A stretch of DNA of 63,230 nt, filler included, from Chiloscyllium plagiosum (taxonomy: Eukaryota): the NCBI RefSeq assembly GCF_004010195.1. It is 8 parts of 8 records of this genome, joined end to end, with 100 filler letters (N's around TTAATTAATTAA, not from the genome) between each part and the next. Parts side by side here need not be neighbours in the genome. Positions count along the whole stretch, not along the records: positions 36,053 to 50,413 come from NC_057717.1; 7 more parts are not named here. One strand, given 5' to 3'. Position 1 is the first letter of the stretch. Each line of letters begins with the position of its first letter. This document shows, piece by piece, positions 1-63,230 of this stretch. The notes below the pieces were generated by a model that saw only the letters and a list, made by a program, of their open reading frames with translations, was not told the origin of the DNA and did no database searches. Position numbers and translations under genes: made by a program.

Positions 1-1011
1 TACTCTGTTTGGAGGAATATTCCGCATTTCGCTTGCACTTCATCTTCACATTCATGATTTAGTTTATTCTGTTGGTAAGCATAATATATTAATGGACCAT
101 TGCTCTGAGTTGTATCTCATCCACCCCATTAACTGCGTCATGGTATATATGATTTGTAAGAAGTTACCTTCTCCTTCTCTGCTTCTCAGAGAAAAGAGAC
201 CTGGCGAAAACATTCAATTTTGGGCCTCCAAAGCTTTATGAGGAACCGAATGCTGCATATTAAAGGAAATGTCTTGATTGAATTATTTCTCCTTGTGGCA
301 GTGCTAGTAACTGAGACCTTAATCTCAAACTGTGACGATTGTGTAGACTTTTCAGCCCAGAGTATATTGCACTGGATGTCTATCCTGTAACAATTCTATA
401 TGTTCAAATTAGATGACTTTTCTTTATTTTAACCGCGATGGAATGTAGCTGACGGAGACGGTATGATGAATCAGAGCTGCACTTGCTCCAAAACAAACCA
501 ATTGGAGAGGAAACATTAATCCATCAGACCGGTCCTTCACAATATAAAACTCACCAAATATTTTTGTCAGGGTTAAACCTTCGACGATGTCGTGGAAATT
601 GTCACCTAAGCGTTTTCCTTTTGAGGAATCGTTTCTTGCTGGTTGAAAATGAGCAAACGCCAATTTTGAATCTGTACCCTTATGCAGCTAAAATATAGCA
701 AACTTAAATCTCAAAAGGGCTACTTTGACGAAAAGTGTTTACAATTCCAAATTTCAGTCTGAGGTTGGAAAACTGAGGAAATTGTTCATTGTGTACAGAC
801 GCATATGTATGCAATGGAAAGAAATAAAAAAGACAATAATTCCTATCACCAGCCAGAGGTAATTCCTGGAGTTACCTCAGTTTCAGTGTTCTCAGTTTCC
901 ACACTTTCTACCATACTGGTGTGACCCCAACATTGACTTGCTAAAAATACTCCAGATCAGTGAAACCACCGACCCAGGACAGATTTTGATACATACATTC
1001 TTTTGGTAAAG

Positions 1012-1142
1012 GAGGAGAAAGTGAGGACTGGAGATGCTAGAGATCAGAATCGAGAGCGCGGTGCTGGAAAAGCACAGCAAGTCAGGAAGCATCAGAACAG
1101 CAGGAACATCGGCGATGAAAGGCTTATGCCCGAAACATCGAT
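1012..1142. mobile_element. Penelope-like terminal-repeat fragment
   Basis: Matches the repeat family at 6791-7030; degenerate GATGAAAGGCTTATGCCCGAAAC core. Confidence 0.6.
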
Positions 1143-1344
1143 GTAATTTTTCAATACCACAACCTCGATTCTTTTGGGAAAGTCAGGACTCGAGTTCGTT
1201 ATTCTCCCAAAAAATTTGGAAAATGTTACAACAAGTTTACTTCCAAAAGGTTTGTTTTGAATTTCTTTGCAACTGAAGTTCAAAATATTAAACCGAACAT
1301 TAGTGAACATAGTCTATAACGAGTCGGAGTGCAGAGTAACTTAC

Positions 1345-1394
1345 CAGGTGTGACAGTCACCACCGTCCCGGATCCATCAACATAGTCATAATAC
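1345..1394 (-). CDS. J segment, NAR-type (YYDYVDGSGTVVTVTP)
   Basis: GxGT-x-V-T-V motif with D in place of F/W, GTAAGT donor, preceded by a 23-RSS. Confidence 0.85.
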
Positions 1395-1433
1395 CACAGC
1401 AATACTCCTCTTAGTCTCCCCTGCACAAGAACC
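1395..1433 (-). other. 23-RSS of J segment
   Basis: GGTTCTTGT - 23 nt - TGCTGTG immediately before J. Confidence 0.85.
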
Positions 1434-1744
1434 AACGGTACCTCACAGAGCCCAGAAATCATCAGCGCGCTATTGAGCACCCTAATTATTCAGAGCCTTT
1501 GGATAAATTGGCAATATTCCTTGTGGCCAAGTTTCCTTTGGCTCATGTTAATTTCCTGGTCTTTTGTCAAATGGCACATGAACGTGGGAGTCAAGTGTTC
1601 TCTTCATATAAGCAGAGAAGAACCTAACAAAGAAATTAGTGCTTGCTCGAGTGAGTAAAAATATCAACTTACATTACAGTGAAGGGAACTTCAAGCCGAC
1701 AATTGACAATTGGCGCTGGAGAAATTGTATTAAAATTGCACAGA

Positions 1745-1816
1745 GGTATTTGGTTAGGCTCCTTTCATTGTGTCTGTTGCCAGTTTGACACAATGTTCCA
1801 AATCAGTTTAAAACTT
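1745..1816 (-). other. D segment (1773-1788, TCAAACTGGCAACAGA) flanked by two 12-RSSs
   Basis: Plus strand: GGTATTTGG-12-CATTGTG [16 nt] CACAATG-12-TTAAAACTT; lies midway between V and J. The V-facing nonamer is degenerate. Confidence 0.75.
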
Positions 1817-2133
1817 TCCAGGACCAGTTGAGACTTTGGACTTGACAGGTGGACTTTAATTCCTGACTCCAGCTGTTAGAATAGGATTGCGACTCGTGTC
1901 AATATCCTGTAATTGTGATCAATCATTCCTAACTTCTATTCAGCCACAGAAATCCCGACAAAGGACTTACCATCCGAACACACTTGGCATCTGTGAAACT
2001 CATCTTGTTATTGACAATAATCCAGTAGAAATGTAAATTGGACTACGGAGCAGAAATTAAAAGGCAGAGCTGTGCGAATTTCTGGGCAGATTGGCTTGGT
2101 TTTCAATTTATTTCTGGAATAATCTCCTGTGAG

Positions 2134-2172
2134 AGTTTTTGAGCGACGGGAAGCGGAGGCCATCACATTGTG
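2134..2172 (-). other. 23-RSS of V segment
   Basis: CACAATG - 23 nt - TCAAAAACT on the minus strand. Confidence 0.9.
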
Positions 2173-2466
2173 CATCGTACCAGTATCGAGCTTTACAGTA
2201 ATAGGTGGCGGTGTCTTCAACTCTGACATCCCGAATTTCCAACGAAAATGTCTTTTGAGCTTTATCCGTGGACAGAACAAATCTCCTGCCGCCGGAGATC
2301 CCCTCCCATTCTGTCGCTGCCTGCGTTTGTTTGAAGAATTGCCCACTCTCAAAATAATTATAGTAATTCCAATGATATTCATCAAAAACACAGGTGATGG
2401 TGAGGGACTCACACTCGTTCTTGGAAACACTTAAAGGACTCTGTGTCACTGACTGACTGAACAAAC
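2173..2466 (-). CDS. V gene segment, NAR-TCR V (IgNAR-related TCR delta N-terminal V) most likely
   Basis: TTTGCAG acceptor; LFSQSVTQSPLSVSKNECESLTITCVF...FSLEIRDVRVEDTATYYCKARYWYD. NAR-like shortened CDR2 region, extra Cys in the A-B loop (KNECES), followed by a 23-RSS. Confidence 0.8.
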
Positions 2467-2616
2467 CTGCAAATTAAACAAAGAGAGGTAAGTGGGCCAT
2501 AGATCTAACGCACACAACGCGGTTCAAACCCCGGACCCTGCCTGTAATTCGAATGAACTTGAGCAAGAGTGTAGTTTTTCAATCACATCATGTTGCTTTC
2601 TGTGATTGGTACTCAC

Positions 2617-2659
2617 AGGGTAAACAGAGACACAGGATCAAACCAAGGAGGGCACCCAT
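2617..2659 (-). CDS. Leader exon of NAR-TCR-like V gene (MGALLGLILCLCLP)
   Basis: ATG at 2659, hydrophobic 14 codons + 1 nt, then GTGAGT donor; phase 1 matches the V-exon acceptor at 2467. Confidence 0.85.
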
Positions 2660-3369
2660 CGTTCCCTAGCCGCGAGCTGATGGTTTTTGATGATGGGGAA
2701 TGACAGATTATTCTGGCAGATCCGATCGTGACCTGCACCTTATTATGAGATAGGAATGGAGTTGATTTGCAGGCAGAGTCAGTGAGGTGATTGATGGGCC
2801 GAATGGATTCAAGTTCTCTGTACTTTCGTTGTCTGATTAAGTGGTAGGCTTTCAGAGGGAACTTCCCGTTTTATGTGACTTCACCAGCTCTTTGAGCTGG
2901 ATTTGTAATCCCCTCCCACATTTGCCCAATGCACAGGGTTCGGGGGTGGGGTTAAAGGTGGAGACATTTTCTGTCAGTGATCGCTTCATCCCTCCTTGGC
3001 CCCGCGGAAATGAGCATGGTATGCGGCCCGTGTTTCTATTGGGTCATATGTGTTCAGCAAAGAATGTGAAGCTGCGATACTGGAAGAACTCAAAAGCAAA
3101 ATTCTCCACTCCCGCATCTTCAGCACTATTTTCTTTTGTTTCCTGCCCATCCCCGTCTTCATTGTAAATCAACAGTGCTGGAGGTGTTTAATGCTGAGCA
3201 CGTCAGCAGGACCTCAGTCAAACATTTGATCTCGAGAACTGTACCTCAACTTCTGCAGTTTCGCTCAGTCTTAAACTGAGAACCGGATTACAAATTGATT
3301 TATTCCTGTGAGAATGTTGTGGTGAATATATTTAATTGCAAACTTTCCCAGACTTTTGTACAAACAGTT

Positions 3370-3505
3370 CAGGTTGTAACTTTGCTGACTGAGCTGGTAT
3401 GTTTGTTCTTGGACGTTTCGTCACCATGCTGGGTAACAGCATGGTGACGAAGCATCTGAGCAAACTCATGATCGGAATCTTAACCTGAGGTACAAATCTT
3501 CACAA
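3370..3505. mobile_element. Palindromic Penelope-like repeat remnant
   Basis: GACGTTTCGTCACCATGCT-GGGTAAC-AGCATGGTGACGAAGCATC hairpin; related to the repeat at 56790-56870. Confidence 0.55.
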
Positions 3506-6269
3506 AAGTCGCGAACAAACAGTTTCTCCAATTCCTTTCTGACTGTTGATATAATTTATCCCTAGAAAGGTATTCGAAATTTGAATTAGATTATTACCCA
3601 TTCTTTGAAACTGTAAAGAATACAGATCGAGCGTCCTCCACGGACCATCCAATCTTTCCAGTAATTAGTCTGAAATAGGGGTTAGTGCTGGTGGTGGGAG
3701 GTGTCCATTCTGAAGGATACTCATCTGAGTCTTTTTTAGAAACTAACGATGTGAGCTTTCCTCAGAATGTCCACGTCTGTCCAACTTTTAATTTTACTGA
3801 TTTTTTTTTTCTTTTTCCCTTGAACCACTGCTAAAACTTTGTCTGGATGTAGCACTGAGGTCCAAATGATTCGAAGTATGTTAACGTGAATCCCTGTGCT
3901 TCCACAGATTGGATTCAGCTGTCGCTCAGTTTGTAACATAACAATTAAAAAGTAGCTTTGATGCCCTTTATTAAAACAGGACATTTGGAGAAACTCAGCG
4001 GCACTGTCAGTATTTACACAGATAGAAACTGTTATTGCTCTGGTTTGAAGACTCACATTTGGGACGTACTGTACAGATGCTGCCAGACCTGATGAGTTTC
4101 GCCAACATTTGAATGCCATTATTTCAAATCTCCAGTATCCACGGTAGTTTGAGCTATGGTCCCATGGACAGAGAACACCGTCTCCAAATACTTTTCATCG
4201 CCGATTTTGGAAACCCTACCATTGGTGACTGTACCTTGCGCTGCCTGAATCCTAAAATCAGAAATTCACCCCCGGAATGTTTGAAAACCTTTTACTCCAT
4301 TTTCCTCCGTAATAACACGCCTTGCAACTGATTACATTGGCCAAGCTTTTGATCATGTGACTTTAAATGGCCGAAAGCTTCTGTGAAATTCGGAGACTCT
4401 TCATTACATTAAACCCGAGTCATTAAGTTGTAGCATTTCAGTGAGTCCTAGACACTGACTGCGTCAAACAGGCGGTACCAATGTAAGTCACACGAGTCAA
4501 CATTTTAATACAGAGCTGGAAATAAGTTAGTCCTGAATCCACTGAATTATTCCTGTTCTTTGGATCAAGTAACTGCCTTCGGTTTGAATTATAACAGCGC
4601 TACGTCCTCTGGATCTACTGTAATATTCCTGCTGTCTGGATCAAATTCTTTGCAGCAGTAGCGGGAGCAACAATAGTGAGAAACAGGGGGCTGCCGGGAA
4701 GAGAAATTAATTGTTCAAAAGCTCACCATGTGGGATCAGTGGTCTACATTTTTTGCAACTGCAGCGGGGAGAGCGGGAGCGAGGACCAGGGGACTGGTGG
4801 GAAAGCAAGTTAATCCTTTCAAAACTTACCTCGTGATTCGGCAGAGCGCAAGCTGAGCGGGAGCGGATACAGGACAGCTGAGCAAATGAGGCAACATATT
4901 TAGGTGGCTGCTTTACTTCAGTCGTGTCTCCCACCCATTCTCCTGCTCTAACCAAAACCAAAATGTTCTGAGCGCCGATTTGGAAAGGTAACTAGTTCTT
5001 CTATATATAGTTTGTTTGGGACTGGATGGTTGGGCATTCGAATGATCCTTCTCAAGAATGTGGGAGGTAATGATCACCACCAGTGTCCCCACTGACTTCG
5101 TCTGCGGGAAGGCACCCAACTCCAGCTGCTTGGAAACGGCATTAGGGAATTTGAGCAGGAACTGATGGTCTTCGGAACTTTCAGGAGGCTGTGGGTGCAA
5201 TTGAGATTAGTTACAGGGATGTTCAGGAAAATGGTAGATTGGTGACAGTTCAGGGACGGAGAGGGAACATGTAGACAGTGCAGAGATATCCTTTTTCCGT
5301 TTACTTCAATGACAAGTAGACCGTTTTGGATACTATTGGGGGGGATAACTTACCAATGGTAAGCCATGGGGACAGGTCTCTGGGACAGAGTCTGTCCCGG
5401 TAGTTCAGAAGGGAAAGGGGAAGAGGACGAGGAAGAGGAAGAGAACATTAGTCATTAGGGTCTCCATAGTTAGTGGGACAGAAAGTAGATTTTGTGTGAT
5501 TGTGACAATCTTATGGTTGGTGTGTTACCTCCCAACTGCTAGCACCAGGGATGTTCAGATCATGTTTTCGGTATCTTTCAGGAGGGGCTAGCATCCCCAA
5601 ATCGTGATCTACAGGACGACCAACAACATCGGCAGGAAAAATGATGTGGATGTAAGGCAGAAATTCAAGGTGCTCGGCTGGAAAACTTAGAGCGATAATA
5701 AACACAGTTGTTATCTCTGGCTTGTTATGCGTACCACAGCCTAGCATGGTGAGGAACAGGGATAGAAAGCAGTTGAACATGCGGCGAGAGGGATGGTGCA
5801 GGAGGGAGGGATTCATCGATCTGGATAATAGGGCCACATGTAAAAACAAGATGGACTGCACCTGAACCAGAGGGGTACCAGTATATGGGTTGGTGCTGGA
5901 TTTGCTGATGCTCTTCAGAACATTTAAGCTAATTCAGCAGGGGGATAGGAACCTGAATATTGGCTCCCGTGTTCAGGAGGCTTAGTGTAGTGAGGTCATG
6001 TGTAAGGTGTCAAGTCACAGGAATGTACCAGCAAGTGGGACGGTGATTTGTCGTGTGTTTACTTGATCATGAGGAGCATCAGGAATAACGTTTGTGACAT
6101 TGCAGCATGGGTTGGCACCTGGGACTTAGATTTTGCAGGCATTTCGGAGACATGGACAGAGCAGTGGCACGAACGATTGTTGTAGTTTCTGGCATTTAGA
6201 TGCTTCAGTAAGATGAGAGAAGGTGGTAAAAGAGGGAAGTTGTGGACAAAGGACGTTTGATGAGGACGT

Positions 6270-6472
6270 CAGATACTGGCGATCAGAGTCGAGAGTGTGG
6301 TGCTGGAAAAGCACACCAGGTCAGGCAGCATTCCTGAAGCAGGAGAATCGATGTTTCGGGCATAAACCCTTAATAAGCAATGGGCTGAAGAAGGGTTTAT
6401 GCCCAGAGGTTTATTCTCCCGATCCTTGGATGCTGCCAGACCTGCTGTGGTTTTCCAGCATTATACTCTCGA
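6270..6472. mobile_element. Palindromic Penelope-derived element
   Basis: Arms TGCTGGAAAAGCACACCAGGTCAGGCAGCAT / ATGCTGCCAGACCTGCTGTGGTTTTCCAGCA in inverted orientation. Confidence 0.7.
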
Positions 6473-6790
6473 CAGTATGTATATAGGCCAACAAGAGGCA
6501 AAGCCACACTGGGTTTGTCACAGGGTACGGAACCAGGCCAGATATTAGTTTTGAAGGTTGATAAGCACTTTTGAGATAGTGACCATAATTCAGTTACGTT
6601 TATTTTAGTGATGTAAAGCGATAATAATTTACTGTAGGGCAAGAGTCTTTGCCGAAGGAAGGCAATTATGAGGCGATAAAGCAAGGTTTAGGATGCATAG
6701 GACGAGGAAAGAAACTGCAGGGGGTGCGCACAACTGAAATGTGGAGCACGCTCAAGGAATAACTATTGCTTGTCCTTGGTAATTATCTAA

Positions 6791-7030
6791 CTAGGAGAAA
6801 GTGAGGACTGCAGTTTCTGGAGGCCAGAGCTGAAAAATGTGTTGCTGGAAAAGCGAGCAGGTCAAGCAGCATCCAAGGAGCAGGAGAATCAACGTTTCGG
6901 GCATAAGGCCTTCTTCAGGAATGGCTTCAGGATTCCTGAAGAAGGGCTTATGCCCGAAACGTCGATTCTCCTGCTCCTTGGATGCTGCCTGACCTGCTGC
7001 ACTTTTCCAGCAGCACACTTTTCAGCTCTA
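6791..7030. mobile_element. Palindromic Penelope-derived element with two hammerhead-like cores
   Basis: About 95-bp inverted arms around a short centre at ~6920-6935; a core on each strand. Confidence 0.75.
6936..6963 (+). ncRNA. Minimal hammerhead ribozyme-like motif
   Basis: CTGAAGA-A-GGGC-TTAT-GCCC-GAAA-CG-TC: CUGANGA core, helix II, GAAA, palindromic ACGU helix III, UH site. Helix I is weak. Confidence 0.6.
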
Positions 7031-7404
7031 ATTATGTAACTGTCAGGCAGAGGGGAAATGGTCAAGAGACTGAACCGTGGTTTACTAAGGAAGTTGAATT
7101 TCTTTTCAAGAGGAAGAAGAAGGCTTATGGAAAGATGAGACTTGAAGGTTCAGCCCGAGCACTTTAGAAATACATGTTAGCCAGGAAAGACCTAAACAGA
7201 GAGCTAAGAAGAGCCAGGAGGGGACATGAACCATCTTTGATCACGGAAGGCCATAAAGCTTTCGATAAGTATGTCAGAAATAAAAGCCTGACGAGACTAA
7301 CGTTAGGGCCAATCAAGGGCAGTAGTAGTAAGTTGTGTGTGGAGTCCAAAGAGACAGGAGAGACCGAAAATGAATATTTTTCGTCAGTATTTACACAGGA
7401 AAAT

Positions 7405-7595
7405 GGGCGGCACGGTGGCGCAGTGGTTAGCACTGGTGCCTCACAGCGCCAGAGACCAGGGTTCAATTCCCGCCTCAGGCGACTGACTGTGTGGAGTTTG
7501 CACATTCTCCCCGTGTCTGCGTGGGTTTCCTCCGGGTGCTCCGGTTTCCTCCCACAGTCCAAAGATGTGCAGGTCAGGTGAATTGGCCATGCTAA
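7405..7595 (+). mobile_element. HE1-like tRNA-derived V-SINE
   Basis: GGTGGCGCAGTGGTTAGCACT A box, GGGTTCAATTCC B box, V-domain TGTGTGGAGTTTGCACATTCTCCCCGTGTCTGCGTGGGTTTCC. Confidence 0.85.
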
Positions 7596-7610
7596 GGGCG
7601 TTACTTTAAA

Positions 7611-10460
7611 CTAATATAGCCCAGTTGTGGTTAAAAATGCAGAAGTTCCTTTCGCCAACTCTGACAAAGGTATCTTCCAGTAATCACGCATTACGTCCAA
7701 CTTGGTGATGTAACTGGCTTGTCCGACTTTCTCGATATAGTCCTCCAATCTAGGAATTTGATATGAGTCCGAATTTATAATGGCGTTGACCTTCTGATAA
7801 TCCACGCAGAGCTGTTGAGTCCCATCCGGATTGGGAACGAAGAAGATCAGTGAACCCCGTTCGCTCTGGCTTGGTTCGATGATGGCTTCATCAAGTAAGG
7901 CCTTTACCCCTTTCTGAACCTGTCTGGCTTTGAAAGGATTAAGCCGATAGAGGTGTTGTTTTATTGGAGTAGTTTTTCCTCTATCTACTTCATGTACAAT
8001 AGCATTAGTCCTCCCCATCTGATTCTTACATATGTCCGTGTATTGCAGTAACAAATCTTTCAACTTAATTCTATGCTCGTGAGACAGATAGCTTACTAAC
8101 TAACTCCACGCCTGAAGGACTTCTTCATGTTTTAATCTATTTTGAGGCACTTCAAAACCCATATCATCTGGATTTGATTCCTCTCTCTGGGGGTAGTAAC
8201 AAACACCTGTTTCTCAAATTCTTTCTCTCCAGGGTAATAGGGTTTAAACATGTTCACATGACATACCCAATACGTCTCTCTTTCTATCTGGCATCTTTAC
8301 TAAATAGTTCGCCTGAGTCAACTTTTTCTCAATTTGATAGGGACCACTAAACTTGGCTTTGAAGGGACCTCCTATGACTGGTTACATTATTAATACGTTT
8401 TCCCCTCAGGAAATCTTTCGAGTCTCAGAGCTTTTATTTGCCACCTGCTTCTTTCTAAACTGTGCCCTTTACAGGTGCTGTTTGCGTTACTCATCTAAAC
8501 TCAGATTAATCTCTCTGTCCCCTCTGATAAGTAATCTAAATGTGAGATCTCCGACTTTGGTCCGGCCAATTTTTATTTAAGGGCTTCTGACTTCATGACC
8601 GAATATTCACTCAAAGGGAGTAAACTGAGTCGATTCGTTTGGGGCACCACTAATGGGAAACAATAGCAATGGGATGCATTTATCCCAATCATTCGGGTAA
8701 TCCTCTCAACATGGTCTCCAAGGTCTGATGCCAACTTTCTAAAGCTCATTAGGATTCAGGATGATACGCACTGGATTTAAAGTGTTGTACACCTAAGCTA
8801 TCCATAACCTCCTTAATCAGCCTAGCAGTAAACCTTGACCCTTGGTACGACTGAATCTCTTTGGGTATACCATACCGTGTGAAGAAAGCTAATAACTCTT
8901 TTACTACCCTTTTTGCCTTCATACTCCATAATGCAATTGCCGCCAGTGATCTGGTAGACACATATAGTATAGTTAACATGTACTGGTCCACAGTATTAGT
9001 ACACGAGAGGGGACCTAGACAATCAATTATAACACACGTGAATGGTTCTTCAAGTGGGGAAATTGGCAACTAAGTTTCTGGTTTTATTACTGCCTGTGGT
9101 TTAAATACCATTTGGCATGGATGACACGTACGTCAAAATTTAACCACATCCTTGTGCGTTCCAGTCCAATAACAATGTTTTTGCACTTAGCCTGTATCTT
9201 TCGTACCCAGGTGACATCCTACGGGTAGTTCATGTGTTACCCATAACACCTCCTGTCTGTATACTACCGACAACACAATCTGATGCACTGTAGCCCATTC
9301 CCCTCTCCAATAACGAGAGGTCATGCTTTCAAAGTGAGAGGTGAACGCGTTGCCAGCAGAGGTGGTAGAGGCAGGCACGGTAGATTCATTTAAGATGCGT
9401 CTGGACATATGTATGAGTAGGTGGGGAGCAGAGGGATACTAATGTTTAGGAATTGACCGACAGGTTTAGACAGTACATTTGGATCGGCTCAGGCTTGGAG
9501 AGCCAAGGGGCCTGTTCCTGGGCTGTAAATTTTCTTTGTACTTTGTTCTTTGTTCCTTCATCATTCGCTTTAGTTTTCACTTTGTGCTGTGACGTGTGAT
9601 CGCGGGATTTGTTTACCACGCAGTCTGAGAAAATACCAGGATATTTCTGTTTTAACTCCTCAGTTTCTTGGTCTTCCGTGGGCTTCTCCACAACAAGGGG
9701 TGTCCCTCCCCCCTTGGGATCCTGCCAAATCATTCCCAAGAACAAACTGAATTCCTGGAACTGACACTCTGTCAATCAATCCCACTGCAACTTCCCCAGA
9801 CGTAAGCTGGCACTTTAACTTGACTTTACACAGGGTAACGCTAAGTTTCTGCCCCTCTATCCCACAAATTAACACACTGTCGGGGAACAGAGCAGAAATA
9901 GGACATATTCGCTCATTCCTTACTATCAGCGACTGTTCAGATCCTATAATTGCTGAAATTCTAACTTCTTGTCCTTCTTCCCCTGTGTTTTCTGCGTAAA
10001 CCTCAACACAGAGGCATATTCTTTGGAAAGATCAGGTACTACCTCTATACCCAGCCCCATCTAGACTGTGCACTCTCCTGTAGCTCCTCGGCTCTTCTTG
10101 GAGTCTCCTTTACTTCCTTCACTAATGCCACTGACTTAGCTTATTTTACCACATCTTTCCCACAGCGCCTTTCTTTAATGAGCAGCACTGTGTCTTCAGG
10201 TGTCCCACCTTACCACAGTGGCAACACCTGAGGCCTTTCACCTCCTTTCCAACCTCTGGTTAAAACATAGATTTAAACATGAAGAAGTCCTTCAGGCGTG
10301 GGGTTAGTTAGTAAGCTATCTGTCTCACGAGCATAGAATTCAGTTGAAAGATTTGTTACTGCAATACACAGACATACACAGACAATACACACATTTTTAT
10401 CCTGTGGTAAACGCTTTCCAGTGCTCTGTACTCTTGGTTTAGTAGTGTAGTATCTCACCT
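7611..10460 (-). mobile_element. Degenerate Gypsy LTR retrotransposon, Gmr1-like (gag-PR-IN-RT order)
   Basis: On the minus strand: gag knuckle CCHCGKVGH (~10230), protease region (~9660-9960), integrase (8749-9250; PFTCVIIDCLGPL...SAYHPES; GPY ~8340), then RT (PIKQHLYRLNP...CVDYQKVN...KLD, 7611-8063). Confidence 0.8.
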
Positions 10461-10599
10461 TATTCCAACTTGTATCCCTCTCAGGACAAAGCTCTGTCCA
10501 GAGCTTGTCCTATGCCACAATATGTTTTGTAGATAAAATTTCCCCTTACCAGGCAACATTCCCCTTACCAGGCAACAGTGACGTTATAACCTACGCGAG

Positions 10600-10767
10600 C
10601 ACAACGCCGCATGTGTCTCCGCCCCCACGCCGATATCCGTCACCACGCCTAACCCCGCCCCCACGCCGATCTCTGTCACCACGCGTAACCCCGCCCCCAC
10701 TCCGCCCTCCGTCCCCGCCCCGATTCCTGCCCCTACGCCTAACCCCATGCAGCCCTCCACTTGCCCC
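10600..10767. repeat. GC-rich minisatellite at contig end
   Basis: Imperfect ~39-bp units containing CCCCGCCCCCACGCCGAT and CACCACGC. Confidence 0.7.
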
Positions 10768-11458
10768 NNNNNNNNNNNNNNNNNNNNNNNNNNNNNNNNN
10801 NNNNNNNNNNNTTAATTAATTAANNNNNNNNNNNNNNNNNNNNNNNNNNNNNNNNNNNNNNNNNNNNTCCCAGTAGCTCTGGCCATTTCCAAAGCACACA
10901 AGGGACAGAGACTGAATCTTCTTGATCTTTATTCCTTTTTCCAAATTTACATTGACAGAAAACAGACTGCAATTAACAGCCCAGACAGAGGAAGCTGCTC
11001 AAATTCACAGCCATAATGGAGCTTGAGGAAAACACTTGTGGAGATTTTCTCAATGACATAAGAATCCTGTCCCTTTAAGTAGTGACAGAAGCTTAAATTC
11101 GAACTGGTGGCTGAGCAGGAAGGAGATCTGGTTTACTGAAGCAGAGATTTCAGAGGTTCACATTGTTTGTACAGCTGACAGTTTTCAGCATCTTCGAGAG
11201 GTTTTACTTGGCATCACAAGTCATCACTGTCCCCATAAAACACTCCCAGGACAGGGTCAGCACTAGGTTTCATACAGAGTAAAGCTTCCTTTTGATGATC
11301 CCAATGACCTGCCTTAACCCTTGAACCTCAGCAATGTCACCGAGCCAATCCCAAGAAGGAAGAGAGTTGAAATTCAGTGCTGACAATGATCTTTGTCCTG
11401 CCAGCTCAGCCCTGTTCTATTTAAAGTTGTGTCTCCTCTGTGGACTGTCTCAAACACT

Positions 11459-11780
11459 CTACACACATTCTGATCTCCTGATGCTCTTGCTGAGGGGAGA
11501 GGCACGTGGGTGAGGGCACAGGAGAAGCGAGCGTTGGACTCCCAGTCAGACCCAGAGAGGGTCAGCAGGCTGCTGACACTGTAGGTGCTGTCCGAAGCTC
11601 ACAGGTAGTTACTGGTCTGAACCCCGTCCGAAATGACTGCACCATCCTTCTTCCACTGAACCTCCAGCTCATCGGGATAGAAGTGATTGGCAAGGCACAC
11701 CAGGGTGGCAGTGCCCTTGGCATTGACCTGCTCCGGGGAGGGGTGCAGCAGGGTCAGCTTGGGCTGAGAGTTCTCACGGC
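11459..11780 (-). pseudogene. IGKC: Ig kappa (NS4-type) light chain constant exon, pseudogene
   Basis: TTTCAG acceptor; RENSQPKLTLLHPSPEQVNAKGTATLVCLANHFYPDELEVQWKKDG...SNYL*ASDSTYSVSSLLTLSGSDWESNARFSCALTH; TGA at 11599-11601 and a frameshift before PLSKSIRRSECV*; AATAAA at 10928-10933. Confidence 0.9.
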
Positions 11781-12809
11781 CTGAAAGACAAGAGAAACAA
11801 TTTTAATCCCTGCCATTCAAAGAGATTTCAATTCTCAGCATATTCACTGGCAANNNNNNNNNNNNNNNNNNNNNNNNNNNNNNNNNNNNNNNNNNNNNNN
11901 NNNNNNNNNNNNNNNNNNNNNNNNNNNNNNNNNNNNNNNNNNNNNNNNNNNNNNNNNNNNNNNNNNNNNNNNNNNNNNNNNNNNNNNNNNNNNNNNNNNN
12001 NNNNNNNNNNNNNNNNNNNNNNNNNNNNNNNNNNNNNNNNNNNNNNNNNNNNNNNNNNNNNNNNNNNNNNNNNNNNNNNNNNNNNNNNNNNNNNNNNNNN
12101 NNNNNNNNNNNNNNNCCTCATGAAAACTTTTGGTCTGTTTTCACAAAAGAGAGGGACATATATAGCAGTAACTGTAGTTCAGGAGGAGAACTGTGCACTA
12201 TGGGAACAGCATCTTTCACACCTGAAAGACTCCCAGTTCATCCAATGAAAAGAAAGATCCATGCTGTCCTAAAGACATTTGCAGACCGTGTGGGACTTGT
12301 TTGAAATGGGGTCACTGTTGTAATGTAGGAAATGTGGAAGCCAGATTGTACACAAAATCCCACAAGCAACAATGAACCAAGGAACATTTTTGAATGATGT
12401 TTGTCCAGGAATAAGTATCAGCCTGAATATGATTCAAAGAGAAAGTGGATGGAAAATGAGGAAATGAAAGTTAAAGGAGAAGGGAGGAATACTGGTTAGC
12501 GATGGAATTGATTGTTACCAGAAAATAAAAGGAAAGGGACAGAGTATTGAGAATGTCATATTGTACTGAGGAAACTTAGAAGTGCAGGGAAGAACAATAT
12601 AGAACAAGCTTAAAGGTTTTGTCTCTTAACACATGAACCATTCGGAATAATGTAGACAAAGTGGTACCACACAAAGCAAGGGAAATCAAGTTTGCGAGGA
12701 GTTTAAACTAACTAAAGAAGGTGGGAGCTCAGGAGAAGTTATTAAAGTATCCAGACCAAGTAATAGGATCGAGGGTATGGAAAGGATCAGGAATCGAACT
12801 TGAGGCACC

Positions 12810-13050
12810 GCAGGGTGGAATGGTGGATCAGTGGTTGGCACTGCTGTCTCACAGCTCTGGAGACACAGACTCAATTCCAATTGACTGACTGTGTGGAGTT
12901 TACACATTCTCCCCGTGTCTACTTGGGTTTCCTCCCATTGTCACAAAGATATTTTGGTTAGGAGGATTATCCATGGGAATTGTAGGGTGGGTGGGATGCT
13001 TTTTAGAGGGTCAGTCTGGGCTGAATGGCCTGCTTCCACACTGTAGGGAT
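12810..13050 (+). mobile_element. HE1-like V-SINE
   Basis: Similar to 7405-7595. Confidence 0.7.
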
Positions 13051-13623
13051 TCTGTGAATTCTAAAGGAGGTAAGTATGAGAAGGAGGCAGTCAGTGCATG
13101 ACTGAGGGTGTTGTACTTAGATGCATCGAGTATATGAAACAAGGTAAATAAGCCTGTAGTGCAAGGATGTGGATGCAAGGGAATCAGGGTTGGGAACTAA
13201 ATATCCAAGGATGCACATCCTATTGAAAGGAAATGCGAGGGCATAGAGGGTCAAGTGTGAAGGAGGAACTGAAGGTAATCCTTGTTTGTCAGGAAATGGT
13301 CTTGGGCAGACTGATGGTATCAAAATTTGTAAGTCCCCAGGGGCCAGCAAGTCATCAGAGTATTTAAGAAAGTGGGTGTAGAAATAGTGGACACATTGTT
13401 GATCATTTTCCAACATTCTATCGACTCTGACAGAGTTCCAATGCACTGGACACTATCCAATGTAACCCCACTTTTTAATAAAAGGAAGTGGAGTGAAAAT
13501 GAGGAATTATACATGAGGAAAACNNNNNNNNNNNNNNNNNNNNNNNNNNNNNNNNNNNNNNNNNNNNTTAATTAATTAANNNNNNNNNNNNNNNNNNNNN
13601 NNNNNNNNNNNNNNNNNNNNNNN

Positions 13624-15240
13624 AATTTGTTTGCCTTTGAATGGGAGGATCCCAAGACAGGGCGGAAACAGCAATACCGATGGACTGTGCTCCCCCAGGG
13701 GTTTACGGAATCCCCGAATTTATTTGGACAGATGTTAGAACAAATATTGGAGAAATTTAGCAGCCCCAAGGGGACTATTCTGTTGCAGTATGTAGACGAC
13801 CTCTTAGTATCAGGAATAAGAAGAGAAAGAGTAGTAGAAGCAGCTAACAAATTATTGAATTTCCTGGGCCAGCAAGGGCTGTGAGTATCTAAAAACAAAT
13901 TACAATATGTGGAGCAGGAAGTAAAATACTTGGGACATTTAGTGAGTGAGGGTAAGCGAAAGATATGCCCGGAACGGATAGAGGGAATCGTGGGGATGCC
14001 ACTGCCCAGCACTAAACGGGAGTTACGCAAATGTTTGGGTCTAACGGGATATTGCAGATTGTGGATAGATTCCTATGCTCAGAAGACTAGGAAATTATAT
14101 CTTAAACTATTAGAGGGGGAGCCAAAATGTTTAAATTGGGATGATGAGGAAAAAGAACTAGTTGAGAATCTCAAAAGAGATTTGATTCATGCCCCCGTGT
14201 TTGCCTTACCTTCCCTAGATAAACCTTTCCACCTCTTTGCCACCGTAGATAAGGGAGCGGCTTTGGGAGTATTAACCCAGAGGTGGGGAGGGATGAAACA
14301 GCCAGTAGCATATCTTTCAAAGCTATTGGATCCAGTATGCCGAGGGTGGCCTGCGTGTGTGCAGGCCGTGGCTGCCACTGCACTGTTGGCAGAGGAAAGC
14401 AGAAAGCTTACGTTTTGGGGGAGCCCTAATAGTAAGCACCCCACACCAAGTGAGAACAATCTTAAACCAAAAAGCTGGGCGATGGTTGACAGACTCGCGG
14501 ATTCTGAAATATGAGGCGATATTAATAGAAAAGGATGATCTAGTGTTGGTCACTGACAATTGTTTAAATCCAGCTGCCTTTCTTTGGAAAGGGGAAGGAG
14601 ACTCTCCTTAGAATCCAGGGCACGACTGCCTTGACATTATTGAATACCAAACTAAGGTCCGCATGGACCTGAGAGATGTTCCACTTCATGCAGGGGCTAG
14701 ACTTTTTATAGACGGATCATCCCGGGTGACTGAAGGGAAAAGACATAATGGGTATGCAGTTGTAGATGGGAAAAAAGGTAGTGCGGTGGAGGCAGGAAGG
14801 TTGCCGAATGGGTGGTCAGCTCAGACCTGCGAACTCTATGCATTAGAGAGAGCCCTTAGGACATTAGAAAATAAAGAGGGAACAGTATACAATGACTCTA
14901 AATATGCATTTGGTGTTGTGCACACGTTCGGAAATCCTCTTTATCTTTCCTCAGAAAACAGGGTCTATTGGCACAGACTCTGCCCCTTGAATTCACCGTT
15001 CACCCCAACCGGCCAGGAGATTGGGTCTAAGTAAAATCATGGACAGAGACTAAATTGTAGCCGGACTGGGAAGGGCCGTACCAGACTCTTTTGACTCCCG
15101 AAACGGCAATAAGGACGGCGGAAAAAGGCTGGATTCATTACACTCGGATCAAAGGGCCTGTGGACCCTCCAGTTGAGGAAGAAGTCTGGACAGCCGAATC
15201 AACGCAAGACCCGCTAAAACTCAGACTAAAGAGACTTTGA
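13624..15240 (+). mobile_element. pol: Class I (gamma/epsilon-like) ERV pol, defective
   Basis: QYRWTVLPQGFTESP, LQYVDDLL, RNase H FIDGSS...SAQTCELYAL; stop at 13882, frameshift ~14420; integrase core absent (RNase H joins near 14935 to the IN C-terminus WEGPYQ...GWIHYTR). Confidence 0.9.
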
Positions 15241-15318
15241 GTAACTGACTATACAGTGGCGGCGCGAGCGCGGGATTATTTCTGTAAGATTGTATATTAA
15301 GCCTTTTTGTGCTTCAGC

Positions 15319-16915
15319 ATGATGATTAGAATACTGGGAATGTTTAGAGTTATGATGCTAGCCCTCTTCGTATTGGGATTTTGTCACATATCATTTTCAT
15401 ACGTATTATTAACGGTTCCTGAGTCTGATAATCCACAAGTAATAGACACAGATGCATGCAGTTTAGTAAATTGTGGGGATGTAGCTAATCAGAGACAGTA
15501 CCGCAGCTCAGAGATACATCTTAAGTGCTATGGGGATGGCCTCAGGGATGGTACCTGGTATAATGGTCTTGTCACAGTACACCGGGACCCCTTCCGACCA
15601 GCTCGCGATTGTCTCGATAAGAAGTGTAACCCAATATACTTAACGATAAGGAAAACCACATGGCATGAAGCAATTCNNNNNNNNNNNNNNNNNNNNNNNN
15701 NNNNNNNNNNNNNNNNNNNAGGACAGGGAAAACGGGTAGAATTACTGGGTAATGAGATACAACATTTCACCCCTCCCGATGATCCTAAAATAGTAAAAAT
15801 TATAGAGGTAAAAGACTTGAAACAGACCATCGAGATAGAAACTGGGTACGCATATGCAAATGCCTGGGTTGAATGGGTAAAGTATACTGTAAAAGGTCTG
15901 AACAAAAGCAATTGCTATGCATGTGCCTCCAGTAGGCCAGGGGTCCAGGTGGTTCCCTTTCCGCTCAGGTGGAAGTGAGACAGGAAGGGCATGAAATGTA
16001 TGATAGCCCTGTACCAGGATGACACTGCATGGAATGATAGGAATTGTACCTCCCTATCTCTGATGCTCCCTCCCTTGGAGAAGAAAGATGCAAAAGATCC
16101 CCCCACATTTTCCGCCGCAGTTGGAAATCACACGTCGTGTGTGCGCAGGCAAGGTACAAGTCGGTCGAGAGATTTGGGGGAGCTGAAATTATGTACAGAG
16201 ATTAAGAATGTNNNNNNNNNNNNNNNNNNNNNNNNNNNNNNNNNNNNNNNNNNNNNNNNNNNNNNNNNNNNNNNNNNNNNNNNNNNNNNNNNNNNNNNNN
16301 NNNNNNNNNNNNNNNNNNNNNNNNNNNNNNNNNNNNNNNNNNNNNNNNNNNNNNNNNNNNNNNNNNNNNNNNNNNNNNNNNNNNNNNNNNNNNNNNNNNN
16401 NNNNNNNNNNNNNNNNNNNNNNNNNNNNNNNNNNNNNNNNNNNNNNNNNNNNNNNNNNNNNNNNNNNNNNNNNNNNNNNNNNNNNNNNNNNNNNNNNNNN
16501 NNNNNNNNNNNNNNNNNNNNNNNNNNNNNNNNNNNNNNNNNNNNNNNNNNNNNNNNNNNNNNNNNNNNNNNNNNNNNNNNNNNNNNNNNNNNNNNNNNNN
16601 NNNNNNNNNNNNNNNNNNNNNNNNNNNNNNNNNNNNNNNNNNNNNNNNNNNNNNNNNNNNNNNNNNNNNNNNNNNNNNNNNNNNNNNNNNNNNNNNNNNN
16701 NNNNNNNNNNNNNNNNNNNNNNNNNNNNNNNNNNNNNNNNNNNNNNNNNNNNNNNNNTCACCCAAAGACTGATTGAAACAGCCTTGATGAAACAGATGCC
16801 CCTAAGAGGGAATCAGGCAGAGGAACATTATCGGCTAAATAATGAGGAGATGAGTGAAACCAAGATGGATAAAATCTCTGAAATGATGCTTGCGAATTTT
16901 GGGAACAATGTTTAA
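15319..16915 (+). mobile_element. env: ERV env, defective and gapped
   Basis: Signal-like N-terminus, NAWVEWVKY...SNCYACAS (CxxC), stop at 15976-15978; C-terminal tail follows the N gap and precedes the PPT. Confidence 0.8.
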
Positions 16916-16971
16916 AAAAAAGGGACAAAAATGCAGAAGATAACAAATGGTAATCAAAAGAAAAAGGAAAT

Positions 16972-17651
16972 TGTGGGATATAGGTGAATTAATGTTATTT
17001 CTGCAAATTATAAGTTCTGATACAGAGTAAATTAATTCACATTAGTCTGTGATTGTTTCTCAGCTAGGAGCTGAGTTAACAAAAATGGGAACTACATAGA
17101 GGAAGTGTATAATCCGTTAAAAAATGATATGTCAGCATGAGACGTGATTACAAAACAATGGTAGAAATACAGGCACCAGATAAAATGCTGTGAAAAGAGG
17201 CCTGTATAAATAGTAGGTTTCCCACTTGTACAGAGACACAGGAACAAACCCCAATTAAAAGGGCTTAGTGATAAGATGCTGTGAGGGGCAGTGCAGATGG
17301 AGGGAGTAGATAATGGTAAGCAAAGGATGGGATGACGTCAAACAATCTTATGGGAGCCAGAGATAGGCATTTGTCACGGACAAGGCCGGATAAACAGAAG
17401 TTGTGGGAACAGCCTTACGGAAATGAGTGATGTAAGCGGAGGAGGGGGCAAACAATGAAATAAGAAAAAATATGGGGATTCAAATTGTATAAATTTCGAG
17501 AGTTTGTTGGATTTGATGTGTATTTGTCATTGCCTTACCTGGCATTAGACATTGCACCCACTTGCAAGTGTACAAATAAAACGGCACTACTGGTTCAGAT
17601 TTATGGTCTCGGACTGAAATTATTGAAGTGAGTGAGCTTTTGTTTCTCACA
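16972..17651 (+). mobile_element. ERV 3' LTR
   Basis: Polypurine tract AAAAGAAAAAGGAAA (16956-16970), TG...CA termini, AATAAA near 17575; homologous to 28335-29077. Confidence 0.9.
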
Positions 17652-17848
17652 ACTGGAACACTCAAACAAACTCTCTGCATTTAGCTTTTGAACTGTGTTT
17701 ATCCCAATGTCAATATCCACACCATTCTTGTACCAACGGATATTTATATTCCTGGGATACAATTCAGCACTTCCACAAATGAGGACCAGATAAGTCGATG
17801 CATTACATTCAGTCTTGCGGCAATCAATATGCAGTTGGCTTGGGGGAA
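17652..17848 (-). pseudogene. Ig C1-set domain exon of a non-rearranging IgSF gene (SIRP/tapasin-like), truncated by the LTR
   Basis: TTTTTCCACAG acceptor; VPPSQLHIDC...LVLICGSAELYPRNINIRWYKNG...ESLFECSS, then an abrupt switch to LTR sequence. Confidence 0.7.
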
Positions 17849-18117
17849 CTGTGGAAAAAAAAGTGACAGAAGAGATGTAAACTTTGTGAGAATGTTGAAA
17901 ACTATTCACTTTCTGATAAATCAAAGTCAATGTTACATGAAAAATTAACACATATCAAATGACATACTAATTTATAAACGGGTTAAAGGAGACACCAACT
18001 AAAAGGTTTTTCTTTCACACCATCAGGAGAGAGACTCAAGGAAGTAGAGATGATAATTGGACACTAGTGCACACAACATTAAAGTACACTAGATAGTATT
18101 TATATCTGTTAGTTTAA

Positions 18118-18392
18118 GGGTGGCATGGTGGCTCAGTGGTTAGCACTGCTACCTCACAGCGCCAGGGACCTGAGTTCAATTCTCACCTCAGGCACCTGTC
18201 TGTAGAGTTTGCACATTCTCCCTGTGTCTGCATGGGTTTTCTCTGGTTTCCTCCCACAGTCCAAAGATGTGCAAGTTAGGTGAATTGGCCATGCTAAATT
18301 GCCCATAGTGTTACGGGAAAATGGGTCTGGGAGGGTTGGAGCGGACTTGTTGGGCCGAAGGGCCTGTTTTCACACTGTAGGGAATCTAATCT
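18118..18392 (+). mobile_element. HE1-like V-SINE
   Basis: A/B boxes, V-domain, CR1-like tail. Confidence 0.85.
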
Positions 18393-19319
18393 TAAATTAT
18401 ATATCTTTTGTGATTTATTTTGGTGTTTAATCTACGTGGAGAACAGAGAAGGCATAACTAACATTTCACAAGAATATAAAATATGTGTGGTTAATTAAAA
18501 GGTTTTAAAAAAATTTAATGAGACCCTGGGAAACTACGTAATAATATCTTCAGTAATAATGATGGAAATGATTAGTGCACGGTGTTCACAACAGGGTACA
18601 TCAATTCATGGGCAATAGGAAGTAAAAGGATGTAATATAATTGTCATTATGGAGATGTGGCTGCAGTATGACCAAAAAGAGAAGCTGAATAGGTGGAATA
18701 GGCCAAAAAAAAGGAACTGAGGTGAGTTGGGCAAATGATAAGTGATGGACTCAGAATATTAGTGAGAGAGGGTATAGCAAGGATCCAATCAGAAATAAAA
18801 ACAGGATGGATCTGTGAGGCTATGAAACAGCAAGAATTGATAATAGATGTGTAGAAACTTATATAACTTGCAGCACAAATTTAAGGTGTGATTTAATTCA
18901 GAAGTGCTTGTAGACGTGGAAGCTGTAATCAATGAATGACTTAAGAAAATGTATATATTCTTTTGAGTCAAAAATACTCAGCAGAAGAAGTGAGAGAAGC
19001 AGGGCTAACAATGAACATTAAAAGCTATAGGATCATATCTCATCAAAGGAAGAAACTTATAAAGTTGTCAAGTTAAGTTGCAAGTCTGAAGGTTGGGAGG
19101 CTTTCAGAGTTTGGCAAAGGAGGACAAAGATATTTATAAAGGATTTGAAATTAGACTGTGAACTTGAAATTAGATGAAACATAACAATGGTCAGTATAAC
19201 CTTTTTGAGGTATTGAAAAAGGAAGGATTATCTGGAACAATTGTAGGCCCATTACAGGAATAATTTTGAAAAGAGGAATCACAGAAAAGCAAAGTAAGGA
19301 GCTTTTGTCTGTTTTAGCA

Positions 19320-20510
19320 GAGAGTCACAGAGTCATAGGCAAGTGCAGCACAGAAACAGACCCTTCGGTGCAACTTGTCCATGCCGACCAGATATCTGAA
19401 GTTGATCTAGTTCCATTTGCCAGGACTTGGCCCATATCCCTCTGAACACTTCCTACTCATGTACGCATCCAGATGCCTTTTGAATTTTGTAATTGTACCA
19501 GCCTCCACCATTTCCTCTCTCACCTAAACCTATGCCCTCTAGTTCTGGACTTGCCCAACCCAGGGAAAAGACCTTGTCAATTTGTCCTATCCATACCCCC
19601 CATGATTTTATAAAACTCTATAAGGCCACCCCTCAGCCTCCGACGCTCCAGGGATATCAGCCCCAGCCTATTCAGCCTCCCTTTATAGCTCAAACCCTCC
19701 AACTCTCGCAACATCCATGTAAACATTTTCTGAACCCTTTCAAGTTTCACAACATTCTTCCTATAGAAAGGAGACCAGAACTGCAAACAATATTCAAAAA
19801 GTGGCCGAACCAATGCCCTGTACAGCCACAACATGACTTCCCAACTCCTATACTCAATGCTCTGGCCAATAAAGAAAAACATATCAAATGCCTTCTTCAC
19901 TATCCTATCCAACTGAGGCTCCCAACCTCGTTCTTGATGAAGGGCTTTTGCCCGAAACGTCGATTTTCCTGCTCCTTAGATGCTGCCTAATCTGCTGTAC
20001 TTTTCCAGCACCACTCTAATCTTGACTCTAATCTCCAGCATCTGCAGTACCCACCTCCACAAAGTGTGTCCCAGTCAATACAATAGGAGTTAAAATCATC
20101 CACCACAACAACTCCCCTGTTTTTACAGCTTTCCAAAATCTGTCTACATATTCTATCCTCTACTATCACTGGCTGTTGGGAGGCCTGTATCATAGGCCTA
20201 GCATTGTGATTTCACCTTTCCTATTCCTGAGTTCTACCCATAGTGCCTTACTGCATGAGTTCTCTTATGTATCCTCCCTCAGTACAGCTGTGAGATACTC
20301 TTTACCAGGAATGTAACTCCCCCACCCCCTTTTACATCCCTTTCTGTCACACCTGAAATTTCTGAATCTTGGGACATTCAATTGCCAGTCCTGTCCCTCT
20401 TTCAGCCAAGTTTCTGTAATCACAATAATGTCATAGTACCAAGTACTAACCAATGCTCTGAGTTCATCTACCTTGCTAATTATATTTCTTGCATTGAAAC
20501 ACATGCATTT
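19320..20510 (-). mobile_element. CR1 LINE fragments with an embedded Penelope-like repeat (~19925-20055)
   Basis: LYRALVRPLFEYCLQFWSPFYRK; FNARNI...ITETWL. Confidence 0.8.
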
Positions 20511-22024
20511 CAGACCACTTCCCTGCTCTTTCCAACAGCATTTTCCTGCCGTTTCCAAAACTCTGTGATATATATCAGTCAGTGGGTTCCATTGATTTGT
20601 TATTTTTTAGTCCCAAAAAATTGGCAAATCCTTTTTTTCAGTAATTTTAATGTATTTACTTAGTTCCTCACTCTCACTCGCCCATTAGATTGTTCTTATT
20701 CCTGGGAGTTCCTTTGTGGATGCTAACACTTAGCTTCTCTGCCTTTCCATATTTCCTAATATGCTTCCCATTTGAGGCTTCAGGCACCTTGTCTTTCATT
20801 TGTCTTTCCACTCGTGCTCAGTGATAACTGCCAATACAACAGTACACAGTTCAATACCCAACTCTGGCACTATCTAACTGGTACATGGGATCTGTGTTTC
20901 AAGATGATAGGCCAGTCTCTGGATGGGTTAAGATGCATCCACAGACTAGGAAGAAATGACAGCACTCATGGTGAGCAGGGATTATTTTGCTCATTGATTA
21001 AGCTATTGCATGCCACCTGGAATCTTCACCAGCTCTTCACTCAACTGCAGTTGCATGTGGAAGATCTGTTGTCTTATTGTTGACTCTATAGACATGAAAC
21101 AGACAGCTTGTGGCACAACATCAACCCAACCTCCCATTGAGCTTTGGTGACCACAGCAGCCACAAGTTGTGTGGGTTGCTTATGATATGGTAACCTCAGC
21201 AGGCTTTGATTCAAAACCTAACTGTAAGTAGATACCCACTGATATAATAGAATATTTTCTCGTCGCAGAGCTGGTGATGATGTTCTGACCCTCTGCAGTC
21301 CCCTCTTCCTCCTTAAATAGAGATAATTGTACTTTGCAAATAGTAGCTTGAGTCAAAAGGCGGATCAAAGCACCTCATATTTTCAGGCGCATGCTTCAAA
21401 ATTGGCTGAGAAGTAGATCCATTTATGTGCAGTTAACAACACAGAAGCAATCCCTTATGATTGTTGTGTCACCATAATCTTACCAGACCATAGGGGCTGC
21501 TCTTTTAGTAGAGAGAAGCAACTGGTGGTGATTTAATCTGATGACCACCAGAGCTCAGGCAAGGGAAGAGAGGTTGAGAAGGAGAGTCATTTGTGGTAAC
21601 CTCAAACCGATGATGGGAATTGAACCCACACTGTTGGCATCACAATACTCTGTCAAGCAATGATCCAGCCAACTGAGCTAGACCTGGCTCCATTTTACCT
21701 GCCTGCGAGTACTCTCAGGGTCCTTGAGGAACATATGCAGAATGTTATCAGTGGACAGTAGGGCAACATTTTGCTGCATTTTTCATGTGACAATAAATTT
21801 GTATTTTATTATAGTCTATTCCTTTTATCATGCTTGCAGGCATCTCCATTGTGAAATGGCTGTCTTAAATATTATCTACCCCTCATCTAACGTACTGTAC
21901 CTCTCCTAAAATGTGACACCCAGATCTCAATGCAGCTGACCCTGTTATACATGTTTAACTATATTCCCTTTATATGTACTATTTTTTAAACAGTGGTTCA
22001 GGTGAGTATTTTCAACATTAAATT

Positions 22025-22290
22025 ACCTACAGTATGGAAACAGTTCCTTTGGCCTAACAAGTCCACACTGACCCTTCAAAGAGTAACCCACCCAGACCCA
22101 TTTCCCTCCGACTAATGCACCTAGTGCTATGGGCAATTTACCTGATCTGCACATGTTTGGATTGTGAGAGGAAACCCATGCAAACATGGGGAGAATGTGC
22201 AAACTCCACACAGTCACCCAAGGCAGGGACTGAACCCAGGTCCATGGCACCATGAGGGAGCATTGCTAACCACTGAGCCACTATGCCATC
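22025..22290 (-). mobile_element. HE1-like V-SINE
   Basis: Reverse complement of the SINE at 18118. Confidence 0.8.
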
Positions 22291-22559
22291 CACAATGCAG
22301 AACCTATGGTACTGTGCACTAGTTCGTTGGCCATGAATAAGGAAGAATAAGGAAGACGCTGTTTCCATCTGAAGTGAGGAGGAATTGCTTCACCGGTGTG
22401 TGCTGCTAGTTTCTTGTTATTCATTTAGAATTGGTGATTGAGTGATTCATCTCAGCTTATTCCTAAGGTTCCCAATTTACAATTGCCACTCTTCAACAAA
22501 CATGTGTCACTCAATGTGTTATTTTATCTTGTCTTGTACAAAGGGTTCCTGGGTTGCTT

Positions 22560-24220
22560 ATTCACAGATCCCTGAGGTGGCATGACAGGTTAACAGGATA
22601 GTGAAGAAGCAGACAGAATATTTGCTTACCATTCAAGGCATACACTATAAGAATAAGGAGGTTATAGAACAGAGAACATAGGAAAGTACAGCATAGAACA
22701 GGCCCTTTGGCCCACGATGTTGTGCCAAGAACGCACCACTCAATTCACTGCTATCCATGTGCATGTCCAGCAGTCGCTTAAATGTCCCCAGTGACTCTGC
22801 TTCCACCACCCCTGCTGGCAATGCATTCCATGCATTCACAACTTTCTGCGAAAAGAACCTACCTCTGACGTCTCCTTTATACCTTCCTCCTAATATCTTC
22901 AAACTATGACTCCTCGTACCAATCAATCCTACTCTGGGGAAAAGTCTCTGGCTATTGACTCTATCTGTTTCACTCATTATCTTGTATACCTCTATCTATT
23001 CCACTCATTATCTTGTATAGCTCTGGCTTCCCCCACCCCTGGCAAAAGACTTTGTCTATTTATCCTATCCATGCCCCTCATGATTTTATAGACCTCTATA
23101 AAGTCAGATTATGAACAGCAGTCGCTCTTAGGAGCAAAGTTCTGGCATCAACAGAGGATTGGCTGACTGGCAGAACACAGAGTTGGGATAAAGAGGTCTT
23201 TTTCAGAATGGCGGCTGGTGACTAGGGGAGTTCCAAGGGGCTTCATGTTGGGACCACAGCTATTCATGTCAACAATCTGGATGGAAGAATTTAAAGGTAT
23301 TGTTGCTCGCCTTGAAGATGACAGAAAGATAAGTGATGGGACAGGCAATGCAGAGGGAGCAGCAAGACGGCAGAAGGTCGTGGACAAATTATAAGCGTGG
23401 GCAAATAAATGGCAGATGGAATACAATGTGTGAAGAGTCAGGTTATGCATTTGGATTGGAATACAGGCATAGATGATTTTATAAAGAGACAAAGACTTTG
23501 GAAATCTGAAGCACAAAGTAACTTGGGAGTCCTGGTTCAGGATTCTCCTCAGGTTAACAAGCAGGTTCAGATGGCAGGCAGGAAGGCAAATAGAATGTTG
23601 ACATTCATTTCAAGAGGGCTACAACACAACAGCAGAGAAAAAAAAGTGCTGAAGCTGTATAAGGTTCCGGTCAGACCGCATTTAGAATATTTTGGGTGGT
23701 TTTGGGCTCCGTATCTAAGGAAAGATGTCCTGGCCTTGGAAGGGTCCAGAGGTGGTTTCCAAGGATGTTCAAACTATACAAAACTTTGGTTAAGCAAACA
23801 CTGGGAGACTGTGTGCCATTCCAGTCACCACAAATTCATAAGGATGTGATTGCGTTGGAGGTGGTTCAAGGGAGATTCCCCATTGCCTATAATGCAGCAC
23901 TTTATCAATGAAGAGAGGCTGGATAAGCTTAGGTTGCTTTCTTTGGAGCAGAGAAGATTGAAGGGGGAACTGACTGAGCTGTATAAGATTATAAGAGGCA
24001 TGGAACAGGTTGATAGAAAGCAGATATCACCTAAGTTGAAGAGTTAATAGTGAATGGACTTGATTTTAAGATGAATGGCTGGAGTTTTAGAAGGGAATTG
24101 AGGAAAGTATTTTTCACCTCGGGAATGTGTAATGCATTGTCTGGGATGGTAGAAGTTGAAGGAAAGCTCACAACCATTAAAAAGCATGTGGATGAACACT
24201 TGAAATGTACTAACATCCAA
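22560..24220. mobile_element. Nested CR1 ORF2 3' fragments
   Basis: RGRFFSQKVVNAWNALP (minus); GVPRG, VRPHLEY, LEQRRLKGELTELYKII (plus). Confidence 0.75.
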
Positions 24221-25229
24221 ATGCTGGAACAAAGAGGCATCTCTTTGCTGTATGACTCAATGACTAGATCAATTTTCCAGAAATGTCCAACTTTGAAAGG
24301 TGTAACAGCTGTTTTGTAGTGTACTAAATGGCACAGAGGTTGGTTCATGTGGGTACGAAGATCATTTGCAAGCTTTTAATTTTGATAGCTTACTTAAGAA
24401 TTCATTTCTCCCTCACTTACTGTTTTCATTTCACAATACTGACAGAGTACCAACCACTCGATCCACAAGAAGAGAGTATTTTAGCCCCCTGTTTGAGATA
24501 AATATTTTAAAAAAAAATGTTCTTGGGCTCTGGGCATCCTTGTCAAGACAAGGATTTAGTGTCAATCGTTAATAATCCGGGGGAAACTCAGAGTGAACTT
24601 CATTGCTGTAAGTCAGGAGTTACATGTAGATTGGATCAGATCAGGATGGCAGATTTCCTTTCCTAAAGGACATCAGTAAATCAGATGGGTCTGTACAATA
24701 ATTGACAACAGTGATGTTTGGGTTTGTTTGTTATTGCATGTGTTTATTTGATCTAAATTTCATCATCTTCCACAATGGGATTTGAACTAATTTCCCCCAG
24801 AATGTTCACCTGACGCTTATAGATTATTAATCCACTGGCATGACCACAACACCACCATTTCCCCAAACTGTGCAATGTTGAAGCATTGATTTTGGTATTT
24901 TAGTATTGTTGGTAAGAATGTGGTCTTAATCAATATTAATAATTAAACCACATCTCGTCATTACTTGGCTGAGTAGGTAGGTGTATGAATATGTCAAGCT
25001 GTTAGTCAATTAGTCTGTGAGACCGCTCTCATGTCTTGTATTGTTTTGTTCACCTCGTCATGCAATATATTGAAAACTGTGTTCAACTCTGAGAGGAGGT
25101 GGTATGCAAAGTGCCACATTTTCCTTTTTGCAGAATATGAGTTAGAATGGACTTGGCCTCGACCTTAAAGCTTATATACAAGGAGAGCTTTACAAGTTGG
25201 AATAATCAAGTGGTACATGATAGTGGCCA

Positions 25230-27437
25230 CAATTTGGTTATGTCTACTTTAGCGATGCAAAGGGATAGGTTTATACCACAGGGCAAGAGATATAGCTGGG
25301 GAAAGGCAATTACAATGTGATTAGGCAAGATTTAGGATAGGTAGGATGGGGAAGGAAACTGCAGGGGATGGGCACAATTGAAATGTGGAGCTTATTCAAG
25401 GAACAGTTACTGCAGGTCCTTGATAAGTGTGTACCTGTCAGGCAGGGAGGAAGGTGTCAAGCGCAGGATCCATGGTTTACTAAGCAAGTTGAATCTCTTG
25501 TCAAGAGGAAAAAGAAGGCTTATGTTAGGATGAGATGTGAAGGCTCATTTAGGGTGCTTGAGAGTTCCAAGTTACGCAGTAAAGACATTAATGAAGAGTT
25601 AAAAAGAGCCAGGATGGGACATGAGAAGCATTGGCAAGTCGGACCAAGGCTTTGTATAGGTATATCAGGAATAAAAGAATGACTAGAGTAGGAATAGGGC
25701 CATTTAAGGATAGTAGTGGGAATCTGTGTGTGGAGTTAGAGGAGATAGGGGAAATACTATATAAATATGTTTCATCAGTATTCACACTAGAAAAAGACAA
25801 TACTGAGAATACTGAGATGCAGGCTACTGGACTAGATGAGATTGAGGTTCACAAGGAGGAGATGTTAGCAATTGTGGAAAGTATAAAAATAGATAAATCT
25901 TTTTGGCTGGGTGGGATTTATCCTGGGATTCTCTAGGAAGCCAGGGAGGTGACCGCAGAGCCTTTGGCTTTGATCTTTCTGTCGTCATTGTCTACAGGAA
26001 TAGTGCCAGTAGACTGGAGAATAGCAAATGTTGTTCCCTTGTGCAAGGGGAATAGAGACAACCCTGGTAATTATAGACAAGTGAGCCTTACTTCGGTTGT
26101 GGGCAAAGTGTTGGAAAAGGTTTTAAGAAGTTGAATTTATAAACATCCAGAAAGAAATAAGTTGATTAGGGATAGCCAACACGGTTTTGTGAAGGGTAGG
26201 TCATGCCTTACAAAACTTATTGAGTTCTTTTTGAAGGTGACTGAACAGGTAGATGAGGGTAATCTTTTTGAAGGTGACTGAACAGGTAGATGAGGGTAAC
26301 GCAGTTGATGTGGTCTATTTGGATTTCAATAAGGCATTTGATAAGGTTCCCAATGCTAAGCTATTGCACAAAATATGGAGGCACAGGATTGAGCAGTTTG
26401 AATCAGAAATTGGCTAGCTGAAAGAAAACAGAGGTTGGTGGTTGATGGGAAATGTTCAACCTGGAATTCAGTTATTAGCAGTGGATATGTTTTGGGTCCA
26501 CTACTGTTTGTCATTTTTATAAATGACCTGGATGAGGGCATGGAAGGCTGCATTAGTAAATTTGTGGATGACACTTATGTTGGTAGAGTTGTGGATAGTG
26601 TAGAAGAATGTTGTAGGTCACAGAGGGACATAGATAAGCTGCATAGCTGGGTTGAGAGTGGCACATTGTGTGAGGTAATGCACACATTGGGAGGACCAAT
26701 GGGAATGCAGTGTACTGGGCAAATGGTCAGATTCTTGGTAGTGTAGATGAGCAGAGAGATCTTAGTGTCCGTGTATATAGTACCCTGAAGGTTGCCATCC
26801 AGGTTGACAGGGTTGTTAAGAAGGCAGATGGTATGTTAGCTTTTATTAATAGAGGGTTTGATTTTCTGAACCATGAAGTCATGCTGCAGCTGTACAGAAC
26901 TCTGGTACGGCTTCACTTGAAGTGTTGCGTACAATTCTGGTCACTGCATTATAGGAAGGATTTGAAAGCTTTGGAAAGGGTTCAGAGGAGATTTACCAGG
27001 ATGTTACCTGGTATGGAAGGAAGGTCTTACGAAGAAAGGCTGAGGGATATGAGGCTGTTTTTGTTGGAGAGAATAAGGTTCAGATGTGACTTAATTGAGA
27101 CATATGAGATAACTAGAGGGTTAGATAAGGTGGACAGTGAAAGCCTTTTTCCTCAGATGGTGATGGCTAGCATGAGGGGGCATAGCTTTAAATTGAGGGG
27201 TAATAGATATAGGGCAGATGTCAGAGGTAGTTTCTTTACTCAGAGAGTAGTAGGAGCATGGAATGCACTACCTGCAACAGTAGTCGACTCGCCAAATTTC
27301 AGGGCATTTAAATGGCTGTTGGATAGGCATATGGCCAAAAATGAAATGGTGTAGCTTAGGTGGGCTTCAGATTGGTTCAATAGGTTGGCGCAATATCGAA
27401 GGATGAAGGGCCCATACTGCGCTATTATGTTCTATGT
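25230..27437 (+). mobile_element. 5'-truncated CR1 LINE (RT domain and 3' tail)
   Basis: DWRIANVVP, PGNYRQVSLTS, LGPLLFVIFINDL, SKFVDDT, FFTQRVVGAWNALP; TATGTTCTATGTT tail. Confidence 0.9.
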
Positions 27438-28334
27438 TTTCAATGGTACAATGCTATGTGAATTCTCACGGCAGTGAGATGGATCTTTGAGACAGAAAAT
27501 GACCAGGAATCTTTGAGTTTGGGAAAACTCCCTGATGACAACCAACTGTTTCATCCATTTGCAATTTGTTGCAATCTGTAATTGCAGAGCAGCTTGAGAC
27601 ACCCAGAACTGTAAAGAGAAATTATCTCCCACTTTGCATTCTTGCTGTGAAATTGAAAAGACAAAAGAAAACACAAAACCTAAATGAAACAAAACAACAA
27701 CATACCTTAGTTGATATATCAGCTAGCGAACTGTCAATCTGCTATTTTGGAGAAGACTGTCACTCTATAGACAAAGCATGTCATCATTGAATGTAGCAAA
27801 AGCATTATAAGATAAAATGTAAAATACCCTTAAGATTTGGACAACGAATTTTAACAAATGGGCAACTCATCATAACAATCCTGAATTGGCATACTTAGAA
27901 ATAATTTTGAAATAATTTTATACACCATTGATTTCAATGTGCCGGATTTAAAATAAAATCCCATTCATTGTCTTCATAAACAATAAACTACTTTATAAGC
28001 CAATTTGTGTTCATGTCTGATATGAGCTGATAAACTTTCATTGTAAAACAGCTGTAACAGATGCAATGGACAATCGGTGGCAATTCTATCCAAGCTAAAT
28101 CGATAATATCATGCATATCCCACCCTGCCCCCACTCTACTTTTTATATCGGGGGGAGGATTGGCGTCCTATTTTACATATAAAACTTGACTCCAGATTCC
28201 TGGCTGCAATAAGCGAACCATCTTCCTTTTCAAAAACAATTTCAAAGATTGGTTAGTTTTTTTTATTGATCCTAAACATTATACATGGAATGTTGTTTAT
28301 GGTTCCACTCTGAGTGGCTGGCCTGAATAGTCGC

Positions 28335-29077
28335 TGTGGGATATAGGTAAATTAATGTTACTTCTGCAATTCTGCAATTATAATTTCTGATACAAGGTGA
28401 ATGAACTCACATCAGTGTGTAATTGATTCAGCCAGGAGCTGAGTCAACAAGAATAGAAACGATGTGGAGGAAATATATAATTGTTTTTGTATTAGCTAAA
28501 ATTGTATGCCAGAATGAAACGTGACAGCAAAACAATGGTAGATATTACGGGCAAATAGATAAGATGTTGTGAGGGGATGAAGTTAAGCTAGATACGCCTG
28601 TATAAACAGAAGGTATAAACATCTGTTTCCCACTGTTACAGAGACACAGGAACAAACCCCAATTAAAAGGGTCATAGGGATCAGAGTGTACTCAGGAAAG
28701 GCACAGATGGAGGGGGTAGATAATGAAGAAGAAAGAATATGCCTAACAATGACCTACAGCGGGATGAGGTCAAACAGCCTTGTGAGGCCAGAAATAAGCA
28801 TTTTGTCACAGACAAGGCCGGATAAGGCAAGAGATAAACAGGAGAAATGGGGCCAGTCTTAGGGAAGTGGAGGATATAAACAGGGGAGGAGCAGTGTAAA
28901 ACAAAAGAAACCAAATTATATAAATATTGTGTATGAATTGAATTTGGGGTGTGTATATCCTCTGCCTGATAGGCACTGGACATCACACCCTCTTGCAAGT
29001 GTAAAATAAAGGACACTGCTGATTCAGATTTTGTCTCGGACTGCAATTATTGAAGTGTGTGAGCGTTGTTTCTCACA
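28335..29077 (+). mobile_element. ERV 5' LTR of a second provirus
   Basis: TGTGGGATATAGG...TTTCTCACA; homologous to but clearly diverged from 16972-17651. Confidence 0.9.
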
Positions 29078-29079
29078 AT

Positions 29080-29097
29080 TGGGGGCTCGTCCCGGAT
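29080..29097 (+). promoter_or_regulatory. Primer binding site, tRNA-Pro
   Basis: TGGGGGCTCGTCCCGGAT directly after the LTR; one mismatch to the canonical Pro PBS TGGGGGCTCGTCCGGGAT. Leader and gag start (IPPESPLGRML) follow up to 29541. Confidence 0.85.
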
Positions 29098-30067
29098 GTT
29101 CTTCCATCACCCGGGGGGGGGAGTGGCTGGCCCGGGACAGTGGGAAGACGGGTCCCGTTCCCCATTGAGGGGCAGTCTCGTGTCCCGGTTTGGTCCGCTC
29201 CCTTGGGCAACTGGTACGGATCCCACAAGAGAGACATCTGAATCAGACAGTGTTAGGAGCTCGATAGAAAATACAGCGAAAAGGGGCCAGGCAACTCTGT
29301 GCACAGACCAAGGTAAGAAAATTGACTTTTAAGTATTGCCTTGGTGGCCGGGATTGAGTTTTAGTAGTTAATAAGGGACTAACGAAGGAACTCAATATGG
29401 ATTGTGCCGTGGGTGAGGAAAAAGCCTCCGGGAAAATAAAAGAAGAACAATTCAATGGAAATGGAGGCGGGGTCCCTTACAACATTCCTCCGGAAAGTCC
29501 TTTGGGCAGGATGTTGTGGAAATTGGCAAAATAATACTTGTNNNNNNNNNNNNNNNNNNNNNNNNNNNNNNNNNNNNNNNNNNNNTTAATTAATTAANNN
29601 NNNNNNNNNNNNNNNNNNNNNNNNNNNNNNNNNNNNNNNNNTCCCATAGAGTTTGAACAATTTGGAGCTGCTGTCCAAGTATTCTTGAAAAAATGTTGAA
29701 ATGTTACTTTCATTGTACAAATATTCTGGAACAGTCCCTGGTTGTTGGAAGGTGTTAATAACTAACATGGTTTATGTATTGTCAAAACAGGTGGGCTGTG
29801 TTCTCCGTCATAGTGTCAAGCTCATTGTGTTCAGGTCTGTTGTGATTTGTAGTAGTGTCCCTGATTCTGTGCTAGGTGGCCTGTATTCATTTACATTTTG
29901 GAATAGTGTAGGTGGGATGGGCTTCAGATTAGTATGACAGGGCAGCGCAACATCTAGGGTCGAAGAGCCTGTACTGCGCTGTAATGTTCTATGTTCTATG
30001 ATTCACTCTGACTTCTCTCCGGGGGTACTGCCAGCTGTTGGGTATTTCCAGCAGCACGGCACCTCGT

Positions 30068-30390
30068 GGGGCAGCACGTTGGTTCCGTGGTTAGTGCTGC
30101 TGCCTCACAGTGCTAGGGACTCGAGTTCCATTCCAGCCTCGGGTGACTGTCTGTGTGGAATTGCCACTTTCTCCCCATGTCTGTGTGCGTTTCCTCCCAC
30201 ACTCCAAAGATGTGCAAGTTGGGGGAATTGCAAATGTTGTGTTCAGTGATTGGGAGGTTAGGTGCATTAGTCAGGGTTAACTGTAGCATAACAGGGTAGG
30301 GGAATGGGTCTGGATGCATTACTTTTCAGAGGGTGGGTGTGGACTTGTTAACCCAAATGGCCTGTTTGCACATACTGTAGAATTTCGATG
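30068..30390 (+). mobile_element. HE1-like V-SINE
   Basis: A/B boxes and V-domain. Confidence 0.75.
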
Positions 30391-30729
30391 AATCTGCATT
30401 TCCTTGGTTTGTATTTTGTGAAACGTCTCTGCTCTTCACAGCAATCCAGTGAAAGTGTCAGTTGGTGAGATCTTCAAACAGTTACTGGGGTGGGATCAGG
30501 ATGTTCTTCTTCCTAAATTATATGGTAATGGTCAATGTCGAGGGCATGTTTCTAAAGAGGGAACCAATGATCCTGATCAGCAACTGGTAGGAAACAACAA
30601 TAAACCCCAGTTATGCTGTAGACTCAGCGGGAGCATACTGGCAAACGTTTACAGCTGAGGATACATTTGAGTAACTGATAAGGTCAAATTAACAGAAACT
30701 GACATGCTCAATTGGTCATTCTATTGAAG

Positions 30730-31035
30730 AGACACCGTCTCCCCCCACGCTTTATGGCCTGGTCTCCTCCTGTCAGGAGCACAACACCGGTTCTGTGATC
30801 TTTGGTTGTTTGGCGATGGACTATTCCCCTGACGTCACCGAGGTAACCTGGAAGAAAGGTGGGGAGCTAATCAAGACTGGATTGAAGACTTACCCATCAG
30901 TGAGTAACAAGAAGGGAACCTACACCCTGAGCAGCCAGTTAACCCTGCCCGGGTCAGCGGTAGATTGCCCCAGCAAAATCTCCTCTGAGGTTCAACACAG
31001 CGGGACACACAAGAGCAAAGAAATGCCATGTCCAG
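30730..31035 (+). CDS. IGHM: IgM heavy chain Cmu1 exon (F-strand Cys replaced by Ser)
   Basis: AG acceptor and GTACG donor, phase 1; [15 protein letters not shown]...[19 protein letters not shown]...[19 protein letters not shown] matches shark Cmu1. Confidence 0.9.
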
Positions 31036-33847
31036 GTACGTGTTGTAGGAACTGTGATAAACAGATCATCTGTGATTAACATGAATAAGGCATTGTTTAT
31101 AACTGTTTTCACAGACTCACCTTATACAGCACAGGAAAAAGGCCCTTTGATCCACCCAATTCACACCTATCAATAACAGCCACCTAATTATTCCAGTCTC
31201 ATGTGCCAGCCTTGTGTGACTTGCCCCTGCAAGGATACTTCATACTTATTATGAGGGGCTCAGTCTCTACATGACTTATAGGTGCTGAGCTCTTGTTTTC
31301 CCCTGAGATCCACTTGGAACCTCCTGGCCTTACCTTCACCCTGTGCCCCTGAGGCAATGGTTTCTCCATCAAGGGGAAAGGTTTCATCCAGTTTACCCTG
31401 TCTATGCCTAAAATAATTCTAGATATCATGATGATCTTCTCCCTAATTCTCCTCTGCTCCAAGGAAAACCCCTGTCTATCTAAACTAGTTTCATAATTAA
31501 AACCCTCCAACCCAGGCAAGACCCTGGCAAATCTCATCAATACTGCCTTCAGTGTAATCACATTCCTTCCATAACATGCACACAACACTTCAGTATGGCC
31601 TAACCAGTGTTTTATTAAGTTCCAGTATCATCTCACCACTCTTCATTGTCAATGTCTCGGCTAATAAAAGCAAGTATCCTCCCACTTTCTTAGCCTCTTT
31701 ATCCAGACGACACAGTACTATAGGGGATCGGTGGGTACATGCACCAAAGATCCTCAGGCCTTTCCAGGGTTCCACCATTCAAAACGTCATACCTCACAGA
31801 TTCTTCTGCCGAATTACATCACCCTACATTTATTCAGAATAATTTTCATTTGCAACTTTTCTCTTCACATACAATCAACCCTTTTATATCCTCCTGCAAT
31901 CTAAAGCCATTATGCTCATGACTTACCAACATGACAGTTTTCATTTCATCTGTGAATTCACTGGTTAATCCTCCTAAATTTGAGTCTCAATCATTGGTAT
32001 GTAAGAGAAATAGCACTGAAATCAACACTAATCCCTCCAGAACACCAGGAGACATAGATTTCCAGTCACGCAGACACCCGATGACTATTAACCCCTGCTC
32101 CCATCACTCAGCCAGTTCTAGATCCAATCTGTCAAATTAACTCGGATCCCATTGGCTCTGGTTATTGCTATCATCTGGACATCGAGTTATCTCTATGAAA
32201 ACTACTATCAAATTGTTACACGTGACTTCCTCTCAATAAAACCGCGCTGAAAATTGTTGATTTAACTTCCAAATGAAGACTAATTTCACTTCTCAATAGT
32301 TTCCATACCACTGAGACTAGCTTGACAGATCTGTGTTTTCAATATTTATCCCTTCCTTCGTCCTGCATAACAGTGCAACGTTAGCTGATCTACACTCACT
32401 TGGCACAACTGCTGTGGTCAGACAGGAATTCTAAATTATTGTCAGCAACCCAACTATTTCATCCTTTGCATCGCTCAACCGCTTGGTATACTTTTCATCT
32501 GCCCTGGAAATATAACCACTTTTCATTCAGCAAGACAACACAGAACATCACATCATGTGTCCTAATTTCTGAAAACTACATCACAACACNNNNNNNNNNN
32601 NNNNNNNNNNNNNNNNNNNNNNNNNNNNNNNNNNNNNNNNNNNNNNNNNNNNNNNNNNNNNNNNNNNNNNNNNNNNNNNNNNNNNNNNNNNNNNNNNNNN
32701 NNNNNNNNNNNNNNNNNNNNNNNNNNNNNNNNNNNNNNNNNNNNNNNNNNNNNNNNNNNNNNNNNNNNNNNNNNNNNNNNNNNNNNNNNNNNNNNNNNNN
32801 NNNNNNNNNNNNNNNNNNNNNNNNNNNNNNNNNNNNNNNNNNNNNNNNNNNNNNNNNNNNNNNNNNNNNNNNNNNNNNNNNNNNNNNNNNNNNNNNNNNN
32901 NNNNNNNNNNNNNNNNNNNNNNNNNNNNNNNNNNNNNNNNNNNNNNNNNNNNNNNNNNNNNNNNNNNNNNNNNNNNNNNNNNNNNNNNNNNNNNNNNNNN
33001 NNNNNNNNNNNNNNNNNNNNNNNNNNNNNNNNNNNNNNNNNNNNNNNNNNNNNNNNNNNNNNNNNNNNNNNNNNNNNNNNNNNNNNNNNNNNNNNNNNNN
33101 NNNNNNNNNNNNNNNNNNNNNNNNNNNNNNNNNNNNNNNNNNNNNNNNNNNNNNNNNNNNNNNNNNNNNNNNNNNNNNNNNNNNNNNNNNNNNNNNNNNN
33201 NNNNNNNNNNNNNNNNNNNNNNNNNNNNNNNNNNNNTTTTGGACCAATAGTAAGGTCTATCGTGCTCTCCCAATGGTTATGTTTGCTGTGTTTTGGTTTT
33301 GAAGTACTGTCCATTTGCCTTTGTTCAAGGAGGTATCCATGATTTTATTTCTCTTTCCAGCCTAAAATACTCTTGTCAGAATTGCGACAGAAGCAACATT
33401 CTGTACCGCACACCCCCGCCCCCATCCTTTTCCATCTTTCCCTGTCTCGCTTGAAGGCACTAAATCCTGTTATATTGAATAGCCACTCCTGCCCGGCTCT
33501 CAATATGTCTCTGTGATAGCAACGGCATCATATCTTCATTTATGCCAGTAATTCGTCTGCCTTGTTCATCAGACTCTGTCATTAAAACGAATACCATCCA
33601 ACGTTGCTATCTCCCTTCTGATGTTACCGGACTATAGTTTCTATGCCTCCTTGACTCCCTTGCTGTGTCCTCTAACTTTAGCCTTTCACATTGTCCTGCT
33701 GGTCTTTCTGTGTGGATCCCAGCTTCTCCAGCACTCTGCACAATTATGATTCCTGTGTCCATTAACCACAGGAAACCTTGATATATGAGAACTGATTGTA
33801 TTTGTTATGAAATTCGTCAGATAATGTATGTGATGTGTTTCCTAAAG

Positions 33848-34159
33848 ATCCAGATATTCTCCCACCAACTCTTCTCCTAACTGTGCGCTCCAGTGAAGAA
33901 ATCGCAAGCAGCAAGTTTGCAACCGTCGTCTGTTCAATCATCGAGTTCCATCCGAAGTCAATCTCCGTGAGTTGGTTGAAAAATGGCCGACGCTTGGATT
34001 CTGGCTTCTTCACGTCTCCCGTGTGTGAGGCGAACGGGAACTTCTCGGTGACGAGTCGGCTGATGGTCCCTTATGGTGAATGGTACAACAGTGCGGTCTA
34101 TACCTGCCAGGTCACTCATGGAGAGAACACTCAAAGTAAAAACATCACCGCACTCCAGG
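33848..34159 (+). CDS. IGHM: IgM heavy chain Cmu2 exon
   Basis: [42 protein letters not shown]...AVYTCQVTH; GTAAGA donor; alternative in-frame acceptor 6 nt downstream. Confidence 0.9.
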
Positions 34160-36052
34160 GTAAGAGACACAGACTGAGAGAGCTACAAATCATTCTGAAC
34201 TCTGATGTGAATCAAACACACTAATTTATCAGGCGGAGTAAACAGCATGGTACAACTTCTCATTTCCCAACATGTCACGTATCTCATTTCAGTTTGAGTG
34301 TTACATTAGCATTGCTCATAATTCAACCTTTTGGCAAGTCAAAAAAGCATGTTTCCTCTCTGTTGAAGATAGATATATAGACAGTGAGCTTTGTTAAATA
34401 GTTTGTTGCCTGACCATGCTGGGAGAGGCATTCAGAGTGCTGAATCCTTGCCTGGTAGCTGCTTCGAGGATAGGTTTGGGGTGGAGGGCGATATTGGAGA
34501 GATATGTGATTGAAACATAGAAAATACTGAGAGACTGAGGTCGAGTGAATGTGGAATAGATGCTTTGACTGGTAGGCGAGACTAGGACCCAAGGGCACAG
34601 TCTCAGGGTCAAAGGGGCACGGTTTAGAACTGAGATGGGGAGGGATTTCTTCAGCCAGAGGGTAATGAGTCTGTGGAACATGTTGCTGCACAGGGCTGTG
34701 GAGACCAGGCCATTGTGTGTACTCAAGCCAGAGATAGATCGGCTCTTGTTTAGTACGGGGAGGAGGCAGGAGAATGGCTTTAGCCCGAAATGTCGATTTT
34801 TCTGCTCGTCGGATGCTGCCTCACCTGCTGTGATTTTCCAGCATCGTTCTGATCTAAACTCTGGATTGGCCGAACAGCCTTATTCTGATCCTCTATCAAA
34901 TTGACGTGGTGAAAATATGCAGTGACCCTTACTTGAAAATAAATCATAATGCGTTCAATGCTTCATTCCCTGCTCAGGAATGACCTGTTGGTTGGACATT
35001 GTACGACATCGATTTTCATCTGGTACTGAGCTCTTTAACTTCATTTATGGGATCAGACCACAGACCAAGTGGTTATCACATTTGATGAACTGGGATAAAC
35101 GTGATCTCACTGAGCTGCTTTAAGATGCTCTCTGTAATTAGTGGATAAGGCAGGAGAATAAATTCTGGTGGGAATACTACAATAGGGATGAATGAACTAG
35201 GAACTCAAGACAGGCTGATTTAGCCTGGTTTGGGGTGGCGCTGTTTACACAGTGAGTAGTGGATGTCTATAAAATTAGTGACATTTCCATCGCGTTTGTA
35301 GATTAATTTAAGACGCTTTTGTTTGTTTTTTTCTCTCCTGCTCTATGAAGAAATTTAAAAATGCAGCTTGGTAAATAAAGTGAAAGTACAGACCAGTCAT
35401 GAACTAACTGAATGGAGGGAAAGATTTAAGGAGATGGGTGTCCTTCCCGCTATCCAATGCTGTACTCAATGTCTTGTTTTCAGATCTATTCCAAACACAG
35501 CCCAAGAGGAACAATAACATAAATTAGAGAATGACATCACACCAATAACGCAAAGTATTTTTGATCACGTTAAATATAATGAACAGAATTTCCATGGCTG
35601 TTCACCACTCCTGTAACACTTTAGAACTCTGCAAAAAGAATAATTATCATTTATTATAATCTGTCCAAAATTTGGGATGTGATTTGGCAGTCAGTGTGAC
35701 CAGCAGCACTTGCACTTAAAGGTTATGAACATGGAAATGAAATCATTATATTCAGATTACTCTTGTCACAAGTATCAATAGATGGTCTTAAGTGAGTGAC
35801 AAACTCCGAAAGAAAGATAATTCCATGGGTGACATGATGGTATCTTCGATGATTTTACTTTTTTCACAGGTTTCACTTGTTACAAAGCCAGTGCTCTTTA
35901 GGAATAATTACACAGGGTGTGTTATAGGTAATCACAAATACTTTCACAGATCNNNNNNNNNNNNNNNNNNNNNNNNNNNNNNNNNNNNNNNNNNNNTTAA
36001 TTAATTAANNNNNNNNNNNNNNNNNNNNNNNNNNNNNNNNNNNNNNNNNNNN

Positions 36053-36269
36053 GTCAAATCCAAAACGCTCACCATCCATTGGAATGCTTCCACATGGAAC
36101 TCTGTGGGTTCGATGGTTACTGAGGCAATAGACTCTGACGGGGCATACAGCATCATCAGCCACATAAGAGTGCCGACGGAAGCTTGGAACCATGATCCTG
36201 TCTGCAGTTGCTCAGCTGAAATCAACTCAAAAGAAATTCTCATCTCTGAATGTGTTTCACAAAAGAAAG
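36053..36269 (+). CDS. Partial Ig C1-set exon of an uncharacterised IgSF receptor
   Basis: Open frame VKSKTLTIHWNAS...DSDGAYSIISHIRVPTEAWNHDPVCSCSAE...SQKK; phase-1 GTAACG donor; 5' part lost in the gap. Confidence 0.75.
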
Positions 36270-37029
36270 GTAACGATTAAATGTCACTTCAATTTTTGTT
36301 GTAAGGTCGAACTATAGCTGCATTATTAGCAATACGAAATGTTATATTCCAAAAGCTGCCTTGTTTAATTATCTTACAACTTGTAACTTTCATTCACAAA
36401 TACTTCTGATGTTTAGCTTTCTATATCATTGACATTTGTTTGCGCTTGACATTCTTCTGTAGTGGAGGATATGAATTAATTTGAAATTTTGCCGACTGAG
36501 GTTGGGAAATGCAATTTTCATTTTGTGACTTTAGTCTTACTGCCTTTGAATAGTATCTGTATTTCATGGCATTTGCAAAACATTTGAAAATACTATTTAG
36601 GTCAGTAGAGAACAAAGAACAAAGAAAATTACAGTGCAGGAACAGTCCCTTCAGTCCTCTAGATCCTCTGTCTCAACTTGTCGCCTGTTTTCTAAGAATC
36701 TATATCCCTCTGCTCTCTGCCCAATGATTTATAGCAGCACGGGCCTGGGCTCAATTCCAGCTTTGGTGATTGCCTGCGTGGAATTTGAATATTCTCCCCG
36801 TGTCTGTATGGGTTTCCTCCAGGTGCTCTGGTTTCCTCCCACAATCCGAAGATGTGCTGGTTAGGTGAATTAGTTATGATAAATTGTCCATAATGTTCAG
36901 TGATGTGTAAATTGGGGAAATTGGTCAGGGGCAAATATAAGGTAGGGAATGGGCCTGGTGGGTTACTCTTTGGAGCGTTAGTGTGCACTTGTGGTCCTGA
37001 AAGGACTGTTTCCACACTGTACTGATTCT

Positions 37030-38730
37030 GACATATTTTAAATGACTCGAATATGCCTGCCTCTACCACCTCCGCTGGAAATACGTTGTCTCCATCACCC
37101 TCTGCATAAACAACTTCCTATGCATTACTCCCTGAAACATTTCTCCTCTCACCTTGAACTCGTGATCCCCATTACTTTTGACCATACTTTTAGAAGAAGC
37201 GTCTTGCTATCCACCCTGTCTACACCTCTCAAGATTTTGTAGACCTCAATCAAGCCACCTTCAACCTCCTTATTTCTAGTGAAAGAAATCCTGATCTTCT
37301 CTTCGCAACCAGTGCCCTCCATACCAGGCAACATGCTTGAAACTCCTCTGCACCCTCCCCAAAGCATCCACATCCTTTTGACAATGTGGTGAACAGAATT
37401 TATGCAGTATTCCAAATGTGGCCGAACTAAGTCTTATACAACTGTAACATGAGCTGCCAACTCTTGTATTCAATACACCGATTGATGAAGAAAAGCATGC
37501 CTATTGCCTTCTTGACCACTATTACGACTTGCATTGCCACCTTCAGGATACAATGGACCTGAACACCCAAATCTATCTGTGCATCAATTTTTCCCAGTAC
37601 CTTTCCATTTAACATGTAGTTCGCTCTTGAATTTGACTTTCCAAAATGCATCACTTCGTATTTGCCCAAAGTGAACACCATCTGCCATTTCTCTGCCAAA
37701 CTCTCCACTCTATCTCTATTCTGCTGTATCTCTGACAGTCGCCTTCACTATGTACTACTTCACCAACTTTAATGTCATCTGCTCACTTGCTAATGAGAAC
37801 ACCTATACCTTCCTCCAGATCACTTTTGTATATCACAAACAACAGTGATCCCAGGATAGATCACTGTGGAAAAGCATTGGTCACAGTTCTCCATTTTGAG
37901 AAACTCCTTTCCACTAATACTCTCTGTCTCCTGTTGCCCATCGAGCTAGTACACCCTGGACCCCATGCGACTTCACTTTCTTCATCAGCCTACCATGGGA
38001 AACCTGAACAAATACCTTACTTCACTTCATGTATAGGACATCCAAAGGCCTTCCGTCATCAATCAATTTTGTTACTTCCTCAAACAGTTCTACTAAGTTG
38101 GCAAGATTTGACATTCCTTGAACAAAACCATGTAGCCTATCACTGAGAAGCAAGTTTTCTTCCAAATGGGAATAAATCCTATCCCTCAGTATCTTCTCCA
38201 GCAACTTCCTTACCACTGACGTCAGGATCACTGGCCTATAATTACCTGGGCTATCCCTGCTACTCTTCCAAAACAAGAGGACAAAATTAGTAATTGTCTA
38301 GTCTTCTGGTACAATACCTGTTCTAGGATGCTGCAAGGATATCTGTTAAGGCCCCGGATACTTCCTCTCTCGATTCCCTCAGTAACCTGCAATAGGTCCC
38401 ATCCAGACCTGGAGACTTGTCCACTATAATACCTTTTAGAAAACCTAACACCTCCTACCTCCTTATGCTGACTTGACCTAGATTAATCAAGCATCTATCC
38501 TTAACCTCAACATCTGTAAAGACCCTCTCGTCGGTGAATATCAATGCAAAGTCCTCGTTAGAATATGACCCATTTTCTCTGACTCCACACATAACTTTCC
38601 TCCTTTATCCTTGAATGTGCCAACCCTTTGTCTAGTTACCCTCTTGCTCCTCATATATGAATAAAAGGCTTTGGGATTTTCCTTAACCCAGTTGCTAACG
38701 ATATTTCATGACACCTTTGAGTCCTCTTTA
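37030..38730 (-). mobile_element. CR1 LINE ORF2 fragment
   Basis: SPGNYRPVILTSVVRKLLEKILRDRI, LAEKWQMVF, GLIEVYKILRG. Confidence 0.85.
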
Positions 38731-39589
38731 TACCTCATAGTTAAATGTAGGATTTCCCGTATGCCGCCCAAACCGACTAGGTGCAATTATTTAGCTCAGT
38801 AGGTAAATGTAGGTTTTCCCGTATCCCTCTCAAATGCAATATGTATATTTTCATATCGTTTCCCCTGAATTTTCACAAGGGATTATTATACAAGTATTCC
38901 TTCAGCCACAATCTCTTTAGATACATCACATTCCTTATTTTCATCGTTATCGTGATTTGTATATGTATAGCTCCAGCTATGCACAAAATGGTTCACCCCA
39001 AATCTCAAATGATGTATTGGTAAATCCATTATCATTGTCGCTATTAGGTTATTTTTGCATTAGCATTGGGAAATTCTTATCTAATTTTATTTGATTAAAG
39101 CATGAAGATCTCTGTCAAAACAACACTTTTCAAATGCAAGAAGTTCATGTTTTCCCAATCTTTTATGACTGATAAAACCATAAATTCTAGGGTCATTCTC
39201 GAAAATTGTTATTTTACCTTCCACAGAATGCATCAAACATTTGCTAAACCAAGTACAGAAATATCCATGTTACTCCACGTTTTGACACATCAATGTTAAT
39301 TTGGCGGACTCCACTTCTTGAAATGCGATGCTATCCATCATATGATTACCTTTCTTCTTTGACTTTATTTGACAATAATGCCCACATTAATGCAATCATT
39401 TGTTAACATATATAGGCAAATAAGCTTTATTGTACTCACTTAGATGATGTATTTCGAGGTAGAATGCAAACTTTTTAATATATCCAAACCAAAATTAAAC
39501 GAGGAATGAGGAAAAACAAACAAACATGATGAAGTAACCATTATAAGCATTCAGTGATTACTGCCAAGTGGTTTACAATTCTAAATTGG

Positions 39590-40990
39590 AACAAAGAACC
39601 ATCCAGGGCATAAGCAAGTCCTTCGGCCCTCTAAACCTGTGCCAACACATTTTGCCCTCCAATGCAAAAACTGTCTTCACTTCCACAATCTGTATCCCTC
39701 TATTCCCCTCTTATACATGAATTCATCTAGGTACTTCGTGTATGCTGGTATTGTGTCTGCTTACACCACCTCCTCTGGCAGCGTGTTACAGACACTTGCC
39801 ACCCTTTCTGTGAAAGACATGCCTCGGCAAACTCCTTTAAACTTCACCCACATCCCCTGACCTTGAATCTGTGTTACCTAGTAATTACCATCGACACTCT
39901 TGGGACAGCCCTTGCACTTGACATCTCATCAGTGCCATTCGCAACCTTTTAAACTTTTGTCAGTTCGCCCTTCAACCTACTGTGTTCCACTGAAAACAAA
40001 TCCAGTCTATCTAACCCTTCTTCATAGCTAAAATACCCCATCCCAGGCAACATGCTGGTAAATATTTGCTGTAGCCCTTCCAAAGCATCTGCATTCTTCT
40101 GGTTGTGTGGCGACCAGAGCTCTATGCTATATTCCAAGCGTGGCTTCATAAAGTTTTTATAATATTGCAACATAACTTGCCCAACCTGATACTTAGTACA
40201 CGTTCCAATAAAGGCAAGCATAGACCTTTCTTACTACTTTATCTACCTGTGCTGCCACCTTCAATGATTTGTGAATCTCCACGCCTAGTTCCCTCAGCAT
40301 GTCAATACTTTAAGGGTACTGCCATTCCGTGTATAATTTCCACCTGTACATGACCTTCCAAAATGCATCAACTCATATTTGTAACAATTAAACTCCATCT
40401 GCTATTTTTGTCCATGCCTCCAACTGTTCTATAGCCTGCTCTATCCTCTGACAATCCTCCCCACTATCCACAATTTCAGACGTGTTTGTATCGTTCACAA
40501 ACTAATTAATTATACCAGCCACGTTTTCGTCCAAATCATCTATGTACATCACGAACAGCAGAGGTCCCAGCGCTGAAACCTGTGGAACAGCACGAGTCAC
40601 AGACTTCCATTCCGAAAAACGTCCTTCCACAGCTACACTCTGTCTTCTAATACGATGTCAGTTCTGCAGCATCTTGCCAGCCCACCCCGATAACATGCGA
40701 CTCTACCTTATGCACCAATCTGTCATGAGGGATCTTGTTGAAGGCTTCACTGAAGTCCATGCAGACAACATCAACCAGTGTTCTCTCATCATCCATCTTT
40801 GTCACCTGCTCAAAAAGCTCGATCAACTTAGCAAGGCCCGCCTTCCCCCGCACAAAACATTGCTGTCTATTGCTAATAAGTTGATTGCCTTCTAAATGCA
40901 TATAGATCGTGCTCATGAGAACCTTTTGCAATAATTTGTCTATCAGCTACTTGAGGCTCACAGGCCTATAATTTCCTGGTAGCTGTGAGA
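39590..40990 (-). mobile_element. CR1 LINE ORF2 fragment
   Basis: VDVVCMDFSEAFNKIPHDRLVHK; KPRLEYSIELWSP. Confidence 0.8.
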
Positions 40991-41765
40991 ATTATTAATT
41001 GCGGAGGTGCAGCTTCTTAACGATAACGAGCACCAAGTTGTGAAACTGAAGCCATCTTCAATGGTATGAATGTAGAACAGTACAGCGCTATAATAAGCCC
41101 TTTGATCCAATATATATGTGTAAACATGATACCTTTCTAACCTAATCTCATCTACCTGTATATTGCCCATATCCCTCCATTCCCAGCTTAATCATGTGTC
41201 TGTCTACTTTTCTCTTAAGCTTTGGTGTTGTCTGCTTATACCACCTCCCCTGACAAAGCATTCCAGGCACTCACCATCGTCTCTGTCAAACCAAAATTCT
41301 TTGCCCATCTCGTTCATCTCCTTTAAACTTTACCTTATTGACGAGTAAAACAAATGCATAGTTAACATTTTTAAGTCAGTGATATCTGTTTGAAGTTCCA
41401 ACTTGCAATGATATCTTGTAGCACATGTCAATGTATACAAACAATAGGGTATATTCTGAAAAGGACACGAAGGATTATCTCTGAGAAGTAAAATGTGAGG
41501 CCGAAAGTATAGAACTATAAGTGCACATTTTTGCGTTTCGAGAAATGTTGACCGTTATCCACTCCAGGAGGCAAAGTGGAATTTGGATTTGACACAAATA
41601 ATGCTTGTAACTGAGGATAAAATCCGAGCAGGGAATAAAATTAGGATCTGTGTGGCAAGGAATCAGCAACACATGGAGAATATTACAAATTCATTCTCTG
41701 CTGTACACTTCAACGATTTCAGTGTTTTTTTATCTTACTACGTTTGCATAATTTAGTTGTCTCTG

Positions 41766-41768
41766 ACA

Positions 41769-41800
<32 letters not shown>

Positions 41801-41830
41801 TCTCACAGTCTCACAGTCTATCTCACAGTC
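41766..41830. repeat. (CA)n microsatellite and CACAGTCT repeats
   Basis: Direct reading. Confidence 0.9.
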
Positions 41831-41869
41831 ACTTTCCAGCATTCTACTTGTTTATTCCTTTTCCAGCAG

Positions 41870-41905
41870 GCTACGAAATTACTCCCCATCGCCAGCTACG
41901 TTTCG
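41870..41905 (+). CDS. Possible 36-nt stalk exon (GYEITPHRQLRF)
   Basis: Pyrimidine tract + CAG acceptor, weak GTGTGT donor, phase 1-1, 81-nt intron to the TM exon. Confidence 0.4.
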
Positions 41906-41986
41906 GTGTGTCTCCATCTGTTTTCTACAACTGCGTATTGGTGCAGATTATATACTTTTAAGAGCTCTTGATTTTTTTTTCTTCAG

Positions 41987-42100
41987 AGGCTCCGCATAGC
42001 ATTTGCCTTTTAAATCTTTATGGGAGTGCATTAGCGATTATTTTCCTCCTTGCTATATTGACTATTATCACGGGATGGAGATACAGGAATCGCCATTCAG
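41987..42100 (+). CDS. Transmembrane exon of the IgSF receptor
   Basis: Poly-T CTTCAG acceptor and GTATGG donor, phase 1-1; EAPHSICLLNLYGSALAIIFLLAILTIITGWRYRNRHS. Confidence 0.8.
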
Positions 42101-42240
42101 GTATGGAATATTTTTTGGTGCTGTGAATGTATTCTGCTCTATATCCTTGTCTTTGTGTTATTGTGCTATAAAATTCTTGCACATAAATTAACCTGATAGA
42201 AGTCATATTTTATGGACTATTACGTTTCTCTTTATATCAG

Positions 42241-42278
42241 GAAACTGGAAAACTGCTGTGCTGAGACAAACACAAGAG
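42241..42278 (+). CDS. Cytoplasmic exon 1 (GNWKTAVLRQTQE)
   Basis: TATCAG acceptor and GTAAGG donor, phase 1 to 0. Confidence 0.7.
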
Positions 42279-42473
42279 GTAAGGGCTTCAAGTTCTTCTT
42301 TCTAATGACCTTAATTTTGTTTATTATTCATTCACTGGAAAAGGGAGTCGTTGGCTAGCCCAATATTTATTATCCAGAGGCCAGTTAAAAGCCACGCACA
42401 TTGTTGTAAGTCTGGAGTCACATATAAACCAGATCAGGTAAGGATGGATGTTTTCAATTCTAAAGGGCGTTAT

Positions 42474-43200
42474 ATTTTGATTTGATTCGATTTAGTACTG
42501 TCACTTGTACCGAGATAAAGTGAAAAATATTCTTTTAAACACTCTCAAGACAAATCATACTTTTCAGAAGTATATTAAGATAACAGAACAGAATTCAGAA
42601 TATAATATTTCAGCTACAGAGAAGGTGCAGAGACAGATCGATTCTAATATATGCGACGTCTGTTCATAAGTCTGATAATAGAGAAGAAGAGGCTGTTCTT
42701 AAGTCGGTTGGTAACTGTTAAAACGTTTTTGCATTTCTGTCCATGTGAAAAAGCGCAAGAGTAAAATGGTGGGGGTGGGGGTTCTTTGATTTTGTTGGCT
42801 CCTTTACCGAGGCAACGGGGACTACATATGAGGTCAATGGAAGGAAGACTGTTTTTCATAATGAACTCGCTCCGTTCACAATTCTATGTCACTCTTTGTG
42901 TTCTTGGATAAAGCAACTGACATGCCAAGCATCGTAACAGAATGTTCTCCATGGTGCATTTAGAATGTTCTCCATGGTACATTTACAAAAGTGGGTAAAG
43001 GTCATTGCGGACATGCCGAGTATCCTTAGCCTTGTGAGGAAATACAGGCATTTGGTGAGCTTTCTTGACTGTAGAGATGTAACAAGACTGCTGGTGAGAG
43101 TTATTCACAGTAACTAGAATCTCTCGAACACCTCCATCTGAGCAACATTGAGACGGACAGTGGCGTGTTTCCCACTTCTTGAAGTGAACCAAGGGGTTAT
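42474..43200 (-). mobile_element. Rex1/Babar-like LINE 3' end
   Basis: (TTTGA)n-type tail, GTCACTTGTACCGAGATAAAGTGAAAA 3' UTR, TNRLKNS and TVKKAHQ remnants. Confidence 0.6.
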
Positions 43201-46200
43201 TTGTCCAACAATTGGGTTGGATACATTGTCATCATTTCAGAGTTTTATTGAATTCACATCCCACAATCTGACATGGGGGTGGGGTTGGAATTTGAACTCA
43301 GTCAGGACATTACATTTGTTTCCAGAGTAATAGTCGAGTGACAATACCATCATGCCATCACCTCACTCAAACTGGTGAGATGTCTTTTATTTGGCTTTAT
43401 CAATTAATGTTTAATGTCTAAGGCTCCAGAAATCTAGAGGCATATTAAAAGTTAACACTGGAAAGCAGCCTTTTTTTTTTTGCTATTTTTTCCAATTTCT
43501 TCAAGCGTTGTGAGAATCTCTTGCTTAGTCACCATATAGAATATAATAGAATGAAACCGAAATGTATTTTCACGTGTATTTTTATATGAAAATATGGTGA
43601 AAATGCTTATAAGTCTCCCCAACATGGTATTTATGTCACTGACAGAAGTCATACAAAATAAGAAAAGCGTAAAATTATGCCAAAGTTCATCACAGTTTAG
43701 TTAACGGCTCTTAGGCTGGGGAGAAGCCAATTAAGGAACAATGGAATCTGAAGTCGCAAGCGTGAGGAGACTAAAATTCCAGCACATGATCACCATGCTG
43801 GGCCACTGAAATACTGGGCTGGAAGCCTCCACCAAAGGAGACTGCCAGGCCAGCCCTTCACTGCAAATCCTGGACGAGACCGCCACTCCTGGACGAGACT
43901 GCCTGTCATGCTGTTGGAATATCTGGACGCCAAAGACAAAGACCACCTCCACAGAGGGACGAGACGTCCACGCCAGGACATCCTGTTCCTTGGATACTGC
44001 CTGACCTGCTGTGCTTTTCCATCAACACATTTTCAGCTCATTTTTTTTTTATCGTCTTGCACTCTTAGCCATTTTAGAGGAACCGGTTCTTTATGGTTCA
44101 GGAGCCTATGACATGGAATGCTTTGATAGTGTCCAGCTCTTCGTATATTGTTAGAATTTTGGCATTTAAAAATTTGTGCCTCGTGAATCGTGCACAGGCT
44201 TTTCTGAGAAGGTCGAGTAAAACTCAATGCACGATTCCAGGTTTTGGATTTGATCTTTTAGCCACAGTAAATATATGACAAGTGCAGCCTATTTTCTTGT
44301 TATTGATAAATCCCCAGAATGGTGATAGTGGGTGTTCAGTGATGGTAATGGTATGAATCTCAAGACTGTATTTTTCCTTCTGGAGATGATAAATGCCAGA
44401 CAGTTGTAGCATGAATGTTACTTGTCAATTTTATCAAGGACTTGTTGCGCTTGGTCATGGACAATTTCAGTGTTTTAGGAGTCGCAAATTTGCTGAATCT
44501 TGTTATGTCATGAGCAAATATTCCAACTTCTAACTTCATAATGGTCACAAAGTCATGAAGAAGTAGCTGAAGACGGTGGGCCAAGGATACTGCACTGTAA
44601 TGCTCAGTCAGAAATGTTCGAGTGGCATGGTGACTCAGTGATTAGCAGAGCTGCCTCACTGTACCAGGTACTAGGGTTAGACTTTCACTTGTCCGCTCCA
44701 CCCTCCACTCTGACCTATCACCATCACCCCCACCCCCCTGCATCTACCTATCACCTTCCAAGGTACATTCAACCCAGCCTCACATCCCCCACTTATTTCT
44801 CAGCCCTCTTGCCTACCCGCTCACATTCCTGATGAAGGGATGATGTGCAAAACCTGACTCTCCAGCTCCTCAGCTGATGCCCGATCTGCTGTTCTTTTCT
44901 ACTCTTTCGACTCTTTCCTCCCATAGTGCAAAGATGCGCAATTTAGTTTCATTGGCCGTGATAAGTTACCCATAGTTAAGGAACGTATGGATTACATGAC
45001 TTAGCCATGAGAAAAGCACAGTTTGGATGCTATTCTCTTTGGAGGGTTGGTAGGGACACATGAGTGAAATGTAGGGAGTTTATGTTCTGGAGCTAAGGTA
45101 ACTGATAAATACGATTAAACCACATGTAGTCCAGGATAACTTGTAAATTGATGCAAAAGAAGGGCCACAGGTTGTAGGTGTGGCTGAAGGGCCGTGACAG
45201 TTGTGTGTCATATCAATCAGTTTGTCTGTCTTCTTGTTTGTTATGTATACATAAACGATGTAAATGAGAATCTGAATGGGGTTCAGAGAATGAAAGTTAA
45301 CTTTGTGGAAGACACAAAGATTGGTCAGGTGGTTGACAGTGAGGAGGAATCAGTTAGGTTACAGGAGGATGTAAGCAAGCGTAAATCATTGCAGCTGGAA
45401 TATAACTCTGATGAATGTGAGGTGATATACTTTGGTAGGAGTAACAGAACAAGGGAGTACTGAGTCATGCTGAAATCAGAGAAGAAAGGTCTTGCGATGC
45501 TTCTCCACAGATCCTTGAAGCTGGCACAACAGGCTAATAAGTAAGTTTTGAAATTGTGCAGACTCTTGCCCTTATCAGTCATGACATAGATTGAGAGATC
45601 GGGGATATTTTTGAAGGTGTACAAAACTTTGGTTAGAGCCCAGCTTGGACATTGTGTGCAGTTCTTTTTAATAGGAAGGATGTGATTGCAGTGGAAAATG
45701 TGCAGTTGGGAAGCCCCAAGATGTTCCCACGTCTTGAACATTTAGCTATGACTAGGCAATGAATAGACTTGTTTTCTGTTTTGCAACAGATGACTTGAGG
45801 GGAAACCTGGTAGTGGTATACCTGATTATGAGGTGCATAGATAGGATGGATAGAAGTCAGACTTTCTCCTGAGTTGGAGAGTCAATATCAAAAGGGTGCA
45901 CTTTCCATGAAAGACAGGAGATATATAAGGAATTTTGGATGGGGGTGCAACACCCAGAGAGCATTATGGGGGGGGGGGGGGGTGTAGGGAATGTTGAGGC
46001 AGGTAAACGTTAAAGTTTTAAAAGTACTTGAACTCATTACATCCAAGGTTATCAGCCAGGTGGGAGTAAATAAGAACTTGTATAGTTTTTATGATACAAA
46101 TTTGATGGGTTATAAAGGCCTTCCCTGTACTGTATGCCTTTAGGATTCTGTGAACAAAATGACGCACGTTTGGCAGTGGAAATCTAAAAATAATTCACCT

Positions 46201-46355
46201 TCGTTTTTATAATGTTGCCTTTTCATTTGAAACAGTTGCATATATGCAGATTAAAGAATCAGTTGTTATCTAATTGAATAGATGTTCGGAACATTAAATG
46301 AACGAATACAACCTATATATTTCCACAAGCACAATGATCTTTTTTCCTTCCTCAG

Positions 46356-46400
46356 ACTGTCTATGCTGATTTGGCTTTTACAGCGGATCCGACATTCTAA
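46356..46400 (+). CDS. Terminal cytoplasmic exon with ITIM/ITSM-like TVYADL
   Basis: TTTTTCCTTCCTCAG acceptor, phase 0; TVYADLAFTADPTF*. Confidence 0.65.
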   Translation, partial: TVYADLAFTADPTF

Positions 46401-47199
46401 TGGAAAAAAAGAAGGAAGTATTTGTATGCATATTTAAATGAAAAAAGACTTTTACTAAACCCATGCCAAAATTCATGTATTTGTTCCATAGCCCTGTATC
46501 ATACTTTTATTCAACATGTCGTCCAATTAATTTTTATGTGTGATTTTATTTTCTGTCACGATAAGCGTGTCAAGAATTGAGCTCCAAGTCTTTACCACGA
46601 TCACATGATATGCTTTACTTTTGCACCGTCCAAAGCATTCTATCTATTCCGAAGTTTGTGCTTACTGTCTCGACCCTTCTGGCATTTTAAATACTTTGAT
46701 CAAACTGAGAACATCACAACACAGTATAATGGCATGCATGCCAATTAGCTAGCTACTCACCTTCGATTCTCTCAAGGCGTACAAGCACATAAAATGTTTC
46801 TTCATGCAATAACTATTTTCGTCTTCCTACCTGCAAATACGGAAGGTTCCTCTGCTCCACACCAAGGCCAATCGACTTCATTTTTTTGTAAAAGCTCATC
46901 TGACCTTGAATCCACTTCCTTTCTTCATACCAATGACATTTGAACCTATTGCTAATCAGTGTGCCTTCTAAATCAACCTCATATATATTCAATGATCCAA
47001 ACTCAAGTTATTTTTATGATAACGAGTGCGAGGCATAAACATCAAGTTGCAGCATATAGGTAATAGTCGTAGGTAATATGATTTTTTGTTTTTTTATTTC
47101 TAACCCTTGCTTAATATTGAAGTGCCATCTGGCGTTTTAATCACTATTGACCTGGCAGATTGCTTTCAATCATCCATTGTAATCCACATAGACATCAGT

Positions 47200-47680
47200 T
47201 CATACCATTCTTCAATTCTCTTGAGCACACTCTGTTTCACTTCCTGGAATGCAAACTATCCGGGGAAGAATGCCTCATCTTCTGCCATGGGACCCTTCAA
47301 CCACATGACATCAATATCACCTTCACTTGTTTCCAAATCTCCCCTCTTGCACCTCATCGCAGATCCAAACCTCCAACTCTGGACTGTGCTCTTGACCTGT
47401 CCTACCTGTCGATCTTTCTCCCCCCCAACCGGTTCATCCCGACTGACCTCCACCTATATCCATCTATCACCTTCCCAACTAACGTATCCCATCCACACTC
47501 CAAGCAACCCCTCCCCCATTTATCCCTTATCACCCTTCCACCTCCATATTTCTGATGAAGGGGTATTGCCCGAAACGCCGATTCTGCAGCTCCCCGGATG
47601 CTGCCTGACTTGCTCTGCTTTTCCAGTGCCACCCTTTTCGTCTCTGACACTCAATCATCTGCAGTCCACACTTTCTCCTA
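47200..47680 (+). mobile_element. Penelope-like element 3' end with terminal repeat
   Basis: ECKLSGEECLIFCHGTLQPHDINI (end of GIY-YIG region); CTGATGAAGGGGTATTGCCCGAAAC at 47552. Confidence 0.7.
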
Positions 47681-47916
47681 ATTTCTGGGTTCATGTAAAC
47701 TTTTCAGTTTCTATCTTTCAGACACTCTGTAACTTCCACTCTATATTATGACTCAAATTACCAATGTCAGGGATCATTCCCATTCCACCCAGAATAGGCA
47801 TTCTTATTCCTTTTTATTTGAACCTAGATAAGTAATGCATATTTCTAATAGCAGGTAATGGAGCCTTAGGCCTGAGGACCCAAATGCTTCTAAGGCTGAT
47901 GAGATTTAGTTTGCAA

Positions 47917-49365
47917 TGTGTTATGGGCTAGGCCAGACCTTTCAAGACATTCTTGAGAAGACAACCCAGATCTTAGCTTTGCAATTTGCTTCGGTAAGTG
48001 TACAGTGGAAGTTACCCAGTGTACGCTAGCTAGGTTGACTACCAGGGTTTGAAACTGACAAAAGATGTATGCACAAAACTACACAATGAAACAAAAAGAA
48101 CAGAATGAAGAGCTCTTACAGAACTCAGTCGATCCAAACGAGACTTAATTATGCTGTTCCAAATATGCACAACAGTCCCAAAAAGCAAACCCCCTTAAAG
48201 CACTTTTTTAGGTTATCAAATGTTTTTTCCTTGCTATCCACAGAAACCTCTTCCGCCTTTTTAACTAGTTGATGAGTGAAGCAGCCACATGGCTAAAGGT
48301 TGGCACAAACCTTTGGTAAAATTCACTCAACCCCAGAAACTGTAGGGTTTTTTTTTTGTTTACGGTGTGGGAAATTCCCCAATTACTTTCGCTTTCACAT
48401 CCCATGGGACCATTCGTCTTTGTCCAGGAATGGCCCAGAAATTCACTTTTAACTAGGTTTACCATCAAGTCTGCCTTTTGCACTCGATCAAACAAGTCTG
48501 ATAAATGCTGTGAATGCTTCTTCCATGAGTGACTAAAATCACCAAGTCATCAATATACACCACACAGTTGGTTAATCCGGCAAATACCTTATTAGTCAGT
48601 CTCTGAAATGTGGGAGGAGCATTTTTCATACGAAATAGGATGGCTTTGAACTGATATAGTCCATTTGGCGTTACGAAAGCCGAAATTGCCTTTGCTCTCT
48701 CTGGCAGCGATACTTGCCAGTAGCGTCTGAACAAGTCCAATTTAGAAATATAAGCTGTTTGTCCCACTTTTTTAAACACAGCCCTCCAACTGTAGAATTG
48801 GATATGCATCAGTCTTTGCAACAGTGTTTACTTTGTGATCGTCCACACAGAACTGTTGGGTACCATGTGGCTTTGGCACCATGACTGTGGGTGAGCTCCA
48901 GTCACTAACTCATTTCGATTGTGTCGTCTTAGAGCACGTGCTCTATCTCCTTCAGAACATGTGCCAGCTTTAGAGAGTTATGCCTGTAAGGATGTCGCTT
49001 AATCGGAACAGCATCTCCGATATCTACATCATGCACAGTTGGGTTACAATTTCTCCGTTTATTTCCGTATATCTTCCCATGTAATAGTAATAACTGTTTC
49101 AGGTCATTTCGATTTTCTTGTGGAAGGTAACTCAATAATGTATCCCAATTTTTGACAACTATCTCATTGTCCAATTTGACTTGAGGAATGTCCAATTCAG
49201 AATCTGAACTTGGTTCTTCCTTCTGTGTTGTAATCATGAACACCTTCGACTCTTGCTTTCCTTCCCTATCAAAATCTCTTTTGAGCATATTCACTTGACA
49301 TACTCTGTGAGATTTCTTCCTATCTGGAGTAATGATCAACTAGTTTACCTCACTCAATTCCAGAA
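47917..49365 (-). mobile_element. Gypsy (Gmr1-like) fragment: IN C-terminus, RT and probable LTR
   Basis: TPDRKKSHRVCQVNMLK upstream of PIKRHPYR, SAFVTPNGLYQF, VVYIDDLV. Confidence 0.75.
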
Positions 49366-49404
49366 AATGTTTGGCGACTGAAAGAGCCATTGATATCCCA
49401 GGTT

Positions 49405-50413
49405 TTAGAACATAGAACATAGAAAAATACAGCGCAGTACAGGCCCTTTGGCCCTCGATGTTACACCGATCCAAGCCCACCTAACCTACACTAGCCCACT
49501 ATCCTCCATATGCCTATCCAATGCCCGTTTAAATGCCAATAAAGAGGGAGAGTCCACCATTGCTACTGGCAGGGCATTCCATGAACTCACAACTCGCTGA
49601 GTAAAGAATCCACCCCTAACGTCTGTCCTATACCTACCACCCCTTAATTTAAAGCTATGCCTCCTCGTAATAGCTGACTCCATACGTGGAAAAAGGTTCT
49701 CATGGTCAACCCTATCTAAACCCCTAACCATCTTGTACACCTCTATCAAGTCACCCCTAAACCTTCTTTTCTCCAATGAAAACAGCCCCAAGTGCCTCAG
49801 CCTTTCCTCATACGATCTTCCTACCATGTCAGGCAATATCCTTAAGGAATTCAATAAGGTTTGTGAGGCACTACCTGCCCTTCTCTGCACCCGTTCCAGT
49901 GCCTCCACATCCTTCCTATAGTATGGCGACTAAAACTGCATACAATACTCCAGATGCGGCCGCACCAGAGTCTTATACAACTGCAACATGACCTCAGGGC
50001 TCCGGAACTCAATTCCTCTACCAATAAAAGACAGTACGCCATATGCCTCCTTCACCACACTATTTACCTGGGTGGCAACTTTCAGAGATCTGTGTACATG
50101 GACACCAAGATCCCTCTGCTCATCCACACTACCAAGTATCCGACCATTAGCCCAGTACCCCATCTTTTTGTTACTCTTACCAAAGTGAATCACCTCACAC
50201 TTAGCTACATTGAATTCCATTTGCCACCTTTCTGCCCAGCTCTGCAGCTTCTCTATATCCTGCTGTAACCTGCCACATCCTCCCTCACTGTCAACAACTC
50301 CTCCGACTTTCGTATCATCCGCAAACTTGCTCACCCAACCTTCTAACCCCTCTTCCAGGTCATTTATAAAAATGACAAACAGCAATGGTCCCAAAACAGA
50401 TCCGTGCGGAACA
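49405..50413 (-). mobile_element. Well-preserved CR1 3' portion
   Basis: GPLLFVIFINDL, SKFADDTK, LVRPHLEYC; TATGTTCT tail. Confidence 0.9.
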
Positions 50414-50513
50414 NNNNNNNNNNNNNNNNNNNNNNNNNNNNNNNNNNNNNNNNNNNNTTAATTAATTAANNNNNNNNNNNNNNNNNNNNNNNNNNNNNNN
50501 NNNNNNNNNNNNN

Positions 50514-51212
50514 TGTAGGTGACAGTCGGCCAGCAGGAGGCAGTGCTCAGAGAAGAACACCGGCTTGACGTCGGTGGATCTGACCGAGAACGTTCGGGAC
50601 ACAAACAGGTAATCTATCCTTGAGCGGATAGACCCGTCTGCCCATGACCATGTATATCTACGCTGCGCTCGGTCTGCAGGGGTGCTGAAGACGTCGTGCA
50701 GCTTGGCGTCTTTGACCGTGTCCATCAGGGCTCTGGACGTGGCGTCCAGTTTACTGTCCCCCCCGCCGGATCGATGATACAGTTGAAGTCTCCGGCCAGA
50801 ATGACCGGCCTGGATGTAGCCAGCAACAGTGGAGCTGTTGCAGGACGGCCAACCGTTCCCTCTTACCCACTGGGGCGTACACATTAATCAGTCTCAGGGG
50901 AGCGTTTCTGTAGGTAACATCAGCGACGAGGAGGCGCCCGCCCACCACCTCCTTAACCTCGGAGATGGTGAAGTTGCCTCCCCGTAACAGAATACCCAGG
51001 CCGGAGGCGCGGTTATCGTTACCCCCCGACCACACTGACGGCCCATGGGCCCACAAGCTCGACCATCTCCTGTAGCTGCTGAGGTGCGGTATCCCACATT
51101 CCTGCAGAAACAGGACATCAGCTTTCACGTTGGCCAGGAAGGCCAGTGTTGAAACACATCGCGCAGCAGATTTTATGCTGTGCACATTAATAGTTGCAAT
51201 TTTAAACCCCAT
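50514..51212 (-). pseudogene. Tx1/Keno ORF2 AP-endonuclease domain (frameshifted near 50830, truncated by the gap)
   Basis: MGFKIATINV, DVLFLQEC, LINVYAP, YTWS...SRIDYLFVS, SEH. Confidence 0.85.
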
Positions 51213-51216
51213 TTTG

Positions 51217-52665
51217 TTAACAGGTTGTAAGATTACCCATGTCCGATTGCTGCTGGTCCTGCCCCTCTGGGGTAGCTGTCTGCATCCCCGTGCAGTACGC
51301 AAACTGCTGGACCCTCGCGGGGCTGAGGTAGCTGTCCAGTTCCTCACTCGGCCCATTTGCCCGCTCCGGTGTCATCGGGCCGAGACCAGGGTCCACGCTG
51401 TCTGTTTCTATATCTGACAGCGGGGCTGTCAGAGGGTCGCTGCTCCCAGTGACCTGGAGCTGTGTGGCGGTGGGGCCCTCCTGGCTTTCACCTGGTGGGG
51501 GGTGGTGGTTTCCCATTTCCTCAGGAGGCTCGTCCCTTGGTTGGCAGTTGCCGCTCTCCTTTCTCCTCGCAGCGCTCTGCCTCTTCTTTTGGTGACGACC
51601 CTCCTTTCTTCCGTCCTCACCCTCCGAAGAGCTGTCCATGTCTTCCACCTGCAGCTGCCTTTTCCCCTTTTTCTGGGAGGTCTTGGTGACCGGGTGGGTT
51701 TTCCTCTTCCTGTTTTTCACCACGGTCCATTCCTCTGCCTCCTTCTTTCCCTTCTCCGCCTCCTCCTCCTGTCCTGTCGGAGCTTCGCTCGGCAGCTGTA
51801 CCTCTCCAGTAGCTGTCTGCTCTGCTCCGGCCTGTCCTTCCTGTTGCGTGCCTCCTGACACCATTCCTTTGCCGGTTTGCGGTGCCTTGCCGTCCTTTTT
51901 TGGCCCGCCTCCGGCCATCTGCGCGTAGGTGGCGGCCCCTCGTCTTGGGCAGGCCCTGTACACGTGGCCCGCCTCCCCGCACAGATTGCAGTTCTTTTCC
52001 TCCTTGCACTCTTTGGTCGGGTGGCCCTCCTTCTTGCAATTGCGACAGATCGTGACCTTGCAGTCCGCCGCCATGTGGCCTGACCTCCCACAGGTTCGGC
52101 ACACTTTCGGCTGCCCTGCATTAGTCAGGTACCCTCTGCTCCCTCCGATAGCAAAGCTGGAGGGTGGGTGGAGGATATTCCCGCTGGCATCGACCCTCAG
52201 GGTTACCTTGACCTGTCGTTTGCTGGTCCAGACCCCGAAAGGGTCAACCACGTCGGTGCTTTGACCCTCGACCTGCACATATCTTCCCAGGAACGTCAGG
52301 ACATCAGTTGCTGGCACGTAGGGGTTGTACATGTGGATTGTAACAACCCGGCTCCTCTGTGCAGGAAGCACACACAACGGGACCGCCGACAAGATGGAGA
52401 ACAGCGGCTCCCCTTCCTTTTCTTTGAAGACCTTCAGGAGCTGCTCACATTGCTTCACGCTCCCGAAGGTGACGTCGAAGTAGCCTGCCCCAGGGAAATC
52501 CTGCAGGCAGTACATGTCTGCTGCGGCAAATCCACAGCACTCGAACAACACCTTCTTGATGAACACCGTCCGATCGACTGGTGTACGCTCCTCCACCTTC
52601 TTGACAGACACCCGGACGGTGTTTCGAACCCCCTGCCCAGGGCTGCGCGCAGCTGTTGAGGCCAT
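51217..52665 (-). CDS. Tx1/Keno-type L1-clade ORF1p with CCHC zinc knuckles
   Basis: Open from MASTAARSPGQG; CRTCGRSGHMAADC, CRNCKKEGHPTKEC, CNLCGEAGHVYRAC. Confidence 0.85.
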   Translation of the reverse strand: MASTAARSPGQGVRNTVRVSVKKVEERTPVDRTVFIKKVLFECCGFAAADMYCLQDFPGAGYFDVTFGSVKQCEQLLKVFKEKEGEPLFSILSAVPLCVLPAQRSRVVTIHMYNPYVPATDVLTFLGRYVQVEGQSTDVVDPFGVWTSKRQVKVTLRVDASGNILHPPSSFAIGGSRGYLTNAGQPKVCRTCGRSGHMAADCKVTICRNCKKEGHPTKECKEEKNCNLCGEAGHVYRACPRRGAATYAQMAGGGPKKDGKAPQTGKGMVSGGTQQEGQAGAEQTATGEVQLPSEAPTGQEEEAEKGKKEAEEWTVVKNRKRKTHPVTKTSQKKGKRQLQVEDMDSSSEGEDGRKEGRHQKKRQSAARRKESGNCQPRDEPPEEMGNHHPPPGESQEGPTATQLQVTGSSDPLTAPLSDIETDSVDPGLGPMTPERANGPSEELDSYLSPARVQQFAYCTGMQTATPEGQDQQQSDMGNLTTC

Positions 52666-52823
52666 AGCTCTGAGGTTGGCTGGTCCCTGAATTGGCGTTA
52701 GGCCGAAGCCAGCATGAAGATCCACCAATAGCAGGTCAGCACAACCAGACGATCCTCCAACGTCCAATCACGATCCAGCAATGATCTCCACTAGCTCTGA
52801 TGACTCGCAACTCGACCCCTGTC

Positions 52824-52870
52824 CTGATAAGAACAGACACTTGATCTTAGCCAAAAGGCCGAGAAGCGAT
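52824..52870 (-). ncRNA. RNU2: U2 snRNA 5' fragment (nt 1-52 with a 5-nt deletion) heading the Tx1/Keno element
   Basis: ATCGCTTCTCGGCCTTTTGGCTAAGATCAAGTGT//CTGTTCTTATCAG; AGTAT missing; no Sm site or 3' stems. Confidence 0.9.
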
Positions 52871-52961
52871 CCTGATGTGTGTCCCATCCAGGAGAATGTA
52901 ACACTACACCTTCCAATCCCTTCTCCATCATTCCCAACACTCTATCCCCTCAGTCACTTAC

Positions 52962-53612
52962 TGGGAGCTATTGTGTAGGTTCCACTTGGTGAACCTGCAG
53001 AAACAAAGTAAATGTCCATTAGAATGGGGAATAATCCATTCTCAAAGGATGACAACACAGTGTGAGGGGATGGAGACTGTGTCAGAAATCCTTATTCCCA
53101 CACTCCCCTCCATCCTTACACTTTATGGAGATTTTCAACATCTCTTCCATTGCATCAATATTCAATCAGTGAGGAATGGGGTGTGTGCAGGGGTTTAAGA
53201 CAGGGAACAATACGTGTTTATACGTGTGTATCTGTGTGTGGGAATTCAATCAGTTCCATTCCCCACAGTGCCCTGTACTCCCAGTACTGGAGATTCCCCC
53301 ACACCCACTCTGTCTCCTCAGTTCCACATTCCCCTCTCTTGGATTCTTACCTCTCCAGGGCTTTTTCCAGATGATTATTCCAAATATTGCAGCCATTGCA
53401 GAGACTAATCCAATCAAAAGTACACAATGGGAACGTTCCACACTGTTTTGTTGGATTTCTGAAACACAATGTAATAAATCAACATTGTCGCTGTTCCATT
53501 TCCAGTCTCAGTTCTGTGTTGATTGGGACAATTGGGACAATTGTCACAGATCCTGCCCATTGGGAACTGATGGGATTGGTTGACACATTGTATTGGATTC
53601 TCCAAATGCCTG

Positions 53613-53673
<61 letters not shown>

Positions 53674-54348
53674 GTCCCTTACCCCACTGATAGAGCTTGC
53701 CCTCTGCCAGGCTGCTGTGTTCAATGTGACAGGAGTATTGATCCTCATCCCCAGCATTGATCTCAATCTCTTTCTGGATCTGATGGGTCCCATCGTGGTT
53801 CGGTCGTACCCCCGAGGATTGGGTCTCAGACATGACCTCTCCATTCCTTAGCCAGGTCACCTCGATGTCTACAGGATAAAACCCAGTGACCAGGCAGGAG
53901 AGAGTGAGCGGCTTGTCCTGACCATTGGGCTCCCTCCTGGAGATGAACACTTCAGGCTGAACTGTGATGGGAAAGGGTGAAAACACAAACAATAGACAGA
54001 CACTGAATGGAATGGGAGAGCGGTTTCATAGATCAGTGAGGTTAGATCAGAACATGGAGCAAAACAGAAATACATACCTTTCCTTTTGAAATAATCTTTT
54101 CCAGCTTCCAGATATCTCTTTAACATTTCTACAGTTACTTCTTCCAGGTGTCTTTTCCAGTAATTGTTCCAGGAATCATCAGAATTCCATTTCTCTTTAG
54201 TCATCACTGCAATGGGATTGTATGCGATCTCATTCTGTCTGGGTCTAAACTGATAAAATCTTCTCCATCAAATCCAAATCTCATTGATCTCTTAATGCTG
54301 CCGTCATCACTGACCTCAACAGTAGTTTCTGTTGAAAAATGTGAATTC
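52962..54348 (-). pseudogene. Divergent MHC class I heavy chain: alpha2 54078-54348 (frameshifted), alpha3 53683-53961, TM 53351-53458, cytoplasmic 52962-52994
   Basis: All exons phase 1 with GT-AG. alpha3 LSCLVTGFYPVDIEVTWLRNG...PNHDGTHQ...YSCHIEHSSL; alpha2 GIHIFQ, FGFDGEDFISLD, TKEKWN, LKRYLEAGK in three frames; 33-nt Tyr-containing exon GSPSGTYTIAP. No alpha1 found in the contig. Confidence 0.88.
53613..53670. repeat. (CT)n/(CA)n microsatellite in the class I intron
   Basis: Direct reading. Confidence 0.9.
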
Positions 54349-54829
54349 CTGTCGGTGATCAAACAGTCATAGATAATTAATCATTAATAACCACAGGAAC
54401 AATCTGATCAAAGGGGAAGGGGGATCCTGTATCAGGGCCAGGGAGAGGGAGTTACACATGGGGCTAATCTCCAGGGCCTGTGCTGTCAGAGGGTCCCAGA
54501 CTCAGGCAGTACTGCCCCTTTCTCCAGTGGCTGCCTCACACCTCAACCTGGAGCAGATAAGCAATATGCTCTCCAATCCGGGTCAGAATTCCAGCGCTCA
54601 CATTCCCACTATCCTGGAACGACAGACCCAGTCCTTCCAGTCATTTGTTTCAATCACAGGCTGCATTCTGGGGGATGTAGTCCATGTCTGTCAGTGACCA
54701 CTCTGTCAGCCTCCCACAGGCTCTGGCCCACGATCGGACTCTGTGTGTTATTTACAAGGACCCTCTCCCTGCGTGGGGCTGTGCAATCTCTTCCCCTGAG
54801 CCTGGCGGAATGGAGATGAGGATCAATCT

Positions 54830-56785
54830 CTTTAAATTACTCACTACCTGTGTCCACTGCTTCCTATTATCTTTATAAATGATTTGGATGTGCATATAGG
54901 AGGGAATGGTTAGTAATGGTTTGTTTTCAGATGACACCAAAACAGGAAATGTAGTGGGCAGTGAGGAAGGTTATCTCAGAGTACAGTGGGACCTTGATCA
55001 GATGGGCTGAGGAGTGGCAGATGGAGATTAATTTTGATAAATGTGAGGTGTTGCACTTTGGGTAAATCATAGCGGCATTTATACAGTTAATGGTAGGGTG
55101 CTGGGGAGTGTTGCCAAACAAACAGACCTTGGAGTGTAGAGTCATAGTTCCTGAAGGTGGAGTTGCAGATTGACAGGATAGTGAAGAAGGTGTTTGGTCT
55201 ACTTGCCTTTATTGGTCAATGTATTGAGTACGTGAGTTGAGATGTCATGCTGCAGCTGTACAGGACATTGATTCAGCCACTTTTCGAATGCTATGTTAAA
55301 TTCCGCACTTACTGCTATAGGAAATGTGAAAGGGTCCAGAAAGGACTTACAAGGTTTGGAGCTCTAGGGAGAGACTGAATAGGCTGGGGCTATTTTCCCT
55401 TCAGTGTTGGAGGCTGAGGGGTGAGCTCACAGAAGTTTATAAAATCATGAGGGGCATGGATAAAGTGAATAGCCAAGTTCTTTTTTTCATAATAGAGGAG
55501 TCTGAAACTAAAGGGCATTGGTTGAAGGTGAGAGGGAAAAGATATAAAAGAGATCTAAGAGGCAACTTTTTGCATAATCGTTGGTGCAAGGATGGAATGA
55601 GCCATCAGAGGAAGTGATAGAGGCTGGTACAATTACAGCATTTAAAAGGCATCAGGATGGGTTTATAAAGAGTTGAGAAGGATCTGGGCTGTTCTGGGTA
55701 ATCCAAGATGGAGGACAGGAAAGAAATTGTGTCTGGAAGAGCTGCTTTTGTTTTGAGGTATTTTAGGTGTTTGGGTGATTTTCTCAAATTCCAGGAGCAG
55801 CAATTACTGTTGTATATGCTGTTGCATTGTTTTGGAACTTTGGAGAAAAGAAATGTCAAAACAACAGCACTTTTAAAAGGAGGAAAGGCAGACAAAGAGT
55901 TCACGTATCTGTGGATATCAGAGTGTGTCTTGGAAAATTAGCAAACAGCGAAATTCACAGCTGACCTTGGAGGAACCAGCACAGGCACAGATACGTTCAT
56001 AATTTTTAATGTGTAACCTTGCTGGAAGTCTGCAGTACGAAATAGAGTCAAATTCTGTTTTGATTATACGTTTAGTTGAAATCTGTCTCTTGATTAAATT
56101 TTAAAAAATATAAACCACACGTTTCCACTTAGCCTGGAGCACTGCTTTTCAGGGCAATAAGATGGTGCTATTTTCTGGGCCTGATTATGTTTGCAGGAAA
56201 TGTGTTTGGTTGGAGCGAATCCTATTGAGTCGCATGGATTGGTTGGAGCAACAGTTAGAGGCAAAGAGGAATTTACTAGAGCAATGGGGTGTGATGGATG
56301 GCAGTTATAGGAAGGCAGAAAAGCTGCAGATACGGTCAGGTAGATGGGTTACCTCCAGGAAAGGTAGGAGGGTTAAGCAGGAAGTGCAGGAGTCTCCTGT
56401 GGCTATCCCCATTTCAAACAAGTATGAAAAAGTTTTGAAAAATGAAGAGGGTGATGGATTCTCAGGGGAATGTAACAGGAACTGTCAAGTTTCTGGTATC
56501 AAGACTGGCTCTCATGTAATGAGGGGTATGTTCATTTCCAAGCAATCGATTGTGTCAGAGGACTCTCTATTCAGAGGCACAGACAACGTTTCTGTGACCA
56601 GCGGTGAAAAATCAGAATGGTGTGTTACCTCCCTGGTGCCAGGATCAAGGATGTCTCAGAGAGGGTTCAGAATGTTCTCAAAGGGGAGAGGGACAGCAGG
56701 CTGTCATTGTACATATTGGAACCAATGACATAGGAAGGGAAAAGGATGAGATTCTGAAGGGGGAATATAGAAAGTTAGGCAGAGT
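54830..56785 (+). mobile_element. CR1 fragments (ORF2 3' end; ORF1 Zn-finger/esterase)
   Basis: FSDDTK remnant; PDYVCRKCVWL, VIVHIGTNDIGR. Confidence 0.75.
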
Positions 56786-57360
56786 GTTAGGGTGTAGGTT
56801 TGCTCGCTGAGCTGTAGGTTTGATATCCTGACGTTTCATTACCTGGCTCAGTAACATCATCAGTGGCGACCTCCAAGTGAAGCGAAGCTGTTGTCTCCTG
56901 CTTTCTATTTATATGTTTATCCTGGATGGGGTTCCTGGGGTTTGTGGTGATGTCATTTCCTGTTCATTTTCTGAGGGGTTGATAGATCTAGATCTATCTA
57001 TTTGTTTGTTTATGGCGTTGTGGTTGGAGTGCAAAATTCCATGCAAGGACTGCCACAAACACTACGTAGGACAAACAGGAAGAAAGTTAGCCACCAGGAT
57101 ACACGAACACCAGCTAGCCACAAAAAGACACGACCCTCTCTCCCTCGTAGCCCTACACACGGATGAAAAAAACCCATCATTTCGACTGGGACAACACATC
57201 TATCCTGGGACAGGCTAAGCAAAGACATGCCAGAGAATTCTTGGAGGTCTGGCACTCCAACCACAACGCCATGAACAACCACATAGATCTAGATACCATC
57301 TATCAACCCTTCAGAAAATGAACAGAGAATGACATCACCACAAACCCCAGGAACCCCATC
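56785..57360 (+). mobile_element. Penelope-like element with GIY-YIG fragment and inverted terminal repeat
   Basis: KIPCKDCHKHYVGQTGRKLATRIHEH; ~56925-57031 is the reverse complement of ~57252-57360; hammerhead-like core on the minus strand at 56830-56863. Confidence 0.85.
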
Positions 57361-58260
57361 NNNNNNNNNNNNNNNNNNNNNNNNNNNNNNNNNNNNNNNN
57401 NNNNTTAATTAATTAANNNNNNNNNNNNNNNNNNNNNNNNNNNNNNNNNNNNNNNNNNNNATTCATCTCTCAACCTTCTTCTCTCCGATGAAAATAGCCT
57501 CAAGTTCTTCATCCTATCCACGTACGACCTCCCATCCGTAACAGGCAACATCCCAGTAAACCTCCTCTGAACTCTTTCCAAAGCTTCCACATCCTTCCTA
57601 ATGTGGTGACCAGAACTATACGCAATACTCCAAGTGCGGCTGCACCATTTAGTTTTAACTTCTGAAGTATCAGCATAATGAATGGACAGCATCTTCCAAT
57701 AGAATGAGATTTCAGAGATACTTGCCTGGTTTTGGGCAGACCCCATCACAGAGAGGGTGAAGGTGTTTGTGTGTGTGTGTGTGTGTGTGTGCGTGGTGCG
57801 TGCGTATGTGCGTGCGTGCAAGTTTACGTGATTGCACATGAGAGAGGGGTTGATTTCAGAAAGATCACCCTTGAGGAGCAGAATAATATGAGTTACCAAT
57901 GTAGCTCTTCCTTTTAGTATGGTGCACGAAATGGAAATAATTGTTCATATTGCATTACACTGAGGAGGCGTGCTGCTTCAAATCACAGGCCAAAATTTAG
58001 GAATTAATGTTGAGATATTTTGCTTGATTCAGTGAGGCTGCTGAAAGTGTAGAGTACAGTCTCAATTGCAATGCGTGAAGAAAATGCCCCAAAATCGTTA
58101 AATGCTGCATTTGCAATAAAATGGGCACAGCAATCCAGGCAACAATTTTTTGTTTGGGGGTGAGGAGGGGGAGGAGGATATTTTCGTTTTCATTGACCAC
58201 GATCGTATGAACTCAATTGTGGTGAGAAATTGACGTAGCAATTTATCTAGTGGAAGATAA

Positions 58261-58274
58261 CCACTAGAGGGCAG
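58261..58274 (+). promoter_or_regulatory. CTCF-consensus site in the TCR V promoter (CRE-like TGACGTAG at 58231, AGTGACATTA at 58310)
   Basis: CCACTAGAGGGCAG, ~240 bp upstream of the ATG. Confidence 0.6.
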
Positions 58275-58500
58275 AGTGAATCTGTGACATATATTAAACG
58301 AGAGGGCGGAGTGACATTACACACATTGTGAGCAGCTCTGTGTGCGAAAGGCCTGGTACGGAAAGATAAACTCGAAGACATAACTTATTTCACAACTTCT
58401 AAAGAAGGCAGCACTGTGTTCGACACGATAAGAGTGTTGTTCTCATTGTTACCTTTTTTGTCCAACAAAACTCTGTGGGCCTTACGCTTCATGTAACTTG

Positions 58501-58838
58501 ATGATGTCTCAAAATTACCGAGTTCTTTTCCTGCTTTCCTCTCTGATCTACAAGGTAGAAACTGGAGAAGATGAAGTCACGCAACCTGCTCAGTGGAAAG
58601 TTGTTAAGGAGGCAGAAAACGCTTCCATTGACTGCTCTACAACAAAAACATTTGACGCAGTGCACTGGTACAGACAGCTCCCGAACCAGCCGCCCCAGCA
58701 TCTGGTGATGGCCAAAAGAGAAGCTGATCAACATGAGAGGATTTCTGCTTCAGTCAGTACAGACTACAAACACAGTGTCCTGAGTGTGAGAGACACCAGA
58801 CTTAACGACACCGCCATCTACCTCTGTGCCAATGGGGG
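58501..58838 (+). CDS. TRAV: TCR alpha/delta V gene, leader and V in one exon, apparently functional
   Basis: MMSQNYRVLFLLSSLIYKVETG-EDEVTQP...IDC...VHWYRQLP...DTAIYLCANG; no stops. Confidence 0.85.
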
Positions 58839-58877
58839 CACAGTGTTACAAGCAGAGGGAGAGTCTGAACAAAAACC
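58839..58877 (+). other. Consensus 23-RSS
   Basis: CACAGTG-23-ACAAAAACC. Confidence 0.95.
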
Positions 58878-60800
58878 TATACTGCACTGCTGAGCATCAA
58901 TGCAATTATTTCTGGGCTGTATAATTCGATGTTAAGGGGACCATGGTAACAGTAAAAGAGATAGAAAAGCCGAGCAAGACCTAAAGAGTTCCCGAAGTGA
59001 AGAGAATTGGAAATCTAGGTGGAGACAAAGCAAGCATATTCACATATGCTAACGTCAGTGATAGAAAAGATGAGAGAAAGAGCGGAAATAAAGTAACAAC
59101 ACATGTAGAAGATAAAATGATGATAAACTATTAAAAGATAAATGGAAAAATAACGAGTGTCATGCATAGACGTTAAATATTAAATCAGTTTAAGTCATAA
59201 ATTAACTTTGAAGGAAAGTAATATGGCCTTTCTTTTAACATCATTCACCTTTCATGAACGCTTACACATTCCAGTTCCCAGAAATGATTCGAATAAGCTA
59301 ATCATTCGACATCATCCCATCGACTCAACTGTTCATTTCCTTGTGGTGAAACGTTCCTAGATACCTGCTCCAATGGAAACTATAGTCCCACTCACTTGAA
59401 CTCATTGTGTCCTTATCGCAGACACTTCGTGCCATCCTCATCACTTCCCTTACCATTTACTTTTGCGTCTTTAGCAAAATACATTCTCTTCTGTCAGGAT
59501 TTCTATTAACATGTACCTCTGTTCTCTCACCATTCCCATTCAGACTTTCAGAGAAACTGTGTCATCATGTCTTCCTTCAAAAAATATTATAGTATTTGGG
59601 TGCTGCATGCAACTCTTGCATGCATCACTAATACACGTTGAAAATGTGGCGGTGAACCGTTTTGTCCAAGTGCTGCAATGTATCCGGTGTAGATACCGTT
59701 GATACATTTGCGATGGCACAATGTAAAATTCAAGAAATGTCGATTGCTAAGAATCTTACCAGAAAATGCAGCAAAATCGACATTCCACTCAACTATTTAA
59801 GAAATTGAAAATGCACTTTTTTTTAATGGACATTATCACTGTGTCCAAAACACACTAACCCTTAGCCTGGGCGAAAGGAAGTTCTCAAAAAGCCAGAAAG
59901 CAGTTCTCTTAACTGCTGAACTCCAGTTTCTGACACTAGAAAAACGTGGACTGTGTTCCTTCCCTGACTTCGCCTACAGAGAACCTAAAACTGCCAAATA
60001 TCAGTGTTGGTTCAAAGTCTATGCAAGACCCCGTTGTCTGGCTAATACATTTACGGTGTTCCTTTCTCTTGTGGCCATATGAAATGAAGTTCAAAGCGCG
60101 TGAAGCTGATTGTTTGAATTGATGAACAAAGGCGTTTGACACTCATTGGTTGTCACCTCATGCCTTTGTCAATGAACCAATGGGCAGAGATCAGGAATTG
60201 TTAGCAATTCTTGACGAAAATTATTTTAGCTTCGATCTGCTCACATTCACTGTAATCTCTCGTTAACAATGACGCCTGGAGAATTGAGTTTATTCCTCAC
60301 AGCTATAGCTGTTCTAATTGGTAGGTTGATAAGTTGACGATCTTTTTCTTTCAGATCCACAGCGGGAATTACATTTAACCCAGCAGTTCCATCAAAGTAG
60401 AGGCAGCGATACATTGTGTCCAAATCAATATAATCACGTGGGGCCAAATTTATCCAACATCTGCACTATTTGGGATGAGTTAGCAAACGACCCAATTGAA
60501 AGAATGTTGAAGACTTAGGCTGGGAATTAAGACGGATGGGTTCTGTTCAGATACTTTGACATAGGCGAGAGTGAAAACTAACATACCGTCTGCAGTTTTC
60601 CCTTCAGGATCGGCAACGAAATGGAAAAAGACCTTTTTAGGCGGTGTGACACGTGTACTGAAGGAGGCTTTATTTGATCTGGCAAATTCCTTGACCAGTA
60701 CAGCTGCCGAGTTGCATGAAATTATTTTTTGTTTTTCCCGAACTTATTTCGCAGGTTTTTGATCAAGGTCACGGGATGACTGTGGCATCAGAATAATGAA

Positions 60801-61356
60801 ATGTTTTCTGTAATTTTCGGATTCTCCTGGAGTCTCTAACTTCAAGCGCTGATTTTGCTAATGTTGACCTTTGCGAAGTAACCTGTATGCCTCTGTCTAA
60901 ATTTGTTTTTCTCATTCTATGATCTGTACATCCTTCTTTACTATGATCTGCCTCCACCGCTGGCAAAGAAAGCTTTCCAGTGCACTGAGGTACACGTGAC
61001 AAATCGTCAATCAATTAACCAATCAAGTAAATCGATCAATCAATTTTTGCAGGACTTTGCCGAGGAGATTCTGTCTCACAGACACCGGCTTCAATTGCAG
61101 TGAATGAGGAGGACAATGTCCAGTTGTTCTGTAATTATACGACAACAAGCAATACTCCTTACCTTTTCTGGTACCTACAACATTTCAATGGTTCCATGGA
61201 ATTTCTGCTACGGAGAAGCGAATTTGCAGCGAACGCAGAAAGGTTTCAAGGAGACCGGTTGTCCTCAAAGCTGGATCACGTGAACAGCACCATCAACCTG
61301 AAATTGGTGAAAACAGAACCGGCAGACTCTGCAATGTATTACTGCGCACTGAGCCC
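60801..61356 (+). pseudogene. TRAV: TCR alpha V gene with intact V exon (61053-61356) and defective putative leader (60801-60877)
   Basis: GDSVSQTP...LFCNYTTTSNTPYLFWY...DSAMYYCALSP; leader MFSVIFGFSWSL*LQALILLMLTFA has TAA at 60837 and an out-of-phase donor. Confidence 0.75.
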
Positions 61357-61395
61357 CACGGAGACTCAGAACTGGGCTGACGCTGTACAGAAACT
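61357..61395 (+). other. Degenerate 23-RSS
   Basis: CACGGAG-23-ACAGAAACT. Confidence 0.8.
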
Positions 61396-61841
61396 GTCAG
61401 GGAGTCACTGAATATGACAGTGTGTCAGGCAAATGGTGAGATCAGGAGAGGATCTGAAACGGTTCCCGAATTCCCAGAAAATCGGATACTTTTTCATTTG
61501 AATACATAACTTTATTCGTTATAAATTTATTATTGCAATAAACTAAAGCTGTCCGTTTAGTGAATGAAAAGGGAATACATGATGTCATACCTTTTGGAAT
61601 GTCTCGAAGTGTTCCACGTTTACTGCAATGAGCGATGTCGAAAATGCAGCAACTAGTTACGTCCAACAAAATCCAAAGCATTTGGTGAGGGAAATAAAGA
61701 TCGGTCACGTGATTCTGACCGGCCACGTGCATCGCTGGAGCNNNNNNNNNNNNNNNNNNNNNNNNNNNNNNNNNNNNNNNNNNNNTTAATTAATTAANNN
61801 NNNNNNNNNNNNNNNNNNNNNNNNNNNNNNNNNNNNNNNNN

Positions 61842-62127
61842 GTCTCAGTCAAATCCCTCGAACTCAGCACCGCCTTCCTAACCTACAATCTTCTTCCTGA
61901 CCTCTCCGCCCCCACCCCACTCTGACCGATCACCCTCACCTTGACCTCCCTCCACCTATCGCATTCCCAACGCCCCTCCCCCAAGTCCCTCCTCCCTACC
62001 TTTTATCTCTGCCTGCTGGACACACTTTCCTCATTCCTGAAGAAGGGCTTATGCCCGAAACGTCGATTCTCCTGTTCCATGGATGCTGCCCGACCTGCTA
62101 CGCTTTTCCAGCAACACATTTTCAGCT
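61842..62127 (+). mobile_element. Penelope-like terminal repeat inserted in Vkappa FR1, with hammerhead-like core at 62037-62064
   Basis: Same family as 6791-7030 and 47200-47680; CTGAAGAAGGGCTTATGCCCGAAACGTC. Confidence 0.75.
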
Positions 62128-62390
62128 GCAACCATCACTTGTAAATCCAGTCAGAGCGCTAGTACCGATGTTTCCTGGTACCAGCAGCGAGAAGGGCAGA
62201 AACCCTCTCTCCTGATCCATGATGCAATGACTCTATACACAGGAGCCTCCAACAGATTCACCAGGAAAGAAGTATCCAGCACACACTTCACCCTGACAAT
62301 CAGCAACATACAGAATGAGGATGTCGCTGATTATTACTGTCAGCGCGAGTACAGCTCCCCTACACAGTGATAAACAGCTGTACAAAATCC
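62128..62390 (+). pseudogene. IGKV: Ig kappa V segment (5' truncated) with 12-RSS at 62363-62390
   Basis: ATITCKSSQSASTDVSWYQQREGQKPSLLI...FTLTISNIQNEDVADYYCQREYSSP; CACAGTG-12-ACAAAATCC. Confidence 0.9.
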
Positions 62391-62699
62391 TCAATACACA
62401 CATCACCACCTCCTGTACTGACACATCCCACTGCTACCTAAAAAATGTAATAATGGACACATAGTCTCACTTCCTATACTGACACATCCACAATTACATA
62501 TAAATGAAACAGAACAAGTTACCCATGCTGGGATTGTCACTGTCCACTACACACTCCAGTCCCTGTGGTGTCCACCGCTCACTGAAGGCCTCAGGTTTCC
62601 CTCTTACCCTCCATGGCCACATGGGAAGAGCACCTGCAAGAATTAACATCAAAAAATAAGTTTCACAAATTGCCTGAGCCCAGCTGGACACAACGCAAA

Positions 62700-62920
62700 G
62701 AGAAAACAAGAGAGAGAGACAGAGAGAGAGAGAGAAAGAGAGAGGGGGGGAGAGAAACAGAATGAGAAAAACAGAGAGAGAGAAAGGCATGAGTGACAGA
62801 GAAAGGCAGAGAGAAGGTGAGAGTCAGTAAAAGACAGAGAGAGACAGGGAGAGGGTGAGAGTGACCGAGAGACTGCGAGACAGGGAGAGGTTGAGAGTGA
62901 CATGGGGAAGCAGAGAGCAG
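62700..62920 (+). repeat. GA-rich low-complexity tract between Vkappa and Jkappa
   Basis: Direct reading. Confidence 0.85.
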
Positions 62921-62921
62921 A

Positions 62922-62995
62922 GGTTTTTGTACAGCCTCTGCACTGGGAGCTCTCACTGGGGCTTACGTTCGGTAAAGGAACCAAGCTCAAACTGA
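62922..62995 (+). other. IGKJ: Jkappa (62961-62995, LTFGKGTKLKL) with a 23-RSS whose heptamer is mutated
   Basis: GGTTTTTGT-23-CACTGGG; GTAAGT donor in phase 1, compatible with the Ckappa start (S-RENSQP). Confidence 0.9.
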
Positions 62996-63230
62996 GTAAG
63001 TAAACCTCCATCTTCTGTAAATAAACCTTTTATTTTCTAAACGCAATTTCTAAAACACAAATACTGAATTGTTGAAGGTGTTAGTGGGGACCTGCGGTGA
63101 ATGAAATGGTTGATTGAGGAGCACTGTGTCTAAAGGGTGTCCAGCTGTATTTCTTTAGTTCCATTGCTTCCTTTAAAAAGCAAGATATAAGTCAGTTAGT
63201 TTTACTCACCGTGTGGAGGAGCTCTATCCA

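Follow-up and report, generated by a model that had tools for sequence, protein, structure and literature searches.

The receptors closest in layout to the gene analyzed here are PRARP1 and PRARP2, reportedly characterized by Fu et al. in 2019 as carrying a non-rearranging joined VJ, a C1 domain, a transmembrane segment (TM) and one ITIM/ITSM-like tail motif. They are said to form two linked subfamilies with homologues in bony fish, amphibians, reptiles and birds, the bird C1 being degenerate, and to be expressed in lymphocytes as disulfide-linked homo- or heterodimers. VJC1 genes in Xenopus were reportedly described by Ohta et al., also in 2019. Other layouts are V-C1-C1 in SIRP and V-I in NITR. 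Work on antigen-receptor precursors treats intact single-exon VJ genes as sought relics of the pre-RAG receptor and predicts a two-domain VJ-C1 form as the precursor (PMC12227049). Two precursor loci are known, the MHC for UrIg and the AgR complex for UrIg2; the secreted UrIg carries three C1 domains, against at least nine in UrIg2.

We analyzed 63,230 nucleotides of DNA from the shark Chiloscyllium plagiosum, joined from eight pieces (the window), in which a four-exon gene is real and spliced. Its exons (Table 1) join in frame and without a stop, with a GT donor and an AG acceptor at each of the three introns, and the join equals the C-terminal 137 residues of RefSeq XP_043551093.1 ("uncharacterized", isoform X1). 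The gene is thus already modelled in RefSeq, without an assigned function. As the initial annotation pointed out, it is missing from the ORF track, but this is merely due to its short exons and does not mark an overlooked gene. The predicted product has the layout leader-VJ-C1-TM-TVYADL.

The piece at 36053–50413 is identical to G000:C8:74117424–74131784 (genome G000, contig C8; 14,361 of 14,361 bases), and the true start of the C1 exon was located in this contig, 86–89 bases upstream of 36053. That position had been taken for an exon start, which is wrong, as the piece begins mid-exon after a spacer; because the exon starts before the piece does, its acceptor lies outside the window. An acceptor-like sequence at ~35940–35952 was discarded as part of a different window piece, and the DNA 5′ of the spacer has no match to the genomic neighbourhood of the gene. 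A single germline VJ exon is found one short intron (87–90 bases) 5′ of C1, in agreement with the V-C1-TM-Cyt layout anticipated earlier. The uncharged TM followed by WRYRNR is present as annotated; a Tetraspanin match on the TM segment was below the cut-off and was set aside. RefSeq isoform X2 omits the TM exon and its product is predicted to be soluble.

Table 1. Features of the gene in the window and in contig C8 of genome G000
Feature	Position	Strand	Support or location
Leader exon	G000:C8:74116254–74116296		Outside window
VJ exon	G000:C8:74116909–74117247		Outside window
5′ part of C1 exon	from G000:C8:74117335		Outside window
Artificial spacer between pieces (44 N, 12 bases, 44 N; 100 bases)	35953..36052	.	
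C1-set exon, 3′ part (217 of ~305 bases)	36053..36269	+	Exon join, C1-set score, donor used in transcript contigs
Optional 36-nt exon of the initial annotation: frame-compatible, unsupported	41870..41905	+	Contigs, paralogue search
Exon for the stalk (with Cys236) and the uncharged TM, ending in the basic stop-transfer sequence WRYRNR	41987..42100	+	Join, RefSeq, transcript contigs
First cytoplasmic exon, 38 bases	42241..42278	+	Join, RefSeq, transcript contigs
Terminal coding exon: sole tyrosine motif TVYADL (Tyr283), then stop	46356..46400	+	Join, RefSeq, transcript contigs

Splicing was examined in Logan contigs from two runs, X1 and X2, which come from two studies of one close relative and whose status is given as probable RNA ("RNA?"), not recorded as RNA. 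In these contigs (two of the four runs compared), all three introns in the window were removed at exactly the predicted GT..AG sites. A single 1103-nt contig of run X2 matches the C1, TM and terminal exons, and transcript sequence extends 3′ of the stop to at least 46492. The run X2 contig carries 610 bases 5′ of the matched part and the RefSeq model 474 coding bases, a fit of length and not an alignment. The transcript-supported junctions are the three in the window, and the leader-VJ-C1 joins rest on the gene model and the genome sequence. Together with the in-frame join, the RefSeq identity and homologues of the same layout, the contigs bear out the compatible GT-AG splicing first proposed and supply the spliced transcript, of probable RNA from a close relative, that had been called for. 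The optional exon does keep the frame; its use is unsupported, since it is skipped in both runs and absent from both RefSeq isoforms, and no paralogous copy was found in the 1.2 Mb searched. Two single-cell RNA runs (X7 and X8), which carry the species label of the records holding the DNA, gave no exon coverage in the ~2% and ~6% of each that were sampled, X8 without any match, and are uninformative on expression.

The VJ exon encodes V and J already joined (YYC...FGNGS). The domains score 52.5 bits as V-set and 29.8 bits as C1-set; the full C1 exon reaches 32.6 bits against a cut-off of 21 with no other domain matched, so that the C1-set assignment holds. No RSS-like site was detected in nine of nine copy windows, nor in eight of eight at a looser setting, whereas 12- and 23-spacer RSS are present at Ig light-chain V and J segments on contig C39. 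By fold, the predicted structure (model pLDDT 66.7) best matches Ig light chains and TCR chains, with identities of 17%–25%. With these chains the gene shares the V-C1 layout and fold and the FGxG J motif, but it lacks RSS, a V-J split and a charged TM residue for CD3, has a tyrosine tail, and its C1 falls outside their clades. We consider it very unlikely that the gene began as a rearranging Ig light-chain or TCR locus whose V and J were joined in the germline, with TM and tail exons captured later. The C1 domain shares 18%–29% identity with the tested light-chain C domains and falls outside their part of the tree (which has no root and is thus still compatible with a very early derivation), the 11-residue C-to-F/M loop has the same length in all eight open V exons on contig C8, and protein models with a joined VJ range from sharks to birds. 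Such an origin would fit with the germline joining of light chains that does occur in sharks, with the joined and split clusters adjoining family members on contig C39, with light chains as the best PDB sequence matches of the V domain, and with a leader split as in antigen receptors.

The gene has in common with PRARP and with Xenopus VJC1 a non-rearranging joined VJ, a C1, a TM, one ITIM/ITSM-like tail and two subfamilies. It differs from PRARP in being a cartilaginous-fish member whose subfamily has grown into a 0.8-Mb cluster of 13 copies or remnants on contig C8, and the shark side further has the predicted soluble isoform, one copy without a C1 domain, and a second subfamily on contig C39 interleaved with joined and split Ig light-chain clusters. 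Neither a second-subfamily gene nor a light-chain cluster was found in 1.2 Mb of contig C8. This layout is shared by homologues from sharks, rays, sturgeon, lungfish, coelacanth, amphibians, reptiles and birds. With members in turtles, lizards and birds and with the features of PRARP, the family is neither shark-only nor of an undescribed kind, which tempers the initial suggestion. A turkey homologue gave a V-set match and no C1-set match, which fits PRARP since its avian C1 is reportedly degenerate. A lizard homologue bears NCBI's APH-1A name, and no PRARP-named sequence was among the 120 of 161 matches listed. Our literature search found no paper on shark members of the VJ-C1 family; in the available part of the published AgR-complex gene lists, six identifiers were unmatched and no listed gene was recognizable as belonging to the family (supplements of PMC12227049).

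In a C1 tree, 35 family rows were separated from 25 Ig/TCR/UrIg/SIRP/MHC rows by one branch (support 99/94), and another tree separated 45 from 23 (99/95), although the family rows were chosen and trimmed with a profile from shark proteins, which biases toward grouping, and all V and C1 trees are unrooted. On the trees the gene belongs to none of Ig, TCR, SIRP and UrIg, and MHC is likewise set apart. Shark rows group with turtle, lizard and bird homologues that bear no PRARP label, and this C1 clade common to shark and tetrapod members argues against a separate cartilaginous-fish VJ-C1 lineage that would be paralogous, not orthologous, to PRARP. So does the finding that the best two-domain single-stretch matches beyond cartilaginous fish, together with shark second-subfamily proteins, are lungfish and turtle proteins of the same layout; signs of subfamily proximity (contigs of equal size in a turtle, consecutive accessions in a ray) are those expected for an old linked pair. 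A separate lineage is quite unlikely in our estimate, although V domains of shark type make up a clade by themselves (97/96) on a backbone too weak to place shark relative to tetrapod members (41/82, bootstrap not settled), and the two shark subfamilies group together in the C1 tree, at weak support, rather than each beside its tetrapod match. Marker searches yielded no synteny, which also speaks for a separate lineage: APH1 lies on contigs C1 and C51 and PRPF3 on C51, none near the C8 or C39 loci, and nicastrin and COPA are on small contigs. No flanking gene was recognized over ~150 kb to the left and 265 kb to the right of the cluster with a crude exon finder, 35 of 238 candidates being judged by eye.

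TVYADL reads as TxYxxL, satisfies neither the strict ITIM nor the strict ITSM, and it is from this motif that we infer inhibitory versus switch signalling. Among the 32 family proteins examined, 25 carry an xxYxx[ILV] tail motif and 27 a TM without charged residue; the stalk cysteine is conserved among homologues. The same gene and family could instead use the tail for trafficking, or as a switch or adaptor motif of the SAP/EAT-2 kind, and be co-stimulatory or non-signalling. The threonine at Y-2 is an ITSM hallmark, a strict TxYxx[VI] is present in 6 of the 32 (all tetrapod) and the shark tail has a single tyrosine motif, but with leucine at Y+3, strict ITIMs at the same terminal position in 7 of the 32, and an uncharged TM, we regard such a role as unlikely. 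Our preferred reading, which we hold to be probable, is a germline-fixed, spliced leader-VJ-C1-TM protein with a TxYxxL tail that likely serves as an inhibitory receptor of leukocytes and likely represents PRARP in sharks. In other words, a protein fixed in the genome and shaped like one antibody or TCR chain likely restrains immune cells.

As an inhibitory receptor, the protein may dimerize through Cys236, either as a homodimer or with a partner from the linked second subfamily, and its VJ domain would bind a cell-surface ligand. Receptor clustering could then lead to phosphorylation of Tyr283 by a Src-family kinase, and the paired tails of the dimer would recruit the tandem-SH2 phosphatases SHP-1 or SHP-2 and damp activating signals. 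Diversity of recognition would come from paralogues, whose V domains are 54%–59% identical, and not from rearrangement, and the TM-skipped isoform may serve as a soluble decoy. By analogy, the shark receptor probably works like SIRP-alpha or NITR, with which it has in common a joined-VJ ligand-binding domain, an inhibitory-type tail and a clustered multigene family; unlike them it has one C1 and one tyrosine motif, and its C1 is apart from the SIRP-like row. With UrIg and UrIg2 it shares an elasmobranch host, a single-exon VJ, a split leader, a C1 and no rearrangement (PMC12227049). It differs from them by one C1 and a tyrosine tail, and its identity to the UrIg-like row is 25% for V and 21% for C1.

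The kind of receptor (PRARP) is already described, and what is added here is likely a candidate cartilaginous-fish member. A further proposal, unlikely as it stands, is that members of the two linked subfamilies pair as the chains of a germline VJ-C1 receptor, which would be a living sister lineage of the gene split by the RAG transposon, beside sigma-2-type Ig light-chain clusters since before the shark-ray split. If true, it would be a third precursor locus, next to those of UrIg (MHC) and UrIg2 (AgR complex), and exactly the VJ-C1 precursor form predicted in PMC12227049. Since a VJ-C1 membrane family is present from sharks to birds, the layout goes back to the ancestor of jawed vertebrates, and sharks gain a candidate family of germline inhibitory receptors that probably fills the role of SIRP, NITR or KIR.

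LOC122552429 is a real, intact gene, and the initial annotation reconstructed it correctly. The four exons lie at the positions claimed and join in frame to encode a C1-like stretch, a transmembrane (TM) segment, WRYRNR and a tail ending in TVYADLAFTADPTF. This join is the C-terminal part of XP_043551093.1, a Chiloscyllium plagiosum protein of 294 aa that RefSeq lists as isoform X1 and calls 'uncharacterized'; RefSeq isoform X2 skips the TM exon. Position 36053, proposed as the start of the first exon, is not its start: the exon is cut by a piece boundary and is incomplete because the window consists of pieces strung together with 100-base spacers. The piece (36053-50413) is identical to G000:C8:74117424-74131784, C8 being a sequence of the genome used for the locus, G000. 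Of four sequencing runs compared, X1 and X2 (related organism, two studies, RNA type guessed by the tool) have Logan contigs that skip all three introns at the predicted GT..AG sites; the other two gave no coverage of the exons in the small share compared (about 2% and 6%). The C1 of that organism shows 9 differences from this gene in about 214 bases, and the proposed optional 36-nt exon is unused in these joints.

Coordinates of the gene, related loci and other window features
Feature	Position	Strand	Details
Leader exon	G000:C8:74116254-74116296		43 bases
V exon	G000:C8:74116909-74117247		339 bases
Spliced joints	window 36269>41987, 42100>42241, 42278>46356		all GT..AG; Logan contigs, runs X1 and X2
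Second-subfamily VJ-C1 genes	G000:C39:27,759,920 and 27,856,869		within 27,700,000-27,871,000 (L143-L160)
Broken first-subfamily copy	G000:C39:27,816,702	minus	
C1-set exon, strong	window 53417-54025	minus	64.1 bits; other piece (G000:C87483), by position unrelated to this gene
516-codon open frame	window 51220-52767	minus	ZCCHC3-type RNA-binding domains, zinc knuckle; probably retroelement ORF1
Reverse-transcriptase/RNase H retroelement fragments	window 13885-14511; 7614-8099	plus; minus	

The V-C1-TM-cytoplasmic layout that had been anticipated was borne out by a V exon upstream in the genome, and Pfam scores the whole protein at 52.5 bits for V-set and 29.8 bits for C1-set. The full second exon matches C1-set alone (32.6 bits, cut-off 21); its window fragment scores 18.2 bits, under the cut-off. 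An intron of 87-90 bases separates the V and C1 exons. At its 3' end the V exon encodes YYCAARKSYGTAFIFGNGSTLHI, so the germline already carries V joined to J. All 9 copy windows, and all 8 V windows at a looser setting, gave no RSS-like site; on C39 the same scan did pick up RSS with 12- and 23-base spacers beside V and J segments of light chains. The predicted structure is modest (pLDDT 66.7, pTM 0.40), and its best fold matches are Ig light chains and TCR chains at 17-25% identity.

A search of 1.2 Mb of C8 (73.42-74.62 Mb, including 54 kb of N) revealed 13 copies or remnants from 73.577 to 74.35 Mb. In seven, named by kb position (73577, 73621, 73688, 73749, 73823, 73965 and this gene), both the V and the C1 exon are open and the terminal exon carries TxYxxL; the J motif is altered in 73688, and the search located no TM exon for 73823. 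One copy lacks C1 and five are broken or partial. Identity to this gene is 54-59% for V domains and 37-48% for C1 domains, the loop from the second Cys to the J Phe/Met has 11 residues in 8/8 open V exons, and no TM found in the cluster has a charged residue. The 1.2 Mb yielded no second-subfamily gene. A C8 paralogue (74,248,657-74,257,421, minus) encodes VJ and TM with no C1 exon between and a GLYAQL tail; epaulette shark model P0011 is also C1-less.

On C39, the VJ-C1 genes are interleaved with clusters of Ig light-chain genes, which we take from sequence resemblance to be sigma-2; in some of these V and J are split and flanked by 12/23 RSS, in others they are germline-joined. Because C39 ends <160 kb from this block, the assembly may account for where the block is placed. 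In sawfish, family member XP_051901910.1 is one accession from XP_051901911, which PMC12227049 lists as IgLS2. A large V-exon cluster occupies G000:C9:2.0-4.3 Mb (L193, L196-L199, L202, L203, L205, L213, L214, L217); its V exons, many of which end in a joined GxGT motif without Phe, resemble C39 light-chain V in sequence, and no C1 was found within 1.5 kb of them.

PRARP-type genes are non-rearranging VJ-C1 inhibitory receptors. A profile of 14 shark rows gave 3,967 matches (E<=0.001) among 1.84 billion representatives, the 150 listed being mostly generic Ig proteins. Two-domain matches (20 source names checked) came from sharks, rays, skate, sawshark, lungfish, coelacanth, caecilian, newt and turtles; the chimaera match was V only. 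With 14 non-shark rows, the 120 listed of 161 matches included turtles, alligators, lizards, sturgeons, paddlefish and birds. No PRARP-named sequence was among the matches listed. The family divides into two subfamilies, which adjoin on C39, occur on equal-sized contigs in snapping turtle and have consecutive accessions in manta ray. Most family C1 domains share an extra cysteine, CxC replacing the F-strand YxC (residues 208-210 of model P0009); lungfish and turtle second-subfamily rows retain FxC.

An xxYxx[ILV] tail motif is present in 25/32 family proteins examined (strict ITIM 7, strict ITSM 6). The tail here does contain TVYADL, as described initially, but this matches neither strict motif; the tail could, less probably, be switch-type. 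Descent from a germline-joined light chain is another, unlikely explanation. A C1 tree sets the family apart from Ig heavy/light and TCR beta rows, one UrIg-like row and one SIRP-like row (99/95; 45 vs 23 rows), and still does so after four MHC-like rows were included and 12 others removed to shorten the run (99/94; 35 vs 25). UrIg-like and SIRP-like labels rest on PDB matches, the remaining outgroup rows are presumed from motifs, and the outgroup is without tapasin, B7H6, beta-2-microglobulin and TCR alpha/gamma/delta C domains. The shark genes might also, less probably, be a separate lineage: the V tree contains cartilaginous-fish (97/96), tetrapod (97/88) and Ig/TCR (92/93) groups on a backbone without resolution. 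Both trees are unrooted, with about 100 columns and family rows picked by the shark-built profile.

PMC12227049 describes UrIg and UrIg2 and predicts a two-domain VJ-C1 precursor, its text as searched containing none of 'PRARP', 'ITIM' and 'VJC1'; in the passages searched, PMC10751288 and PMC11599192 each mention PRARP once as a joined-VJ gene. Our literature search, which covered subscription journals thinly, found no paper on this shark VJ-C1 family; homologues from sharks may already appear in Fu 2019, Ohta 2019 or the supplementary files of these papers.

We regard as improbable the bolder view that this is a two-chain pre-RAG relic in linkage with the light-chain clusters. Judged by the features of PRARP, this gene most likely represents, in a shark, the PRARP-type family of non-rearranging VJ-C1 inhibitory receptors. 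The spliced gene has a type I membrane layout: the VJ is fixed, a single C1 follows it, the stalk contains a cysteine, the TM is uncharged and there is one tyrosine motif. By analogy with established ITIM receptors, the VJ domain would bind ligand, a Src-family kinase would phosphorylate Tyr283, and a dimer would recruit SHP-1/SHP-2, after which activation would be damped.
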